Origin: an uncultured delta proteobacterium
GTDB lineage: Bacteria; Myxococcota_A; UBA9160; SMWR01
Assembly (NCBI GenBank): GCA_963832165.1
Contig: CAWHTE010000004.1
Location: 512,001 to 576,000, forward strand
Direction: 5' to 3'
DNA: 64,000 nucleotides
Shown here: piece by piece, positions 1 to 64,000 of the stretch
Position numbering within the stretch: position 1 is the first letter of the stretch
Layout of the letters: each line of letters starts with the position of its first letter
Program-made: the position numbers and the translations under genes
The notes under the pieces: generated by a model
Database searches by the model: none
The model's input: the letters and a program-made list of their open reading frames with translations, nothing else
What the model was told of the DNA's origin: nothing

Positions 1-2193
1 CACGATCACCTGAACCACGCCATATCGCTCGATGACCTCGGTCAATCCGCGAGATGCCCGCCACGCCGCTTCGTGGTCGCCCGCCGACACCTCCGCCAGC
101 GCGAGCGCCGACGCCCTGAAGAGCTCGGCTGACGCATTGCCGCCCTGATCGAGGACGGCGGCCTCGGCGCAGCGACGGCGGGCGTCGGCGAGATCCCCGA
201 CGTGTGCGTCGACATACGCGCGCTGCGCAATGGCCCAGCGTTCCAACGAGCGGTTGGCCGTCGTCGACGCACAGGTGATCGCCTCGTCGGCGATCTCTGC
301 GGCGGCTCCGAAGTTTCCGCATCTCGTCTCGAGCCAGGAGAGCCAGATGAGCGACTGGCCGAGCTCGGCGTCGTCGCCGTGTTCGGTGAGTCGGTTGCAC
401 AGAGCGCGAAACAGATTACGTGCTTCTGCGTGCCTCCCGACGTACATCATCAGGTATGCGGCGAGGCCGCTCGGCGAAGTTTCGGCCAGCGCGACCCGGC
501 TGTGATCTTCGAGCGCGAGCGCGCGCTCGACCTTCGACCAGTCGACTCCCCGCCCTGCCAGGTAGTCGGCCATCGCACAGAAGGCGAGCGCCTCGGCGAG
601 CAGCGGTCGATCGTCGGTTCCGGCGAGGCGCTCGAGCGCCTGATGGCTGTGATCGGCCGCCCCGGCAAAGTCCATGCGGAGGGTCAGGACGTGAGCCAGC
701 TCGACCTGGATCCTCGCCGAGGTCCTCGGATCGTCGGCGATCGCGAGCGCCTCCAAGAGAAGTCGCTCACTTCCGTCGCGATCCTCCTCGTCCAAGGAGA
801 GCTCCGCCAGCAGGCGGAGGGCGTCCGCGCGCTGCCCAGGCGCGATCGCCTCCGCCATCAGCTCCTCGAGCAGGGAGCGGGCGCGGGCGCGATCGCCCGC
901 GTGGCAGTGGAGCTCGGCGGCGCGAATGCCGCGCGCGCGCGCGGCGACTGCGTCGTTCGGCGGCGTGAGATCCCGCGCCCGTTCCAGGAGTTCGGCAGCA
1001 ACGGAAACCCCTCCGCGAGAGCGGGCGGCGGCAGCGCCTTCCTCGAGCAGCCGCGCGATCGCCTCGTCGGGTTCGCTCGTCCCGAACGCCAGATGCTGCG
1101 CGCGCTGGTCGAGCTCCTCCACCACGTCGGCCAGGCGCAGGTGCATCCTGCGCCGCTCGCCCGTCGTGGCCGTGGCGATCACAGCGGCGGCGTGCAGCGG
1201 ATGGGCGAAGCGGACGACCTCCTGCTCGATCGTCGCGATCGTCGCGCGTTCGGCCGGTTCGAGATCGACGTCGGGAGCGCGTCCGCAGACACGTCGCAGC
1301 GTATCGACGGTGGGATGGGTCAGCAGAGCCGCTGCAAGCAAGAGGTCACGGGTCGCCTCGGGTAGCACCACCACGCGCTCGCGCACGAGCGAGCGGATGT
1401 CGTCGGGCACCGGGAGCGGCTCGTTGTGCGGAAGCGGGGGCCGTTCGGCGAGGGCGCGGCCGATCTCGAGCGCGAACAGGGGATTGCCGCCCGACGTGGC
1501 GTGGATGCGCACGAGCGTCGATCGCTGGAAGGTGGTCCCGAGTCGCTCCTTGAGCAGGCGTTGGAGCGCGCCCAGACTGAGCGGAGTCATGCGCACGCGG
1601 GCGAACGTGTCGCGCGGCACGAGCGCCTCGAGATCGAGCTTCACGGGCTCGAGCAGGCGGCGCGTCGCGAGCAGCGCCACGCGTTCGGTCGTCAGACGCC
1701 GGATGACGAAATCGAGGACGCCGACCGAAGCCGCGTCCAACCATTGCACGTCGTCGACGGCCAACAGCACGGGTCTCTCCGCGGCGAGACTCGAGACCAG
1801 CGAACGCATGCCCGCCGCAACCGCCCGTTCCGCGATCGGTCGGTCGCCCGGGTCGACCTCGAGCAGCGCGCTCGCGAGCGCACGCCGCTGCGGCGTGGGC
1901 AGCGCCTTCAACCGTTCGGCGGACATGGCGCCGAGCAGCTCGGCGACCGCAGCGAGCGGCATCGCCACTTCCGAAGCTCCGGGCCGGCAGGAGAGGACGT
2001 GGAACCCATGCGCTTCGGCTCGGCGTAGGGCCTCGCGGAAGAGCGTGGTCTTGCCGATGCCCGCCTCGCCTTCGAGGAGCAGCACGGCCAGACCCTCGCG
2101 TCCGGCAGACAGCAGCTGCTCGATCGCGGTGAGCTCGAGTTCGCGACCGATCAGCTCGGCCGATGCGGAATCAGGTCTTCGCCTGGAGGACAT
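1..2193 (-). CDS. AAA/STAND ATPase transcriptional regulator (LuxR/MalT-like), 3' end beyond window edge
   Basis: Not in the ORF track (no stop in the window). Manual translation from ATG at 2193: MSSRRRPDSASAELIGRELELTAIEQLL...LLLEGEAGIGKTTL (Walker A), GGNPLFALEI, VPDDIRSLVRERV. The C-terminal HTH is not visible. Confidence 0.8.
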   Translation of the reverse strand, partial: MSSRRRPDSASAELIGRELELTAIEQLLSAGREGLAVLLLEGEAGIGKTTLFREALRRAEAHGFHVLSCRPGASEVAMPLAAVAELLGAMSAERLKALPTPQRRALASALLEVDPGDRPIAERAVAAGMRSLVSSLAAERPVLLAVDDVQWLDAASVGVLDFVIRRLTTERVALLATRRLLEPVKLDLEALVPRDTFARVRMTPLSLGALQRLLKERLGTTFQRSTLVRIHATSGGNPLFALEIGRALAERPPLPHNEPLPVPDDIRSLVRERVVVLPEATRDLLLAAALLTHPTVDTLRRVCGRAPDVDLEPAERATIATIEQEVVRFAHPLHAAAVIATATTGERRRMHLRLADVVEELDQRAQHLAFGTSEPDEAIARLLEEGAAAARSRGGVSVAAELLERARDLTPPNDAVAARARGIRAAELHCHAGDRARARSLLEELMAEAIAPGQRADALRLLAELSLDEEDRDGSERLLLEALAIADDPRTSARIQVELAHVLTLRMDFAGAADHSHQALERLAGTDDRPLLAEALAFCAMADYLAGRGVDWSKVERALALEDHSRVALAETSPSGLAAYLMMYVGRHAEARNLFRALCNRLTEHGDDAELGQSLIWLSWLETRCGNFGAAAEIADEAITCASTTANRSLERWAIAQRAYVDAHVGDLADARRRCAEAAVLDQGGNASAELFRASALALAEVSAGDHEAAWRASRGLTEVIERYGVVQVIV

Positions 2194-2252
2194 AGCACCT
2201 CCAAACAGGGTCGCGCGGGCCGCCCGCCAGGATACCCGCACGGCCGGCGAAC

Positions 2253-2264
2253 CTTCCGCGGAAG
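2253..2264. promoter_or_regulatory. 12-bp perfect palindrome CTTCCGCGGAAG in the divergent intergenic region; candidate operator
   Basis: Seen between the regulator start (2193) and the FG-GAP gene start (2335); function inferred. Confidence 0.3.
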
Positions 2265-2334
2265 ATTTGAGGGTTTCCGTTATTTCGCCGCCACCTACCC
2301 CGAGCGTACGGTGACCCCCCGAGGAGCAAGGATC

Positions 2335-5300
2335 ATGCTCAGGCGACTGCGGGTGGGTACGGCGGCGGCACTCGTTCTCAGCGCGTGTGTCGGGCCCGGG
2401 GGCGATCGAAACAGCGAGACGGCGGATGCCGCGTGGCTCGCCGAGGCGCAGCGCGAGATCGCGGCGCGCGAGTACCGCGCGAGCGAGAACGGCGAGGGTT
2501 TCCAGGCGCCCAACCGCGCGCACAACCTCCGCACGTACTTCGAACCGACGGGCATCCGCGTGCACGACCGCACCGCGTCGGGCAGCCCGGAGCTACTGCA
2601 GCTCACGCTGACCGGCATGGGTCGCGGCCAGACCCTCGCGGCGGTCGAGCGCGGCACGGGGCCGGTGACGGCCGAGAACCGCGTGGAGATCCATCGTCCG
2701 GGTCTCGTCGAGTGGTACGTGAACTCGCCCGCAGGCCTTGAGCAGGGCTTCACGCTCGCAAAGCGCCAGCACGGCGAGGGCCCGCTCGTCGTGGAGCTCG
2801 CGGTCGCGGGCGCGCGACCGGCTCTGCTCGGAGACGCGGTGATCTTCGACACCGCACAGCGCAAGCTGCGCTACGGCGAGTTGGTCGCCAACGACGCAGA
2901 AGGCACGGTGCTCCCTTCGCACCTCGAGCTCGCCAGTACCGACCAGCTCCGGATCGTGGTCGACGATGCTGCCGCGGCCTACCCGATCGTGATCGATCCC
3001 CTGCTCACGGAGACCGCGGATACGCAGCTCGAGTCGAACCAGGCGAGCGCGGATTTCGGCGTCAGCGTGGCGGCGGCTGGCGACGTGAACGGGGACGGCC
3101 ACGCCGACGTGATCGTCGGCGCCCGGCGGTTCGATGGCGGCGAGAGTGACGAGGGCGCGGCATTCGTGTTCCTGGGCAGCGCGTCGGGAATCGGCAACGG
3201 CGATCCATTCACAGCGGCGGCCCGATTCGAGTCGGACCAGGCGGGCGCGTGGATGGGCGCGAGCGTCGCGGGGGCCGGCGACGTGGACGGCGACGGCTAC
3301 GACGACGTGATCGTCGGGGCCACCTTCTACGACGACGGGCAGACCGACGAGGGCGCGGCGTTCGTGTTCACCGGCAGCGCAACCGGCATCGCGGACGGCA
3401 TTCCCTTCACGGCGGCGGCGCAGCTCGAGTCGAACCAGCCCAACGCGGGTTTCGGCCTGAGCGTGTCCGGGGCCGGCGACACCAACGGCGACGGCTATGG
3501 CGACGTGATCGTCGGGGCCATCGTCTACGACAACGGGCAGACCGACGAGGGCGCGGCGTTCGTGTTCCCGGGCAGCCCGTCGGGAGTCGCATCCAGCAAT
3601 CCCGGCACACCCGGGGTGACGCAGGTCGAGTCGAACCAGGCCAGCGCGGGTTTCGGCTTCAGCGTGGCCGGGGCCGGCGACGTGAACGGCGATGGCTATG
3701 CCGACGCGATCGTGGGCGCCTACGCGTACGATGCGGGCCAGGGCGACGAGGGCGCCGCGTTCGTGTTCCCGGGCGGCGCATCGGGGATCGCCTCGAGCCA
3801 TCCGGCAACGCCCGGGGTGGCGCAGCTCGAGTCGAACCAGGCGGGTGCGTTCCTGGGATACAGCGTGGCGGGGGCGGGCGACACGAATGGGGATGGCTAC
3901 GCCGACGTGATCGTCGGGACCGTCTTCTACGACAACGGGGAAACCAACGAGGGCGCGGCGTTCGTGTTCCTGGGCAGCGCATCGGGGATCGCCTCGAGCA
4001 ATCCGGCGACTTCTGGCGTGGCACAGCTCGAGGCGAACCAGGCGAACGCGACTCTCGGGAACAGCGTGGCGGGGGCCGGCGATGTGAACGGCGACGGCTA
4101 TGCCGACGCGATCGTGGGCGCCAACGGCTACGACGGGGGCCACAGCAACGAGGGCGCCGCGTTCGTGTTCGTGGGCAGCGCGTCAGGGATCGTGGACGGC
4201 GATCCCGCGACGGCGCTGGCACAGATCGAATCGAGTCAGGCGGAAGCGAATCTCGGCTTCAGCGTGGCGGGGGCCGGCGACGTGAATGGCGACGGCTATG
4301 CCGATGTGATCGCGGGCGTCTACCGCTACGACAACGGCGAGACCGACGAGGGCGCCGCGTTCGTGTCCCTCGGCGGGCCCGCGGGCATCGCGTTTGGGAA
4401 CCCAGCGACGGCGGCGGCACAGCTCGAGCCGGAGCAGGCGAGCGCACAGCTCGGCGTGAGCGTCGCTGGAGCGGGCGACGTGAACGGCGACGGTTACGGC
4501 GATGTGATCGTGGGGGCCAGGCTCTATGACGCGGGTCAATCCAGCGAAGGCGCGGCCTTCGTGTTCATCGGGAGTAGCTCGGGGATCGCCGACAGCAATC
4601 CCGCCACTGCGGCAACGCAGCTCGAGGGGGACCAACCGGACGCGCAGCTCGGCGGGAGCGTTGCCTCGGCCGGCGACGTGAACGGGGACGGCTACGCCGA
4701 CGTGATCGTGGGCGCCAGTCTGTACGATGCGCCCGAATCAGCCGAGGGCGCAGCCTTCGTGTTCCTGGGGAGTGCGACGGGGATTGCAGCTGGCAATCCT
4801 GCGACGGCGGCGGCGCAGCTCGAGTCGAACCAGCCGCTCGCGACTCTCGGCGGAAGCGTGGCCGCGGCAGGCGACGTGAACGGGGACGGCTACGGGGACG
4901 TGATCGTGGGCGCCAATCTGTACGACGCGCCCGAATCAGCCGAGGGCGCAGCCTTCGTGTTCCTGGGGAGTGCGACGGGGATTGCAGATGGCAATCCCGT
5001 GACGGCGGCGGCACAGCTCGAGTCGAACCAGCCGGGCGCGAATCTCGGCGCGAGCGTCGCGGGAGCGGGCGACGTGAACGGGGACGGCTATGCCGATCTG
5101 ATTGCCGGGGCGTACACCTACAGCAACGGGCCCACCCCGAGAGAGGGCGCAGCCTTCGTGTTCCTGGGGAGTGCGACAGGGATCGCGGCTGGCAATCCCG
5201 CGACGGCGGCAGCGCAGCTCGAGGCGGACCAGATGGACGCGCAGCTCGGCGTGAGCGTCGCCTCGGCCGGCGACGTGAACGGAGACGGCTACGCCGACGT

Positions 5301-6261
5301 GATCGTGGGTGCCAATTTTTACGACTTGCCTGAAGACGGGGAGGGCGCAGCTTTCGTGTTCCTGGGGAGTGCGACAGGGATCGCGGATGGCAATCCCGCG
5401 ACGGCGGCGGCGCACCTCCAAGTGAACCTGTATGCGCAGCTCGGCACCAGCGTGGCCGGGGCTGGCGACCTGAACGGCGATGGCTACGCCGACGTGATCG
5501 TAGGTGCCCCCGCTTACGATGCCGCCCAGACCGGGGGCGCCGCGTTCGTGTTCCTGGGAAGCGCGACGGGGCTCGGCACGGAGCCCTTTGGATTGCCGTC
5601 AGCGGCGCTCCTGTCGGATCAGGCGAGTTCGAGGCTCGGCTCGAGCGTCGCGGGAGCGGGCGACGTGAACGGGGACGGCTATGCAGACGTGATCGTAGGT
5701 GCCTTCGAATACGATGCGGGCCTGACCGACGAGGGAGCCGCGTTCCTGTTCCTCGGCAACGCAAATACGAAAGGCCGACCGGTGCTCGCGCGGCAGCGGC
5801 GCGGCAACGGCAGCGGCATCGTCGTGCAACCGTGGGGGCGCTCGCGATCCGCGACGGGTTTCGCCGCGGAGCTGCGCGCGAGTCACCCGCAGGGGACAGG
5901 GCGCGTGAAGGCGGAGCTGGAGGCGTGCCCGTCCGATGGGGCGCCCGCGGTGCCGTTCGGTGACGCGAGCTGCACGACCGCGTTCACCCCGAGCTGGGTG
6001 ACCGTGAACGGCACGACCCCCGAGGTGCTGCTCTCGCACACGTTCACGGGTCTCGTGAACAACACGCTCTACCGCTGGCGCGCGCGCGTGCTGCACGCGC
6101 CGGCGGTCGGGACGGTCCCCGCGAACCCCGAGCACGGGCCATGGCGACGACTCGGCGCGCAGTCCGTGGAAGGTGACATCCGGCTGCCCGAGCCCGGATT
6201 GCTGGTCCCACTGATTTCCGGCCTTGCACTCGTCGCGTCGCTCGCGCGCCGGCGGAGGTAG
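2335..6261 (+). CDS. Secreted/surface FG-GAP (integrin-alpha-like) repeat protein 1, 14 repeats, PEP-CTERM-like tail
   Basis: RBS GAGGAG at 2321, ATG 2335; signal peptide ending LSAC (lipobox-like); 14 x G.SVAGAGDVNGDGY.DVIVGA..Y...EGAAFVF; C-terminus IRLPEPGLLVPLISGLALVASLARRRR. Confidence 0.9.
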   Translation: MLRRLRVGTAAALVLSACVGPGGDRNSETADAAWLAEAQREIAAREYRASENGEGFQAPNRAHNLRTYFEPTGIRVHDRTASGSPELLQLTLTGMGRGQTLAAVERGTGPVTAENRVEIHRPGLVEWYVNSPAGLEQGFTLAKRQHGEGPLVVELAVAGARPALLGDAVIFDTAQRKLRYGELVANDAEGTVLPSHLELASTDQLRIVVDDAAAAYPIVIDPLLTETADTQLESNQASADFGVSVAAAGDVNGDGHADVIVGARRFDGGESDEGAAFVFLGSASGIGNGDPFTAAARFESDQAGAWMGASVAGAGDVDGDGYDDVIVGATFYDDGQTDEGAAFVFTGSATGIADGIPFTAAAQLESNQPNAGFGLSVSGAGDTNGDGYGDVIVGAIVYDNGQTDEGAAFVFPGSPSGVASSNPGTPGVTQVESNQASAGFGFSVAGAGDVNGDGYADAIVGAYAYDAGQGDEGAAFVFPGGASGIASSHPATPGVAQLESNQAGAFLGYSVAGAGDTNGDGYADVIVGTVFYDNGETNEGAAFVFLGSASGIASSNPATSGVAQLEANQANATLGNSVAGAGDVNGDGYADAIVGANGYDGGHSNEGAAFVFVGSASGIVDGDPATALAQIESSQAEANLGFSVAGAGDVNGDGYADVIAGVYRYDNGETDEGAAFVSLGGPAGIAFGNPATAAAQLEPEQASAQLGVSVAGAGDVNGDGYGDVIVGARLYDAGQSSEGAAFVFIGSSSGIADSNPATAATQLEGDQPDAQLGGSVASAGDVNGDGYADVIVGASLYDAPESAEGAAFVFLGSATGIAAGNPATAAAQLESNQPLATLGGSVAAAGDVNGDGYGDVIVGANLYDAPESAEGAAFVFLGSATGIADGNPVTAAAQLESNQPGANLGASVAGAGDVNGDGYADLIAGAYTYSNGPTPREGAAFVFLGSATGIAAGNPATAAAQLEADQMDAQLGVSVASAGDVNGDGYADVIVGANFYDLPEDGEGAAFVFLGSATGIADGNPATAAAHLQVNLYAQLGTSVAGAGDLNGDGYADVIVGAPAYDAAQTGGAAFVFLGSATGLGTEPFGLPSAALLSDQASSRLGSSVAGAGDVNGDGYADVIVGAFEYDAGLTDEGAAFLFLGNANTKGRPVLARQRRGNGSGIVVQPWGRSRSATGFAAELRASHPQGTGRVKAELEACPSDGAPAVPFGDASCTTAFTPSWVTVNGTTPEVLLSHTFTGLVNNTLYRWRARVLHAPAVGTVPANPEHGPWRRLGAQSVEGDIRLPEPGLLVPLISGLALVASLARRRR

Positions 6262-6263
6262 TC

Positions 6264-9200
6264 ATGCGCATTCGAGGTCTAGCGATCGTGAGCTCGTCGT
6301 TCCTCGTGGTCTGCGCGAGCCCGGATCGGAGCGAACGGGAGGCTGTCGATGCGAGCTTCCTCGCGCGCGCACAGGAGCAGATCGCCGCGCGCGAGTACCG
6401 CGCGAGCGAGAACGGGCAGGGCCTCCAGGCGCCGAACCGCGCGCACAACCTACGCACCTACTTCGACAAGACGGGCATCCGCGTGCACGACCGCACCGCG
6501 GAGGGGAGCCCGGAGCTGCTGCAGCTCACGCTTGCGGGTGTAGGCCGCGGCGAGGCGTTGGCAGCGGTCGAGCCCGGCGCTGCGCCGGTAACGGACGGGG
6601 ACCGCGTAGAGATCCATCGTCCGGGTCTCGTCGAGTGGTACCTGAACACCGAGGCCGGGCTCGAGCAGGGCTTCACGCTCGCGGAGCGTCCGCGCGGCGA
6701 GGGTCCGCTCGTCGTCGAGCTCGCGGTCGCGGGCGCGCGACCGACACTGGTCGGCGATGCGGTGATCTTCGAGTCGGAAGAGCAGCGCCCGCTGCGCTAC
6801 GGCGAGCTGGTCGCCAATGACGCGGACGGCAAGGTGCTTCCCGCGCACCTCGAGCTCTCGGGTGACGACCGGCTACGCATCGCCGTCGACGACGCCGACG
6901 CGGCCTACCCGATCGTGATCGATCCGCTGCTGACCGCGACGCATGACCTGCTCCTCTTTGGAACCCAGACCAGCTCGCAGTTCGGCATCAGCGTGGCGGG
7001 CGCGGGCGACGTGAACGGTGACGGCTATGCCGACGTGATCGTCGGCGCCAGCGGCTACGACGACGGCCAGAGCAACGAGGGCGCCGCGTTCGTGTTCCAC
7101 GGCAGCGCCTCCGGGATCATCGGCAACAGTCCGGCCACGGCCAATGCCGCGCTCACCTCGGATCTGTCGGGCATCGGCTTCGGCATCAGCGTCGCGGGCG
7201 CCGGCGACGTGAACGGCGACGGCTATGCCGACGTGATCGTCGGCGCGAGTGGCTACAGCGCGGGTGCGGGCGCGGCGTTCGTGTTCTACGGGAGCGGGAC
7301 GGGGATCGTGGGGATCAACCTCGCGTCGGCGCACCAGCTCACCTGCACGCAGGTGAGCACCAGTTTCGGCTTCAGCGTCGCGGGCGCGGGCGACGTGAAC
7401 GCGGACGGTTTCGACGACGTGGTCGTGGGCGCCTGGCTGTACGACAACGGCCAGACCGATGAGGGCGCGGCGTTCGTGTTTCGCGGCAGCGCGTCCGGGG
7501 TGGGGACCCGCACACAACTCGCGGCCAACACGCAGCTCGAGTCGAACCAGGCCAACGCGGCGTTCGGGTTCAGCGTGGCGGGCGCGGGCGACGTGAACAG
7601 CGACGGCTATGCCGACGTGATCGTGGGCGCGCAGTGGTACGAGGTCAACCCACCGTTTACGCCGCCGACGGAGGGCGCCGCGTTCGTCTACCACGGCGGT
7701 GCCGGCGGAATGGTGCTCGATGCGACGATCGGCGGCGGCCAAGCTGACATGTGGTTCGGCCGGAGCGTCGCGGGCGCGGGCGATGTGAACGGCGACGGCT
7801 TTGCCGACGTGATCGTCGGCGCCCCGTTCTTCGACTTCCCCAACGTTCCCGGCCGGGAAGGGGCCGCGTGGGTATTCGAAGGGAATCCGGGTGGTGTCGT
7901 GAGCCAGGTCGCCAGCGCGGCGTTCCCGGTGCTGATCGGCGACGAGCAGGCGGACGCGCAGTTCGGCAATCGCGTGGCCGGAGCCGGCGACGTGAACGGC
8001 GACGGCTACGCCGACGTGATCGTGGCCACTTCGCTGAACGACAGTGCGGGCACCGATACGGGCGTGGCGTTCGTGTATCCCGGTACAGCAGCGGGCATCT
8101 CCGCGGTGGGGTTCGCGCGGCTCCAGGGCAACCAGCCGAGCCGGGAGTTCGCTTCCGGCGTGGCCGGCGCCGGCGACGTGAACGGCGACGGCTATGCGGA
8201 CGTGATCGTGGGCGCGCAGTTCTACGACGCGGCGACCGCCGTCGACGGCGCGGCGTTCGTCTATCACGGCGGCGGGAGAGGCACGGGCTTTCGGACCGTC
8301 GACGTGAGCTCCCATGTCGTGACGGGTGGGAATAGTGTGGCGTCGGCGGGCGACGTGAACGGCGACGGCTACGGCGACGTGATCGTGGGTACCCCGTTCT
8401 ACGACAACGGCAGCGACCCGAACGAGGGATGGGCGTGGGTGTTCCACGGGAGTGCGTCGGGAATCATCGTGAACGACTATCAGATTCTCGAGTCGAATCG
8501 GGAGGACGCGCGATTCGGCTCCAGTGTGGCCGGCGCCGGGGACGTGAACGGTGACGGCTATGGCGATGTGATCGTCGGAGCGCCTTACTACGGCATCAGC
8601 TGGGCCGACTCCGGCGCGGCGTTCGTGTTCCTGGGCAGCGCGTCGGGCGTCGCGGGCACCCAGCCATCCAATGCGCATGCGACTCTGGGTGGAGACCAGC
8701 TGAACGGCCATCTCGGATCGGACGTGGATTCGGCGGGCGACGTGAATGGCGATGGCTACGCCGATGTGATCGTCGGGGCGTATACGTACAGCCACGGCCA
8801 GTCGAGCGAGGGAGCGGCGTTCGTGTTCCACGGGAGTGGGACGGGAATCGGCAACCGGACGAGCGCGACCCCAGACGCTCTGCTCGAGTCGGACGACGCC
8901 TTCGCGTATTTCGGCAATGAGGTGGCAGGCGCTGGGGACGTGAACGGGGATGGCTACAGCGACGTGATCGTAGGGGCGACGCAAAACTACGGTGCTGGTG
9001 AGGCCGGGGCCGTATTCGTGTTCCCGGGCAGCGCATCGGGGATCGCCGACGGCAATCCTGGATCGATCGGAGTGACTCAGCTCGAGTCGGGCCCGGCCGG
9101 TAATTTCTGGGGTGTCGCGGACGGCGCGGGTGACGTGAACGGTGATGGCTACGGCGATCTGATCGCTGGCGGCCACACTGGGGGCCAGAACCGAGTGTTC

Positions 9201-10106
9201 GTATTCAACGGCGGCACGTCGGGAATCGCGGACGGAGACGCCGGCACGGCGTCAGCCACGATTCTGGGACAAGGGCTTGCCGCCAGCCTGGGCGGCAGAG
9301 TCGCGGGGGCTGGTGACCTCAATGGCGATGGGAACGCCGACGTGTTGGCCGCGGCGCCGAACTACGGAAACGGCCAGACGAGGGAGGGCGCCGTGTTCGT
9401 GTTTCACGGCAGTGCGTTCGGAATCGCGAGCGGCGATGCCCTGATCGTTGCGAATGGGCGGATCGAGGGGGGCCAGGATGAACTGTTCTTCGGGATCCCG
9501 GCGTCTGCGGGAGATGTGAACGGAGACGGCTACGCCGACGTGATCGTAGGAGCGCCGTCCTACGATTATCTCCCGGTCGTGGACCAGGGCGCGGCGTTCC
9601 TGTTCCTCGGCAATGGCGGTGGCCGCTCCGTTCTCGCGCAGCAGAGGCGCGCCGACGGTACGGGTGACGTGGTGCAGCCGTGGGGGAAGGCGGAGTCCGC
9701 GACGGTCGAGTTCAGGGCCAGCCATCCCGCCGGCACTGGCCTCGTGCGCGGCCAGTTCGAGGCGTGCCCGACCGGCGTGCCGTTCGGAAGCGGTAGCTGC
9801 ACGACCGCGCTCTCGCCGACGTGGGAGCCAGTGGGCCTAATAGGATTCGAACCCGACAGGCTGCTGCCTCACACGTTCACCGGCCTCTCGAGCAACATGC
9901 TCTACCGCTGGCGCGCGCGCGTGCAGTATGCGCCGTTGAGCGGCCCGATCGCGACCAACCCATTCCATAGCCCGTGGCGGCGGCTCGGCGCGCAGTCGGT
10001 GGAGGCGGACATACGCCTGCCCGAGCCGGGGGTGTTGCTCTCGCTCGTTAGTGGATTTGCACTCGTCTCGGCGCTCTCGCTCCGGCGGAGCCGACCCGTT
10101 CGATAG
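6264..10106 (+). CDS. FG-GAP repeat protein 2, 14 repeats, PEP-CTERM-like tail
   Basis: Intact 1280-aa ORF with the same architecture as protein 1; ends IRLPEPGVLLSLVSGFALVSALSLRRSRPVR. Confidence 0.9.
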   Translation: MRIRGLAIVSSSFLVVCASPDRSEREAVDASFLARAQEQIAAREYRASENGQGLQAPNRAHNLRTYFDKTGIRVHDRTAEGSPELLQLTLAGVGRGEALAAVEPGAAPVTDGDRVEIHRPGLVEWYLNTEAGLEQGFTLAERPRGEGPLVVELAVAGARPTLVGDAVIFESEEQRPLRYGELVANDADGKVLPAHLELSGDDRLRIAVDDADAAYPIVIDPLLTATHDLLLFGTQTSSQFGISVAGAGDVNGDGYADVIVGASGYDDGQSNEGAAFVFHGSASGIIGNSPATANAALTSDLSGIGFGISVAGAGDVNGDGYADVIVGASGYSAGAGAAFVFYGSGTGIVGINLASAHQLTCTQVSTSFGFSVAGAGDVNADGFDDVVVGAWLYDNGQTDEGAAFVFRGSASGVGTRTQLAANTQLESNQANAAFGFSVAGAGDVNSDGYADVIVGAQWYEVNPPFTPPTEGAAFVYHGGAGGMVLDATIGGGQADMWFGRSVAGAGDVNGDGFADVIVGAPFFDFPNVPGREGAAWVFEGNPGGVVSQVASAAFPVLIGDEQADAQFGNRVAGAGDVNGDGYADVIVATSLNDSAGTDTGVAFVYPGTAAGISAVGFARLQGNQPSREFASGVAGAGDVNGDGYADVIVGAQFYDAATAVDGAAFVYHGGGRGTGFRTVDVSSHVVTGGNSVASAGDVNGDGYGDVIVGTPFYDNGSDPNEGWAWVFHGSASGIIVNDYQILESNREDARFGSSVAGAGDVNGDGYGDVIVGAPYYGISWADSGAAFVFLGSASGVAGTQPSNAHATLGGDQLNGHLGSDVDSAGDVNGDGYADVIVGAYTYSHGQSSEGAAFVFHGSGTGIGNRTSATPDALLESDDAFAYFGNEVAGAGDVNGDGYSDVIVGATQNYGAGEAGAVFVFPGSASGIADGNPGSIGVTQLESGPAGNFWGVADGAGDVNGDGYGDLIAGGHTGGQNRVFVFNGGTSGIADGDAGTASATILGQGLAASLGGRVAGAGDLNGDGNADVLAAAPNYGNGQTREGAVFVFHGSAFGIASGDALIVANGRIEGGQDELFFGIPASAGDVNGDGYADVIVGAPSYDYLPVVDQGAAFLFLGNGGGRSVLAQQRRADGTGDVVQPWGKAESATVEFRASHPAGTGLVRGQFEACPTGVPFGSGSCTTALSPTWEPVGLIGFEPDRLLPHTFTGLSSNMLYRWRARVQYAPLSGPIATNPFHSPWRRLGAQSVEADIRLPEPGVLLSLVSGFALVSALSLRRSRPVR

Positions 10107-10135
10107 AGTTCGCGCTTCCCTCGGGGACCCCATCG

Positions 10136-10984
10136 GGCGCCGCGCTCACCGAGCTGTTCTCGATCCGCGAGGGCGCTGGCGTTTCCGACGCGGGCGGCGT
10201 GCTGCGCGGCAAGGCGCTCATGGCGCTCGATGCGCACGGTGCGGATCGCATAATGATCCCGATCGGAGCCGACCGGCTCGCCGTGGTGCGCACGGATGCC
10301 GCGGAGCTCACGATCACGCGGCTCGCGACGATCGACGCCACGCGCTGCACGGCCGAGGTGACGCTAGACGGTGTCGCGCCCGAAGCCGTGCTCGACGGTG
10401 CGGGCGCCGCGATCGCGCGCGCGCTCGACGCAGGCCGCATCGCGCTTGCGGCCGACGCGCTAGGCGCGTGCGAGGCGATGATCGAGCAGTCGGTCGCCTA
10501 CGCGCAGCAGCGCAAGCAGTTCGGGCGCGCGATCGGCTCGTTCCAGGCCGTGAAGCACATGTGCGCCGAGATGATCGCGGCGCTCGAGCCCGCGCGGTCG
10601 CTGCTCTGGTACGCCGCGCACAGCTTCGACGCGCTGCCCGACCAGGCGCCCCAGATGGCCTGCCACGTGCTCGAGCACGTCTCCGAGATCGGTCGCGAGA
10701 TCGCGAGCACGGCTACGCAGGTGCACGGCGGAATCGGCTGGACCGACGAGCAGAATCTGCACTTCTGGTTCAAGCGCATCGCGGTCGCGCGCCATCTGCT
10801 GGGCGGGCCGGAGCTGCTGCGCGAGCGCGCGGCGGAGCTCCAGGGGCTCGTGCTCCCGCCTAGCGTGAATCGGCCACACTTCGGTTTCGTTGCCCTGATA
10901 GAGTGTGCGGCAAGTCGGGGTACGTATGCGCGCGCAGCTATTGCGGTTCTTGGCACTTGGGTCGTGTCTGGTCTGGGGCTCTGA
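10136..10984 (+). pseudogene. 5'-truncated acyl-CoA dehydrogenase (middle and C-terminal domains)
   Basis: GAALTELFS..LRGKALM, YAQQRKQFGRAIGSFQAVKHMCAEM and QVHGGIGWTDEQNLHFWFKR. No N-terminal domain or RBS. Homology begins about 30 nt after the upstream stop and fades after ...ELQGL (~10850). Confidence 0.7.
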
Positions 10985-13900
10985 TCGATCGCGGATCCGA
11001 CCGGGAACGAGAACTGGCTCGCACGCGCCCAGGAGCAGCTCGCGGCGCGCGAGTACCGCGCAAGCGAGAACGGGCAGGGCCTGCAGGCGCCCAACCGCAC
11101 GCACAACCTGCGCACGTACTTCGAGAAGACCGGAATCCGCGTGCACGATCGCACCAGTGCGGGCAGCCCGGAGCTGATGCGTCTCTCACTCGCGGGTGTC
11201 GGACGCGGCGAGGATCTCGCGCCGGCGGCGCCCGGAGAGCGGGTGACCGCCGACGGCAGCCGGGTCGAGATCCATCGGCCTGGTCTGATCGAGTGGTACG
11301 TCAACGCGCCCGAAGGCCTCGAGCAGGGCTTCACGTTCGCCGAGCGACCGAAGGGCGACGGCCCGCTCGTCGTGGAGATCGAGGTTGCGGGCGCGCGCGC
11401 TGACGCTGCTCGGCGATGCGGTGATCTTCGAGACGGAGGCCCAGCGAAAGCTCCGCTACGGCGAGCTGGTCGCCAACGACGCGGAGGACGAGCATTCTGC
11501 CCGCGCACCTCGAGATCGCCAGTACGGATCAGCTGCGAATCGTCGTCGACGATGCCGGCGCGACCTACCCGATCGTGATCGATCCGCTGCTGACCGAGAC
11601 GGAGGACGCGATCGTCTTCACGGCCCAGGGGGCCTCGTCGTTCGGGTTCAGCGCGGCCAACGCCGGCGACGTGAACGGCGACGGTTATGCCGACGTGATC
11701 GTCGGCGCCATCGCGTACGACGACGACCAGTCCAACGAAGGCGCCGTGTTCGTGTACCACGGCAGCGCGTCGGGAATCGATACCGGTGTGGGCACCGAGA
11801 ACGCGATGCTCACGTCGGATGTGAACGGTGGCATCGGCTTCGGCGTCAGCATCGCGGGCGCCGGGGACGTGAACGGCGATGGTTATGCGGACGTGATCGT
11901 CGGCGCGACGGCCGGGAACGCGTCCTATGTGTTTCACGGAAGCGCGACGGGGATCGTAGGTACGAATCCGGCGTCGGCGGCAGCGCAGCTCACGTGTACG
12001 GTGGCGGGTGAGTCATTCGGAATCAGCGTCGCGGGGGCCGGCGACACCAATGCCGACGGCTACGACGACGTCATCGTGGGTGCCTGGGTCTACGACAACG
12101 GTCAGATCAACGAGGGCGCCGTGTTCGTATTCCGGGGCAGTGCGTCCGGGGTGGGGACGCGGACGCAGCTGCTCGCCAATCAGATGCTCGAGTCGAATCA
12201 GGCCACGGCGGCGTTTGGGATCAGCGTGGCGGGCGCGGGCGACGTGAACAGCGACGGCTATGCCGACGTGATCGTCGGTTCGCAGTGGTGGGAGGCCGGC
12301 CCGCTGCCGTCGCCGCAGACGGAGGGCGCCGCATTCGTCTACCACGGTGGTCCCGGTGCCCTGGTGCTCGACGCGACGGTTCGCGGCGGTCAGGCCAACA
12401 TGTGGCTCGGCAGGAGCGTTGCGGGCGCGGGCGACGTGAACGGCGACGGCTTTGCCGACGTGATTGCGGGCGCCCCGAACTTCGACTTCCCCAATGTTCC
12501 CGGCGCCGAAGGCGGCGCATGGGTGTTCTACGGCGGCCCCAATGGCATCGTGAACCAGGTCGCCAGCGCCGCGTTTCCGGTGCTGATCGGAGACGAGGAG
12601 CCGAACGCGCAGTTCGGCAATCGCGTGGCGGGGGCCGGCGACGTGAACGGCGACGGCTACGCCGACGTGACCGCGGCGGCTCCGTTCGACGACGACGCGA
12701 ACCCCGATGAAGGCGCGGTGTTCGTGTATCTCGGGACACCATTGGGAATCTCCGGAGTGCCGTTTGCGAGGGTCGACGGCAACCAGGGGAGCCCGGACTT
12801 CGGCTCGGGACTGGCCGGAGCCGGCGACGTGAACGGCGACGGCTATGCGGACGTGATCGTGGGCGCATCGGTGTTCGACGCGGGCGCTATCAACGACGGC
12901 GCGGCGTTCGTCTACCACGGCGGCGGGTCGGGCCTCGGGTTCGCGAACGTCGTCAGTCCAGGATCCCTCCTCAACCCGGGGGTGAGCAATTCAGACTTCG
13001 GTAGAAGCGTGTCCTCCGCGGACGTGAATGGCGACGGCCATGCCGATGTGATCGTGGGCGATCCCGGCTACGACAACGGCCAGACCGATGAGGGCGCGGC
13101 GTTCGTCTGGCACGGAAGTGCCTCCGGGATCAACGAGCCCGCCGTCGACACGTTGCTGCAGTCCAATCAGTCTGGCGCGTTGTTTGGCAAGAGCGTGTCA
13201 GGCGCCGGGGACGTGAACGGTGATGGCTATGCCGATCTGATCGTTGGCGCGGAGAGCTACGACGCGTTTCCGCCGTTTCAGAATGAGGGCACGGCCTTCG
13301 TGTTCATGGGCAGCGCGTCCGGCATCGCGGATGGCAATCCCACTACCGCCAACGCGCGGATCATCGGGGACTCAACTAACGATTATATCGGCACGAGCGT
13401 CGCGTCGGCTGGCGACGTGAATGGTGACGGCTACGGCGATGTGATCGTCGGCGCTGAATTCTTCGGGGTGAACGACGAGGGCGCTGCGTTCGTCTTCCAC
13501 GGCAGTGCATCGGGGATGTCGAATGTCAGTCCCTACTACGCGGGGACGCACGGGGGGACGCATCTCGTTTCGGACCAGATTGCGCGTATGGGTCATAGCG
13601 TGGCTGGGGCGGGCGACGTGAACGGCGACGGCTACGGCGACGTGCTCGTGGGCGCTCCCGACTACGATTCGCCGGAGGCGGATGGAGGCGCGGCCTTCGT
13701 GTTTCTCGGCAGCGCGTCGGGGATCCCGTATTCGACCCCGACGACAGCGGCGACCCGGCTCGTGTCGAATGCCGCGTCCACGCGGCTGGGCTGGAGCGTG
13801 AGTGGGGCGGGCGATGTCAACGGGGACCGCTACGGCGACGTGATCGTAGGCCGCGAAGGCTTTCTCGGCGCTGCGTACGTATTCCACGGCAGCGCGACGG

Positions 13901-14758
13901 GCATCGCCGACGCAAACGCTGCGACAGCGGCGACGCAGCTCGAGTCTTCCGAGTTTACGTTCGGCGAGAGCGTGTCGGGTGCCGGGGACGTGAACGGGGA
14001 TGGCTACGGCGACGTGGTCGTGGGCGCGCCGTCCTACTTCATCGATGCGGACAGCGAGGGCGTGGCATTCGTGTTCCATGGGAGCGCGTCGGGCATCGCG
14101 AGCGGACACCCTCAGACTGCGGCAACGCGGATCTACGGAAACAACCTGGACGGATTGGCAGCCAGCGTGAGTGCGGGCGACGTCGAACGGTGACGGCATT
14201 CCCGACGTGATCATGGGAAGGCCGGCGAGCTTTGGCCATGCGTCCGTCTTCCTACACTCTTCGCCCGATCGACCCGTCCTCGCGCGCCAGCGGCGCGGCG
14301 ACGGCAGCGGCATCCCAGTGCAGCCTTGGGGGGGGGCGGTGTCCGCGACGAGCTTCGCGGCCGAGCTCCGGGGCAGCCACCCGGCGGGCACCGGCCGCGT
14401 GCGGGGCGAGTTCGAGGCGTGTCCGGCCGGCGTGCCGTTCGGCAGCGGCAGCTGCACGACCGCGCTCTCGCCGGCCTGGGAGGCGCTAGGCGCGTTTCTT
14501 GCTCCCGATATTCTTCTGCCTCACATGTTCAATGCCCTCACGAGCAACAAGCTCTATCGCTGGCGCGCGCGTGTGCAGTACGCGTCGTCGACTGGCACAC
14601 CCTCCCCGAATCCCGCACACGGCCCCTGGCGCAGGCTCGGCGCGCAATCGGTGGAAGCCGACATCCGGCTGCCCGAGCCTGGAATTGTGCTTGCGCTCGT
14701 AAGCGGAGCCGCGCTGCTCGCCGTGCTCGCGCGTCGCCGGAGCCGACCTGTTCAGTAG
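10926..14758 (+). CDS. FG-GAP repeat protein 3, 14 repeats, PEP-CTERM-like tail (4 frameshifts)
   Basis: Joined from ORF pieces 10905, 11141, 11385, 11575 and 14171, with shifts near 10990, 11400, 11490 and 14186. Collinear with protein 2; ends IRLPEPGIVLALVSGAALLAVLARRRSRPVQ. Confidence 0.8.
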
Positions 14759-14771
14759 GCGAGGCTCAGCG

Positions 14772-17700
14772 ATGCGCGCGTGGCTGGTTGCAGTTGGGGT
14801 GGCCGCCGCGTGTCTGGGCCTCGGCCGCGCACAGCCGGATCGCGCGGAGCCGGGCTCGGGCGACGACTGGCTCGAGCGCGCGCAACGTCACCTCGCCGAG
14901 CGTGAGTATCACGCCACCGACAACGGGCAGGGCCTCCAGGCGCCCAACCGCGCGCACAACCTGCGCACCTACTTCGAGAAGACCGGCATCCGCGTGCACG
15001 ATCGCACGGCGGGCGGCAGCCCCGAGCTGTTGCAGCTCTCGCTCGCGGCGGTCGGACGCGGCGAATCGCTCGAGGCGGTCGCGCCCGGCACGCCGACCGC
15101 GCAGAAGGGACCGCGTCGAGATCCGGCGCTCCGAGATCGTCGAGTGGTACGTGAACTCCGCGGCCGGACTCGAGCAGGGCTTCACGCTCGCCGAGCGCCC
15201 GAAAGGCGAGGGCCCGCTCGTCGTGGAGCTCGCGGTCGCGGGTGCGCGGCCTGCGCTGCACGGCGATGCGGTGATCTTCGAGACCGGCGCGCAGCGCAAG
15301 CTCCGCTACGGCGAGCTGATCGCGAACGACGCGGATGGCGACGTTCTCGCCGCGCACCTCGAGATCGCCAATACCGACCAGCTCCGGATCGTCGTCGACG
15401 ACGCGGACGCGACCTATCCGATCGTGATCGATCCGCTGCTCACCGAGACCGCGGACACCCAGCTCGAGGGAGACCAGTCGACGGCACGACTCGGGCGACG
15501 GCGTCGCCTCGGCCGGCGACGTGAACGGCGACGGCTACGCCGACGTGATCGTCGGCGCGCGGCTCTACGACGCCGGGCTGACCGACGAGGGCGCCGCATT
15601 CGTGTTTCTCGGAAGCGCTTCCGGAGTCGCGGACGGCAGTCCATCGACGCCCGGCGTGACGGTGCTCGATTCGAATCAGCAGGCGTCCGACTTCGGTCGG
15701 AGCGTCGCGGGTGCGGGCGACGTGAACGGCGATGGCTACGGCGACGTGATCGTCGGGGCGAACGCCTACGACGCCGGGCTAGGTGCCGCCGGGCGCGGCA
15801 TTCGTGTTTCTGGGCAGCGCCTCGGGGATCGCGAATGCGGATCCGTCGACCCCCGGCGTCGCGCAGCTCGACTCGGACCAGGCGAGCGCACAGCTGGGCC
15901 AGAGCGTCGCGGGAGCGGGCGACGTGAACGGCGACGGCTATGCCGACGTGATCGTGGGCGCCCACTTCTACAACGCCGGCGACGCAGCGGAGGGCGCCGC
16001 GTTCCTGTTCCTGGGCAGCGCGACGGGGATCGCGGACACCACCGCCGCGTCGGCGGCCGCGCGGTTCGAGTCGAATCAGGCGAATGCACTGCTGGGGATC
16101 AGCGTGGCGGGCGCCGGAGACGTGAACGGCGACGGCTTCTCCGACGTGGTCGTGGGCAGCGAGAACTACGGCGGCGGCCAGAGCAACGAAGGGGCGGCAT
16201 TCGTCTTCCACGGCAGCGCATCGGGGATCGCCAACGGGAATCCGGGCACCGCGGAGACCCAGCTCGAGGCGAACCAGGCGACCGCGCTGCTCGGCAGCAG
16301 CGTCGCGAGCGCGGGCGACGTGAACGGGGACGGCTATGCCGACGTGATCGTCGGCGCGCGGCTCTACGACGCGGGAACGGCGGACGAGGGCGCGGCGTTC
16401 GTCTTCCTGGGCAGCGCGACGGGAGTGGCCGACGGCAATCCGGTCACGGCCGCCGCTCAGCTCGAATCCAATCAGGGGACCTCGCAGTTCGGGTCCAGCG
16501 TCTCGGGCGCGGGCGATACGAACGGCGACGGCTATGCCGACGTGATCGTGCGGCGCCTATCAGTACGACGCGGGCCAGACCGACGAGGGCGCCGCGTTCG
16601 TGTTCCGGGGCAGTGCATCCGGAGTCGCCGATGGCAATCCCGCGACCGCGGCAGCCCAGCTCGAGTCGAATCAAGCCAGCGCGCGCATGGGCTACCGCGT
16701 GGCGGCCGCCGGAGATGTGAACGGCGACGGCTACGGCGACGTGATCGCGAGCAGCCATTTCTACGACGGCGGGACCTCCGACGAGGGCGCCGTGTTCGTC
16801 TACCACGGCGGCGCGGCGGGGATCGCCGACAGCGATCCGATCTCCGCGGCAACCCGGCTTCTGTCGCTCCAGGCGAACGGGGAACTCGGCCACAGCGTCG
16901 CCGGGGCGGGCGACGTGAACGGGGACGGCTATGCCGACGTGATCGCGGGTGCGCAGCTCTACGACGCGGGACAGGCGGACGAGGGCGCCGCATTCCTGTT
17001 CCTCGGCAGTGCGTCCGGAATCGGTGACGGGGACCCCTCGACCGCGGCAGCGCAGCTCGAGTCGAACCAGGTCGGCGCGAATCTCGGCTACAGCGTGGCC
17101 GGGGCGGGCGACGTGAACGGGGACGGCTATAGCGACGTGATCGTCGGCGCCCGCTACTACGACGGGCCCGATGTGGACGAGGGCGCGGCGTTCGTGTTCC
17201 TGGGCAGCGCGTCGGGGATCGCGGACGGCAATCCCGCGACGGCGGCGACCCGGCTCGAGTCGAACCAGGCGAACGCGCAGTTCGGCGTCAGCGTCAACGG
17301 CGCAGGCGACGTGAACGGGGACGGCCATGCCGACGTGATCGTGAGCGCCAGCTACTACGATGCGCCCGAGTTCGACGAAGGCGCAGCGTTCGTGTTCCTC
17401 GGCAGTGCATCGGGGATTCCCAATGGCAACCCCGCGACGGCCGCAACCCAGCTCGAGTCGAACCAGGCGAGTTCGGTTTTTGGTTGCAGCGTCGCTTCGG
17501 CGGGCGACGTGAATGGGGACGGCTACGGGGACGTGATCGTGGGCGCCTTTCAGTACGCCGCGGGTCAGACGGACGAGGGCGGGGCATTCGTATTTCTGGG
17601 CAGTGCGTCGGGAGTCGCGAACAGCAATATCGCGACGGCGGCGACCCGGCTCCAATCCGATCAGGCGACCGCGGAGTTCGGCCACAGCGTGGCAGGGATG

Positions 17701-18747
17701 GACGTGAACGGCGACGGCTATTCCGACGTGATCGCGGGCGCCTTTCACTATGACGCCGGCCAGACGGACGAGGGCGTGGCGTTCGTGTTCCTCGGCAGTG
17801 CGTCGGGGATCGCCGATGGGAATCCCGCGACGGCGGCGACGCAGCTCGAATCGGATCAGCCGAACGCGAGCCTCGGCAAGAGCGTGGCCGGCGCGGGCGA
17901 CGTAAATGGGGACGGCTACGCCGATGTGATCGTGGGCGCCTGGGAGTACGACGCGGGCGGGGGCATCCGCCACGGCGCCGCGCTGGTGTTTCTGGGAAGC
18001 GCGTCGGGAATAGCCGACGGCACGTTCGGTAGTGCGGCGGCTCGGCTCGTCTCGAACCTCGAGGACGCGAAGCTCGGCAGGAGCGTGGCCGGCGCGGGCG
18101 ACGTGAACGGCGACGGCTACGCCGACGTAATCGTAGGTGCGCCGCACTACGGCTGGTCTACCGAGGGCGCGGCGTTCCTGTTCCTCGGCAACGGCTCCGG
18201 CCGACCCGTGCTCGCGCGCCAGCGGCGCGGCGATGGCAGCGGGACTCCGGTGCAACCGTTCGGGCTCTCGCACGCCGCGGGATTCACTGCCGAGCTGCGC
18301 GCGAGCCATCCGGCGGGTCGCGGCCGCGTAAAGGCCGAGCTGCAGGCATGCCCTCCTGCCGTCGCGTTCGGAAACGGGAGCTGTACGACGCTCTTCTCGC
18401 CGAGCTGGGTGACCGTGAACGGCGCGACGCCCGACGTGCTGCTCTCGAACACGTTCGCCGGGCTCACGAACAACACGCTCTACCGCTGGCGCGCGCGCGT
18501 GCTGCACGCGCCGTCGACGGGAACGATTCCGGTGAACCCCACGCACGGCCCGTGGCGTCGCTACCAGGCGCAGTCGGTCGATGCCGACGTGCGCGTGCTG
18601 CCCGAGCCGGGCTTCGTGCTCTCGCTCGCGTGCGGCGTCGTGCTGCTCGCCGCGCTCGCCCTCAGGCGCCGAGGTCCTGTCCACCCGATCGGATCAGCTT
18701 CTCGAGACGTGCGAGGCGAGGACCCTCGGGGCCGTCGATCTTCGTGA
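14772..18747 (+). CDS. FG-GAP repeat protein 4, 14 repeats, PEP-CTERM-like tail (4 frameshifts)
   Basis: Joined from ORF pieces 14772, 14326-frame, 15521, 15783 and 16600, with shifts near 15105, 15497, 15785 and 16550. Ends VLPEPGFVLSLACGVVLLAALALRRRG...; overlaps the convergent gene by 86 nt. Confidence 0.8.
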
Positions 18748-19228
18748 GCCAGCCGCGGATGTAGTCGTAGTCGAGCGGCGCGTCGCTGGCGTAGAGAATG
18801 CCGGCGATGTCGCGCCAGTCCTTGTCGCGGCCGAACGTCGCCTTGTAGGTGATCAGGTCTTCGGCGGAGAGGATATGGATCGGATCGCCGTAGAAGTCGA
18901 CGCGTCGGCGGCGTTCCATCGAGCTCATGTGCAGCGGGTCGTAGGCGAAGAACAGGTCGATCGGCGTCTCCTCCCAGAACACGCGCACCTGCTCGTCGCG
19001 CGTGACCTGCTTCAACAATCTCGGGTGGGTCACGGCGGCTCCGAGTTCACGCAGCACTGCGAACACACGCGGCGCTTCCGCGGCCGGCAGGAACACGTTG
19101 AGGTCGATGTCGTGGGTGGCCCGCACGCTGCCGTAGTAGCCGAGCGCCTGGGCACCGCCGAAGGCGTGGGGAATTTCGGCGTCGATGAAGGCGCGCTCGA
19201 TCGCGACGATCTGCTCGTCGAGCAGCAT
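18662..19228 (-). CDS. Pol-beta-superfamily nucleotidyltransferase (DUF6036/AbiEii-like)
   Basis: FGGAQALGYYGSVRATHDIDL (GG.A...G..R.T.DID motif), EETPIDLFF, SAEDLITYKATFGRDKDWRDI. Confidence 0.75.
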   Translation of the reverse strand: MLLDEQIVAIERAFIDAEIPHAFGGAQALGYYGSVRATHDIDLNVFLPAAEAPRVFAVLRELGAAVTHPRLLKQVTRDEQVRVFWEETPIDLFFAYDPLHMSSMERRRRVDFYGDPIHILSAEDLITYKATFGRDKDWRDIAGILYASDAPLDYDYIRGWLTKIDGPEGPRLARLEKLIRSGGQDLGA

Positions 19229-19236
19229 GAGATCAA

Positions 19237-19343
19237 CTCTCGTAGGGCGGATCAGCCCGAAGGGCGTGATCCGCCATTCCGGCGAGCGCGATGGTGGAAT
19301 GGCGGATTACGCTCGCTTCGCTCGCTAATCCGCCCTACGAGAG
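19237..19343. repeat. REP doublet (REPIN/BIME-like), GGCGGAT subtype
   Basis: GTAGGGCGGATCAGCCCGAAGGGCGTGATCCGCC (19242-19275) and inverted GGCGGATTACGCTCGCTTCGCTCGCTAATCCGCCCTAC (19301-19338). The flanks CTCTC/GAGAG and ATTCC/GGAAT also pair. Confidence 0.85.
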
Positions 19344-19830
19344 CTTCGGAGCTGAAGCGCGGAAAGCGCAGGTCGGGCAGGGCGCGCCGCGGGCCGCGCG
19401 AGCGTGCGACGCGGCTGCCGGCGCGGAGCAGACCCCGCAGCGCCTTGCCGCGGCTGGCCTCCGACCGGCCAACCCAGTCGGCCGCTTCGGCGAGATGCTC
19501 GGGCAGCGGGCGCTCCTCGATCGGGGCGAGCGCTTCCTTGAGCAGCGCGGCCAGGCTGGGGTCGAGCGGCTGGCCCGAACGGAGCTCGCCTAGCAGACGC
19601 CGGGCCGCCGAGTGTCTTCGCTCCAGGCTCACCGCGATCCCGCGCGCACGCGCTCGCGCGACGACCTGGCTCGCATCGAAGGGCCGCTGCGCGCGAGTGG
19701 CCGCCTCGTCGAGGATCTCCGCGGTGAGCACGTGCTTGAAGCGCGCGAGCGTGAACTGGCGCGGGCCACGATCGGTGGTCCGGCACTCGCGGATCTCGCA
19801 GAGCTCGCCCTGTTCGCGGATCGAGGCCAA
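19252..19830 (-). CDS. Hypothetical protein upstream of the nucleotidyltransferase; C-terminus runs into a REP doublet
   Basis: TTG start with GGAG RBS; protein-like sequence ending ...RGKALRGLLRAGSRV..LRFPRFSS, then REP-encoded residues. Confidence 0.6.
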   Translation of the reverse strand: MASIREQGELCEIRECRTTDRGPRQFTLARFKHVLTAEILDEAATRAQRPFDASQVVARARARGIAVSLERRHSAARRLLGELRSGQPLDPSLAALLKEALAPIEERPLPEHLAEAADWVGRSEASRGKALRGLLRAGSRVARSRGPRRALPDLRFPRFSSEALVGRISERSERNPPFHHRARRNGGSRPSG

Positions 19831-19839
19831 TCGGGACTC

Positions 19840-19858
19840 CAGTACTATTCAGTACTAT
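19840..19858. promoter_or_regulatory. Tandem CAGTACTAT x2 (10-bp period, each containing the palindrome AGTACT) just upstream of the RBS of the 19830 gene
   Basis: AT-rich direct repeat in GC-rich DNA; promoter/operator role inferred. Confidence 0.4.
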
Positions 19859-20093
19859 CGGTCGGAGCTGCGCGGGCCGCAACCAGCCTCGATCCAGGGC
19901 GGAGGCGGGGCCACGGCAAAACAAGGAGTTGCGAGTGATGTTGCGCGTAGCCCTTCGCGTTCCCCGCCGGAGCGCGCGCACCGGAGCGATCGCGGCGTAA
20001 TGCTCCCGCAGGGACACGCCAGGATCGCTTCAGGCGCGCGATCTCGCTCCGGCTGCGCCCGGGGATTGCCCCTGATACAACCCCTTCCGAGTC

Positions 20094-21402
20094 ATGGGCG
20101 ACCTCGGATTCCGGATCAACGACGCCGACAACCACTTCCTCGAGCCCGAGGACATGTACGAGCGCTACATCGACCCGAAGCATCGGGCGAAGGCGGTGCG
20201 CTTCGTGCGCGACGACTCGGGCCGGCGCGTGCAGATGTACGGGGAGCGCCCCTCGAAGCTCGCGTTCACGCGCGAGTCCGCGCCGCAGACGCGCGAAGAG
20301 ATCGAGCGGCTCGCTGCCAGCGCGGCGCCGCAGAGCGGCGACGAGAGCCAGGCGAAGCCCGGCGACGGCGGGGCGCGCGCGCCCGGGATGTTCCTGAACC
20401 GGCTCAATCCATACCGCGGCTTGAACGAGGAACAGCGCAGGGCGCTCATGGAGGAGTTCGCGGCGCAGCAGGTGGCCTGGGGCGACCGCGACCTGCGCTT
20501 GAAGCTCATGGACGAGCAGGGGATCCACGCGGCGATCCTGTACCCGGGCCACGTGCTGAACCTCGAGTACGAGTTCGCCGACGACGTCGACGCGATCTAC
20601 GCCAACGCGCGCGCGTACAACCGCTGGATTCATGACGAAGTCGGCTACGCGCACGAAGGGCGCATGTTCCTGCCGCCCTATCTCTCGCTCGCGGACGTCG
20701 ACCTCGCGGTCGACGAGCTCGAGCGCGTGCTCGCGGAGGGCGCGCCGCTCGTCGAGGTGATCACGGGCCACGCGCACGGCGGCCGCGCGAACCCCGGCGG
20801 CGGCCGCTCGCTCGCCGATCCGATCTTCGACCCGTTCTGGGCGCGCGTGAACGAGGCGCGCGTGCGCGTGTGCACGCACGTCGGTCCCACGGACTATCAG
20901 AAGTACGGCGCGGATTTCAGCGAAGACCCCGACGCGGTGCTGCGCGACTTCGACGCGTTCCAGTGGGCCCTTTACTGGGGCGACCGGCCCGCGATGGACA
21001 CGGTCGCGTCGCTGATCTTCCACGACTTCTTCGGCCGCTTCCCGAACGTGCGCGTGTGTCTCTCGGAGCAGGGCACGGTGTGGCTGCCGTATCTCCTGCG
21101 CAAGCTCGACGCCACCTATCACCTGGGCCGGCCCGCGCGCTTCGGCAAGCTCGACCGCAAGCCTTCGCGAGATCTTCCGCGCGCACTTCGTGGTGGCGCC
21201 GTTTCCCGAGGAGAACGTCGCGCGCGTGGTCGACGAGGTCGGGATCGAGCCGATCGTGTTCGGCTCCGACTTCCCGCACGCGGAGGGGCTCGCATTCCCG
21301 GGCGATTACGTCGCCGCGCAGCTGGGCGGCTTCACGGAGCCCCAGGTGCTCGCGATCATGCGCGACAATCTCGCGGGGTTTCTGGGAATCGCATCCGAGT
21401 AG
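20094..21402 (+). CDS. Amidohydrolase family protein (Amidohydro_2), frameshift near 21168
   Basis: INDADNHFLEP metal motif, FDPFWARVNE, THVG; after the shift, PIVFGSDFPHAEG. The stop TAG is part of a REP GTAG. Confidence 0.85.
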
Positions 21403-21530
21403 GGCGGGAGAGCGAAGCGATCCCGCCATTGCAACCGCGGCTATGGCGGGATCCGCCTTCGGCTCCTCCCGCCCTACGAAGACAGGAGACTCGTAGGGCG
21501 GGAAAGCGAGCGAAGCGAGCGCATCCCGCC
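21399..21530. repeat. Three REP units (+,-,+), GGCGGGA subtype
   Basis: GTAGGGCGGGAGAGCGAAGCGATCCCGCC 21399-21427; GGCGGGATCCGCCTTCGGCTCCTCCCGCCCTAC 21445-21477; GTAGGGCGGGAAAGCGAGCGAAGCGAGCGCATCCCGCC 21493-21530. Confidence 0.85.
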
Positions 21531-21573
21531 ATTCCAGCCGTTGCGTACAATGCAAGCGAGGCAGGAGGGGATC

Positions 21574-22935
21574 ATGAACATCGACAAGATCCGCGCGCGG
21601 CTCGATCATCCGATCATCGACTCGGACGGCCACCTGATCGAGTACCTGCCCGTCGTGCGGGACATCCTGCGCGAGCAGGCCGGCGACGCGGCCGTGAAGG
21701 GCTTCGACTTCGTGACGTCGGCGGGGCAGTTCATGCGCACGCTCACGCCCGAGCAGATGCGCGCGCAGGCGTTCGTGCGCTCGCCGTGGTGGGGGCTGCC
21801 CGCGCGCAACTCGCTCGACCGCGCGACGGCGCTGCTGCCCGCGCTGCTCGCGGAGCGCCTCGACGAGATCGGCATCGACCACGCCGTCCTCTACCCGACC
21901 TACGGCCTCGTGCCCGTGAACCTCGACGACGGCGATCTGCGCCGCGCGTCCGCGCGCGCGTTCAACACTTTCTATGCCGAGGAGTTCCGCGACCACCGCG
22001 CGAAGCTGACGCCGGTCGGCGTCATCCCGATGCACTCGCCCGAGGAGGCGCTCGCGGAGATCGAGCACGCGACGAGCGTGCTCGGCCTCGACGCGTTCAT
22101 GTTCGGCGGTCCGATCCTGCGCCCCACGCCCGGCGTCGAGCACCGCGCCGGGCGCTGGCTCGACACGCTCGGCGTCGACAGCCTCTACGACTACGACCCG
22201 GTCTGGGCGCGCTGCGCCGAGCTCGACATCTCCCCCACGTTCCACACGCCGTCGATGGGCTGGGCGACCCACTCCTCGCCCACGAGCTACGTCTACAACC
22301 ACATCGGAATGTTTGCGGCGGGCGGCGAGGCGGTGGCGCGCTCGCTGTTCCTGGGCGGCATTCCCCACCGCTTCCCGACGCTGCGCTTCGCGTTCCTCGA
22401 GGGAGGCGTCGCGTGGGGAGCGAGTCTCTACTCGGGGCTCGTCGGGCACTACGAGAAGCGCAACCGCGAGGCCGTGCAGCACTACAACCCGGCCCATCTC
22501 GACCGCAGGGTCCTGATCGAGCTGTTCAGCAAGTACGGCTCCGAGCGCTACCGCGCGCGGCTCGACCAGCTCGAAGACGGCCTGCGCTTCCTGTCCGATC
22601 CCGACGAGACGAACCTCGACGAGTTCGCGCAGTCGGGCGTCGAGAGCGCCGCGGACATCAAGCGGATGTTCACGGAGCGCTTCTACTTCGGCTGCGAGGC
22701 CGACGATCCGCTGACCGCGGTCGCGTTCGACACCGATCGCAATCCGCTCGGCGCGACGCTCAAGCCGATCTTCGCCTCCGACATCGGGCACTGGGACGTG
22801 CCCGACATCCGCGAGGTGCTGCCGGAGGCCTGGGAGCTCGTCGAAGACGGGCACATCGACGAGGCGGCGTTCCGCGCGTTCACGTGCGACAACGCGCTCG
22901 CGCTGTGGCCGCAGTTGCGCAGGCACTTCGATTAG
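21574..22935 (+). CDS. Amidohydrolase family protein
   Basis: RBS GGAGG; IIDSDGHLIE, YDPVWARCAEL, FAFLEGG, FASDIGHWD. Confidence 0.85.
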   Translation: MNIDKIRARLDHPIIDSDGHLIEYLPVVRDILREQAGDAAVKGFDFVTSAGQFMRTLTPEQMRAQAFVRSPWWGLPARNSLDRATALLPALLAERLDEIGIDHAVLYPTYGLVPVNLDDGDLRRASARAFNTFYAEEFRDHRAKLTPVGVIPMHSPEEALAEIEHATSVLGLDAFMFGGPILRPTPGVEHRAGRWLDTLGVDSLYDYDPVWARCAELDISPTFHTPSMGWATHSSPTSYVYNHIGMFAAGGEAVARSLFLGGIPHRFPTLRFAFLEGGVAWGASLYSGLVGHYEKRNREAVQHYNPAHLDRRVLIELFSKYGSERYRARLDQLEDGLRFLSDPDETNLDEFAQSGVESAADIKRMFTERFYFGCEADDPLTAVAFDTDRNPLGATLKPIFASDIGHWDVPDIREVLPEAWELVEDGHIDEAAFRAFTCDNALALWPQLRRHFD

Positions 22936-22943
22936 TAGTTCGC

Positions 22944-23317
22944 GTAGGGCGGGAAAGCGGAGCGCATCCCGCCAGGCAGCGATCGCGACGAGTGCTGCGG
23001 CTGCAACGGCGGGATCCGCCTTCGGCTCCTCCCGCCCTACGTGGGGCGGGATCGGCGAACCACCACCGAGATTCGTAGGGGGATCGGCGAACGTGCGGGG
23101 ACCGAGCGGCATCCACCACCGTAGGGCGGGAGAGCGCAGCGATCCCGCCATCCTCTGGGCAGGCTGTTCGAGTATGGCGGGAAAGCGGAGCGCATCCCGC
23201 CAGGCAGCGATCGCGACGAGTGCTGCGGCTGCAACGGCGGGATCCGCCTTCGGCTCCTCCCGCCCTACGTGGGGCGGGATCGAGATTCGTAGGGCGGGAG
23301 AGCGCAGCGATCCCGCC
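22944..23317. repeat. REP cluster (BIME-like) downstream of RAYT, containing a 107-bp perfect direct repeat
   Basis: REPs at 22944(+), 23008-23040(-), 23121(+), 23172(+, GTAT variant), 23236-23268(-) and 23289(+), plus degenerate starts at 23041 and 23075. 22948-23054 is identical to 23176-23282. Confidence 0.9.
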
Positions 23318-23320
23318 GTT

Positions 23321-23848
23321 TCATTCCATCCCCAGGGTTCGAAGCGCGTCGCTCGCCGACCAGTCCTTCGAATAGGAGCCTCGCTCTACGAAGCGGTGAA
23401 AACTCGAATGAGGCCAATCCAGCGGACGCTTCACGTGACCGTGCTTGACGGGGTTCCAGTGGACATAGTCCGCACAACGTTCGAAGTCCTCTTCGTCGCG
23501 AATCACATGTTCCCAGAAGCGCCGCTGCCAGATGCCTCGCTCCCCCTTGCGCCGCCTTCGCACAGATCGAGGCTCATCGCGAGTCATACGCGCCGAGAAG
23601 CGCGCTTTGATCTCATGCCAGCGCGAAGAGAAGTCCGAGTCCCCCGGTGGCAGCGTCCAGATGCAATGCAGGTGATCTGGAAGGACGACGATCGCGTCGA
23701 TCGTGAACGGCCGTCGCCGCTGTGCGCGCGCGAATACCTCGCGCAGAACACCGATATTTCTCGTCAACAGATCGAGTCGCCGGTCGAGAGCGACCACCGT
23801 GAAAAAGAACGTACCGCCGGGAACGAACGCGCGGATATAGCGGGGCAT
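23321..23848 (-). mobile_element. rayT: REP-associated tyrosine transposase (RAYT/TnpA-REP, Y1 HUH family)
   Basis: MPRYIRAFVPGGTFFFTVV, VVLPDHLHCIW (HUH), GIWQRRFWEHVIRDE, DYVHWNPVKHG (catalytic Tyr), DWPHSSFHR; REPs on both sides. Confidence 0.92.
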
Positions 23849-23982
23849 TGGCCGAGCGTATTTCGACCGGTCTTCGAGAGAAGTCGGAACGCGCTGCGCA
23901 TTCCGCTCATTGGTGGTGGAAAGCGCATTAACTGGCGGCAAGCCGCGCGGTGGGGCTCAAACCAACGTGCCGCGGCCGCAAC

Positions 23983-24015
23983 GGCGGGATCCGCCTTCGG
24001 CTCCTCCCGCCCTAC
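23983..24015 (-). repeat. Single REP upstream of RAYT
   Basis: GGCGGGATCCGCCTTCGGCTCCTCCCGCCCTAC, identical to the copies at 21445, 23008, 23236 and 51244. Confidence 0.85.
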
Positions 24016-24025
24016 GGCAAACAGG

Positions 24026-25153
24026 TCATTTCGCCATGTCGAGGAACTCGGCGAAGCCGTACTTGCGGTACGGCCCCAGGCAGATCTGCTCGAGCACGCC
24101 GACGCCCGTGCGGCCGCCGCAGGTCGCGCGCACGACCTGCTGGATGTGCTGGTTCTCGAGCGCCGTCTCGTCCACGTCGGCGACCTTCCAGCTCTCGGCG
24201 GCGTAGGCGAGCTCGCCCTTCCACTGGCCGTGTCCCCAGGTCGGGTGCGAATAGCCGATCCCCTTCATGCGGAAGCACAGCAGCGGCTCGAGGTCGATCA
24301 CCTGGAGCGCGCCGCTGCGCTCGTGCAGCGTGATCGTGGCATGCTGCGCGCGGCGCGTGCCCGGGATGTAGACGAGCTGCTCCTCGACGCGCGCGAGCGG
24401 CTCGGACGCGGGGTCCTCGACGCCGGGGATCTTCGCGGGGTCTTCGTAGGTGGGCACGAGCATGCCGTCCCAGTGCCAGTGCTCGCCGAACTCGTTCGCG
24501 AAGATGCCCGCGTGCGTGCAGCGGTCCTCCCACTGCAGCGGCGCCCACAGGAAGAAGATCTGCGGCACGCGCGTGGGCGGCGCGCTCGGTGCGGGGCTGC
24601 CGACCGGCCGCACGCCCCACGAGCGGTCCTTGGTGCCGTAGACGCGGCTCGGTTCGATCGCGCAGGTGCGCCCGTCGTAGCGGATCTCGCCCTGCCAGTA
24701 GCCGAACTGGTTGAAGCGCGTGGCCTCCATGCGCATCGTGGCGGTGCCTGCGCCGCCGCTCACCTGATGGCCTTCCTTGAAGTTGGCCGTGCGCGGGATC
24801 CAGAGCAGGTCGCACGAGAAGCCCGTGTCGTTCTCGGCGACGGTGACGCGCAGGCTCTTCATCGGCTCGAGGATCTCGATCCGGAACGGGCCCACCTCGA
24901 CCTCGCTCGGCTCGATCGGCGCGCGGCGCGACGCGTGGAAGGCGTGCTGCTCGCCGCCGCGCACGATCGAGACGCCGCAGTCCATGATGCCCAGGTTCGG
25001 GTACAGCGCCGCGCCCACCCCGAAGTAGAACTCGCCGTCGCGGTCGTAGCCGTTGAACCAGTAGCGGTCGTAATGGTGGCGGTCGGCGCTCACGGGCTGG
25101 CGCAGCGGGTGAGAGGTCTGGTGGATCGGGTAGTCGTCGAACTTGGAGAGCAT
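24026..25153 (-). CDS. Conserved hypothetical beta-rich protein
   Basis: MLSKFDDYPIHQT...YDRYWFNG...YPNLGIMD...KDRSWGVRPVG; good coding signal. Confidence 0.7.
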   Translation of the reverse strand: MLSKFDDYPIHQTSHPLRQPVSADRHHYDRYWFNGYDRDGEFYFGVGAALYPNLGIMDCGVSIVRGGEQHAFHASRRAPIEPSEVEVGPFRIEILEPMKSLRVTVAENDTGFSCDLLWIPRTANFKEGHQVSGGAGTATMRMEATRFNQFGYWQGEIRYDGRTCAIEPSRVYGTKDRSWGVRPVGSPAPSAPPTRVPQIFFLWAPLQWEDRCTHAGIFANEFGEHWHWDGMLVPTYEDPAKIPGVEDPASEPLARVEEQLVYIPGTRRAQHATITLHERSGALQVIDLEPLLCFRMKGIGYSHPTWGHGQWKGELAYAAESWKVADVDETALENQHIQQVVRATCGGRTGVGVLEQICLGPYRKYGFAEFLDMAK

Positions 25154-25258
25154 GGGGGGTAGGTGCCTCTCTGTAAGGGACTCCACTATACGGGAATCGC
25201 GCAGCTCGAGCCGTGTTCGCGCGCGTGCAACGTGCGCTAGGGTGGCGGTGGGTGGAGA

Positions 25259-26386
25259 GTGGCGCGGATCGTTCCCGAACAGTGGCTGCCCTGGGTGCGC
25301 GTAGCGGCCGTGCCGCTCACGGTCGCAGCTGCGAGCGCGCTCCACTTCGCGTCCGGGTCTGCCGTGATTGGCGAGCGACCCTATCTCGCGCTGTTCCTCG
25401 GCGTGCTGTTCACGGCCTGGTTCGGCGGGATCGGCCCGGCGCTCTTCGCGGCGTTGCTCTCCGCGCCGATGGGATTCTTCGTGCTGTACCCGGCCTCCGG
25501 GGGCGACGCGCCGTTCTTCTCGCTGACGATGTTCGTGGTGTTCTCGATCGTGCTCGCGGCAGCGCTCGACTCGTGGCGGCGCGCGCTGGATCGCGCGAGC
25601 GCTGCGCTCGTGCAGCAGCGCGCTCACGAGCGCGAGCTCCAGGCGGCGAAGGACGCGGCCGAGATCGCGAACCGCGCGAAGAGCCGTTTCTTCGCCACCT
25701 TGAGCCACGAGATCCGCACGCCCATGAATGCCGTGATCGGGATGTCGAGCGTGCTGCTCGACACGCAGCTCTCGTCCGAGCAGCGCGAGCTCGCACAGAC
25801 GATCCGCGGCTCGAGCGAGTCGCTGCTCACGCTGCTCAACGACGTGCTCGACTTCTCGAAGATCGAATCGGGCCGGCTCGAGCTCGAGAGCCAGCCGCTC
25901 GTGCTGCGCGAGTGTGTGGGGTCGGTGTTCGACCTGCTCCGCTCGGACGCCGCGCGCAAAGGGATCGAGCTTCACCATTCGATCGAGGGATCGGTTCCCG
26001 AAGCGATCACGGGCGACGCGACGCGGCTCCGGCAGATCCTCGTGAACCTGATCGGCAACGCGATCAAGTTCACCCCGCGCGGCGAGATCGCGCTCTCGGT
26101 GGCCTCCCGCGCGCTCGGAGAGCCGGGGTCGTTCGAGCTGCGCTTTGCGGTTCGCGACACCGGCATCGGCGTCCCGCTCGAGCGGCGCGGCGAGCTGTTC
26201 CAGTCGTTCACCCAGCTCGACGTGTCGAGCGAGCGGCGCGCGAGTGGCACCGGGCTCGGCCTCGCGATCTCGCGCGCGCTCGCCGAGGCGATGGGCGGGA
26301 CGATCTGGGTCGAGAGCGAGGGCGTCCCGGGCCGCGGCTCGACGTTCTACTTCACGATCCGAACGCGCGTCGGAACGGATCCGTGA
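25259..26386 (+). CDS. Membrane sensor histidine kinase (HisKA + HATPase)
   Basis: N-terminal TM helices; [12 protein letters not shown] (H box), [21 protein letters not shown]. Confidence 0.88.
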
Positions 26387-26808
26387 GCGCGCCGACGAGC
26401 GCGCAGGCCGGGTCGGAGTTCGACGCGAGGCTCGCGCAACGGCGGCCACTGCGGATTCTCGTGGTCGAGGACAACGCCACCAACCAGCGCGTCGTGCAGC
26501 TGCTGCTGCAGCGCATGGGATACAAGCCGGACCTGGCCGGGAACGGCCGCGAGGCGGTCGAGGCGGTCGCGAACCAAACCTACGACCTCGTGCTCATGGA
26601 CATCGAGATGCCGGAGATGGACGGCGTCGAGGCGACGCGCCAGATCCGCGCGAGGGTGCCCCGCGACGCCCAGCCGCGGATCGTGGGAGTGACCGCGAAC
26701 GCCGCGCACGAAGACCGCGTGGCCTATCTGGCTGCGGGTATGGACGAGTGTCTCGCGAAGCCGATCCGGACCGCGGAGCTGCGCGCGGAGCTCGAGCGCG
26801 ACCTCTAG
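26383..26808 (+). CDS. Receiver domain (a separate gene via GTGA overlap, or the frameshifted C-terminus of a hybrid kinase)
   Basis: [31 protein letters not shown]. Confidence 0.8.
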
Positions 26809-26817
26809 CGCGCGTGC

Positions 26818-27600
26818 TCACGGGTGCTGATTGCTGACGGCCACCACCTCGCCGGTCATGTACGACGCGTAGTCGCTCGCGAGGAAGACCATCACGTTGG
26901 CGATCTCCCAGGGCTCGGCCGCGCGCCCGAACGCCTCGCGCCCCACCAGCTCTTCGAGCAGGCCGTCGGGGGTGACCTTCGAGAGGAACTCGTGCATCGC
27001 GAGGCTCGGCGACACCGCGTTCACGCGCACGCCGGCCTCGGCGGCCTCGAGCGCCACGCAGCGCGTGAACGCCATCACGCCGGCCTTGGCCGCGGCGTAG
27101 TGCGCCTGTCCCTTCTGTGCGCGCCAACCCAGTACCGATGCATTGTTCACGATCGCGCCGCGCCGCCGCTCGAGCATGTGCGGCAGCACCGCGCGGGTCA
27201 TCCGGAACACCGACGTGAGCGTGACGTCGAGCACCTTGGACCACTGCTCGTCGGTCATCTCCACCACGGGCGCGAACCCGCCGAGACCCGCGTTGTTGAT
27301 CAGCACGTCGATGTGACCCAGCGCGGCGATCGCGCCTGCGATCAGCGCCTGCACCTGGCCCTCGTCGGTGACGTCGCAGCGCAGCGCGAGCGGGGTGGTG
27401 CCGTTCACCGAAGCGAGCGCTTCGCTCGCTTCGGAAAGCCGCCGTTCGTGCTGATCACTGATCAACACGAGGGCTCCTTCCTCGAGGCACCGTTTGGCCG
27501 CCGCGAACCCGATTCCAGTACCGGCCGCCGCCGTGACCACCACGGTCTTGCCCTGGAGCAGAGCGTGACCGAACGGTGCGATCGGAGGCGGGGAGGGCAT
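26818..27600 (-). CDS. ipdF: SDR oxidoreductase, IpdF-like (5-oxo-HIP-CoA reductase, Rv3559c family)
   Basis: GHALLQGKTVVVTAAAGTGIG, NNASVLGWRAQ..Q.HYAAAKAG, EAFGRAAEPWE and the C-terminus EVVAVSNQHP match the recalled Rv3559c sequence; synteny. Confidence 0.8.
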   Translation of the reverse strand: MPSPPPIAPFGHALLQGKTVVVTAAAGTGIGFAAAKRCLEEGALVLISDQHERRLSEASEALASVNGTTPLALRCDVTDEGQVQALIAGAIAALGHIDVLINNAGLGGFAPVVEMTDEQWSKVLDVTLTSVFRMTRAVLPHMLERRRGAIVNNASVLGWRAQKGQAHYAAAKAGVMAFTRCVALEAAEAGVRVNAVSPSLAMHEFLSKVTPDGLLEELVGREAFGRAAEPWEIANVMVFLASDYASYMTGEVVAVSNQHP

Positions 27601-27601
27601 G

Positions 27602-28789
27602 TCAGCTCGGCCGCGGCTCGCGCGGAAGGCCGAGCGCGCGTTCGGCGATGATGTTGCGCTGGATCTCGTTCGAGCCGGCGTAGATCGTCTCGGCGCGCGT
27701 GAACAGGAACAGCCGCTGCAGCGCGCCGAGCTGGTACGGGAACCCCTCGCCGATCTCCGCTTCGGGTCCGAGCACGTCCATCGCGAGCTTGCCGAGATTG
27801 CGGTGCCAGGTGGCCCAGTAGATCTTCGTGACGAGCGCGGCGGGAGGCAGCTCGCCGTCGGTGCGCGTGTCGGACAGAATGCGCAGCGCGTTGTAGCGCA
27901 TGATCTCGAGCCCGATCCACGCGTCGGCGAGGCGCTGGCGCAGCAGCGGATCCTGCGCCGCGCCGTTGCGCACCGCGATCGCGATGATCTCGGCGAGCTC
28001 GTTCTGGAACAGGATGTTCTGGCCCAGCGTCGAGGCACCGCGCTCGAATGCGAGCGTGCCGTTGGCGACGCGCCAGCCATCGCCGGGCTCGCCGACGATG
28101 TTCGCGGCGTCCGTGCGCGCGCCATCGAAGAACGTCTCGGAGAACTCGGCGGTGCCCGTGATCTGCGGAATCGGCCGGATCTCGACCCCCTTCTGCTTCA
28201 TCGGCACGAGCAGATAGGAGAGGCCGCGGTGCTTGGGTGCGCTGGGATCGGTGCGGCACAGCACGAAGCACCAGTGGGACCACTCGGACCACGACGTCCA
28301 CACCTTCTGCCCGTCGACCACCCACTCGCCACCTTCGAGCCGCGCGCGCGTCTGCACGTTCGCGAGATCGCTGCCCGCGTTCGGCTCGGAATAACCCTGG
28401 CACCAGAGCTCCTCGCCCGAGAGGATCTTCGGCAGGAAGCGACGCTTCTGCGCGTCGCTGCCGAACGCGATCAGCGTCGGGCCGAGCAGGTTCTCGCCGA
28501 TGTGCCCGATCCGGCCCGGCGCGCGCGCGCGCGCGTACTCCTCGTGAAAGATCACCTGGCGCGCGAGGCTCGCGCCCTTTCCGCCCACCTCGACCGGCCA
28601 GCCCAGCCCGATCCAGCCCGCTTCGCCGAGCCGCCGCTCCCAGGCGAGCCGCTCGTCGATGCACGCGGTCTCGTCGCCGGGACCGCCGCGGCCGCGCGCT
28701 ACCGCGAATGCGCCCGAGAGCTCGGCGCCGAGCCAGTCGGCCACCTCGCGGCGGAACGCCTCGTCGGCGGGGTCGAAGCGCAGATGCAC
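27602..28789 (-). CDS. ipdE1: Acyl-CoA dehydrogenase IpdE1/FadE30-like
   Basis: GTG start; GRGGPG, ELWCQGYSEPNAGSDLA, QITGTAEF, FERGASTLGQ, WHRNLG, LFTRAETIYAGSNEIQRNIIAERALGLPRE. Confidence 0.8.
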   Translation of the reverse strand: MHLRFDPADEAFRREVADWLGAELSGAFAVARGRGGPGDETACIDERLAWERRLGEAGWIGLGWPVEVGGKGASLARQVIFHEEYARARAPGRIGHIGENLLGPTLIAFGSDAQKRRFLPKILSGEELWCQGYSEPNAGSDLANVQTRARLEGGEWVVDGQKVWTSWSEWSHWCFVLCRTDPSAPKHRGLSYLLVPMKQKGVEIRPIPQITGTAEFSETFFDGARTDAANIVGEPGDGWRVANGTLAFERGASTLGQNILFQNELAEIIAIAVRNGAAQDPLLRQRLADAWIGLEIMRYNALRILSDTRTDGELPPAALVTKIYWATWHRNLGKLAMDVLGPEAEIGEGFPYQLGALQRLFLFTRAETIYAGSNEIQRNIIAERALGLPREPRPS

Positions 28790-28812
28790 GGAAGATCCTC
28801 GGCGAAAAATTA

Positions 28813-28829
28813 CGATACGCTTCGGCTCG
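28813..28829. promoter_or_regulatory. Candidate TetR operator CGATAC-N5-GGCTCG in the ipdE1/fadD3 divergent promoter
   Basis: Imperfect inverted repeat matching the site at 32629-32645. Confidence 0.55.
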
Positions 28830-28854
28830 ATAGCAACCAACCCGGGGAAGCGCC

Positions 28855-30437
28855 ATGAGCGATCCGGCCAGCGAACGAACACTGCCGCGGATGGTGGCCG
28901 CCGCAGTCGCGCGCTACGGCCCGCGTCCCGCGATCGAAGATGGCGACGTGCGGCTCACGTTCGACGAGCTCGACGCAGCGGGCTGGGCCGCCGCGCGCGC
29001 ATTCCTCGCCGAGGGCATCGCGCCGGGCGATCGCGTCGCGATCTGGGCGCCCAACGTCGCGGAGTGGGTGATCGCGGCGATCGGCGCGCAGCGCATCGGC
29101 GCGGTGCTGGTTCCGATCAGTACGCGCAACAAGGGTGCCGAGACCGCCTACGTGCTGCGGCAAGAGCGGCGCGCGCGCGCTGTGCACGATCGCGGGCTTC
29201 CTCGACACGGACTACGTCGGCATGCTCGCGGGCCACGATCTGCCCGCGCTCGAGCGGATCATCACGCTGCGCGGCGAGGCGCCCGGTGCGCAGCAGTGGC
29301 GCGAGTTCCTCGCCGGAGGCGAGCGTGTGCAGGAGGCGAGGGCGCGCGAGCTCGCCGACGCCGTGCGGCCGAACGATCTCGCCGACATGCTGTTCACGTC
29401 GGGCACCACGGGCAAGCCCGAAGGGCGTGCTCTGCGAGCACGGTCAGAACCTCGCGGCGTTCGAAGTGTGGTCGGGATGGGTCGGCGTGCGCGAGGGCGA
29501 TCGCTATCTCGTGGTGGCGCCGTTCTTCCATTCGTTCGGCTACAAGGCGGGCTGGCTCTCGGCGATCATGCGCGGCGCGACGATCTACCCGCACCCGGTG
29601 TTCGACGCGGAGCAGGTGTTGCAGCGGATCGAGCGCGAGCGGATCACGGTGCTGCCGGGCCCGCCCACGATCTACCAGTCGCTGCTCGCGGTGCCGGACC
29701 GGCGCAAGTACGACCTGTCGTCGCTGCGGCTCGCCGTGACCGGCGCCGCGGCGATCCCGGTCGAGCTCGTCCACCGGATGAAGGACGATCTCGGCTTCGA
29801 GACCGTGCTGACCGCGTACGGGCTCACGGAGTCGTGCGGCGTCGTCTCGGTGTGCGATCCGAGCGACGACGCCGAGACGATCGCCACCACCTCGGGCAAG
29901 GCGATCCCGGGTACCGAGGTGCGCTGCGTCGATCCCGACGGCAAGGAGGTGCCGCGCGGCCAGCCCGGCGAGATCTGGGTGCGCGGCTACAACGTGATGC
30001 GCGGCTACTTCGACGCGGAGGAGCAGACGCGCGAGGCGATCGACGCCGAGGGCTGGCTCCACACCGGCGACGTCGGCGTGATGGACGAGCGCGGCTACCT
30101 GCGGATCACGGACCGGATCAAGGACATGTTCATCGTGGGCGGGTTCAACTGCTATCCGGCCGAGATCGAGAACCTGATGTTCGCGCACGAGGCGATCGCG
30201 CAGGTGGCCGTGATCGGAGTCCCCGACGAGCGCATGGGCGAAGTGGGGATGGCGTTCGTGGTGGCGGCGCCCGGGCACGCGCTCACGGCCGAATCGCTCA
30301 GGGCCTGGTGCCGCGATGCGATGGCGAACTACAAGGTGCCGCGCACGATCGAGATCGTGCCTGCGCTGCCCGTGAACGCCGCGGGCAAGGTCGACAAGGT
30401 GGAGCTGCGCCGGCGCGCGGCCGAGAGCCGCGGGTGA
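28855..30437 (+). CDS. fadD3: FadD3-like acyl-CoA ligase (HIP-CoA synthetase), frameshifts near 29160 and 29418
   Basis: MLFTSGTTGKPKG, PFFHSFGYKAGW, TAYGLTE, DDAETIATTSGKAIPG, KDMFIVGGFNCYPAEIE; divergent from ipdE1/ipdF. Confidence 0.75.
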
Positions 30438-31984
30438 ATAGGGAAGCGGGGATCTGGCAGCTCGTCGAGCAGCGCGCGGCCGCGACGCCGGACGCGCTGT
30501 TCGCGGTCGACGAGCGCGACCGCTCGCTCACGTTCGCGGCCTATCGCGACCGCGCGCTGCGCGTGGCGGCCGCGCTGCACGCGCGAGGGATCGCATCCGA
30601 CACGCCCGTGTCGTGGATGCTGCCCACCACGCTCGAGGCGCTCGTGCTCGCGGGTGCGCTCGCGCGGCTCGGCGCGGTGCAGAACCCGATCCTGCCGATC
30701 TACCGCGAGCGCGAGACGCGCTTCATCACGAAGCAGACGCGCGCGCGCCTGTTGTGCGTGCCCTCGGTGTTTCGCGGCTTCGACTACCCCGCGCTCGCGC
30801 AACAGCTCGCGTCGGAGCGCGGCGGCGGTCTCGACGTGCTGATCGTCGACGGATCGCTGCCCGAAGCGGATCCGGGCGCGCTGCCGCCGCCGCCCGCCGC
30901 GGCGGCGCCCGCGGACGCGCCCGTGCGGTGGATCCTGTTCTCGTCGGGAACGACCTCCGACCCGAAGGGCGCGCTCCACACCGACGCGAGCCTGATCGCG
31001 AGCTTCCGCGGGCTCGTGCGCGTGCTCGAGCTCACTCCCGAAGACCGACACGCATTCGTGTTTCCGCTCACGCACGTGGGCGGCATCGGGTGGTGGATCG
31101 CGGGACTGCTCGCGGGCTTCGCGCACATCGCGGTGGCGATCTTCGATCCGAAGCGAACGGTCGAGGTGCTCGCGCGCCATGGCGTGACCCAGGCGGGTGC
31201 GGGCACCGTCTTCCATCAGGCCTATCTCGCCGCGCAGCGCGAGCAGCCGGGCCGGCCGATCTTTCCGCGCGTGCGGGCATTCCCGGGCGGCGGCGCGCCG
31301 AAGGCGCCGCAGCTGCACTACGACGTGAAGCGCGAGCTCGGCGGGGTCGGGATCGTCTCGGGCTACGGGCTCACCGAATGCCCGATCGTCGCGATGAACA
31401 GCGTGCGCGATCCGGACGAGAGGCTCGCGAACAGCGAGGGCAGGGCGAATCCGCCCGAGCTCGAGATCCGCGTGGTGCGCCTCGACGGCGGTCGCGCCGC
31501 GCCGGGCGAGGAGGGCGAGCTGCGCGTGCGCGGCCCGCAGCTGTGCCGCGGCTACCTCGATGCGAGCCTCGACGCCGCCGCGTTCGACGAGGACGGCTTC
31601 TTCCGCACGGGCGATCTCGGCCGGCTCGACGACGGCTACGTCGTGATCACGGGCCGCACCAAGGACGTGATCATCCGCAAGGGCGAGAACATCAGCGCGA
31701 AAGAGATCGAGGACCTGCTCTACACGCATCCGAAGGTCGCGGACGCCGCGGTGATCGGATTGCCCGACCCGGCGCTCGGCGAGCGCTGCTGCGCCGTGGT
31801 CGCGTGCAAGGGCGATCCGCTCGGCTTCGAGGAAATGGTCGAATTCCTGAGCTCCAAGCAGCTGATGCGCCAGAAGATTCCCGAGCAGCTCGAGGTCGTG
31901 GCCGAGGTGCCGCGCAACGCCGCGGGCAAGATCCAGAAGCAGCTGCTGCGGGAGCAGCTCGCGCAGGCGTCGCGGCACGCCTGA
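30434..31984 (+). CDS. AMP-binding acyl-CoA synthetase (cyclohexanecarboxylate-CoA ligase-like)
   Basis: GTGA overlap with fadD3; FSSGTTSDPKG, GYGLTECP, FFRTGDLG, RKGENISAKEIE, AGKIQK. Confidence 0.85.
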   Translation: MNREAGIWQLVEQRAAATPDALFAVDERDRSLTFAAYRDRALRVAAALHARGIASDTPVSWMLPTTLEALVLAGALARLGAVQNPILPIYRERETRFITKQTRARLLCVPSVFRGFDYPALAQQLASERGGGLDVLIVDGSLPEADPGALPPPPAAAAPADAPVRWILFSSGTTSDPKGALHTDASLIASFRGLVRVLELTPEDRHAFVFPLTHVGGIGWWIAGLLAGFAHIAVAIFDPKRTVEVLARHGVTQAGAGTVFHQAYLAAQREQPGRPIFPRVRAFPGGGAPKAPQLHYDVKRELGGVGIVSGYGLTECPIVAMNSVRDPDERLANSEGRANPPELEIRVVRLDGGRAAPGEEGELRVRGPQLCRGYLDASLDAAAFDEDGFFRTGDLGRLDDGYVVITGRTKDVIIRKGENISAKEIEDLLYTHPKVADAAVIGLPDPALGERCCAVVACKGDPLGFEEMVEFLSSKQLMRQKIPEQLEVVAEVPRNAAGKIQKQLLREQLAQASRHA

Positions 31985-31985
31985 C

Positions 31986-32024
31986 GGCGGGATCCGCTCG
32001 CTTTGCTCGCTCCTCCCGCCCTAC
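31986..32024 (-). repeat. Single REP between convergent genes
   Basis: GGCGGGATCCGCTCGCTTTGCTCGCTCCTCCCGCCCTAC. Confidence 0.8.
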
Positions 32025-32613
32025 GAGCGCGGATCCCGTCGAGCGCGAGGCGCACGATCGCGGGCACGATCTTCGCGCTCGGCTTCACGCGCGAGAAGAA
32101 CAGGCGCACCGTGATCGGTCCGACGATCAGGTCGGCCGCAAGGCTCAGATCGGTGTCGGGGGGGATCTCGCCGCGCGCGACTCCGCGCTCGAGCGCGTGG
32201 ATGAGCGGCTGGCGCCGCGAGAGCACCACCGGTGCGAAGAGCTCCATGAGCTCGGGGTTGTGCGGCAGCTCGCCCGCGAGGCTCGGGATCACGGCGCCGA
32301 GCGGCGACGACACGAACACCTCGAGGTAGCTGCGCAGCATGCGCTCGAGGTCGGTGACCAGATCGCCGGTGTCGGACTCCTCGAGCCCGGGCAGCTCGCG
32401 GAAGGCTTCGATCACGAGCGGCAGCTTCGAGGCCCAGCGGCGGTAGATGGTCGCCTTGCCGACGCCCGCGCGGCTCGCGATCCCCTCGACGGTGAGTCCC
32501 GAGTAACCCACCTCGACCAGCAGCTCGAGCGCGGCGTCGAGGATCGCGCGGTGCGCCTCCTCGCTGCGCGGACGCCCCGCGCTGGTCGCGGCCGTCGTGG
32601 TCTGTGAGCTCAA
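32021..32613 (-). CDS. TetR/AcrR family transcriptional regulator (3' end uncertain; as sequenced it reads on to 31720)
   Basis: TTG start after GAGG; GRPRSEEAHRAILDAALELLVEVGYSGLTVEGIASRAGVGKATIYRRW (HTH). Confidence 0.88.
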
Positions 32614-32628
32614 GGGCCACCTCGATTC

Positions 32629-32645
32629 CGATACTGTACGTCTCG
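32629..32645. promoter_or_regulatory. Candidate TetR auto-operator CGATAC-N5-GTCTCG
   Basis: Imperfect palindrome about 15 nt upstream of the TetR start; same pattern at 28813. Confidence 0.55.
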
Positions 32646-32735
32646 TTATTGAATTCGTCATCTGGCCGTCGTCTGGACACCGCCCGACCGCCCCTGCATG
32701 CTCGCGCGCGCCCGCCTGCGGGCCGGGGGGAGGCG

Positions 32736-33722
32736 ATGAGCGACCGCAGCCGAGATCTCGCGACGGCGATCGCAGCGGTGCGCTCGGCCGCGCGCGCCTG
32801 CCGCGCGGTGCAGGAGCGCCTGGTGCGGCCCGAGGCGCTCGAGAAGGGCGACAAGAGCCCCGTGACGGTCGCGGACTTCGCGTCGCAGGCGATCATCTGC
32901 GCCGAGCTCGAGCGCGCGTTGCCGCGCGATCCGGTCGTCGGCGAAGAGGACGCGGATGCGCTGCGCCACCAGGCGCCGCTGCTCCAGGCCGTGGTCGAGC
33001 GCGTGGGCGAGCAGCGCGACGCCGCAGTGAGCGCGGAGCAGGTGATCGCGTGGATCGATCGCGGCACCGCGGGCGCGAACCCCGAGCGGTTCTGGACGCT
33101 CGATCCGATCGACGGCACGAAGGGCTTCCTGCGCCGCGAGCAGTACGCGATCGCGCTCGCGCTGATCGAGAAGGGCCGCGTCGAGATCGGCGTGCTCGGC
33201 TGCCCGAACCTGCCGCTCGATGGCGGTCTCGGCGCGCTGTTCACCGCGGTGCGAGGCGACGCGACGCGCATGCAGGATCTCTGGGATCCGAATGCGAGCG
33301 CGCGCCCGGTCGCCGTGGCGAAGCTCGAGCGCGCCGAGCAGGCGCGCTTCTGCGAGTCGGTCGAGTCGGGCCACTCGGATCAGGACGAGTCGGCGCGGAT
33401 CGCCGAGATCCTCGGCATCGAGAGCGAGCCGTTCCGGATCGACAGCCAGTGCAAGTACGCGGCGGTCGCGCGCAACGACGCATCGATCTATCTGCGCCTG
33501 CCCACGCGCGCCGACTATCAGGAGAAGATCTGGGACCACGCCGCGGGCAGCCTCGTGGTCGAGTGCGCGGGCGGCCGCGTCACCGACGCGGACGGCGCGC
33601 CGCTCGACTTCACGCAGGGCACCACGCTCGCGCGCAACCGCGGCATCGTGGCGACCTGCGGGACGATCCACGACGAGGTGATCGCCGCGGTCCGGCGAGC
33701 GCGGGATGGGCTCGCCAGCTAG
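32736..33722 (+). CDS. 3'(2'),5'-bisphosphate nucleotidase, HAL2-type (inositol monophosphatase superfamily)
   Basis: KGDKSPVTVADFASQA, VGEED, WTLDPIDGTKGFLR, GCPNL, IDSQCKY, EKIWDHAAG. Confidence 0.88.
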   Translation: MSDRSRDLATAIAAVRSAARACRAVQERLVRPEALEKGDKSPVTVADFASQAIICAELERALPRDPVVGEEDADALRHQAPLLQAVVERVGEQRDAAVSAEQVIAWIDRGTAGANPERFWTLDPIDGTKGFLRREQYAIALALIEKGRVEIGVLGCPNLPLDGGLGALFTAVRGDATRMQDLWDPNASARPVAVAKLERAEQARFCESVESGHSDQDESARIAEILGIESEPFRIDSQCKYAAVARNDASIYLRLPTRADYQEKIWDHAAGSLVVECAGGRVTDADGAPLDFTQGTTLARNRGIVATCGTIHDEVIAAVRRARDGLAS

Positions 33723-33763
33723 AGCCCGGGCGCGATCTCCGACGGCACGCTATCCAGCTCGAA

Positions 33764-35485
33764 GTGTCGCATAGCGTAAGCCTGATCACGACGATCTCCG
33801 CCGCGCTCGGCCTCGCGCTCGTGTTCGGCGTGGTCGCCGTGCGGCTGAAGCTGCCGGCGCTGGTCGGTTACCTGATCGCCGGGATCGCGATCGGGCCGGC
33901 GACGCCGGGCTTCGTGGCCGATCTCGAGCTCTCGCGTCAGCTCGCCGAGATCGGCGTGATGCTGTTGATGTTCGGCGTCGGCCTGCACTTCTCGTTCGAA
34001 GATCTGCTCGAGGTGCGCGGCATTGCCGTGCCAGGCGCGATCGCCCAGATCGCGGTCGCCACGCTGCTCGCGATCGCGCTGACCTCGCTGTGGGGCTGGA
34101 GTGTGGGCGCCGGCGTCGTGTTCGGCCTCGCGCTCTCGGTGGCGAGCACGGTCGTGCTGATCCGCGCGCTCGAGAGCCGCGGTCTGCTCGACTCGGTCAA
34201 CGGCCGCATCGCCGTCGGCTGGCTGGTCGTCCAGGACCTGGTCATGGTGCTCGCGCTGGTGCTGCTGCCGCCGCTGGCCGGATGGCTCGGCGGTGCGGAT
34301 GGCGGTGCGTCGGCGCCGGCGGCGGGCGGGGATCTCGCCCGGGCGCTCGCGCTCACGTTGGCGAAGGTGTCGCTGTTCGTCGCGCTGATGTTCGTCGTCG
34401 GACGGCGCGTCTTCCCGTGGGTCTTGTGGCAGGTCGCGCGCACCGGGTCGCGCGAGCTGTTCACGCTGTGCGTCGTCGCGGCGGCCGTCGTCATCGCGTA
34501 CGGCTCGGCCGAGCTGTTCGGCGTTTCGTTCGCGATTGGAGCGTTCTTCGCGGGCATGCTCATGCGCGAATCCGCGCTGGGCCATCGAGCCGCGCGGGAG
34601 TCGTTGCCGCTGCGGGAAGCGTTCTCGGTGCTGTTCTTCGTCTCGGTCGGGATGCTGTTCGAACCACAGATCCTGATCGATGAGCCGCTGCGGGTGCTCG
34701 CGGTTCTCGCAACGATCATGCTCGGCAACGCGCTGCCGGCGTTCTTCCTGGTGCTCGCGTTCCGCTATCCGCTCAACACCGCGCTCACGGTATCGGCGAG
34801 CCTGGCGCAGATCGGCGAGTTCTCGTTCATCCTCGCCGGCCTCGGCGTATCGCTGGGTCTCATGCCTCCCGAGGGGCAGAGCCTGATCCTGGCCGGCGCG
34901 ATCTTCTCGATCTCGCTCAATCCGCTGTTGTTCCAGGCGATCAAGCCCGCGCTGGCCTGGGTCCGGTCGCGTTCTGCGATGGCTCGGAGCCTCGAGCACT
35001 CCACGGATCCGCTCGCGGCGCTTCCAAGCACTGTCGATCCAGTGCAGCTGACGGGGCACGTGGTGATCGTCGGGCACGGCCGCGTCGGCCGCAGGATCGG
35101 CGCTGCGCTCCGCGATGCAGGCATGACGATCGTCGTGGTCGAGCAGAACCGCGAGATCGTGGAGCACCTGCGCGAACGCGGTATCCACGCGGTGTCCGGT
35201 GACGCCGCTGGCGACCCCAACGTCCTGGCGCAGGCGCACGTCGCGCGAGCCCGCGTGCTCGTGATCGCGACTCCGGAACCCGTCGGTGTGCGGAGAATGA
35301 TCGAGATCGCTCGCGCGCTCCAGCCCGATATCGAGATCGCGGTGCGCACGCACAGCGAGCAGGAAGCGGAGTTCCTGAATCGGGAGAGAGTCGGCCGGGT
35401 GTTCATGGGCGAGCACGAGCTCGCGCTCGGCATGACCCGCTACGTGCTCGAACGGACCGCCCCGGCAAGCCGCGCGGCAGGTTAG
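33764..35485 (+). CDS. ybaL: YbaL/RosB-family CPA2 cation:proton antiporter with TrkA-N domain
   Basis: LVGYLIAGIAIGPATPGF, LAEIGVMLLMFGVGLHFS, SVASTVV, AQIGEFSFIL, VIVGHGRVG. Confidence 0.8.
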   Translation: MSHSVSLITTISAALGLALVFGVVAVRLKLPALVGYLIAGIAIGPATPGFVADLELSRQLAEIGVMLLMFGVGLHFSFEDLLEVRGIAVPGAIAQIAVATLLAIALTSLWGWSVGAGVVFGLALSVASTVVLIRALESRGLLDSVNGRIAVGWLVVQDLVMVLALVLLPPLAGWLGGADGGASAPAAGGDLARALALTLAKVSLFVALMFVVGRRVFPWVLWQVARTGSRELFTLCVVAAAVVIAYGSAELFGVSFAIGAFFAGMLMRESALGHRAARESLPLREAFSVLFFVSVGMLFEPQILIDEPLRVLAVLATIMLGNALPAFFLVLAFRYPLNTALTVSASLAQIGEFSFILAGLGVSLGLMPPEGQSLILAGAIFSISLNPLLFQAIKPALAWVRSRSAMARSLEHSTDPLAALPSTVDPVQLTGHVVIVGHGRVGRRIGAALRDAGMTIVVVEQNREIVEHLRERGIHAVSGDAAGDPNVLAQAHVARARVLVIATPEPVGVRRMIEIARALQPDIEIAVRTHSEQEAEFLNRERVGRVFMGEHELALGMTRYVLERTAPASRAAG

Positions 35486-37002
35486 TTTCCGGGCGCGGTC
35501 GAAGTCTGCGCGGGAGCAGGCGCCTGCGCTGGTGCCGGCTGGTAGGGCTCCTTCACCGCGATCTTGATGCGCTGGTTCGGCGCAAGCGCCTCGTGCGCGA
35601 ACACGCCGTTGGCGACCGAGGTGAAGGTGAGGTCCCACACGTTGTGGGTGCGCGCGGAGAGCTCGGTGAGCGTCTCGCCCGGCAGCGCGCGCGCGGTGCG
35701 CATGTGTTCCTCTTCGATCGAGGCGGTCTCTTCCGGCGTGATGCGGCGGAAGCTCTGCGCGAACTTGCGGAACAGGCCCTGATACTTGGTGAGCTGCCCC
35801 GCGCGCATGCCGCCGAGCAGCCGGTAGATGCGGTTTTCGAACGCGATCCAGGTGATCTCGGCGTTGAGCGGGCCGAACGCGGTCGGGACGATCGCAAGCG
35901 CGCGAAACGCGGGCAGGTCGCCGAGGTGGAGCGGCGTGCCGTGCTCGAGCGGCAACGCCTCTTGCTCGGCGTACTCGCGCGCGGCCGCGATCGGGTCGCC
36001 GCCGGGCCCCTGGAGCTCGAGCAGCACCACGCCGTCGCGCTTGGGCGCGATCGCCATCACGCGTGCGGGTTCGTTGCTGGTCTCCCAGCCGTACGGAAAC
36101 CGCAGCGAGAAGCCGAGATCGGCGTGGAAGAAGCGGTCCTCGACGAACACGCCCTCGCTCGCGGGCCGGCTCACCGACATGCCCTCGATCTTGTCGAGAT
36201 AGGCGTCGCGCGCGTCCTGATAGGGCACGGTCGCACCCGAGCCGCTCTTCCAGGCTTCGGTCTGTGCGCGCGCGACCGCCTCCGCCATGCGCTCGCGCGT
36301 GGCGGGGTGGGTCGACCAGTAGGTCTGCGGCATCGAGAAGCCCTGATTGAGCTTGGTGTAGTTGTCGAGCGCGGTCATGAAGCGCGCCATGCCGCCCGGA
36401 TCGATCCCGCTCTGTGTGGCGATCTGGAGTCCGATCGAGTCGGCCTGACGCTCCTGAGCGCGCGCATAGCGTGCGAACGGATTGCTGCCCGCGGTCTCGG
36501 AGCTGTGAATCTCCTCCTCGCTACCCGAAAGGATGTCGCCGAGCAACGTCGCGAGTCCGAGCGTCTTGACGTGGGCGTCGAGCTTCGCCGCGTGGCGCGC
36601 CGCGACGTGACCGATCTCGTGGCCGAGCACGTGCGCGATCTCGGCCTCGGTGTTCGCGAGCAGCAGGAGGCCGCGCGACACGTAGATGTGGCCGCCCGGC
36701 AGCGCGAACGCGTTGGGCTCGTCCATCTCGACGATCTGGAACGAGTACTTGACGTCCTGGCGCGGCGAATGCTCGGCGAGCGCGTGGCCGACCGATTCGA
36801 CGTAGCGATTCAGCTCCGGATCCTGCGCGAGGCCCACGGTGGCCTCGATCTCGAGCGTCGCCTGTTCATCGATCAGCTGCTCGTCCTCGGTGCTCATGAG
36901 CACCACCTCGCGGCGGCCCGTGGCGGGATTGACCGAGGAGGTGCAGCCGAGCACGAGCGCGAGCACGAGCCCGCTCGAGAGCGCGGAGGAATTCGGGGGC
37001 AT
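35482..37002 (-). CDS. M48 family zinc metalloprotease, probable lipoprotein
   Basis: VLGC lipobox-like, NPATG, PNAFALPGG, HEIGH, ERQAD, STHP. Confidence 0.85.
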   Translation of the reverse strand: MPPNSSALSSGLVLALVLGCTSSVNPATGRREVVLMSTEDEQLIDEQATLEIEATVGLAQDPELNRYVESVGHALAEHSPRQDVKYSFQIVEMDEPNAFALPGGHIYVSRGLLLLANTEAEIAHVLGHEIGHVAARHAAKLDAHVKTLGLATLLGDILSGSEEEIHSSETAGSNPFARYARAQERQADSIGLQIATQSGIDPGGMARFMTALDNYTKLNQGFSMPQTYWSTHPATRERMAEAVARAQTEAWKSGSGATVPYQDARDAYLDKIEGMSVSRPASEGVFVEDRFFHADLGFSLRFPYGWETSNEPARVMAIAPKRDGVVLLELQGPGGDPIAAAREYAEQEALPLEHGTPLHLGDLPAFRALAIVPTAFGPLNAEITWIAFENRIYRLLGGMRAGQLTKYQGLFRKFAQSFRRITPEETASIEEEHMRTARALPGETLTELSARTHNVWDLTFTSVANGVFAHEALAPNQRIKIAVKEPYQPAPAQAPAPAQTSTAPGN

Positions 37003-37014
37003 CGCCCCTGGATG

Positions 37015-37902
37015 CTAGCGAGAGCCGCGCGTGCGGCCGAGCAGCGCCACGCCGAGCGCGCCCGCGGCGAGCAGCACGAGCTGGCCGGGCTCCGGCGCGA
37101 AGTTGATCGTGATGCGGGTGATCTGGCCGCTGGGACTGTTGTTCCCGCCGCAGCCCGAGCACGTGGTCTGGATTCCGCTCACGAGCTGCAGCGTCCCGCC
37201 CATGCCCATCGTCGTCTGGTCGAGCGTGGTGCCGATCTTTCCGAGCGGGCCTTTCGCGGTGCCGGCGCTCATGAGCGTCATGATGGCGCCCATGGCGTCG
37301 CGGTAGCTCACCGTCGTCGTGTTCACGGTCCAGGGATTGCCCATCACCGTGACCTTGGTGAGGCCCTGCTTCGTGCCCGACATGCCCGTGGCCATGAACG
37401 TGCCGCCGACGCCGGGGCCGATCGCGACGCCCATGTTGGTCTGGTCGAGCTTCACGGCCACCGAGGCGCCGCACGTGAAGAGATTGCACAGCACGATCGT
37501 GCCGGCGGCAGGCAGCGTGCTGCGCGTGAGCACGCCGCCTTTCGCTGCGGCCTGGATCGGTGCGAAGACGCCCGGTGCGCCCTTCGGGCCCGCAAGTACG
37601 GGATGGATCCGGACGTTCTCGAACTGGATCAAGTCGATGCCGACCTCCCCGGGCGTCCGGCTGATCGTCTCGTTGATCTTGGCGAACGCGCGCGTGAGCT
37701 CGAGCGTGTTGAGCGAGGGTCCACCCGCGGCTTTGTTCGCCACCGCGACGCCGGTGCCCGATGCCTCGACCTGCTTGATCACGCCGTTGTGGGAGAACCG
37801 GATCGTGTGCGTGCCCGAGAACAGCAGCTTGTCCGCGTTCGCGGCACCGGCGATCGCGAGCGCGAGTACCGTGAACCCCGCCAACCGGAAGATGTCGGGC
37901 AT
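37015..37902 (-). CDS. Secreted PEP-CTERM-like protein of unknown function
   Basis: Signal peptide ending AGAANA; C-terminus FAPEPGQLVLLAAGALGVALLGRTRGSR. Confidence 0.8.
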   Translation of the reverse strand: MPDIFRLAGFTVLALAIAGAANADKLLFSGTHTIRFSHNGVIKQVEASGTGVAVANKAAGGPSLNTLELTRAFAKINETISRTPGEVGIDLIQFENVRIHPVLAGPKGAPGVFAPIQAAAKGGVLTRSTLPAAGTIVLCNLFTCGASVAVKLDQTNMGVAIGPGVGGTFMATGMSGTKQGLTKVTVMGNPWTVNTTTVSYRDAMGAIMTLMSAGTAKGPLGKIGTTLDQTTMGMGGTLQLVSGIQTTCSGCGGNNSPSGQITRITINFAPEPGQLVLLAAGALGVALLGRTRGSR

Positions 37903-37967
37903 GGCTTGCAGTGTGCCCTTGGAACTTGCCGGAATCAATGGAACTATTGGCGACGAGGAGCATTGCC

Positions 37968-39503
37968 ATGGCCATTTACGAGCCGATCGAGCCGCGCGGC
38001 CCCCGCCGCCGCTACATCCTGCGCTCGCCCGTCGACCTCGAGCCGATCGGGGAGCTCGAGTGCGCGACCCAGAGCGACGTCGCGGCCGCGCTCGAGCGCG
38101 CGCGCAAGGCGCAGCCGGCCTGGGCCGCGGTGCCGATCGCCGAACGCGCGGCGCTGCTGCGCCGCGTGCTCGCTCGCGTGCTCGAAGATCACGAGCGCAT
38201 CACGCGCACGGTGATCCGCGAGACCGGCAAGACCGAGACCGAGGCCTTCGCCATGGAGGTATTCGCGACCTGCGACTCGCTGAACTACTACGCGAAGAAC
38301 GCCGAGCGCTTCCTGCGGCCCGAGAAGCGCCGGATCCACGGCATGCTCGGCCTGGTCAAGCAGCTGCGCTGCGTCTACAAGCCGCTCGGCGTCGTCGGCA
38401 TCATCGTGCCCTGGAATGGCCCGTTCGTGCTCGCGATGAACCAGGCCGCGCAGGCGATCGTGGCGGGCAATGCGGTGCTGCTCAAGGGATCCGAGGTCAC
38501 GCCGTACTCGAGCGCGCTGGCCGGCGAGTTCTTCGCGGAGGCGGGGCTGCCCGAGGGCGTGCTCGAGATCGTGATGGGCGACGGCCAGACCGGCGCCGAT
38601 CTCGTGAGCGCGGGCGTGAACAAGATCTCGTTCACGGGCAGCGTCGCGACCGGGCGCAAGGTCGCCGAGGCGTGTGGTCGCCAGCTGATTCCCGTGACGC
38701 TCGAGCTCGGCGGCAAGGACGCGATGATCGTCTGCGCCGACGCCGATCTCGACCGCGCCGCCGCGGGTGCGCTGATCGGCTCGTGCATGAACACGGGCCA
38801 GTACTGCTGCGGAACCGAGCGCATCTACGCGGTGAGCGAAGTCTACGACGCGTTCGTCGAGAAGGTCGTCGCGGGTGCGTGTTCTCTGCGTCAGACCGAC
38901 CGCGGCGAGTCCGACATCGGCGCGATCTTCTGGGACCGCCAGCTCGACATCATCGATGCGCACGTGAAGGATGCGGTGGCGAAGGGCGCGCGCGTGCGCG
39001 TGGGCGGGCGCAAGAACCCGAAGCTCAAGGGCCTCTACTACGAGCCCACCGTGCTCACGGACGTCACGCACGGTATGGACGTGATGACGCAGGAGACGTT
39101 CGGCCCGATCGTGTCGATCATGCGCGTGTCGGACGAGGAAGAGGCGCTCCAGCTCGCGAACGACTCGCCCTACGGACTCAACGGCAACGTCTGGACGCGC
39201 GACAAGGAGAAGGGCTTCCAGATCGCCGAGCGCATGGAGACGGGTGGCGTCTGCATCAACGACATGGCGCTCACCTACGGCGTGCCCGAGGCGCCGTTCG
39301 GCGGCGTGAAGGAATCCGGCGTCGGGCAGGTGAACGGGCTGGTCGGCCTGCGCGGCTACACCCATCTGCACCCGATGCTCGTCGATCGGTTCGGCGGCAA
39401 GAAGGTGCAGGGCGGCTACCCGTACTCGATCAAAGAGCTCGAGGGGATGAAGAAGTTCGCGAAGCTCCTGTTCGGGACGCGGCTCGGGCGCTGGCTGGGT
39501 TGA
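37968..39503 (+). CDS. Aldehyde dehydrogenase family protein
   Basis: RBS GAGGAG; VPWN, FTGS, LELGGKD, NTGQYCC, QETFGP, PFGGVKESG. Confidence 0.9.
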   Translation: MAIYEPIEPRGPRRRYILRSPVDLEPIGELECATQSDVAAALERARKAQPAWAAVPIAERAALLRRVLARVLEDHERITRTVIRETGKTETEAFAMEVFATCDSLNYYAKNAERFLRPEKRRIHGMLGLVKQLRCVYKPLGVVGIIVPWNGPFVLAMNQAAQAIVAGNAVLLKGSEVTPYSSALAGEFFAEAGLPEGVLEIVMGDGQTGADLVSAGVNKISFTGSVATGRKVAEACGRQLIPVTLELGGKDAMIVCADADLDRAAAGALIGSCMNTGQYCCGTERIYAVSEVYDAFVEKVVAGACSLRQTDRGESDIGAIFWDRQLDIIDAHVKDAVAKGARVRVGGRKNPKLKGLYYEPTVLTDVTHGMDVMTQETFGPIVSIMRVSDEEEALQLANDSPYGLNGNVWTRDKEKGFQIAERMETGGVCINDMALTYGVPEAPFGGVKESGVGQVNGLVGLRGYTHLHPMLVDRFGGKKVQGGYPYSIKELEGMKKFAKLLFGTRLGRWLG

Positions 39504-39504
39504 A

Positions 39505-39534
39505 GGCGGATTACGCTTCGCTAATCCGCCCTAC
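39505..39534 (-). repeat. Single REP, GGCGGAT subtype
   Basis: GGCGGATTACGCTTCGCTAATCCGCCCTAC fills the ALDH-to-next-gene spacer. Confidence 0.8.
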
Positions 39535-39535
39535 G

Positions 39536-40093
39536 ATGCTCGTTGTTCCCGACGCGCCCGCGGCGCTCGCGCTCGACGTCGCACAGCGCTGGAACGGGGC
39601 GCCGCTGGCGGGCCTGCGCGCGCGCGTGCTGCTGTCGGCGGAGCCCGATGCGCTCTGGGTCGAGGCGAGCATGGCGCACCAGCACGCGCCTCGGATTCCC
39701 GACGCGTCGCGCGGGGCGCGCGTGGAGGGGCTCTGGGAGTACGACGTGGTCGAGTGCTTCGTGGCGGGCGCCGACGGCCGCTACCTCGAGCTCGAGCTCG
39801 GCGCGGGCGGGCACTACCTCGCGCTCGCGTTCGATGCGCCGCGCCGTCGCGTCCGCGATTTCGCGGACGAGTCGCTGAGCGTGGAGTGGCAGAGCGATGC
39901 GGAGACCTGGCGCGCGCGCTGCCGCGTTCCGCGCGCATGGTTCTCCGAGCCGGTCGTGCGCGCGAATGCGTTCGCGATCGCGGGCGGCGAGTTCGCGGTG
40001 TACATGCCCACGGGCGGTCCCAGGCCCGACTTCCACCGCCCGCACGCGTTTCCGGAAGTTCGAGTGCCTAACTGGGAGAAATCGTCGCGCTGA
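39536..40093 (+). CDS. UPF0462/C4orf33-like (DOMON/CBM9-like) hypothetical protein
   Basis: WNG.P, LWEYDVVECF, YLELELGAGGHYLAL, NAFAI and PDFH follow the order of motifs in recalled human C4orf33. Confidence 0.6.
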   Translation: MLVVPDAPAALALDVAQRWNGAPLAGLRARVLLSAEPDALWVEASMAHQHAPRIPDASRGARVEGLWEYDVVECFVAGADGRYLELELGAGGHYLALAFDAPRRRVRDFADESLSVEWQSDAETWRARCRVPRAWFSEPVVRANAFAIAGGEFAVYMPTGGPRPDFHRPHAFPEVRVPNWEKSSR

Positions 40094-40103
40094 GCCGAGC
40101 CCG

Positions 40104-40109
40104 TATAAT
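40104..40109 (+). promoter_or_regulatory. Consensus -10 box TATAAT upstream of the CocE/NonD gene
   Basis: Exact TATAAT about 25 nt before the ATG; AAGGAG RBS follows; no clear -35. Confidence 0.4.
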
Positions 40110-40133
40110 GCGCCGTCACCGGAAGGAGCTCCC

Positions 40134-42005
40134 ATGGCTCGAAATGCGGTAGCGGGCGCTGCGGTGGTCTGCGCGGTTCTGCTGGCGGGTTGCGGCAACG
40201 GCTGGACGTCGCTCGGCACGCGCTCGAGCCAGACCCAAGCCAACATTGCGGTCGCGGCCGATCCCGACGCGGCGTGGAGCGACTACGATCCGCCCGCGCT
40301 CTATCCCGGTGGCGTCACCCAGAGCAATGTCGTCTTGACGATGGATGATGGCGTCGGGATCTCCCTTGACGTCACGCGACCGGCGACGCAGGAGATCGAA
40401 GCGCTGCCGACGCTCGTGACGTTCACGCCCTACAACAAGAACCTCGGCAACATCGTGCCGCTCGGCGGCGCCGTGAACCCGTACTTCGTGACTCACGGCT
40501 ACAACCAGGTGTTCATCGACGTGCGGGGAACGGGGCGATCGGAAGGCAGCTGGGATCCGTTCAGCGCGCGCGAGCAGCTCGACTATCCCCAGGTGCTCGA
40601 CTGGATCGTCGAGCAGCCGTGGAGCAACGGCGTGATCGGAATGTGGGGCCTGTCGGCCACCGCAACCACGGCGATGCTCGCGGCGGGGCAGAACCATCCT
40701 GCGATCCAATCGGTGTTCGCGGTCGTGCCGATGGGCGACGTCTACCGCGACGTGGTGTTCGTGGGCGGGCAGGCCAGCATCGCCTTCCTGCCGGCCTGGA
40801 TGTCGGTGGTGGCGCTCGTGGCCACGCTGAATCCGAGCTTCTACGACCAGCCCGAGCAGTACCTCGCGGCGGTGGCCGACCATCTCGCGGGTGCCAACGA
40901 TTTCATCGTGCCGCGCACGGTCGGCGTTCTCACGCAGGAACCGGGAACCGCGTACGACAACGACTACTGGGGCGTCAAGTCGCCGCTCGAAGTCGCAGCG
41001 GAGGTGCGCGTTCCGACCTTCATCGTGGGCGGCCTGTTCGACATCTTCCAGCGCAGCGAGCCGCTCAACTACGAAGCGATCAAGAACCAGACGATCGCGA
41101 AGCTCCTGATCGGTCCCTGGGACCACCTGCAGGCCGCGGACGGCGCAGGACTGCCGCTCGACGGCGTGCCGCCGCTGGATCGCATCGCGCTGCGCTGGTT
41201 CGATCGCTACCTCAAGGGGGTCGACAACGGAGCCGACGGTCTGCCCAACGTCACGCAATGGGTCTGGGGCCACGAGCACTTCGAGATCAGCCCCGACTGG
41301 CCGCATCCCGAGGCGCGCGCGCGGCGCTATTTCCTCCAGAGCGGAGGTCGCCTCGACATGGCATCGCCCGCGGTGGGCGCGCCGCCGAGCCTGGTCGTGC
41401 AGCAGCCCTTCAACGGCATCTGCTCGGAGAGCAGCCTGCAGATCTCGCTAGGTCTGCTGGGATACGCTCCGCTGCCGTGCTGGTACGAGAACAATCTCGC
41501 GCAGCTGCTCGAAGTCACGTTCGACACGCCGATCCTCGAGGAGGATCTCTACATCAATGGTCCGATCCAGGCCGACATCTGGATGTCCACCACGGCGCAG
41601 AACGCCGGCCTCGTGGTGCGCGTCTCCGATCTCGAGCCCGACGGCAGCGCCGTGGCGCTGACCAGCGGCGTGCACACCGCGTCGCTGCGCGCCGTGGACG
41701 AGAGCAAGTCGCGCTATCTGGACTTCGAGATGATCCAGCCGTGGCATCCGTACACGGTGGAATCCGAACAGCCCATCGGCATCGGAAACATCGTCAAGGT
41801 GCCCGTGGAGATCTTCACCACGAGCGCGCTGATCAAGAAGGGTCATCGCCTGCGCATCTCCGTGGGTGCGAGCAACTTCCCGTTCGGCATGATGCCGCTG
41901 CCCAACCTGCTGAACTCGCTGGCCGGCCTCATGACGATCTACAGCGATGCGCAGCACGCTTCGAGCGTCGTGCTGCCCGTGGTACCGGCGAGCGCGCTCC
42001 AGTAG
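40134..42005 (+). CDS. CocE/NonD (S15-like) hydrolase, lipoprotein
   Basis: LAGC lipobox, TPYNK, DVRGTGRSEG, GMWGLSA (nucleophile Ser), GLFDIF, IGPWDH. Confidence 0.85.
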   Translation: MARNAVAGAAVVCAVLLAGCGNGWTSLGTRSSQTQANIAVAADPDAAWSDYDPPALYPGGVTQSNVVLTMDDGVGISLDVTRPATQEIEALPTLVTFTPYNKNLGNIVPLGGAVNPYFVTHGYNQVFIDVRGTGRSEGSWDPFSAREQLDYPQVLDWIVEQPWSNGVIGMWGLSATATTAMLAAGQNHPAIQSVFAVVPMGDVYRDVVFVGGQASIAFLPAWMSVVALVATLNPSFYDQPEQYLAAVADHLAGANDFIVPRTVGVLTQEPGTAYDNDYWGVKSPLEVAAEVRVPTFIVGGLFDIFQRSEPLNYEAIKNQTIAKLLIGPWDHLQAADGAGLPLDGVPPLDRIALRWFDRYLKGVDNGADGLPNVTQWVWGHEHFEISPDWPHPEARARRYFLQSGGRLDMASPAVGAPPSLVVQQPFNGICSESSLQISLGLLGYAPLPCWYENNLAQLLEVTFDTPILEEDLYINGPIQADIWMSTTAQNAGLVVRVSDLEPDGSAVALTSGVHTASLRAVDESKSRYLDFEMIQPWHPYTVESEQPIGIGNIVKVPVEIFTTSALIKKGHRLRISVGASNFPFGMMPLPNLLNSLAGLMTIYSDAQHASSVVLPVVPASALQ

Positions 42006-42060
42006 CGATCAGGTCCGCAGCCGGCGCGCAGCGCACAGCTGCAAGGGCCTCAGCGAACGC

Positions 42061-42432
42061 TCAGCAATAGTGCTCGACCGCCGCGAACAGCTTCGCGGGG
42101 TCGATCGGCTTCGGGAGCAGGGGAAGCCGGAGCGACGTCGCGCGCGCCATCGCTCCCATGTCCGCCGTCACCACCACCACGGGAATGGAGGCGAGCTCGC
42201 GGTCGGCGAGCATCTCATCGCGAACGTCCCAGCCATTCTTCACGGGCATCATGATGTCGAGAAGGATCAGGCAGGGCCGATCGCCGCCTCGCAGGCGGTC
42301 GAGCGCTTCCTGCCCATTCCGCGACACGACCGGATGGTAGCCGCGAAGACCGAGCAGCTCCGAGAGTGCTTCCGCGGTATCCGCGTCGTCCTCGACCACC
42401 AGCACGAGATCTGAATCGATATTCGTCATCAT
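42061..42432 (-). CDS. Single-domain response regulator
   Basis: VLVVEDD, LILLDIMMP, VVVTA, LPKP. Confidence 0.88.
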   Translation of the reverse strand: MMTNIDSDLVLVVEDDADTAEALSELLGLRGYHPVVSRNGQEALDRLRGGDRPCLILLDIMMPVKNGWDVRDEMLADRELASIPVVVVTADMGAMARATSLRLPLLPKPIDPAKLFAAVEHYC

Positions 42433-43619
42433 TCGCTGTCCTGTTCCGAAGCCTTCGCTCCATTCGTATCGGTGCCGAGGGGCAGCTCCACCGTGAAAGT
42501 CGAGCCGGCCCCCACGACGCTGTCGAGCGCCACCACCCCGCTATGAGCGCGAACCAGGCGGTCCACGACGTAGAGTCCGAGGCCGAGCCCCGCGGTGTCG
42601 CGCGAAACGGCGCCGCGATTGAATCGATCGAAGATAGTTTCCCACTGGTCGCGGGGGATGCCGATGCCCTGATCGCACACGGCCACGCGCGCCCGGTCGC
42701 CCTTTGTGTCGACGATCACGTCGATAGGCCGTCCGCAGCCGTACTTGAGCGCGTTGGTGAGCAGGTTGGTGACGATCTGGCCGATGCGCAACGGATCCCA
42801 GACACCCCGAAGGTGCGCTGGCGCCGAGACGCGGATCTCCGTTCGGACCCGCTCCGCGTCGGGTCGGTAGGTCGCGACGATCTCGTTCACGACCGCCACG
42901 AGATCCATCGGCTCGGGCTTGATCAACAACCTGCCCGTGGCGAGGCGTGAGACGTCGAGAAGCCTTTCGATCAGATCGTTCAGGCGTGCCCCCTGCCGCA
43001 CGATGCTCGCGACTCTCTCGAGCAGCCCGGCCGGCATCGAGGTGCCGATGACAGCCTCGCTGCGGAGCACGACGTCCAATCCCGCAGCGTGCAACATGAG
43101 GGCATTCAGCGGAGTCCGCAGTTCGTGAGAGGCGATCGAAAGAAATTCGTCGCGGAGCCGAAGCGCGGTCTCGGCTCGAGCGAGCTTGAGTCGTTCTTCC
43201 TCGGCTTGCCGCCGCTCGGTCAGGTCCCGCGTGACCTTCGCGAGGCCGAGGAGATTGCCGCTGTCGTCGCGAACGGCTGTCAGGACCACATTCGCCCAGA
43301 ACAGCGAGCCGTCGCTCCGGACCCGCCAACCTTCATCTTCGATTCTTCCCCGCGCGATCGCGAGCTCGATCTCCCGATCGGGCTTGCCCGCAGCGACGTC
43401 CTCGGCGAGGTAGAACGTCGACAAGTGCCTGCCGATGATCTCGTGCGCGCGATAGCCCTTGAGGCGCTCCGCTCCGGGATTCCAGGTCGTCACGATTCCG
43501 GATGCATCGAGCATGAAAATGGCGTAGTCCACCACGCTGTCGACGAGCAACTGAAAGATGCCGGGCGCGGCGGTGTTCGCGGCCGGATCCGCCCCATCTG
43601 ACTGGTTGTCCTCGACCAT
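42429..43619 (-). CDS. Cytoplasmic PAS-domain sensor histidine kinase
   Basis: DYAIFMLD..G..TWNPGAERLKGY (PAS), ASHELRTPL, NLLTNALKY, DQGIG, GLGLGL. Confidence 0.9.
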   Translation of the reverse strand: MVEDNQSDGADPAANTAAPGIFQLLVDSVVDYAIFMLDASGIVTTWNPGAERLKGYRAHEIIGRHLSTFYLAEDVAAGKPDREIELAIARGRIEDEGWRVRSDGSLFWANVVLTAVRDDSGNLLGLAKVTRDLTERRQAEEERLKLARAETALRLRDEFLSIASHELRTPLNALMLHAAGLDVVLRSEAVIGTSMPAGLLERVASIVRQGARLNDLIERLLDVSRLATGRLLIKPEPMDLVAVVNEIVATYRPDAERVRTEIRVSAPAHLRGVWDPLRIGQIVTNLLTNALKYGCGRPIDVIVDTKGDRARVAVCDQGIGIPRDQWETIFDRFNRGAVSRDTAGLGLGLYVVDRLVRAHSGVVALDSVVGAGSTFTVELPLGTDTNGAKASEQDSE

Positions 43620-43680
43620 ATCTCCAACCGCTTCAACCGTCGGCCCGGAGAAATTTCGACGGGCTAATCACATGCGACGG

Positions 43681-43696
43681 GCGAAGGGAGTGCCAG
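43681..43696 (-). promoter_or_regulatory. Possible sigma-54 promoter for the PAS kinase/RR pair
   Basis: Minus strand CTGGCACTCCCTTCGC has TGGCAC and GG-N10-GC spacing, about 60 nt upstream of the ATG. Confidence 0.4.
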
Positions 43697-43710
43697 AGTC
43701 TGCCTCATTG

Positions 43711-46008
43711 CTACGACGGCGCGCCGGGGTAGGGCGCCCGGCGGGAGCTCTGGCGCGCCGCACACGCGGCCACTGCGATCGCTCCTGCGGCCAACGCCCA
43801 CGGGAGCGCGGGCTCGGGCAGGGCGCCACCGCAGGAAGCTCCTCCCTGCGCGGCGAAACCGCTCGCAAGGATGTTGCGCGAGGAGCGGCCCACCATCACC
43901 TCATAGCATCCCGGCGCCACCGACCAGTCGTGCGCCGAAGTGTTCCAGTACGAGAATGCGCGTCGGTCGAGCGAGATGCGCGCGCGCGTGGTCTCGCCGG
44001 GCGCGAGCGCGACCTTGGCGAAGCCGCGCAGCACCTTCGGCGGCTGCGCGACCGGCGAGTTGCTCGGAAAGCCGAGATAGACCTGCACGACGTCGACACC
44101 CGCGCGCGCACCCGTGTTGGTCACGTCGACCTCCACGACGGCGCCGTCGCCCTCGGGTGTGATCGCGAGATCCGCGTATGCGAACGAGGTGTACGAGAGG
44201 CCGTGTCCGAACGCGTACGCAGGCTCGATCTCGTTGGCGTCGAACCAGCGATACCCGACCAGCAGACCTTCCTTGTAGACGACCCGTTCGAGCAGGCCGG
44301 GATACTTCTCGAGGTCGTTCGCGGTCGGCAGGTCGCCGTCGTGTTTCGGGAACGTAACCGGAAGCCGCCCGCCCGGATCGACGTCGCCGAAGAGCACGCG
44401 CGCGATGGCGGTTCCCGCGCCGACGCCGGGGATCCACGCCTCGACGATCGCGTTCACGTCGTCGCGCCACGGCGTGAGTACGGGTCCGCCGGTCTCGAGC
44501 ACGACGACCGTGTTCGGATTGACCTCGGCGACGGCCTCGATCAGGTGGTCCTGAAGCGGCGGCGGCAGGAACCCGCAGTCGAGGTGCAGGCACGGCTTGT
44601 CGGCGCCCTCGCCCGAGGTGTCGGCGACGAACACGAGCGCGACGTCGGCGCTCGCGGCGACCGCCGCGGCGGCGGCGCGGTCGTCGCCGGGGTGATAGAC
44701 GACTTCGATGCCCGCGGCGGCGGCGCGATCGCGGATCCCCGAGAGCGGCGTGATCGAGTAGCCCGGGAATGGCGTGATGCCCGCGGAGCCCGTGCGGGCC
44801 TGGAAGGTGTCCGCGACCGCGCCGATCACGGCGATCCTGGCGACGCCGGTACCGATCGGCAGCGCGCCGCGGTTCTCGAGCAGCGTGATCGCCTGCTCCT
44901 CGATGTCGCTCGCGATCTGGAGGTGGCCCGCCTTGTCGATCTGGTCGTCGTCGTCGACATAACCGTCTCGATCGAAGGCACCGTAGGCGAAGTGCGTTCG
45001 GAGGATCCACCCGACATGGGAGTCGACCGTGGTCGGGCTGGCGAGTCCCGCGAGCAGCGCGAGGTTCACCTGCAGCGGCGAGTACGAAATGCCGGGCCAC
45101 GGCTCGAAGTCGAGGCCGTTCTCGAGCGATCTCGCAGTGCCGTCCGGGTGGGCCGCGAGGTAATCGGAGAGCACGTAACCCTCGAATCCCCAGTCGTCGC
45201 GGAGCACGTGCTCGAGCAACCACTCGTTCTCGCACGCGTAGGCGCCGTTCAGGCGGTTGTACGAGCACATCACCGAGCCCACGTTCGCCTCGCGCACCGC
45301 CGCTTCGAACGCGGGCAGATAGACCTCGCGCAGCGTCCGCTCGTCGACCACGGCGTCGACCGTGAGGCGATTGCCGATCACGCCGACGCCGAGCGGGAGT
45401 CCGGGCAGCGAGAGCCCGACGCCCTCCTGGTTGTTGGCCGCGTAGTGCTTGACGCAGCCGATCACGCCCTGTGCCTGCGCACCGCGGATCCACCCGACGC
45501 CGATCCGGCTCACCAGGAACGGATCTTCGCCGTACCCCTCGAAGGTCCGCCCGCCGAGCGGCGTGCGCATGATGTTGATGGTCGGCGCGAACACGACGTC
45601 GTTGCCTTTCTTCTTCACCTCGTCGGCGATCACCGCGCCGTAGAGCTCGGCGGTGATGGGATCCCAGGTCGCAGCGAGGCCGATCGGCGCGGGCATCGCC
45701 GTGGCCGTGCGCTGGCGCGAGCCCATCGGGCCGTCGCCGTAGTAGATCGTCGGCAGCTCGACGCGCGCGACGCCGTTGCTGGTTCCCGTATGGGTCTGCC
45801 CCGAGGCGCCGAACAGGTCGTCGCCCGCGAGCAGCGACACCTTCTCTTCCATCGTGAGCGCGTCGAGCAGCAGCGCGGCGCGCTCGTCCGCGCTGAGCGC
45901 GGTGTCGCACCACGGATGGTCGCCGCAGCGGCCGGCGGCTGGCGCCTCGTGAGCGCAGAGCAGCACGGCCGCGACCACGCCGGCCGTGCCGATCCAGAGC
46001 CTCTTCAT
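43711..46008 (-). CDS. Secreted GH3 beta-glucosidase with PEP-CTERM-like tail
   Basis: Signal peptide; GDGPMG, GRTFEGYGEDP, KHYAANNQE, MCSYN, VLSDY (nucleophile Asp), Fn3-like domain; tail LPEPALPWALAAGAIAVAACAARQSSRR. Confidence 0.88.
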   Translation of the reverse strand: MKRLWIGTAGVVAAVLLCAHEAPAAGRCGDHPWCDTALSADERAALLLDALTMEEKVSLLAGDDLFGASGQTHTGTSNGVARVELPTIYYGDGPMGSRQRTATAMPAPIGLAATWDPITAELYGAVIADEVKKKGNDVVFAPTINIMRTPLGGRTFEGYGEDPFLVSRIGVGWIRGAQAQGVIGCVKHYAANNQEGVGLSLPGLPLGVGVIGNRLTVDAVVDERTLREVYLPAFEAAVREANVGSVMCSYNRLNGAYACENEWLLEHVLRDDWGFEGYVLSDYLAAHPDGTARSLENGLDFEPWPGISYSPLQVNLALLAGLASPTTVDSHVGWILRTHFAYGAFDRDGYVDDDDQIDKAGHLQIASDIEEQAITLLENRGALPIGTGVARIAVIGAVADTFQARTGSAGITPFPGYSITPLSGIRDRAAAAGIEVVYHPGDDRAAAAAVAASADVALVFVADTSGEGADKPCLHLDCGFLPPPLQDHLIEAVAEVNPNTVVVLETGGPVLTPWRDDVNAIVEAWIPGVGAGTAIARVLFGDVDPGGRLPVTFPKHDGDLPTANDLEKYPGLLERVVYKEGLLVGYRWFDANEIEPAYAFGHGLSYTSFAYADLAITPEGDGAVVEVDVTNTGARAGVDVVQVYLGFPSNSPVAQPPKVLRGFAKVALAPGETTRARISLDRRAFSYWNTSAHDWSVAPGCYEVMVGRSSRNILASGFAAQGGASCGGALPEPALPWALAAGAIAVAACAARQSSRRAPYPGAPS

Positions 46009-46043
46009 GAGTGGCCCATCTCACCACGCGGCGGCGCGCCGCG

Positions 46044-48227
46044 TCAATCGCGAACGCGGATCCGGACCTGCGGCGCCTTCTCATCGCGCTCGTGGCGCGC
46101 GGCGATCAGCTCGTAGGCGATTGGTTCGACGATGAAATCATCGTGGGCCTCGTCGAAGTAGGCGAGCGAGCGGACCGCCAGCGCGATCTCCGCGATCCGC
46201 GTTTCGCCCGCGGGCACACAGACGCGCGTGAATCCGCGCAGCTCGCGCGGAGCGCGCTCGATCGCGGAGTCGATCGGCTCGGCGTAGAGCTGCACGATCT
46301 CGTCGACGTCGCGGTCGCCCGTGTTCTGAAGCGTCACGCTCACCGTGACCGTGTCGCCCGGCAAGACGTCACTGCGATCGACGGTCGCGGAGTGATAGGC
46401 GACCTCGCTGTACGAGAGTCCGAAGCCGAACGGGAAGGCCGGAGCGGATCCGTCGCGGTCGAGCTTGCGGTAGCCATGCCAGAGGTCGTAGGTGATGCGC
46501 CGCGCGTTGCGGTCGAAGTACGGCAGGTGGAGGGCGTCCGTGGGTGTGGCAAACGGCATCCTCCCGCTCGGCGAGACGTTCCCGAACAGCACGTCGGCGA
46601 GCGCGTGGCCTCCCTCCATGCCCGGATACCAGAGCATGAGGATCGCGGGCACGTCGCGGCGCCACGATTCCATGATCACGGCGCTGCCCGCCATCACGCA
46701 CACGACCGTGCGCGGGTTGGCCGAGGCGACCGCGCGGATCAGCGCCTCGTCCGCGGCCGGCAGCGAGAGCGATGCGCGGTCGCCGCCCACGCCCGGGTCG
46801 AATCCCACGGAGCTCTTGGGCCGGTGCGAGCGCGCGCCGAGCTTTGCGAGCGCGGCGAAGATGCGCGCCCAGAGCGGCCGCATGAAGCGCGGTGCGAACA
46901 GCCAGCGCAGCGGACCCGGCCGCGGAACGCCGTGCGCGAACGGCGCGAAGTCGGGCGGGAGCAGGTACTCGCCTTCGTCGCGATAGGTGTAGCCCGCGAT
47001 CACCACGGCAACGTCGCAGCGCGCAGCGAGCGCGCGCGCCGCGTCGAGCGACTCCCCCGGATCGTGGTGGACTTCACCGCCCGCTCCGATCGCCGCACGC
47101 AGGCCGTCGAGCGGCGTCACGACGTCGGCCGGGCGCGTGTCGCTCGAGCCGTGGTCGCCGAGATTCGGCGTCGCCGCGAGCCGCCCGATCAGCGCGATGC
47201 GCGCGGTGGCGTGCAGCGGCAGCACGCCGCCGTCATTCTGCAGCAGCACGATCGACTTCACGGCCGCCTCGCGCGCGAGCGCGCGATGCTGCGCGCAGCC
47301 GAGCACCGAGCGCGGCACGTTGCGGGGCTGCCCGAGCCGCCGGGATTGCGTGAGGATCCGGCGCGCGGCGTCGTCGATCCGCGCGAGCGGCACGTCGCCC
47401 GACGCGATGCAGCGCGCGAGATCGGTGTGGAAGTGCATCTGGAACGGCATCTCGAGATCCTGGCCCGCGAGGATCGCTCTCGCGGCGTCGCGCATCCCCA
47501 TCACGAAGTCGGTCAGCACGAAGCCCGCGAAGCCCCAGCGCCGCTTCAGCACGTCCGTGAGCAGCGCGCGGCTCTGTCCGCACCACTCGCCGTTCACGCT
47601 GTTGTACGCGCTCATCACCGCGGCCACTCCGGCGTCGACGACCTGCTTGAAGTGCGGCAGGTAGATCTCGTGGAGCGCGCGCGGCGAGATCTGCACGTCT
47701 ACCGAGAATCGCGCGTTCTCCATCGAGTTGAGCGCGAAGTGCTTGACGCACGCCATCGCGTGGCGCTGGACGCCGCGCGTGAGTGCGGCCCCGAGCGCGC
47801 CGAGCAGAACCGGGTCTTCGCCGTAGGTCTCCTGTGCCCGTCCCCACGCCGGATGGCGCAGCAGGTTGATGCACACGCCGCCATAGAGATTCGCGCCGAG
47901 CGCCTGGAGCTCCTGGCCGATCGCATCGCCGATCCGCTCTTCGAGATCCGCGTCCCAGGTGGCTCCGCGCGCCATCGTCACGGGGAAGGTCGTCGCGCCG
48001 CCCTCGAGCACGACGCCGCGCGGGCCGTCCGAGAAGCGCACGCCGTGGATGCCCAGCCGCGGGAGCACGCCCGCATTCCAGGGATGGCGGTGGTAGCCGC
48101 CGTTCATCATCTCGCGAGTGCCGCTCCAGAATGGCCAATCGCCGTCGAGCACGAAGAGCTTCTCTTCGAGCGTGAGCGCTGCGAGCAGCCGCAGGGTCTC
48201 CGGGTCGGCGCCGGATGCGGCGGTCAC
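46044..48227 (-). CDS. Cytoplasmic GH3 beta-glucosidase
   Basis: GTG start overlaps the upstream TGA; SDGPRG, WGRAQETYGEDP, KHFALN, MSAYN, VLTDF. Confidence 0.88.
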   Translation of the reverse strand: MTAASGADPETLRLLAALTLEEKLFVLDGDWPFWSGTREMMNGGYHRHPWNAGVLPRLGIHGVRFSDGPRGVVLEGGATTFPVTMARGATWDADLEERIGDAIGQELQALGANLYGGVCINLLRHPAWGRAQETYGEDPVLLGALGAALTRGVQRHAMACVKHFALNSMENARFSVDVQISPRALHEIYLPHFKQVVDAGVAAVMSAYNSVNGEWCGQSRALLTDVLKRRWGFAGFVLTDFVMGMRDAARAILAGQDLEMPFQMHFHTDLARCIASGDVPLARIDDAARRILTQSRRLGQPRNVPRSVLGCAQHRALAREAAVKSIVLLQNDGGVLPLHATARIALIGRLAATPNLGDHGSSDTRPADVVTPLDGLRAAIGAGGEVHHDPGESLDAARALAARCDVAVVIAGYTYRDEGEYLLPPDFAPFAHGVPRPGPLRWLFAPRFMRPLWARIFAALAKLGARSHRPKSSVGFDPGVGGDRASLSLPAADEALIRAVASANPRTVVCVMAGSAVIMESWRRDVPAILMLWYPGMEGGHALADVLFGNVSPSGRMPFATPTDALHLPYFDRNARRITYDLWHGYRKLDRDGSAPAFPFGFGLSYSEVAYHSATVDRSDVLPGDTVTVSVTLQNTGDRDVDEIVQLYAEPIDSAIERAPRELRGFTRVCVPAGETRIAEIALAVRSLAYFDEAHDDFIVEPIAYELIAARHERDEKAPQVRIRVRD

Positions 48228-49354
48228 GGGCTGCTCTTCGCGAGCGAGTCGAACGCGGCGCGCATTTCGGGTCCGGCTTCGAGCATGCGTTCGGCGAGCC
48301 GCAGCTGGGCGCGCGAGCGGTCGAGATTGTGGCCCGCGCGCGTGATCCGGAAATAGCGGTCGCCTTCGAGGTGGTCGGTCAGGAAGCGCACGCCGTTCTC
48401 GAGCGCCATGAGCGGCCCCGCGAACGCGAGCGCGCGGATCTCGTCGGCGTCGAGCAGCCCGCGTGTTCCCGCGACGAAGCCCGATGCGAGCGCGTGGAAC
48501 AGCGCCGGGTCGACGCGCACGCGATCGAGGTCGCGCTCGTCCTCCGCAGCCGGGCACGCTCCTGTGCGAGCGAGCTCGCCGAAGTCGAAGAGCACCGTGC
48601 CCGGCATCACCGTGTCGAGGTCGACCACGCAGAGCGCCTCGCCCGTGACGTCGTCGAAGAGCAGGTTGTTGAGCTTGCAGTCGTTGTGCACGACGCGGCG
48701 GGGCAGGGCGCCCGGCGCGAGCTCGGGTGCGCCGAGCACGCGGTCCACCGCGCGGCGTGCGGCGCCGAGCTCGGGCGCGACGTCCGCGGCTCGGCCGAGC
48801 TCGTCTCGCGCGGCGGCGCTCTCGAGTGCGGCGGCCCGGTCCGCGAGATCGTGGAAGCGCGGGATCGTCTCGGCGAGCTGGGCGGGATCGAGGTCGGCGA
48901 GCTCGGCGACGAAGCCGCCGAACGCGCGCGCGGCGGCAGCCGCCTGCTCGGGGGATTCCGGGTTGTCGACGGCGTGTGTGCCCTCGATGAACGGAAACGC
49001 GCGCCAGAAGCCGCCATCGGCGGCCCGGTGCAGCGCGTGGCCCGCGGGCGAGACGACCGGGTCGAGACACCGGCGCGCGACGTCGAGCACACCGCGCGCG
49101 CGCAGCGCGGCGCGCACGTGCGACGTCACGCGTACGATGTTGGCGGCGAGCGCATCGGGATCGCGGAACACCGACGCATTGATCCGCTGCACGACGAAGT
49201 GCTCGCCGATCCCCGCGCTGGAGCGGCACAGCGCGACGATCGTGTCGTGGATGTGCCCGCGCTTGAGCACCTCCGCTGCTTCGAGCGTGCGATCCGGGAG
49301 CAGCTCGAGCAGCGCGCCGCGCAGAATGGCGAGGTCGTCGAGCTCCGCCGTCAC
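48224..49354 (-). CDS. APH-like phosphotransferase (N-acetylhexosamine 1-kinase-like)
   Basis: GHIHDT, VQRIN..VF, ETIPRFHD, HNDCKLNN, VVDLDTVMPG, RFLTDHLEGD.YF. Confidence 0.78.
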   Translation of the reverse strand: MTAELDDLAILRGALLELLPDRTLEAAEVLKRGHIHDTIVALCRSSAGIGEHFVVQRINASVFRDPDALAANIVRVTSHVRAALRARGVLDVARRCLDPVVSPAGHALHRAADGGFWRAFPFIEGTHAVDNPESPEQAAAAARAFGGFVAELADLDPAQLAETIPRFHDLADRAAALESAAARDELGRAADVAPELGAARRAVDRVLGAPELAPGALPRRVVHNDCKLNNLLFDDVTGEALCVVDLDTVMPGTVLFDFGELARTGACPAAEDERDLDRVRVDPALFHALASGFVAGTRGLLDADEIRALAFAGPLMALENGVRFLTDHLEGDRYFRITRAGHNLDRSRAQLRLAERMLEAGPEMRAAFDSLAKSSP

Positions 49355-50145
49355 GCGTCCCCGGAAATCCCCTGCGTGAACAGCGGCACGAGATTGGGGC
49401 CCTTGCGGATCGTGTGGCCGCCGTCGACCGGGATCAGCTGCCCCGTGATCCAGCTCGCCTCGTCCGAGAGCAGGAAGACGACCGCCTTGCCGATGTCGGC
49501 GGGCTCGCCGATGCGCGAGATCGGCATCAGGCGCAGGTACTCGTCGCGCGAGATCGGAATCTCCGAGAGCGCCGCGGCCATCGGCGTGCGCACGACGCCG
49601 GGCAGCACCGAGTTCACGCGCACGTTGTGGGTGCCGAGCTCGTCGGCGGCGCAGCGCGTGAGCATGTCGAGGCCGGCCTTCGACGCGCAGTACGGGCTCA
49701 TCCACGGGTGCGTGAGCGCGCCCGCAATCGAGCTGATGTTCACGATGCTGCCGCCACCCGCCGCGATCATCGCCTTCGCCTCCGCGCGCAGGCAGCGGAA
49801 CGCGCCCGTGAGGTTGGTCGCCATCACGCGCTCGAACTCGGCCGTGGAGATCTCCGTGATCGGCCCGGCCGTGCCCGTACCCGCGGAGTTCACGGCGAGG
49901 TGGAGTGCGCCGAAGCGCTCGACGGTCGCGGCGACCGCGGCGTCGACGGAGGCGTCATCGGTGATGTCGCACGCGACCCACGCCGCGCGGTCGCCCAGGC
50001 GCTTCGCGGCCTCGATCAGCGTGTCCTCGCGGCGCGCGCAGATCATCACGCGCCCGCCCGCATTCACGATCTCCTGGGCGCAGCCGAAGCCGATTCCCGT
50101 GGCGCCCGCGGTGACGAACGCGACCTTTCCCTCGAGATCCGCCAT
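49351..50145 (-). CDS. SDR oxidoreductase
   Basis: TAGATGIG, NISS, YCASK. Confidence 0.88.
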   Translation of the reverse strand: MADLEGKVAFVTAGATGIGFGCAQEIVNAGGRVMICARREDTLIEAAKRLGDRAAWVACDITDDASVDAAVAATVERFGALHLAVNSAGTGTAGPITEISTAEFERVMATNLTGAFRCLRAEAKAMIAAGGGSIVNISSIAGALTHPWMSPYCASKAGLDMLTRCAADELGTHNVRVNSVLPGVVRTPMAAALSEIPISRDEYLRLMPISRIGEPADIGKAVVFLLSDEASWITGQLIPVDGGHTIRKGPNLVPLFTQGISGDA

Positions 50146-50197
50146 CGGTGCTCCTCCTGCTCGCGCGGACGTTATACCTTACGCGCGGAGGACGGTC

Positions 50198-51202
50198 ATG
50201 AAGCTCGGCGTGCAGCTCGGTTATTGGATGGGGGCATCCCCGCCCCCGCATCAGCTCGAGACCACGCTCGAAGCCGAGCGGCTCGGCTACGACAGCGCTT
50301 GGTTCGCCGAGGCGTACGGATCCGATTGCTTCTCACCGTTGTGCTGGATCGGATCGCGCACGTCGCGGATCAAGCTCGGCACCGCGGTGATGCAGATCTC
50401 CGCACGCACGCCCGCGTGCACCGCGATGACCGCGGCGACGATCGATCACCTCTCGGGTGGCCGGCTGATCCTCGGGATCGGCGTCTCGGGTCCCCAGGTG
50501 GTGGAGGGCTGGTACGGACAGCCGTTCGCGAAGCCGCTCGCGCGCACGCGCGAGTACGTGGGCGTGCTGCGCGACATCTGGCGCCGCGAGGGGCCCGTCG
50601 AGAACCCGGGTCCGCACTATCCGATGCCGCTCCAGGGCGGCACCGGGCTCGGAAAGCCGCTCAAGCTGATCATCCACCCGGTGCGCCGCGAGATCCCGAT
50701 CTACATGGGCGCGGAAGGGCCCAAGAACGTCGCGCTGTGCGCGGAGATCGCCGACGGCTGGCTTCCGCTGTTCATCTCGCCGTATCGGATGCAGCCGTTC
50801 GCGGACGCGCTCGCGCACGCGAAGCCGGGCTTCGAGATCGCCGCGACGGTGATCGTCTCGCGCAACGACGACCTCGCCCAGGCGCTCATGCCCGTGAAGA
50901 TGATGCTGGGCTTCTATCTGGGCGGGATGGGCGCGCGCTCGCACAACTTCCACGTCGATCTTCTGAACCGCATGGGCTTCGAGCACGCGACGGGGAAGAT
51001 CCAGGACCTGTTCTTCGCGGGGAAGCGCGCCGAAGCGGTCGCGGCGATCCCCGACGAGATGGCCGACGAGATCGCGCTGTGCGGCTCGGACGCGCGCATC
51101 CGCGATCGGCTCGCGGTGTGGCGGGAGTCGCGCGTGACGACGCTGCTCGTGAGCGGCGGCGATCCCGGCGCGATGCGCTTCATGGCGGAGTCGGTGCTGT
51201 AG
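50198..51202 (+). CDS. LLM-class (probably F420-dependent) oxidoreductase
   Basis: AEAYGSD, LGTAVMQISARTP, GVSGPQVVEGWYG, GAEGPKNV..AEIADGW; stop lies in a REP GTAG. Confidence 0.85.
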   Translation: MKLGVQLGYWMGASPPPHQLETTLEAERLGYDSAWFAEAYGSDCFSPLCWIGSRTSRIKLGTAVMQISARTPACTAMTAATIDHLSGGRLILGIGVSGPQVVEGWYGQPFAKPLARTREYVGVLRDIWRREGPVENPGPHYPMPLQGGTGLGKPLKLIIHPVRREIPIYMGAEGPKNVALCAEIADGWLPLFISPYRMQPFADALAHAKPGFEIAATVIVSRNDDLAQALMPVKMMLGFYLGGMGARSHNFHVDLLNRMGFEHATGKIQDLFFAGKRAEAVAAIPDEMADEIALCGSDARIRDRLAVWRESRVTTLLVSGGDPGAMRFMAESVL

Positions 51203-51291
51203 GGCGGGAGAGCGCAGCGATCCCGCCATGCGGCGGTCGCAACGGCGGGATCCGCCTTCGGCTCCTCCCGCCCTACGAATTCCCGCCCTAC
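51199..51291. repeat. REP doublet plus a partial REP between convergent genes
   Basis: GTAGGGCGGGAGAGCGCAGCGATCCCGCC 51199-51227; inverted copy 51244-51276; partial TCCCGCCCTAC 51281-51291. Confidence 0.85.
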
Positions 51292-51920
51292 GAAGTCAGA
51301 CGCTCGAGCTCCGCGAGCGCATCGCTCGGATCGTCGCCGACCAGTACACCGTGCATGCCGAGCCGTCGTGCCGCGGCGACGTTGCCCGGAAAATCGTCGA
51401 GGAACACCGCGTGCTCGGGCGCGATGCCGCCGAGCTCGCGCAGCGCGAGCGAGAAGATCGCGGGGTCGGGTTTGCGCACGCCGACCTCGCTCGAGTCGAT
51501 CACGGCGTCGAACAGCTCGGCGATCGGGAGCAGCGAGCGCCAGCCCGCCGAGAACTCGCGCGCGTTGTTGGTGACGAGCGCCGTGCGCAGGCCGCGCTCG
51601 CGGATCCGGCGCGTCGCCGCGACCACCTGCTCGCGAGCGCCGCCGCCGCGGCCCATGCGCGCGAGGATCGCGAGGGGGTCGAGCGCGAGCCCCGCTTCGG
51701 TCGCGAGCGCCATGATCGCGTCGCGCGCGTGGCCGAGCGAGAGCTCGCCGCGCTCGAGGCGGTGCCACGGGTGGTCGGTATCCCGGTCGTAGGGACCGAA
51801 CACGACGTCGAGCACGAGCTCGGGGGTGGAGCCGAGCTCCGCGGCCGCGCCGGCGAACAGCGAGAACGGCGACGAGGTATAGACGCCGCCGAAGTCGAAC
51901 AGGACTGCGCGAATCGCCAT
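51288..51920 (-). CDS. HAD-family phosphatase (epoxide hydrolase N-terminal-like)
   Basis: LFDFGGV, VTNN, RKPDP, FLDD. Confidence 0.88.
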   Translation of the reverse strand: MAIRAVLFDFGGVYTSSPFSLFAGAAAELGSTPELVLDVVFGPYDRDTDHPWHRLERGELSLGHARDAIMALATEAGLALDPLAILARMGRGGGAREQVVAATRRIRERGLRTALVTNNAREFSAGWRSLLPIAELFDAVIDSSEVGVRKPDPAIFSLALRELGGIAPEHAVFLDDFPGNVAAARRLGMHGVLVGDDPSDALAELERLTS

Positions 51921-51983
51921 GTGGGCTACCAGTATGGCCCAGGAATCGACGATTCAGGCGTTGCAGAGCAGGAGGTTCGGCCG

Positions 51984-52781
51984 ATGGGGCGACTGGCGGG
52001 GCGCGTGGCGGTGATCACGGGTGCGGCATCGGGGATCGGGGCCGCTTGCGCGCGGCGGTTCGCGGACGAGGGCGCCGTGATCGCGGGGCTCGACCTGCAG
52101 AAGCCCGTCGACGACGGCTGGGACCGCGTGGTGGCCGCGTCGCCCGCGTCGAGCTTCCGCGAGGGTCTCGACGTGCGCGACGAGGCGAGCGTCGAAGTCG
52201 CGATCGACGCAGTGCGCGATCGCTATCACCGGATCGATGCGCTCGTGAACGCGGCCGGCGTCGCGGGCGGTGGGCTCGCGCACGAGCTCTCCGTCGAAGA
52301 GTGGGACCGCGTCGTCGACATCAATCTCAAGGGCTCGTTCCTGGTCGCCAAGCACGTGCTGCGTGCGATGATCGCGCAGGGATCCGGCAGCATCGTGCAC
52401 GTTGCGAGCGTCGAGGGACTCGAGGGGATGAGCGGCTCGCTGCCCTACAACGCCTCGAAGGGCGGCGTGGTGCTCATGACCAAGAACATGGCGATCGACT
52501 ACGGGGCAAAGGGCATCCGCGTGAACTGCCTGTGCCCGGGACTGATCGAGACGCCGCTCACCGCGCTGCTGAAATCGGAGCCGCTGCAATCCACGCACGA
52601 TCAGATGAAGAGCTGGCACATCCTGAACCGGTTCGGCCGGCCCGAGGAGGTCGCGAACTGCGCGCTGTTCCTGGTGTCCGACGAGGCGTCATTCGTGACG
52701 GGCCACGCGCTCGTGGTGGACGGCGGCTGGATGGCGGGACGGCGCGTCGACGTCGACGAGCTCTTGCTCGCGGTTAGCTAG
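51984..52781 (+). CDS. SDR oxidoreductase
   Basis: RBS GGAGG; TGAASGIG, NAAG, YNASK. Confidence 0.88.
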   Translation: MGRLAGRVAVITGAASGIGAACARRFADEGAVIAGLDLQKPVDDGWDRVVAASPASSFREGLDVRDEASVEVAIDAVRDRYHRIDALVNAAGVAGGGLAHELSVEEWDRVVDINLKGSFLVAKHVLRAMIAQGSGSIVHVASVEGLEGMSGSLPYNASKGGVVLMTKNMAIDYGAKGIRVNCLCPGLIETPLTALLKSEPLQSTHDQMKSWHILNRFGRPEEVANCALFLVSDEASFVTGHALVVDGGWMAGRRVDVDELLLAVS

Positions 52782-53302
52782 GTCACCCGCTCGCCGCGCG
52801 CCATCAGGAGCTTGCCCGAGCGCACGAGCTCGACCAGCGAGAACGGCCGCAACAGCTCGATCAACGCGTCGAGCTTCTCGCTCGAGCCGTGCGCCTGCAG
52901 GATCAGCGAATCCTTGCCGAAGTCGACCACGCGCGCCTTGTAGTGCTCGGCGATCTGCAGGATCGGCGTGCGGTCCGTGATCGGGCACTCGAGCTTGATC
53001 AGCGCGATTTCGACCGAGTAGGTCAGGTCGGCGGTGTGGTCGATCGCGTGCACCACGTCGACGAGCTTCGCGACCTGCCGGACCACCTGCTCCAGGTCGT
53101 CCCTGCGACCCGAGCACGTGATCGTCATGCGCGAGAAGCGGTCTTCGACGCCGGGGCTCACCACGAGGCTCTCGATGTTGAAGCCGCGGCGCGAGAACAC
53201 GAGCGCGACGCGCACGAGCACGCCGGGCTTGTTGTTCACGAACACCGAGATCGCGTGGGTGCCGATCGCGTCGGCGGAGGGCAGGGTGCGGGCAGCGCTC
53301 AT
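52778..53302 (-). CDS. ilvN: Acetolactate synthase small (regulatory) subunit
   Basis: ACT domain NKPGVLVRVALVFSRRGFNIESL; TGATG coupling to ilvB. Confidence 0.9.
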   Translation of the reverse strand: MSAARTLPSADAIGTHAISVFVNNKPGVLVRVALVFSRRGFNIESLVVSPGVEDRFSRMTITCSGRRDDLEQVVRQVAKLVDVVHAIDHTADLTYSVEIALIKLECPITDRTPILQIAEHYKARVVDFGKDSLILQAHGSSEKLDALIELLRPFSLVELVRSGKLLMARGERVT

Positions 53303-55019
53303 CACGTACTCCCCGTCGGTTTGGCGAGCTTGTGCTTGGGCGGCTCGATGATCATGTCCCGCACGGCGGCGCCGGCCGGGATCATCGGGAACACGTTGTC
53401 TTCCTTGACCACCTCCGCGACCACGACGCACGGCCCTTCGTCGTAGTCGTGCGCCTTGCGCAGGATGCGGTCGACGTCGGCCGAGCGCTTGATCCGGAAA
53501 GCCTTCACACCGTACGCCTCGGCGAGCTTCACGAAGTCGGGGTTGCCGACCAGGTCGGCGCCCGACAGGCGGTTCTCGTAGAACAGCTCCTGCCACTGCC
53601 GGATCATCCCGAGATAGTTGTTGTTGATGATCAGGCACTTCGCGCGGACCTTGTGGATCTGCGCCGTGGCGAGCTCGCTCTGGGTCATCTGGAAGCCGCC
53701 GTCGCCGACCACGGCCCAGACCTTCTTGCGCGGATTCGCGAACGCGGCACCGATCGCTGCGGGCCAGCCGAAGCCCATCGTGCCCGCGCCGCCGCTCGAG
53801 ATCCAGTGGCGATTCGAGCGCGCGAGGCAGAACTGCGCGGCCCACATCTGGTGCTGACCCACGTCGGTGGTGATGATCGCGTCGCCCTGCGTGATCGCAT
53901 CGAGCCGGTCGAGCACGTGCTGCGCGCGCAGTCCGCCCTTCTTCGGGTAGTGGAGCGGATACTGCTTGCGCCAGCGCTCGCACTGCTTGAGCCAGGCCTC
54001 CGTCTCGCGCCATCTCGATCAGCGGCACGAGGTCCTCGATCACGAGCCGCGCGTCGCCGAGGATCGACACGTCGGGCCGGACCATCTTGTTGAACTCCGC
54101 GGGATCGATGTCGACGTGGATCTTCACCGCGTCGGTGCAGAACTCGGACAGCTTTCCGGTGATGCGATCGTCCCAGCGCGCGCCGATCGCCATGATCAGG
54201 TCGCAGTCGGCGACGGCCTTGTTCGCGTAGGCGGTGCCGTGCATGCCGAGCATCCCGAGGTGGAGCGGGTGGCGCTCGTCGACGGCGCCCTTGCCGAGCA
54301 GCGTGTTGACCACGGGCGCGCGCAGCTTCTCCGCGAGCGAGGTGATCGCCTTGCCCGCGTCCGCGATCACGGCGCCGTGACCCACGTAGAGCAGCGGACG
54401 CCGGCTCTCGGAGAGCAGCCGCGCCGCTTCGGCGATCGCGTTCGGCGTCGCCGCGACTGGGCACGCTGTAGCCGGGCAGGTCGAGCTTGTCCGTGAACGG
54501 CGCGGGGCAGGGCGCCTGGCCGATGTCCTTGGGCACGTCGATCAGCACCGGGCCCGGGCGGCCCGTCGTTGCGACGTGGAAGGCCTCGCGCACGATGCGC
54601 GGGATGTCGCGGCCGTCCTTGACCAGATACGAGTGCTTGACCACGGGATAGGTGATCCCCGTGACGTCGGCCTCCTGGAATGCGTCCTTGCCGAGCATCG
54701 GCGAGATCGTCTGGCCGCAGATCACGATGATCGGCGCCGAGTCCATGAGCGCCGTGAGCAGCCCCGTCACGGTGTTGGTGGCGCCGGGGCCCGAGGTCAC
54801 GAGCACCACGCCGGGCTTGCCCGTGGAGCGCGCGTAGCCATCGGCCATGTGGGTGGCGCCCTGCTCGTGGCGCACGAGGATCAGCTTGATCTTGGAATCG
54901 ACCAGCGCGTCGAACATCGGCATCGCCGCGCCGCCGGAAAGGCCGAAGATGTACTCGACGCCCTCGCGCTCGAGACATTGAATCAGCTTTTCTCCGCCGG
55001 TAGGCGTCTTGGGCTCCAC
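53302..55019 (-). CDS. ilvB: Acetolactate synthase large subunit, frameshifts near 54435 and 54005
   Basis: RHEQGATHMADGYAR, TSGPGATN, GMLGMHG, TDVGQHQMW, GTMGFG, GDGGFQM..NNNYLGMIRQWQ. Confidence 0.9.
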
Positions 55020-55203
55020 TGCCGACCTCCGATCCGCTCAGTTCCCCGAAGAAAGCGCTGGATTCACTCTTCGTCGGGAAGTGGGAGGCGGCAGTTTAGA
55101 CCGGATCTCGCGTTTTGCACGGAAAGTGAGCTGCGATCTGATCTCCGAGATAGACCTAGAACGCTGATCTGTGCCGAAACCCTCCGGATTCCCCAAGGGG
55201 AAG

Positions 55204-56400
55204 TCATGATCTCTGGAATCTGGCCCCGATCCAGGAAGATACGAGCTCGAGCGCGGCGGGTCGATGCCCTTCGAGATAGTGCGGAGCGCCCTGGATCGCC
55301 TCGTAGGTCACGTCGTCGCTGCCCGAGGAGTCGCGGATCTCCAGCGCCTGCCGCACGCGGATCTCGGTGTCGGCCGTCGGGTGCACGATCAGGGTGGGCA
55401 CCTTCACGTGCGGAAGCGTGTCCGCGACCCGCGCGTGCGACGAGAGGCCCGACCAGGTCGAGAGCCAGCCGCGCGCGGTCATCGTGCGCGCGAGGCCGCC
55501 GCGGCCGTAGTTCGCGTCGAGCGGGTCCGGGAACGCGAACAGCGAGCCGAGCGGGCGCTCGTCGGGATCGATGCTCAGATCCAGATAGGCCGGATCTGCG
55601 AGCGTTCGGTAGATCGTGAGATAGCGCGCGCTGACCTGGCGCTGGCGCCAGTAGCGCCACTCGGCCGGATTTGCGCTGCGATCGATCGCCGCGGCCAGCT
55701 CGCCCGCACGGCGCGCGCTATCGATCGAGCCGCGTGCAATCGCATCGATGCGCGCCACGCGGTCGCGCTGCGCGGCGCGGTAGCGCGCGAGCCACTCGCG
55801 GTCGTAGGAGCACGGCGAAGGCCACGGCCGCCAGCCGTTGTCGGGGTTGTACATGTCGAGCTCGGGCACCACCGAGCTCGGGTCGCCCTCGTCGGCGACC
55901 GACGGATCGATCACCTGGAGCATGAACACGCCTTCGCCCGGGTGCGCGGCGATCCCGATCCACGCGTCACCGCACTGTGTCTCGCGCTGCGCGAGCGCCA
56001 TGAGCGATCCGCCGCCGCTGTTGCCGAGCAGCACCACGGCCTCGGCGCCGCGCCGCCGCATCTCCTCCACGGCCGTGGCGACGTCGGTGACGCACGCCTC
56101 GTGCAGACAGTCGGTGTCGTTGTTCAGGTAGCGCGTGGCGAAGCCGAACGCGGCATAGCCCGCGGCCGCGAGCAGCGGACACGCGTAGTGCACGGAGAAG
56201 TCGCCGCGCGGGTGGGCGAGCACGACGGCAGTCTTCCAGCGCTCGCCGGTCGGCGGTGTCCAGAGCGTCCCGCGCACGAGCGCGCCGTCGCGAGTCACGA
56301 GGCGCACGGGCTCGCGGCGCACCGCAACGCCCGGGTCGTCCTCGGGCAGCGGCCAGAATCCGAAACCGAGCGGACGCTAGGCGCCGAGTGAGTGGGGCAT
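55204..56400 (-). CDS. Alpha/beta hydrolase-like protein; in-frame TAG at codon 8 (56377-56379)
   Basis: LGNSGGGSL nucleophile elbow, TADTE, GAPHY. The ATG at 56400 gives [18 protein letters not shown] in the same frame as the main ORF. Confidence 0.75.
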
Positions 56401-56453
56401 GGCGTCGACGCTAGAGGAGCGGTCCGAGACGCGCACGCGGGTTGTCCGGCACG

Positions 56454-57585
56454 TCAGCGCGCGAAATGCGCAAGCGTCTCGACGTGCTCCGTGAACGGGA
56501 ACAGCGCGTACACCTCGAGCGAGCGCATCCGCAGCGCGCTGTGCTCGAGCAGCCAGCTGGCCTGCGAGAGGAAGCTGTCCAGCCCACAGCTGACCCAGAC
56601 CAGATGCTCGGGCGGCCGGCTGGCGAGCGCGCCGAGCAGCGCGGGCTCGAGGCCGCTGCGCGGCGGATCGACGAGCACGGCGTCGGCGTCCGCGAGCAGG
56701 TCGAGGTGCTCCGCGGCCGGTCCCGCGCGCACGTGCGCGCGCGCGCGCTCCGACGCGGGCCGCCGCGCGATCCCGCGCGCGAGGCCGTCGAGCGCTGGCG
56801 CGCTCACCTCGTTGAACGTCAGACGCTCGACCCTGCGCAGCAGTCCCATGCCGAGCGGACCGCAGCCCGCGTGGAACTCGACCGCGCGCGCGCCGTCGGG
56901 GATGCAGCGCTGGGCGCTGTGCGCGATGCGCTCCGCGAGCGCGGGGTGGCTCTGCCCGAACGCGCCCGGCGGAAATGCGATCTCGCAACCGGCCACGTCT
57001 TCGACGATCGCGTCGGGCCCCGCGAGGTGGTGCCACGCGGGCCCCAGGATCGCGTTGGTGCGCTCGGGGTTTCCGTTCCACCACAGGCTGTGCAGCGACG
57101 CGCCGAGCTCGCGCGCGAGCGGCGCCGCGAGCGCGGCGACCGGCCCCGGCTGCGCTGCGTTCTCGATCAGCACGAGCTGCGCGCTCTGCGAGCGCCGCTC
57201 CACCACCACCTGGATCGCGCGCAGCGCGCCGCGGTGGGGGCGATCGGCGTAGGGCTCGACGCCGGTGTCGCGCGCGGCGGCTCGCACGGCAGCCGCGACG
57301 CGGTTGATCAGCGGGTGGTGGATCCGACACTGCGGAATGTCGACGATCCGGTGCGACCCCTGCTGGAACAGCCCGATCTTGGGCGTGCGCGTGCGGCCGC
57401 GCACCATGAGCCGCGCGCGGTGGCGGCTCGCGAAGCCGGGTGCCTCGACCAGCGCGGGGGCGGGCAGGCCCGCGCTCGCGGCGAACGCAGCCAGCGCGTC
57501 GCGCGCGCGCCGGCGCGATCCCGGGCTCGCCGTAGCGCGGGCACCCGGGACAGGGCGGCCGATGCGGGCAGGGTGCGGCGCTCAC
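56454..57585 (-). CDS. RNA (uracil-5)-methyltransferase, RlmD/TrmA class; frameshift near 57510
   Basis: CPHRPPCPGC...QC Fe-S ligands, AFGQS, EFHAGCG, VDPPRSG, VSC, FPFTEHVE. Confidence 0.8.
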
Positions 57586-57637
57586 GCGCCGGAAGATGCC
57601 ACGACCCGATCTCCTTCTTAGGGGTAGGATCGAGGGC

Positions 57638-60600
57638 GTGGGCATTCCTCCTCGCTGCCGCGGTCTCACCCGGGTCCTCGGTGCCGCACTGTTCGCGGCC
57701 GCTTCGGCGCAGGCCCAGGCGCCCGACCCGGCGACGCCCGAGGTGCTCGTGCGTCTGCGCACGGAGGGCCCGCACGCGGTCGTCGACTGCGCGGCCGCGC
57801 AGCAGCGGCGCGGCCGGCCGCTCGCGGAGATCGCGCGCGACCGCGGCGACAGTCTCGACCGCCTGAACGCGGAGCTCGGCGTGCGCGCGGTGCGCGCCGT
57901 GTTCCGGCCCGCCGATGGGCGTTCGCTCGACGACTGGCGCGCCGAGCTCGCGGCGCGCGCGCACGCGCGGCGCGCGTCGCTTCCCGCGCACGCGCGCGCG
58001 GCGCTGCCGAGCGTGCCCGACCTCGCTCCGATCTATCGCCTCTCGCTCGCGTCGGGCGTCGATCCAGCGGCCGCGGCCGCGCGTTATGCGGCGGATCCAC
58101 ACGTCGCGTGGGCGCAGGCGAGCCTCTCGGTGGCGACCGACCTGGCCGCGAACGATCCGTTCCTCTCCTCGAGCGGTGCCTGGGGTCAACCCTATGCCGA
58201 TCTCTGGGGAATCCTGCGCGTGGGTGCGCCCGACGCCTGGGACCTGTCGCAGGGCGAAGGCATCGCGGTGGCCGTGGTCGACACCGGGATCGACGTGGAG
58301 CACCCCGATCTCGCCGGGAATCTGTGGGTCAACCCGGGCGAGGATCTCGACGGCAACGGCGTCGCCGACGCGAGCGATCCGAACGGCATCGACGACGACC
58401 ACAACGGATTCATCGACGACCTGAACGGGTTCGATTTCGCCAACTCGGTCGATGCCGATGGCGACGGCGATTTCGACGATCCCGGCGACGTCTCGGACCC
58501 CGATCCGTTCGACGACTTCGGTCACGGCACGCACGTGGGCGGGACGATCGCTGCGGTGGCCAACAACGGGATCGGTGTGGCCGGCGTGGCGCCGCGCGCG
58601 CGCCTGATGGCGCTCAAGGGATTCCGCGCGAGCGGAGAGACGCCCGACGCGGTGCTCGCGCGCGCGATGGTGTATGCGGCGCAGAACGGCGCGCGCGTGA
58701 TCAACAACAGCTGGTCGTGTAGCACGCGCTGCCCGAGCAACCCGGTGCTCGAGGAGGCGCAGGCGTTCGCGGCATCGCTGGGCGTCGTCGTGGTGACGTC
58801 GGCCGGCAACCGCTTCGACGACGTCGTGTTCTACAGCCCCAAATGGCGCCGCGACAACATCGTGGTGGGCGCGAGCGACGATCGCGATCGGCCCGCGGTG
58901 TTCACGAACCAGGGCTATCTCGTGAGCGTGGTGGCGCCGGGCTCGGGCGATTTCGACCTCCCGGGCGTCTTCTTCCCGCAGCGCGCGATCCTGTCGACGC
59001 GCTCGTCGGGCGCGGCGGTCGGGGCCGACGGCGGAGGCGCGTTCACGGTCGGCGGCGACTACCTGCGCTGGGTCGGCACGTCGATGTCGGCGCCGCACGT
59101 TTCCGGGATCGCGGCGCTCGTGCTCGCGCTCCACCCCGACTACACGCCCGACGACGTGCGCGCGGTAGTCCGGAGCACGGCGCGCGATCTCGGCGCGCCC
59201 GGCCACGATCGCGCGACGGGCGCCGGGATCGCGGACGCCGCGAGCGCGGTGCGCAGCGGACGCCCCGCGCTGCGCGCGCTGTTCCATGCGCCCGCGCCCG
59301 GCGCCGTGATCGTGCCCGACGCCGAGACCGTGGCGATCCGCGGGGCCGTGATCGGCCCCGTATCCGCGGCAGTGCTCTCGGTGGGATCCGGGCTCGATCC
59401 CGCGAGCTTCGACCCGATTCCGCTCGCGACGCCGCTGCCGGAACAAGACGGCCTGCTCGCGCGCTGGGACGTCTCGGCGCGCGTAGACGGTCCCTACGTG
59501 CTCCGGCTCGAGGTGCGCGGCGCCGACGGGCGCGAGCGCCGTCGAGTTCCTGCCCGTGTCGCTCGAGCGCAATGCGCCGGTTCGCCTCTCGTCGCCGGGC
59601 GCGCCCGCCTTCGCGCCCGCGATCTCGGGCAAGCGCGTCGTCTGGGAATCGAAGCGCGATCTCGATGGAGAGGAGCTCGGCCTCGAGCTGTTCGCGCGCG
59701 ATTGGACGTCGGGCGAAGAGCTCCGCGTCGTGAGTGCGCCGGGAGATCAGCACGCCGCGCGCGTGTCGGGCGATCGGCTCGCGTGGCTCGATACGCGCAA
59801 CCACCCGAGCGAGGTGCGCACGTGTCGGCTGGAGTCGTCGCGCGCACCGTGTCGCGACACGGTGGCCGCGGCGGGGCCGGACTCTCGACGCGCGCTCGAT
59901 CTGTCGCAGGACCTCCTGGTGTGGACGCAGGGAGAGTCGGGCGTGGAGCAGTTGCGCGGCTGCCGTGCGAGTGGCGCGGGGTGTCCGCCGATCGCGCTTC
60001 CGCAAAGCGCGGCGAGTCAGATCGATCCGGTCGTGCGTGGCGGTCGCCTCTGGTGGCGCGAGCTGTTCGCCGGGGGCGCCGCGGTGTACACGTGCGCGGG
60101 CATTCCTGGGTCCTGCGAGCCCGCGGTGCTCGACTCCGTGCAGACCGACAGCCCGTTCGCGGCCACGGAGAGCCGGGCCGCCTGGTGGAGCCTCGGGTTC
60201 CCGAGTCGCGTGTCGGTGTGCCGGATGACCGGGGCCGGGACGTGTTCGGCGCGGCTGATCACGACGGTCGACGGCCTGGACATCGAGATCGCGATCTCGG
60301 AGCACCGGGTGGTGTGGCACGCGCCGGGCCCCGGCGGAGATCTCGACATCTATTTCTGCGAAGACGACGCTCACACCGGGCAGTGTCCGGTCCAGCGGTT
60401 GACCGGCAGCGCCGCGGAGCAGCGCAACCCCGACGTCTCGGGAACGCGCGTGGTGTGGGAGGACGATCGCGACGGCCCCGCGATTCTGGGCCTCGAGCTT
60501 CCGTCGCTCGATCCGATCCCGGATCGCAGCGCGACGGTGGGGCGCACGCTGCGCATCGCCGTGCGCGGGCGCGACCCGGCCGGCGGCGTGCTCGCGCTCA

Positions 60601-60806
60601 CGGGCGCGTTCGCGGACGGGACGCCGCTCGCCGCACGCGGCGCGCAGTTCGTCGACCGCGGCGACGGCTCGGGCGTGCTGAGCTGGACACCGCGCGCGGG
60701 CGACGCGGGCACTCACATCGTGACGTTCGCGGGCCGCAGCGCGGGGCACCTCACGACGCGCACGAGCGTGCGCATCGCGGTCAGCTCGCCTCGAGCAGCT
60801 CCGTGA
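57638..60806 (+). CDS. Secreted S8 (subtilase) serine peptidase with C-terminal Cys-containing repeats and Ig-like domain; frameshift near 59535
   Basis: VAVVDTG (Asp), HGTHVGG (His), SAGN, GTSMSAPH (Ser); DLDGNG and DADGDGD Ca-type loops; continues in ORF 59556..60806 with P.ISG.RVVWE-type repeats. Confidence 0.82.
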
Positions 60807-61872
60807 CCAGGCAGCCCTCGTCGTCGTCGTCGTCGATCACGAGCGGCAGCGCGTGGATCACGTATTCGAGGTAGCGGTTCGCCTCTTCGGACAGGCCCTC
60901 GAAGCGCAGCATGAGGCCGCGCTCGCCGTCGTCGCGGTCGACGATCGCCTTGAGGATCAGCGGCGCCTCGCGGGTCTCGGGGTGCACTGCGAGCCGCAGG
61001 CGCATGCCGACGAGCAGCCTCGGATTGGGGGAAACGCGCATGCCGCGCCGCGAGAGATCGCGGCCCATCAGCACGCGCGCGGCCTGCTCCTCGAGCGACA
61101 CGACCGTGTGATCGAATTGATGGCGCGTTTCCCCGCGGCGTTCCGCAGCGGCCGCCTCCGCGATCGCAGGTGCGCCCTCGCACACGGCGGGACCCTCGGA
61201 GTGGACGTCGACGGCGGCCTGCAGCAGCGCGTACACGCGCGTGCTCGGCGGATCGAACTGCGCCGTGGTCACGAATCGGCCCAGCGCCTGATCGCGGCTG
61301 GCCGAGCACTCGACGACGCGCGCGCCGAGCGAGAGCGCCTTGCTGCCCGTGACCTCCGCGGGAATCTGGACCCGGAACGGCGTCCCGCGGTCGACCATGC
61401 GATCGGTGATCAGACGGCAGCCGCTCACGGAGAGATCGATGAGCAGTGCGGGGCGCTGCCGCCAGCCCAGCTTCACGCGCACGGGGGCACCCACGCTCAC
61501 GCGCGCGGCGCGGCGCTTCTCGGGGCCGCGGTACAGCGAGTGCAGCACGAGCGCACGCAGCGCAGAGGGGTGGACCGGCCGCCGCACCAGCATCGTGCGG
61601 CCCCTGCGGCGCAGCGAGCTGCGCAGCGTGCGCGCGTCGTGCGAGAGGATGGCGATCTGGGTGGGCGTCGAGACGGAGGAGGGCAGATGGAGGTCGAGGA
61701 TCCGCTTCGCGGACGCGACCACGAGGTCCCACGGGGTGTAGCGGTCCTGCTCGCTCTCGGGGCCGAGCCGCTCGATGAACGGGACCTGGAGCGCCACCAG
61801 CAATGCACGCACGTCGGCCAGTTCGCCGTCGTGGATCAGCAGGGAACGCGGGGCGGCAGGAGCTTGCATCAT
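60781..61872 (-). CDS. Tandem PilZ-domain protein
   Basis: EKRRAAR...DLSVSG and ERRGETR...DLSRRG (RxxxR plus DxSxxG, twice). Confidence 0.8.
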   Translation of the reverse strand: MMQAPAAPRSLLIHDGELADVRALLVALQVPFIERLGPESEQDRYTPWDLVVASAKRILDLHLPSSVSTPTQIAILSHDARTLRSSLRRRGRTMLVRRPVHPSALRALVLHSLYRGPEKRRAARVSVGAPVRVKLGWRQRPALLIDLSVSGCRLITDRMVDRGTPFRVQIPAEVTGSKALSLGARVVECSASRDQALGRFVTTAQFDPPSTRVYALLQAAVDVHSEGPAVCEGAPAIAEAAAAERRGETRHQFDHTVVSLEEQAARVLMGRDLSRRGMRVSPNPRLLVGMRLRLAVHPETREAPLILKAIVDRDDGERGLMLRFEGLSEEANRYLEYVIHALPLVIDDDDDEGCLVTELLEAS

Positions 61873-61941
61873 CCGGTGCGTGGCGCTCGGGAGGGTGGCT
61901 CTTCTCCATCGGTCGGCTCGGGGCGGCTCTGAAGACGCCAG

Positions 61942-62739
61942 CTAGCGCGGCAGCTCGATCCGGCGGAAGCGCGCGACCAGGAGGCCGGTCGCCAGCGCGG
62001 CCCATCCGAACGCGCGCAGGTACGGCGAGACCGGGGGGTCCGGGAGGTCCGTGGGCGCGATCCAGGGGGAGAGCGCGCTCACGGGTGCGGCGAGCCATGC
62101 GGGTCCGTGGCGCGCGACGGCGCCCATGAGCCCGGCCAGGTCGGCTCCGAGCAGGCCCGCGAGCTCGATCCCGACCACCGCGGCCCCGAGCCCGCCGAAG
62201 AGCAGCAGCGTCGCAGCGCGCGGCAGCGAGAGCGAGACAGCCATCGCGAGCGCCGCGACGCTCCACGCCCCGATACCGACCGCGAAGGCGGCGCGCAGCG
62301 CGGGTCCCACCGAGAAGCCCGGGCGATCCGCCGCGAGCACGACCGCGAGTGCGAGCAGCGCTCCGCCCAATGCCACGGCGCAGATCCAGGCGCCCGCGAG
62401 CCGCGCGAGCACCAGGCCATCGCGCGTGACGGGCCGCGCGAGCACAGCCTCGACGACCCCCTCCTCGAGCGCCGCAGCGAGCCCATCGGAGGCGAGCAGC
62501 GCTGCGATCGCGTAGGTCCACAGCGCGATCAGCGCGATGCTCGCGATCGCCGCGATCACCTGGAAGTCGTTCGCGGCCCCGGACAGCGTCTCGCCCTGGA
62601 TCGATACTGCGGCCTCGCAATGGCCGCAGCGCGCGATCGCGAGTCCCGCGATCGCGCTCGCGACCGCCGCCGCGACGAGCCCGCGCCGCCGTGCCGCATC
62701 GCGCACCGCTTCGCGCACGAGCGCCGAGAACCCGCTCAT
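61942..62739 (-). CDS. ABC-2 type transporter permease
   Basis: Multiple TM helices, EEGVVEAVLARPVTR..LVLARL motif; ATGA overlap with the ATPase gene. Confidence 0.78.
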   Translation of the reverse strand: MSGFSALVREAVRDAARRRGLVAAAVASAIAGLAIARCGHCEAAVSIQGETLSGAANDFQVIAAIASIALIALWTYAIAALLASDGLAAALEEGVVEAVLARPVTRDGLVLARLAGAWICAVALGGALLALAVVLAADRPGFSVGPALRAAFAVGIGAWSVAALAMAVSLSLPRAATLLLFGGLGAAVVGIELAGLLGADLAGLMGAVARHGPAWLAAPVSALSPWIAPTDLPDPPVSPYLRAFGWAALATGLLVARFRRIELPR

Positions 62740-63446
62740 CGGCCCACCGCGCGCACGAACGCGTCCTCGAGCGTCTCGCCCTCGCGCACGAGCGTGCGCA
62801 GCGCACCCGATGCGACGACGCGCCCGCGGTCGATGATCGCCACGTGATCGCAGGTGCGCTCCACTTCGGAGAGCTGGTGCGAGCACACGAGCACGGTGGC
62901 GCCGCGCGCGCGCTCGCCTTCGATCCAGCCGCGCGCATCGCGGATCCCGAGCGGGTCGAGCCCGCTCCCGGGCTCGTCGAGCACGAGCAGAGTGGGAGCG
63001 CCGAGCAGCGCGGTGGCGAAGCCGAGTCGCTGGCGCAGCCCCTTCGAGAGCGACGCGATCGGCTCGTGGGCGCGATCGGCGATCCCCGTGCGCTCGAGCA
63101 CCGCGCCGATCGAGGACTCGGCCGCGCCGCTCGCGAGTCCGATCAGCTCTGCGTGCAGCGCGAGCCACCGCGCGGGTGTCGCGCGCCCGGGCAGCGCGAG
63201 TCGCTCGGGCAACAGGCCTACGCCCACGCGCGCACGCGGATCCGCGGGCGCGTGTCCCTGCAGCGCGACCTCGCCCGCAGTCGCGCGCGCGAAGCCGAGT
63301 GCGAGGCGCAGTGCGGTGGTCTTGCCCGCGCCGTTCGGGCCGAGCAGACCCCACGAGCTTCCGACCGGGATCGCGAGATCGAACGCCTCGAGCGCAGTGC
63401 GTCGTCCGTAGCGCTTGTGGGCGGCGCGCCATTCGATCGCGTACAT
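62736..63446 (-). CDS. ABC transporter ATP-binding protein
   Basis: GPNGAGKTT, LSKG signature, LVLDEP, SH switch. Confidence 0.9.
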   Translation of the reverse strand: MYAIEWRAAHKRYGRRTALEAFDLAIPVGSSWGLLGPNGAGKTTALRLALGFARATAGEVALQGHAPADPRARVGVGLLPERLALPGRATPARWLALHAELIGLASGAAESSIGAVLERTGIADRAHEPIASLSKGLRQRLGFATALLGAPTLLVLDEPGSGLDPLGIRDARGWIEGERARGATVLVCSHQLSEVERTCDHVAIIDRGRVVASGALRTLVREGETLEDAFVRAVGR

Positions 63447-63498
63447 CGCGTCCTTTCGAATCGGCGCGTTGGTACGGGTTTGATCCCCGATCCCCGCT

Positions 63499-64000
63499 AT
63501 GCTGGCGCGCGTGGCGAACGGCAGCAACAGCGCGGCGCTCGTGATCTCGGCGTTGATCATCGGCTCGTCGATCGTGGCCGGCTCGTTTCTCGTGCGCTCC
63601 GCGGTCGATCGCACGGGTGCCGAGGTGAGTGCGCTCAAGACGGCGATCGAGGCTGCAGCGGCGCCCCCGCCGCGGCGCGATGTCGCGCGGCGCGCGCCCG
63701 TCGACGCGAACCGGCGCTATACCGTGAAAACGGAGGGCTCGCCCGCACGCGGCAATCCGGACGCGAAGATCGCGTTGATCGAGTTCAGCGACTTCCAATG
63801 TCCCTACTGCAGCCGAGCCGTCGCCACGCTCGATGAGGTCAGCAAGGCCTACGGCGACAAGGTGCGGGTCGTGTTCAAGCACATGCCGCTCGGCAATCAC
63901 CCGAAGGCGCCTGCGGCGCACGCTGCGGCCGAGGCCGCGCACCGCCAGGGCAAGTTCTGGGAGATGCACGACAAGATCTTCGCGAACCAGAAGGACATGA
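63499..64000 (+). CDS. DsbA-family thiol-disulfide oxidoreductase, partial (runs off the window)
   Basis: Manual translation: N-terminal TM helix, EFSDFQCPYC, VFKHMPL, AAEAAHRQGKFWEMHD. Confidence 0.88.
   Translation, partial: MLARVANGSNSAALVISALIIGSSIVAGSFLVRSAVDRTGAEVSALKTAIEAAAAPPPRRDVARRAPVDANRRYTVKTEGSPARGNPDAKIALIEFSDFQCPYCSRAVATLDEVSKAYGDKVRVVFKHMPLGNHPKAPAAHAAAEAAHRQGKFWEMHDKIFANQKDM

Follow-up and report, generated by a model that had tools for sequence, protein, structure and literature searches.

Tandem double-propeller paralogues with hypervariable blade tips as candidate surface binders of an uncultured delta proteobacterium

Based on the collective evidence of this study, a set of paralogous proteins encoded in a 64,000-nucleotide stretch of DNA (the window) from an uncultured delta proteobacterium is understood, with moderate confidence, as a repertoire of variable surface binders in which two predicted seven-bladed rings present four hypervariable positions per blade as binding faces. 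At 28 positions per ring, on the face opposite the calcium loops, the residues show almost unrestricted variation, with an abundance of Tyr, Trp, Phe and His. A function as adhesin or receptor is suggested. Since 2011 no role has been assigned to the bacterial integrin-type propellers, which had been regarded as cytoplasmic; the present family carries surface-sorting signals, and the combination of these with seven-blade units and four variable positions per blade therefore makes the question of role testable.

The locus and its putative control

The initial annotation had described a four-gene tandem array. Four paralogues do lie adjacent to one another, but the array is interrupted between genes 2 and 3 by a copied dehydrogenase fragment; the sequence motifs quoted from the proteins were all recovered. 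The features are as follows, with positions counted in the window and those prefixed C4 counted on its contig.

1..2193, minus strand: STAND (AAA_16)-LuxR regulator, 930 aa, off-window end at C4:511401
2267..2283, plus strand: 17-nt box TTGAGGGTTTCCGTTAT, likely operator of the STAND-LuxR regulator, 51 nt 5' of the gene 1 ATG
2307..2312, plus strand: -10-like hexamer TACGGT, 23 nt downstream of the 17-nt box
2335..6261, plus strand: gene 1 (P1), 1308 aa, intact, beginning with a signal peptide; N-domain 2434-3003, 14 blades 3004-5775, C-domain 5776-6183, PEP-CTERM 6184-6258
6264..10106, plus strand: gene 2 (P2), 1280 aa, intact, the paralogue used for the structure model; N-domain 6357-6929, then 14 blades, C-domain 9624-10016, PEP-CTERM 10017-10103
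10135..10849, plus strand: copy of an acyl-CoA dehydrogenase 3' fragment, source C4:510305-511019, 11.8 kb upstream
10926..14758, plus strand: gene 3, about 1278 aa when read through, same architecture, 14 blades, frameshifted
14772..18747, plus strand: gene 4, about 1324 aa when read through, same architecture, 14 blades, frameshifted

A fifth paralogue, intact, lies on another contig (C11) of the same genome. Genes 3 and 4 carry four frame breaks each (near 10992, 11399, 11491 and 14185, and near 15103, 15491, 15789 and 16551, respectively), which amounts to 8 over 7.8 kb, the background rate being no less than 0.07 per kb, and both genes may be dead. The 715-bp dehydrogenase copy aligns gapless with its source at 705/715 identical positions (98.6%), the differences being 8 synonymous and 2 non-synonymous, and would represent a scar from recombination or from assembly. 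P2 and P3 are 74% identical in ring 1 and 51% in ring 2, and the sequence of the locus resembles a mosaic of alleles from two strains.

The regulator upstream shows the domains PF13191 (E 2.6e-21) and, on its off-window end, GerE (E 2.2e-16). Exactly two copies of the 17-nt box TTGAGGGTTTCCGTTAT occur in 5.5 Mb, flanking the regulator one per side; the second lies beyond the off-window end and is followed by a small SCO4226-like gene. Among high-GC metagenome matches the box adjoins regulator homologues in 14 of 25, and the spacing of 22-23 nt from box to -10 element recurs at the second own copy and at 8 of the 14 other regulator-adjacent boxes. The box with its spaced -10 element before gene 1 is newly found here, and the box may be the operator of a STAND-LuxR family that is so far uncharacterised. 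A scan for sigma-70 promoters gave no match, and an 18-bp palindrome at 2250-2267, considered as operator, is unique to the locus and was dropped. Genes 2, 3 and 4 and the C11 paralogue are without a box of their own. Control by the STAND protein, as originally proposed, receives direct sequence support for genes 1-2 (box, -10 element and spacing), and the neighbouring regulator likely switches these genes on in this genome from the conserved box 5' of gene 1; the arrangement is rare among homologues, however, with the regulator in only 2 of 43 upstream neighbourhoods. The link of regulator to propeller is local, not family-wide, and no family-wide regulator or partner gene was found beside homologues.

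Two predicted calcium-binding rings on a probably surface-sorted frame

Exactly 14 FG-GAP repeats per protein, as originally counted by hand, are upheld by pattern counts (14 in P1, P2 and P4) and by Pfam PF01839, which marks 14 stretches each in P1 and P2; gene 3 yields 13 by pattern and has 14 because a variant, NGDRYGD, lies inside row b11. The calcium motif is complete in 809 of 826 blades. The Gly-Gly linker reported for the end of repeat 7 is present there in all four paralogues but also in other blades of P1, P2 and P3; across the family it marks blade 7 in 46/59 proteins, as against 6-14/59 at each of the other 13 blade positions. Free variation of repeat number, which the initial annotation had named as speaking against its proposal, was not observed: homologue blade numbers cluster at 7 and 14, rarely 21. 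Homologues bearing the C-domain mostly have 14 blades (59/65, 23/34 and 19/22 in three overlapping sets), and those lacking it have seven in 16/28, 16/22 and 21/25 (three overlapping sets). A recent duplication from 7 to 14 was rejected, with blades i and i+7 no closer than average (0.734).

The expected pair of closed seven-blade propellers appears in the AlphaFold model of P2 (pLDDT 86) as residues 182-633 and 630-1073, the former superimposing on integrin alpha4 with Z 41.4 and rmsd 2.6 A over 384 residues; with a pTM of 0.60 the model does not fix how rings and domains are placed relative to one another. In this prediction each integrin-type ring is formed by seven consecutive blades, 1-7 and 8-14, and calcium at the invariant DxNGDGxxD loop likely locks every blade. 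Judging from chain topology, N-domain, blade-7 Gly-Gly hinge and C-domain would exit on the calcium-loop side as pedestal and stalk, which would therefore leave both opposite faces free.

A common N-domain is present as first described, but the domain proper measures about 190 aa rather than about 230, the remainder being a preceding signal and linker. It defines an unnamed domain family of more than 12,000 clusters (12,201), with a confidently predicted beta-supersandwich fold. By sequence it has no significant match in Pfam or the PDB; the top match in a Foldseek search has E 1e-3, and for DUF7948 (PF25778) there is a profile match of E 0.18 in 2/21 members and an Atlas feature score of 0.84, the latter a lead only. 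The C-domain, 135 aa in the paralogues, is weakly fibronectin type III-like, with matches to FN3con (E 8e-4) and titin (E 5e-3) that cover the final strands only (Atlas 0.77).

The C-terminal LPEPG, transmembrane and RR elements are present as noted before, but their identity had been missed: they constitute a PEP-CTERM (exosortase) sorting signal. A hydrophobic helix with basic tail is found in 5/5 paralogues. Genes 1-3 score 17.2, 17.7 and 20.4 bits with TIGR02595 (cut-off 16 bits); the tails of gene 4 and the C11 paralogue fall below this cut-off and match only related PEP-CTERM models, likewise sub-cut-off. The genome holds seven exosortase (PF09721) matches, six of them above cut-off, two of which are halves of one split gene. 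In homologues the PEP-CTERM is replaced by T9SS or JDVT-CTERM tails, and no NCBIfam family spans the whole architecture. On these signals the proteins are likely anchored on the cell surface, and the sequence of events would begin with Sec export, after which an exosortase would cut and anchor the protein at its PEP-CTERM tail. A lipoprotein reading was discarded as too patchy, the N-terminal cysteine motif (lipobox) occurring in 34/120 homologues as compared with 13 in shuffles.

Hypervariable tips and what they may bind

The variable residues quoted earlier for P1, after VIVG and around G.SV, were confirmed. Across the family, blade columns 5, 8, 29 and 30 have entropies of 3.55-3.88 bits, as compared with <0.5 for the calcium loop, and this holds at each of the 14 blade positions; 756 distinct four-letter tips occur among 826 blades. 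That the variable sites share one face, as anticipated, is borne out, the four columns lying at the blade end opposite the calcium site by motif and strand position, not on model coordinates. The share of aromatic residues is 22.2% at these columns, as against 3.0% for the remaining variable blade columns, 3.1% for the variable columns of the N-domain and 11% for those of the C-domain (9 columns). In the same genome an unrelated propeller family varies at comparable positions, and other families of propellers show the tip pattern as well.

Tip non-synonymous divergence exceeds the synonymous divergence of an independent scaffold block in 5/5 bins (0.34/0.10, 0.59/0.39, 0.64/0.40, 0.64/0.43 and 0.67/0.54), a comparison that is not a formal selection test, with synonymous sites near saturation in GC-rich DNA and only 4 very close pairs. 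Synonymous divergence within the tip codons themselves (0.29-0.64) nearly matches the non-synonymous. Of the entropy and dN/dS analysis proposed at the outset, confinement of variation to the tip columns stands, and positive selection is not formally established. This, along with strong scaffold conservation, 39 PEP-CTERM matches genome-wide and the tie of PEP-CTERM proteins to exopolysaccharide and floc formation (accessible text of PMC11980579), would also suit a structural role in the extracellular matrix or in flocs, as for other PEP-CTERM proteins, in which the calcium-bound scaffold does the work and the tips drift unconstrained. Yet drifting surface sites in these proteins are polar and 3% aromatic where the tips reach 22%, and tip entropy lies above nearly all N- and C-domain columns (2/295 reach 3.3 bits), so that we regard a purely structural role as rather improbable.

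The tips might alternatively vary as a means of escape (phage receptor, predator evasion) or as decoy, not to catch targets. Surface location, fast change on one face, a patchy presence in relatives (17/61 genomes) and the possible loss of genes 3 and 4 are all compatible with this; the enrichment of exposed aromatics points to a binder more than to an evader, however, and variation is limited to four columns per blade instead of extending to all loops, which makes escape quite unlikely. Even less probable are receptors for kin or self, acting like-to-like between cells as Myxococcus TraA does. In favour are a C-terminally sorted polymorphic surface protein in a lineage with Myxococcota-labelled homologues, the mosaic look of the locus and the TraA precedent (accessible text of PMC11980579); but with five divergent paralogues per cell a single tag of identity would be blurred, no recurring partner gene, TraB-like or otherwise, lies beside homologues, and the module is also found in Gammaproteobacteria, Planctomycetota and Chloroflexota records.

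Under the preferred reading as surface binders, the tips would attach to proteins or glycans on the surface of other cells or particles, with a different target for each paralogue. Point substitutions might generate new specificities, as might the occasional duplication or conversion of a blade and the swapping of entire propellers among paralogues. Tip codons use mostly C or G at the third position and all bases at positions 1-2. Diversification by a retroelement appears unlikely, with no RVT_1 match in the genome (89% complete), and self-comparison of 35 kb revealed no near-identical template repeat besides the dehydrogenase copy. Strict concerted evolution as in HET-E was set aside: homogenisation is only weak, with the nearest blade in the own protein for 110/826 (chance 1.6%) and blade identity of 0.734 within a protein versus 0.718 at the same position in other proteins.

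Relation to known systems

The claim of a new system is not sustained: tandem two-propeller bacterial proteins were already described in PMC3192720, the PEP-CTERM anchor is known, unrelated propellers vary comparably, and the regulator link is rare. A literature search, with most subscription journals outside its coverage, returned no paper on this architecture, DUF7948 or the 17-nt box. In the accessible text of PMC3192720 (Chouhan et al. 2011), bacterial tandem integrin-type propellers include four 14-repeat entries in one Rhodobacterales genome, HTCC2654, and share with the present proteins the FG-GAP/cage blades, a calcium motif per blade, an N-terminal strand closing each ring, and 14 repeats as two rings. 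As far as that text goes, they are without a transmembrane segment and are placed in the cytoplasm, whereas the present paralogues have a transmembrane helix; nor does it mention N- and C-domains of this kind, a signal for sorting, variable tips or any regulation.

In integrin alpha a single ring precedes the thigh and calf domains, and the membrane tail is of integrin type. That layout is not matched by two rings, one 135-aa domain and a PEP-CTERM tail. The heads (PDB 3v4v, 4wk0, 1jv2) do share the seven-blade fold of the model (Z 40-41, rmsd 2.2-2.8 A, about 25% identity), with calcium loops on one face and a sandwich domain between ring and membrane; here there are two rings, 14/14 calcium loops kept, hypervariable cage positions, an extra supersandwich N-domain and one FN3-like domain. 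The fold match (Z about 40) could suggest genuine counterparts of integrin alpha, pairing by way of the central cage with a beta-like VWA subunit. Against this, the tips occupy cage-motif positions in segments A and B (motif after the accessible text of PMC3192720), three of the four hypervariable columns being cage positions, and the cage motif is mostly not kept (Pro in 253/826 blades, an aromatic at column 8 in 221/826). No VWA gene occurs among 43 upstream neighbours of homologues, and the tail is PEP-CTERM, not of integrin type. Such a counterpart is highly improbable. A search of the 89% complete genome for a beta-subunit partner, made with PF00362, gave no match.

With PEP-CTERM/exosortase proteins (TIGR02595) the family shares the PEP motif, transmembrane helix, basic tail and exosortases in the genome, and it differs in that homologues exchange the tail for other sorting signals. 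Streptomyces UmbA lectins and actinobacterial EsrA sensors (accessible parts of PMC13274773 and PMC13622651) belong to other propeller families, and beside the present family there is no recurring toxin, VWA/MoxR or kinase partner; alike are diversified propellers as binders that recognise surfaces of other microbes, which for the present proteins is a proposal. The calcium-locked, near-symmetric scaffold with its natural paratope-like positions might furthermore provide a binder scaffold.

The allorecognition parallel to HET-E can be carried further, to antibody-like double propellers, each with 56 hypervariable tip positions, which exosortase would display and strains would exchange as cassettes. 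The NLR-like STAND-LuxR sensor would turn them on through the conserved operator when the cell meets prey, parasites or non-kin, and the supersandwich N-domain would serve thousands of such propellers as a dedicated pedestal or partner in folding; in this full form we deem the parallel unlikely. Podospora HET-D/HET-E (HNWD) proteins, in the accessible text of PMC12222747, have WD40 repeats more than 80% identical, fused to NACHT and HET domains. By comparison, the present blades are FG-GAP and likely extracellular, their repeats are much older (73% amino-acid identity in the scaffold) and weakly homogenised, and the STAND protein is a separate, unfused upstream transcription regulator. The two systems have in common, with HNWD again after the same text, two seven-blade propellers, four hypervariable codons in each repeat on the (here putative) interaction face, the presence of several paralogues and a link to a STAND/NLR ATPase.

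The tandem array and its possible history

We regard the proteins of the array as most likely a repertoire of variable surface binders. Their genome (5.5 Mb, 89% complete, 70% GC) carries four tandem paralogues in the window, which is C4:512001-576000, and a fifth on another contig, C11:

2335-6261, plus strand: gene 1, product P1, 1308 aa, intact
6264-10106, plus strand: gene 2, product P2, 1280 aa, intact
10926-14758, plus strand: gene 3, product P3; four frame breaks, no in-frame stop once read through
14772-18747, plus strand: gene 4; four frame breaks, no in-frame stop once read through
Contig C11: fifth paralogue, 1327 aa, intact, 14 blades

All four plus-strand genes, the first two spaced by 2 bp, carry the shared motifs quoted in the initial annotation, and its count of 14 FG-GAP repeats (blades) per protein holds throughout the paralogues, with one variant blade of gene 3 recognised by eye. 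Homologues with organism names are mostly from Myxococcota, several of them labelled 'integrin alpha'. The LPEPG-TM-RR tail, overlooked as such in the first reading, is by its sequence a PEP-CTERM signal: TIGR02595 scores 17.2, 17.7 and 20.4 bits for genes 1-3 (cut-off 16 bits), and the two remaining tails, those of gene 4 and the C11 copy, hit only related PEP-CTERM models, all below cut-off. The genome contains seven exosortase matches (PF09721; six above cut-off) and 39 PEP-CTERM matches. Other terminal sorting signals, T9SS (P0114) and JDVT-CTERM (P0245), both above cut-off, are found among the homologues. Behind the C11 paralogue and in the same orientation lies a separate 277-codon frame (L001:11691-12524) that ends in a PEP-CTERM-like tail. 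Directly after the array (18662-19830, minus strand), two short genes resemble a toxin-antitoxin pair, by eye a nucleotidyltransferase and a helix-turn-helix protein; neither has a Pfam match at 1e-5.

Between genes 2 and 3 sits a 715-bp copy of the 3' end of an acyl-CoA dehydrogenase gene, identical to its source 11.8 kb upstream at 705 of 715 positions and gap-free. Eight of the ten differences are synonymous, a pattern that fits an allele from another strain better than a local duplicate in decay. The regulator could have arrived together with P1 and P2 as one cassette, inserted via one homologous and one illegitimate junction, the recipient chromosome already holding genes 3-4 behind the dehydrogenase; alternatively, the assembly may have merged two strains. 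Genes 3-4 accumulate eight frame breaks in 7.8 kb, against a lower-bound background elsewhere in the genome of 59 frame changes in 842 kb (52 of 674 paralogue loci), and this excess implies that they are either decaying or else poorly polished. An ORF at 23321-23941 (minus strand), by eye like a REP-associated tyrosine transposase, lies near repeated 'gagagcgaagcgatccc'-type sequences (recurring translations).

Predicted fold and blade number

The AlphaFold2 model of P2 (residues 45-1244; 56 sequences; pLDDT 86.3, pTM 0.60) shows the two closed 7-blade propellers that had been expected. Model residues 182-633 resemble the heads of integrin alpha (Z up to 41.4, with rmsd 2.6 Å over 384 residues) and model residues 630-1073 align with other 7-blade propellers. 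Confidence is low at only two internal stretches: 628-642, at the hinge of blade 7, and 1074-1077, just ahead of the C-domain. Modelled alone (pLDDT 96.5, pTM 0.89), the N-domain, which is without a Pfam match, is similar to the beta-supersandwich found in galactose mutarotases, in accessory domains of glycosidases and in the periplasmic domain of YidC, a likeness of fold class, not function (best Z 11.7, rmsd 3.4 Å over 180 residues; many entries within 1-2 Z, at 5-12% identity); DUF7948 is a weak lead. Among 1.84 billion representatives, the N-domain profile retrieves 12,201 clusters at E 0.001, and 8,720 remain at 1e-10. A family blade follows it directly in 92 of the 101 top matches with enough downstream sequence; six of the other nine run into a different repeat, FG-GAP_2 in the four checked, and some of that type are tandem N-plus-propeller units. 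Giant proteins of two to four N-domain and propeller units also occur (P0128, P0214, P0233, P0252, P0260, P0121, P0122, L086); some of them carry FG-GAP_2 blades together with spacers rich in cysteine. Built entirely of beta strands, the C-domain contains a Cys pair and is weakly similar to FN3.

Blades were counted in three overlapping protein sets (the first restricted to 719-2289 aa), excluding open-ended proteins (27 of 120, 49 of 150 and 32 of 83) and bladeless ones (0, 45 and 4). The proposed constancy of repeat number survives as clustering, at 14 with the C-domain (59/65, 23/34 and 19/22; 13 blades in 3, 5 and 1, and 21 blades in 0, 1 and 1) or at 7 in closed proteins without it (16/28, 16/22 and 21/25), but exceptions of 3-12 blades exist. 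Similarly, the GG linker said to end repeat 7 is found there in 46 of 59 proteins family-wide, yet also at other blades in 6-14. The module is present in 17 of 61 related genomes, with 1-4 matches in each apart from the own genome; other genomes hold it in tandem arrays or fusions (L075/L088, L086, L092, L093).

Variable blade tips and the divergent regulator

Across 826 blades from 59 proteins, entropy at blade columns 5, 8, 29 and 30, here termed tips, reaches 3.82, 3.88, 3.55 and 3.76 bits, the variation is present at every one of the 14 blade positions, and 756 tip codes are distinct; 809 blades have a complete calcium motif. Two of the tip columns are residues 1 and 4 of the cage motif; the other two are the motif's proline and the residue after it. 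In the P2 model the tips border the beginning of strand 1 and the end of strand 2. They belong to segments A and B, which the available part of PMC3192720 puts at the blade end opposite the calcium site; judged from cage motif and strand position, the tips are predicted to lie at that end, in agreement with the earlier proposal that the variable sites form one face. Aromatics make up 22.2% of tip residues. Other variable columns have fewer: 3.0% in the blades (seven columns), 3.1% in the N-domain (11 columns) and 11.3% in the C-domain (9 columns). Among 450 blades from 69 loci, with disjoint pairs selected on one scaffold block and pS taken from a second, each of the five bins has tip pN above second-block pS, and the 4 closest pairs show the clearest difference (0.34 vs 0.10). 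Given saturation and high pS inside tip codons, this excess is no more than suggestive. Blade homogenisation within proteins is weak; P2 and P3 have 74% in common in ring 1 and only 51% in ring 2.

Another repertoire in this genome, not related to the first, comprises about eight PEP-CTERM proteins that share an unusual basic leader and have roughly 12 VCBS-type repeats (DLDGDGDLD):

C11:801832, plus strand: VCBS-type PEP-CTERM protein
C11:492643, minus strand: the same
C3:482289, minus strand: the same
C4:147562, minus strand: the same
C7:72784, minus strand: the same
C4:356339-364437, plus strand: about three in tandem, frameshifted

It varies in the same two loops, so the tip pattern is general and not unique to the FG-GAP family. 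At C1:511500-514500 (plus strand), a frame that begins like SpvB/Rhs and contains FG-GAP-like motifs looks similar by eye to Rhs or TcB-type proteins.

Divergent from gene 1 is the gene of a 930-aa AAA_16-LuxR (STAND) regulator. At locus L029, where a regulator 59% identical to it precedes a family gene, comparison exposed a common 17-nt box, a candidate operator with exactly two copies in the present genome, one ahead of gene 1 and the other ahead of a small SCO4226-like gene that comes right behind the regulator stop; one additional site resembles it with two mismatches. A metagenome scan gave at least 121 box matches. Among those listed, the box adjoins a regulator homologue in 14 of 25 high-GC vs 1 of 96 low-GC matches (two of the 14 entries are one contig and several are near kin). 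Downstream of both genomic boxes, a TAnnnT hexamer begins at 23 nt; at 22 nt, one begins behind 8 of the 14 other regulator-adjacent boxes vs 4 of the 96 low-GC ones listed. Within 44 genomes of the family, only this genome and G027 have the box, in both adjoining a family gene. At other loci the gene behind the box is the small one or encodes a protein whose start resembles a signal peptide. It marks a wider STAND-LuxR regulon (L107, L118, L121, L128, L148, L171, L174, L179, L208, L210, L221, L223), whose loci include the small SCO4226-like gene and in some cases tandem secreted repeat proteins, each behind its own box. Control by the divergent regulator, as first suggested, is likely for genes 1-2, with the box beside the regulator, but no general regulator-family link emerges, because an AAA_16 regulator is the upstream neighbour of only 2 of 43 ORFs (picked from 60 loci with enough flank) and genes 2-4 and the C11 copy lack a box of their own.

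Relation to known systems

The initial annotation knew of no characterised system with this architecture, and the literature searched describes neither this architecture nor the N-domain family, and neither the C-domain's coupling to 14 blades nor the box. That view holds for the full architecture, but not for its propellers: the available part of PMC3192720 describes bacterial propellers of the same tandem 7+7 form, four entries in one genome, which differ in having no membrane anchor, and repetitive FG-GAP propellers are a known class in what is available of PMC9218822. The nearest working analogy to the family, as far as the accessible portion of PMC12222747 goes, is provided by HET-E/HET-D.
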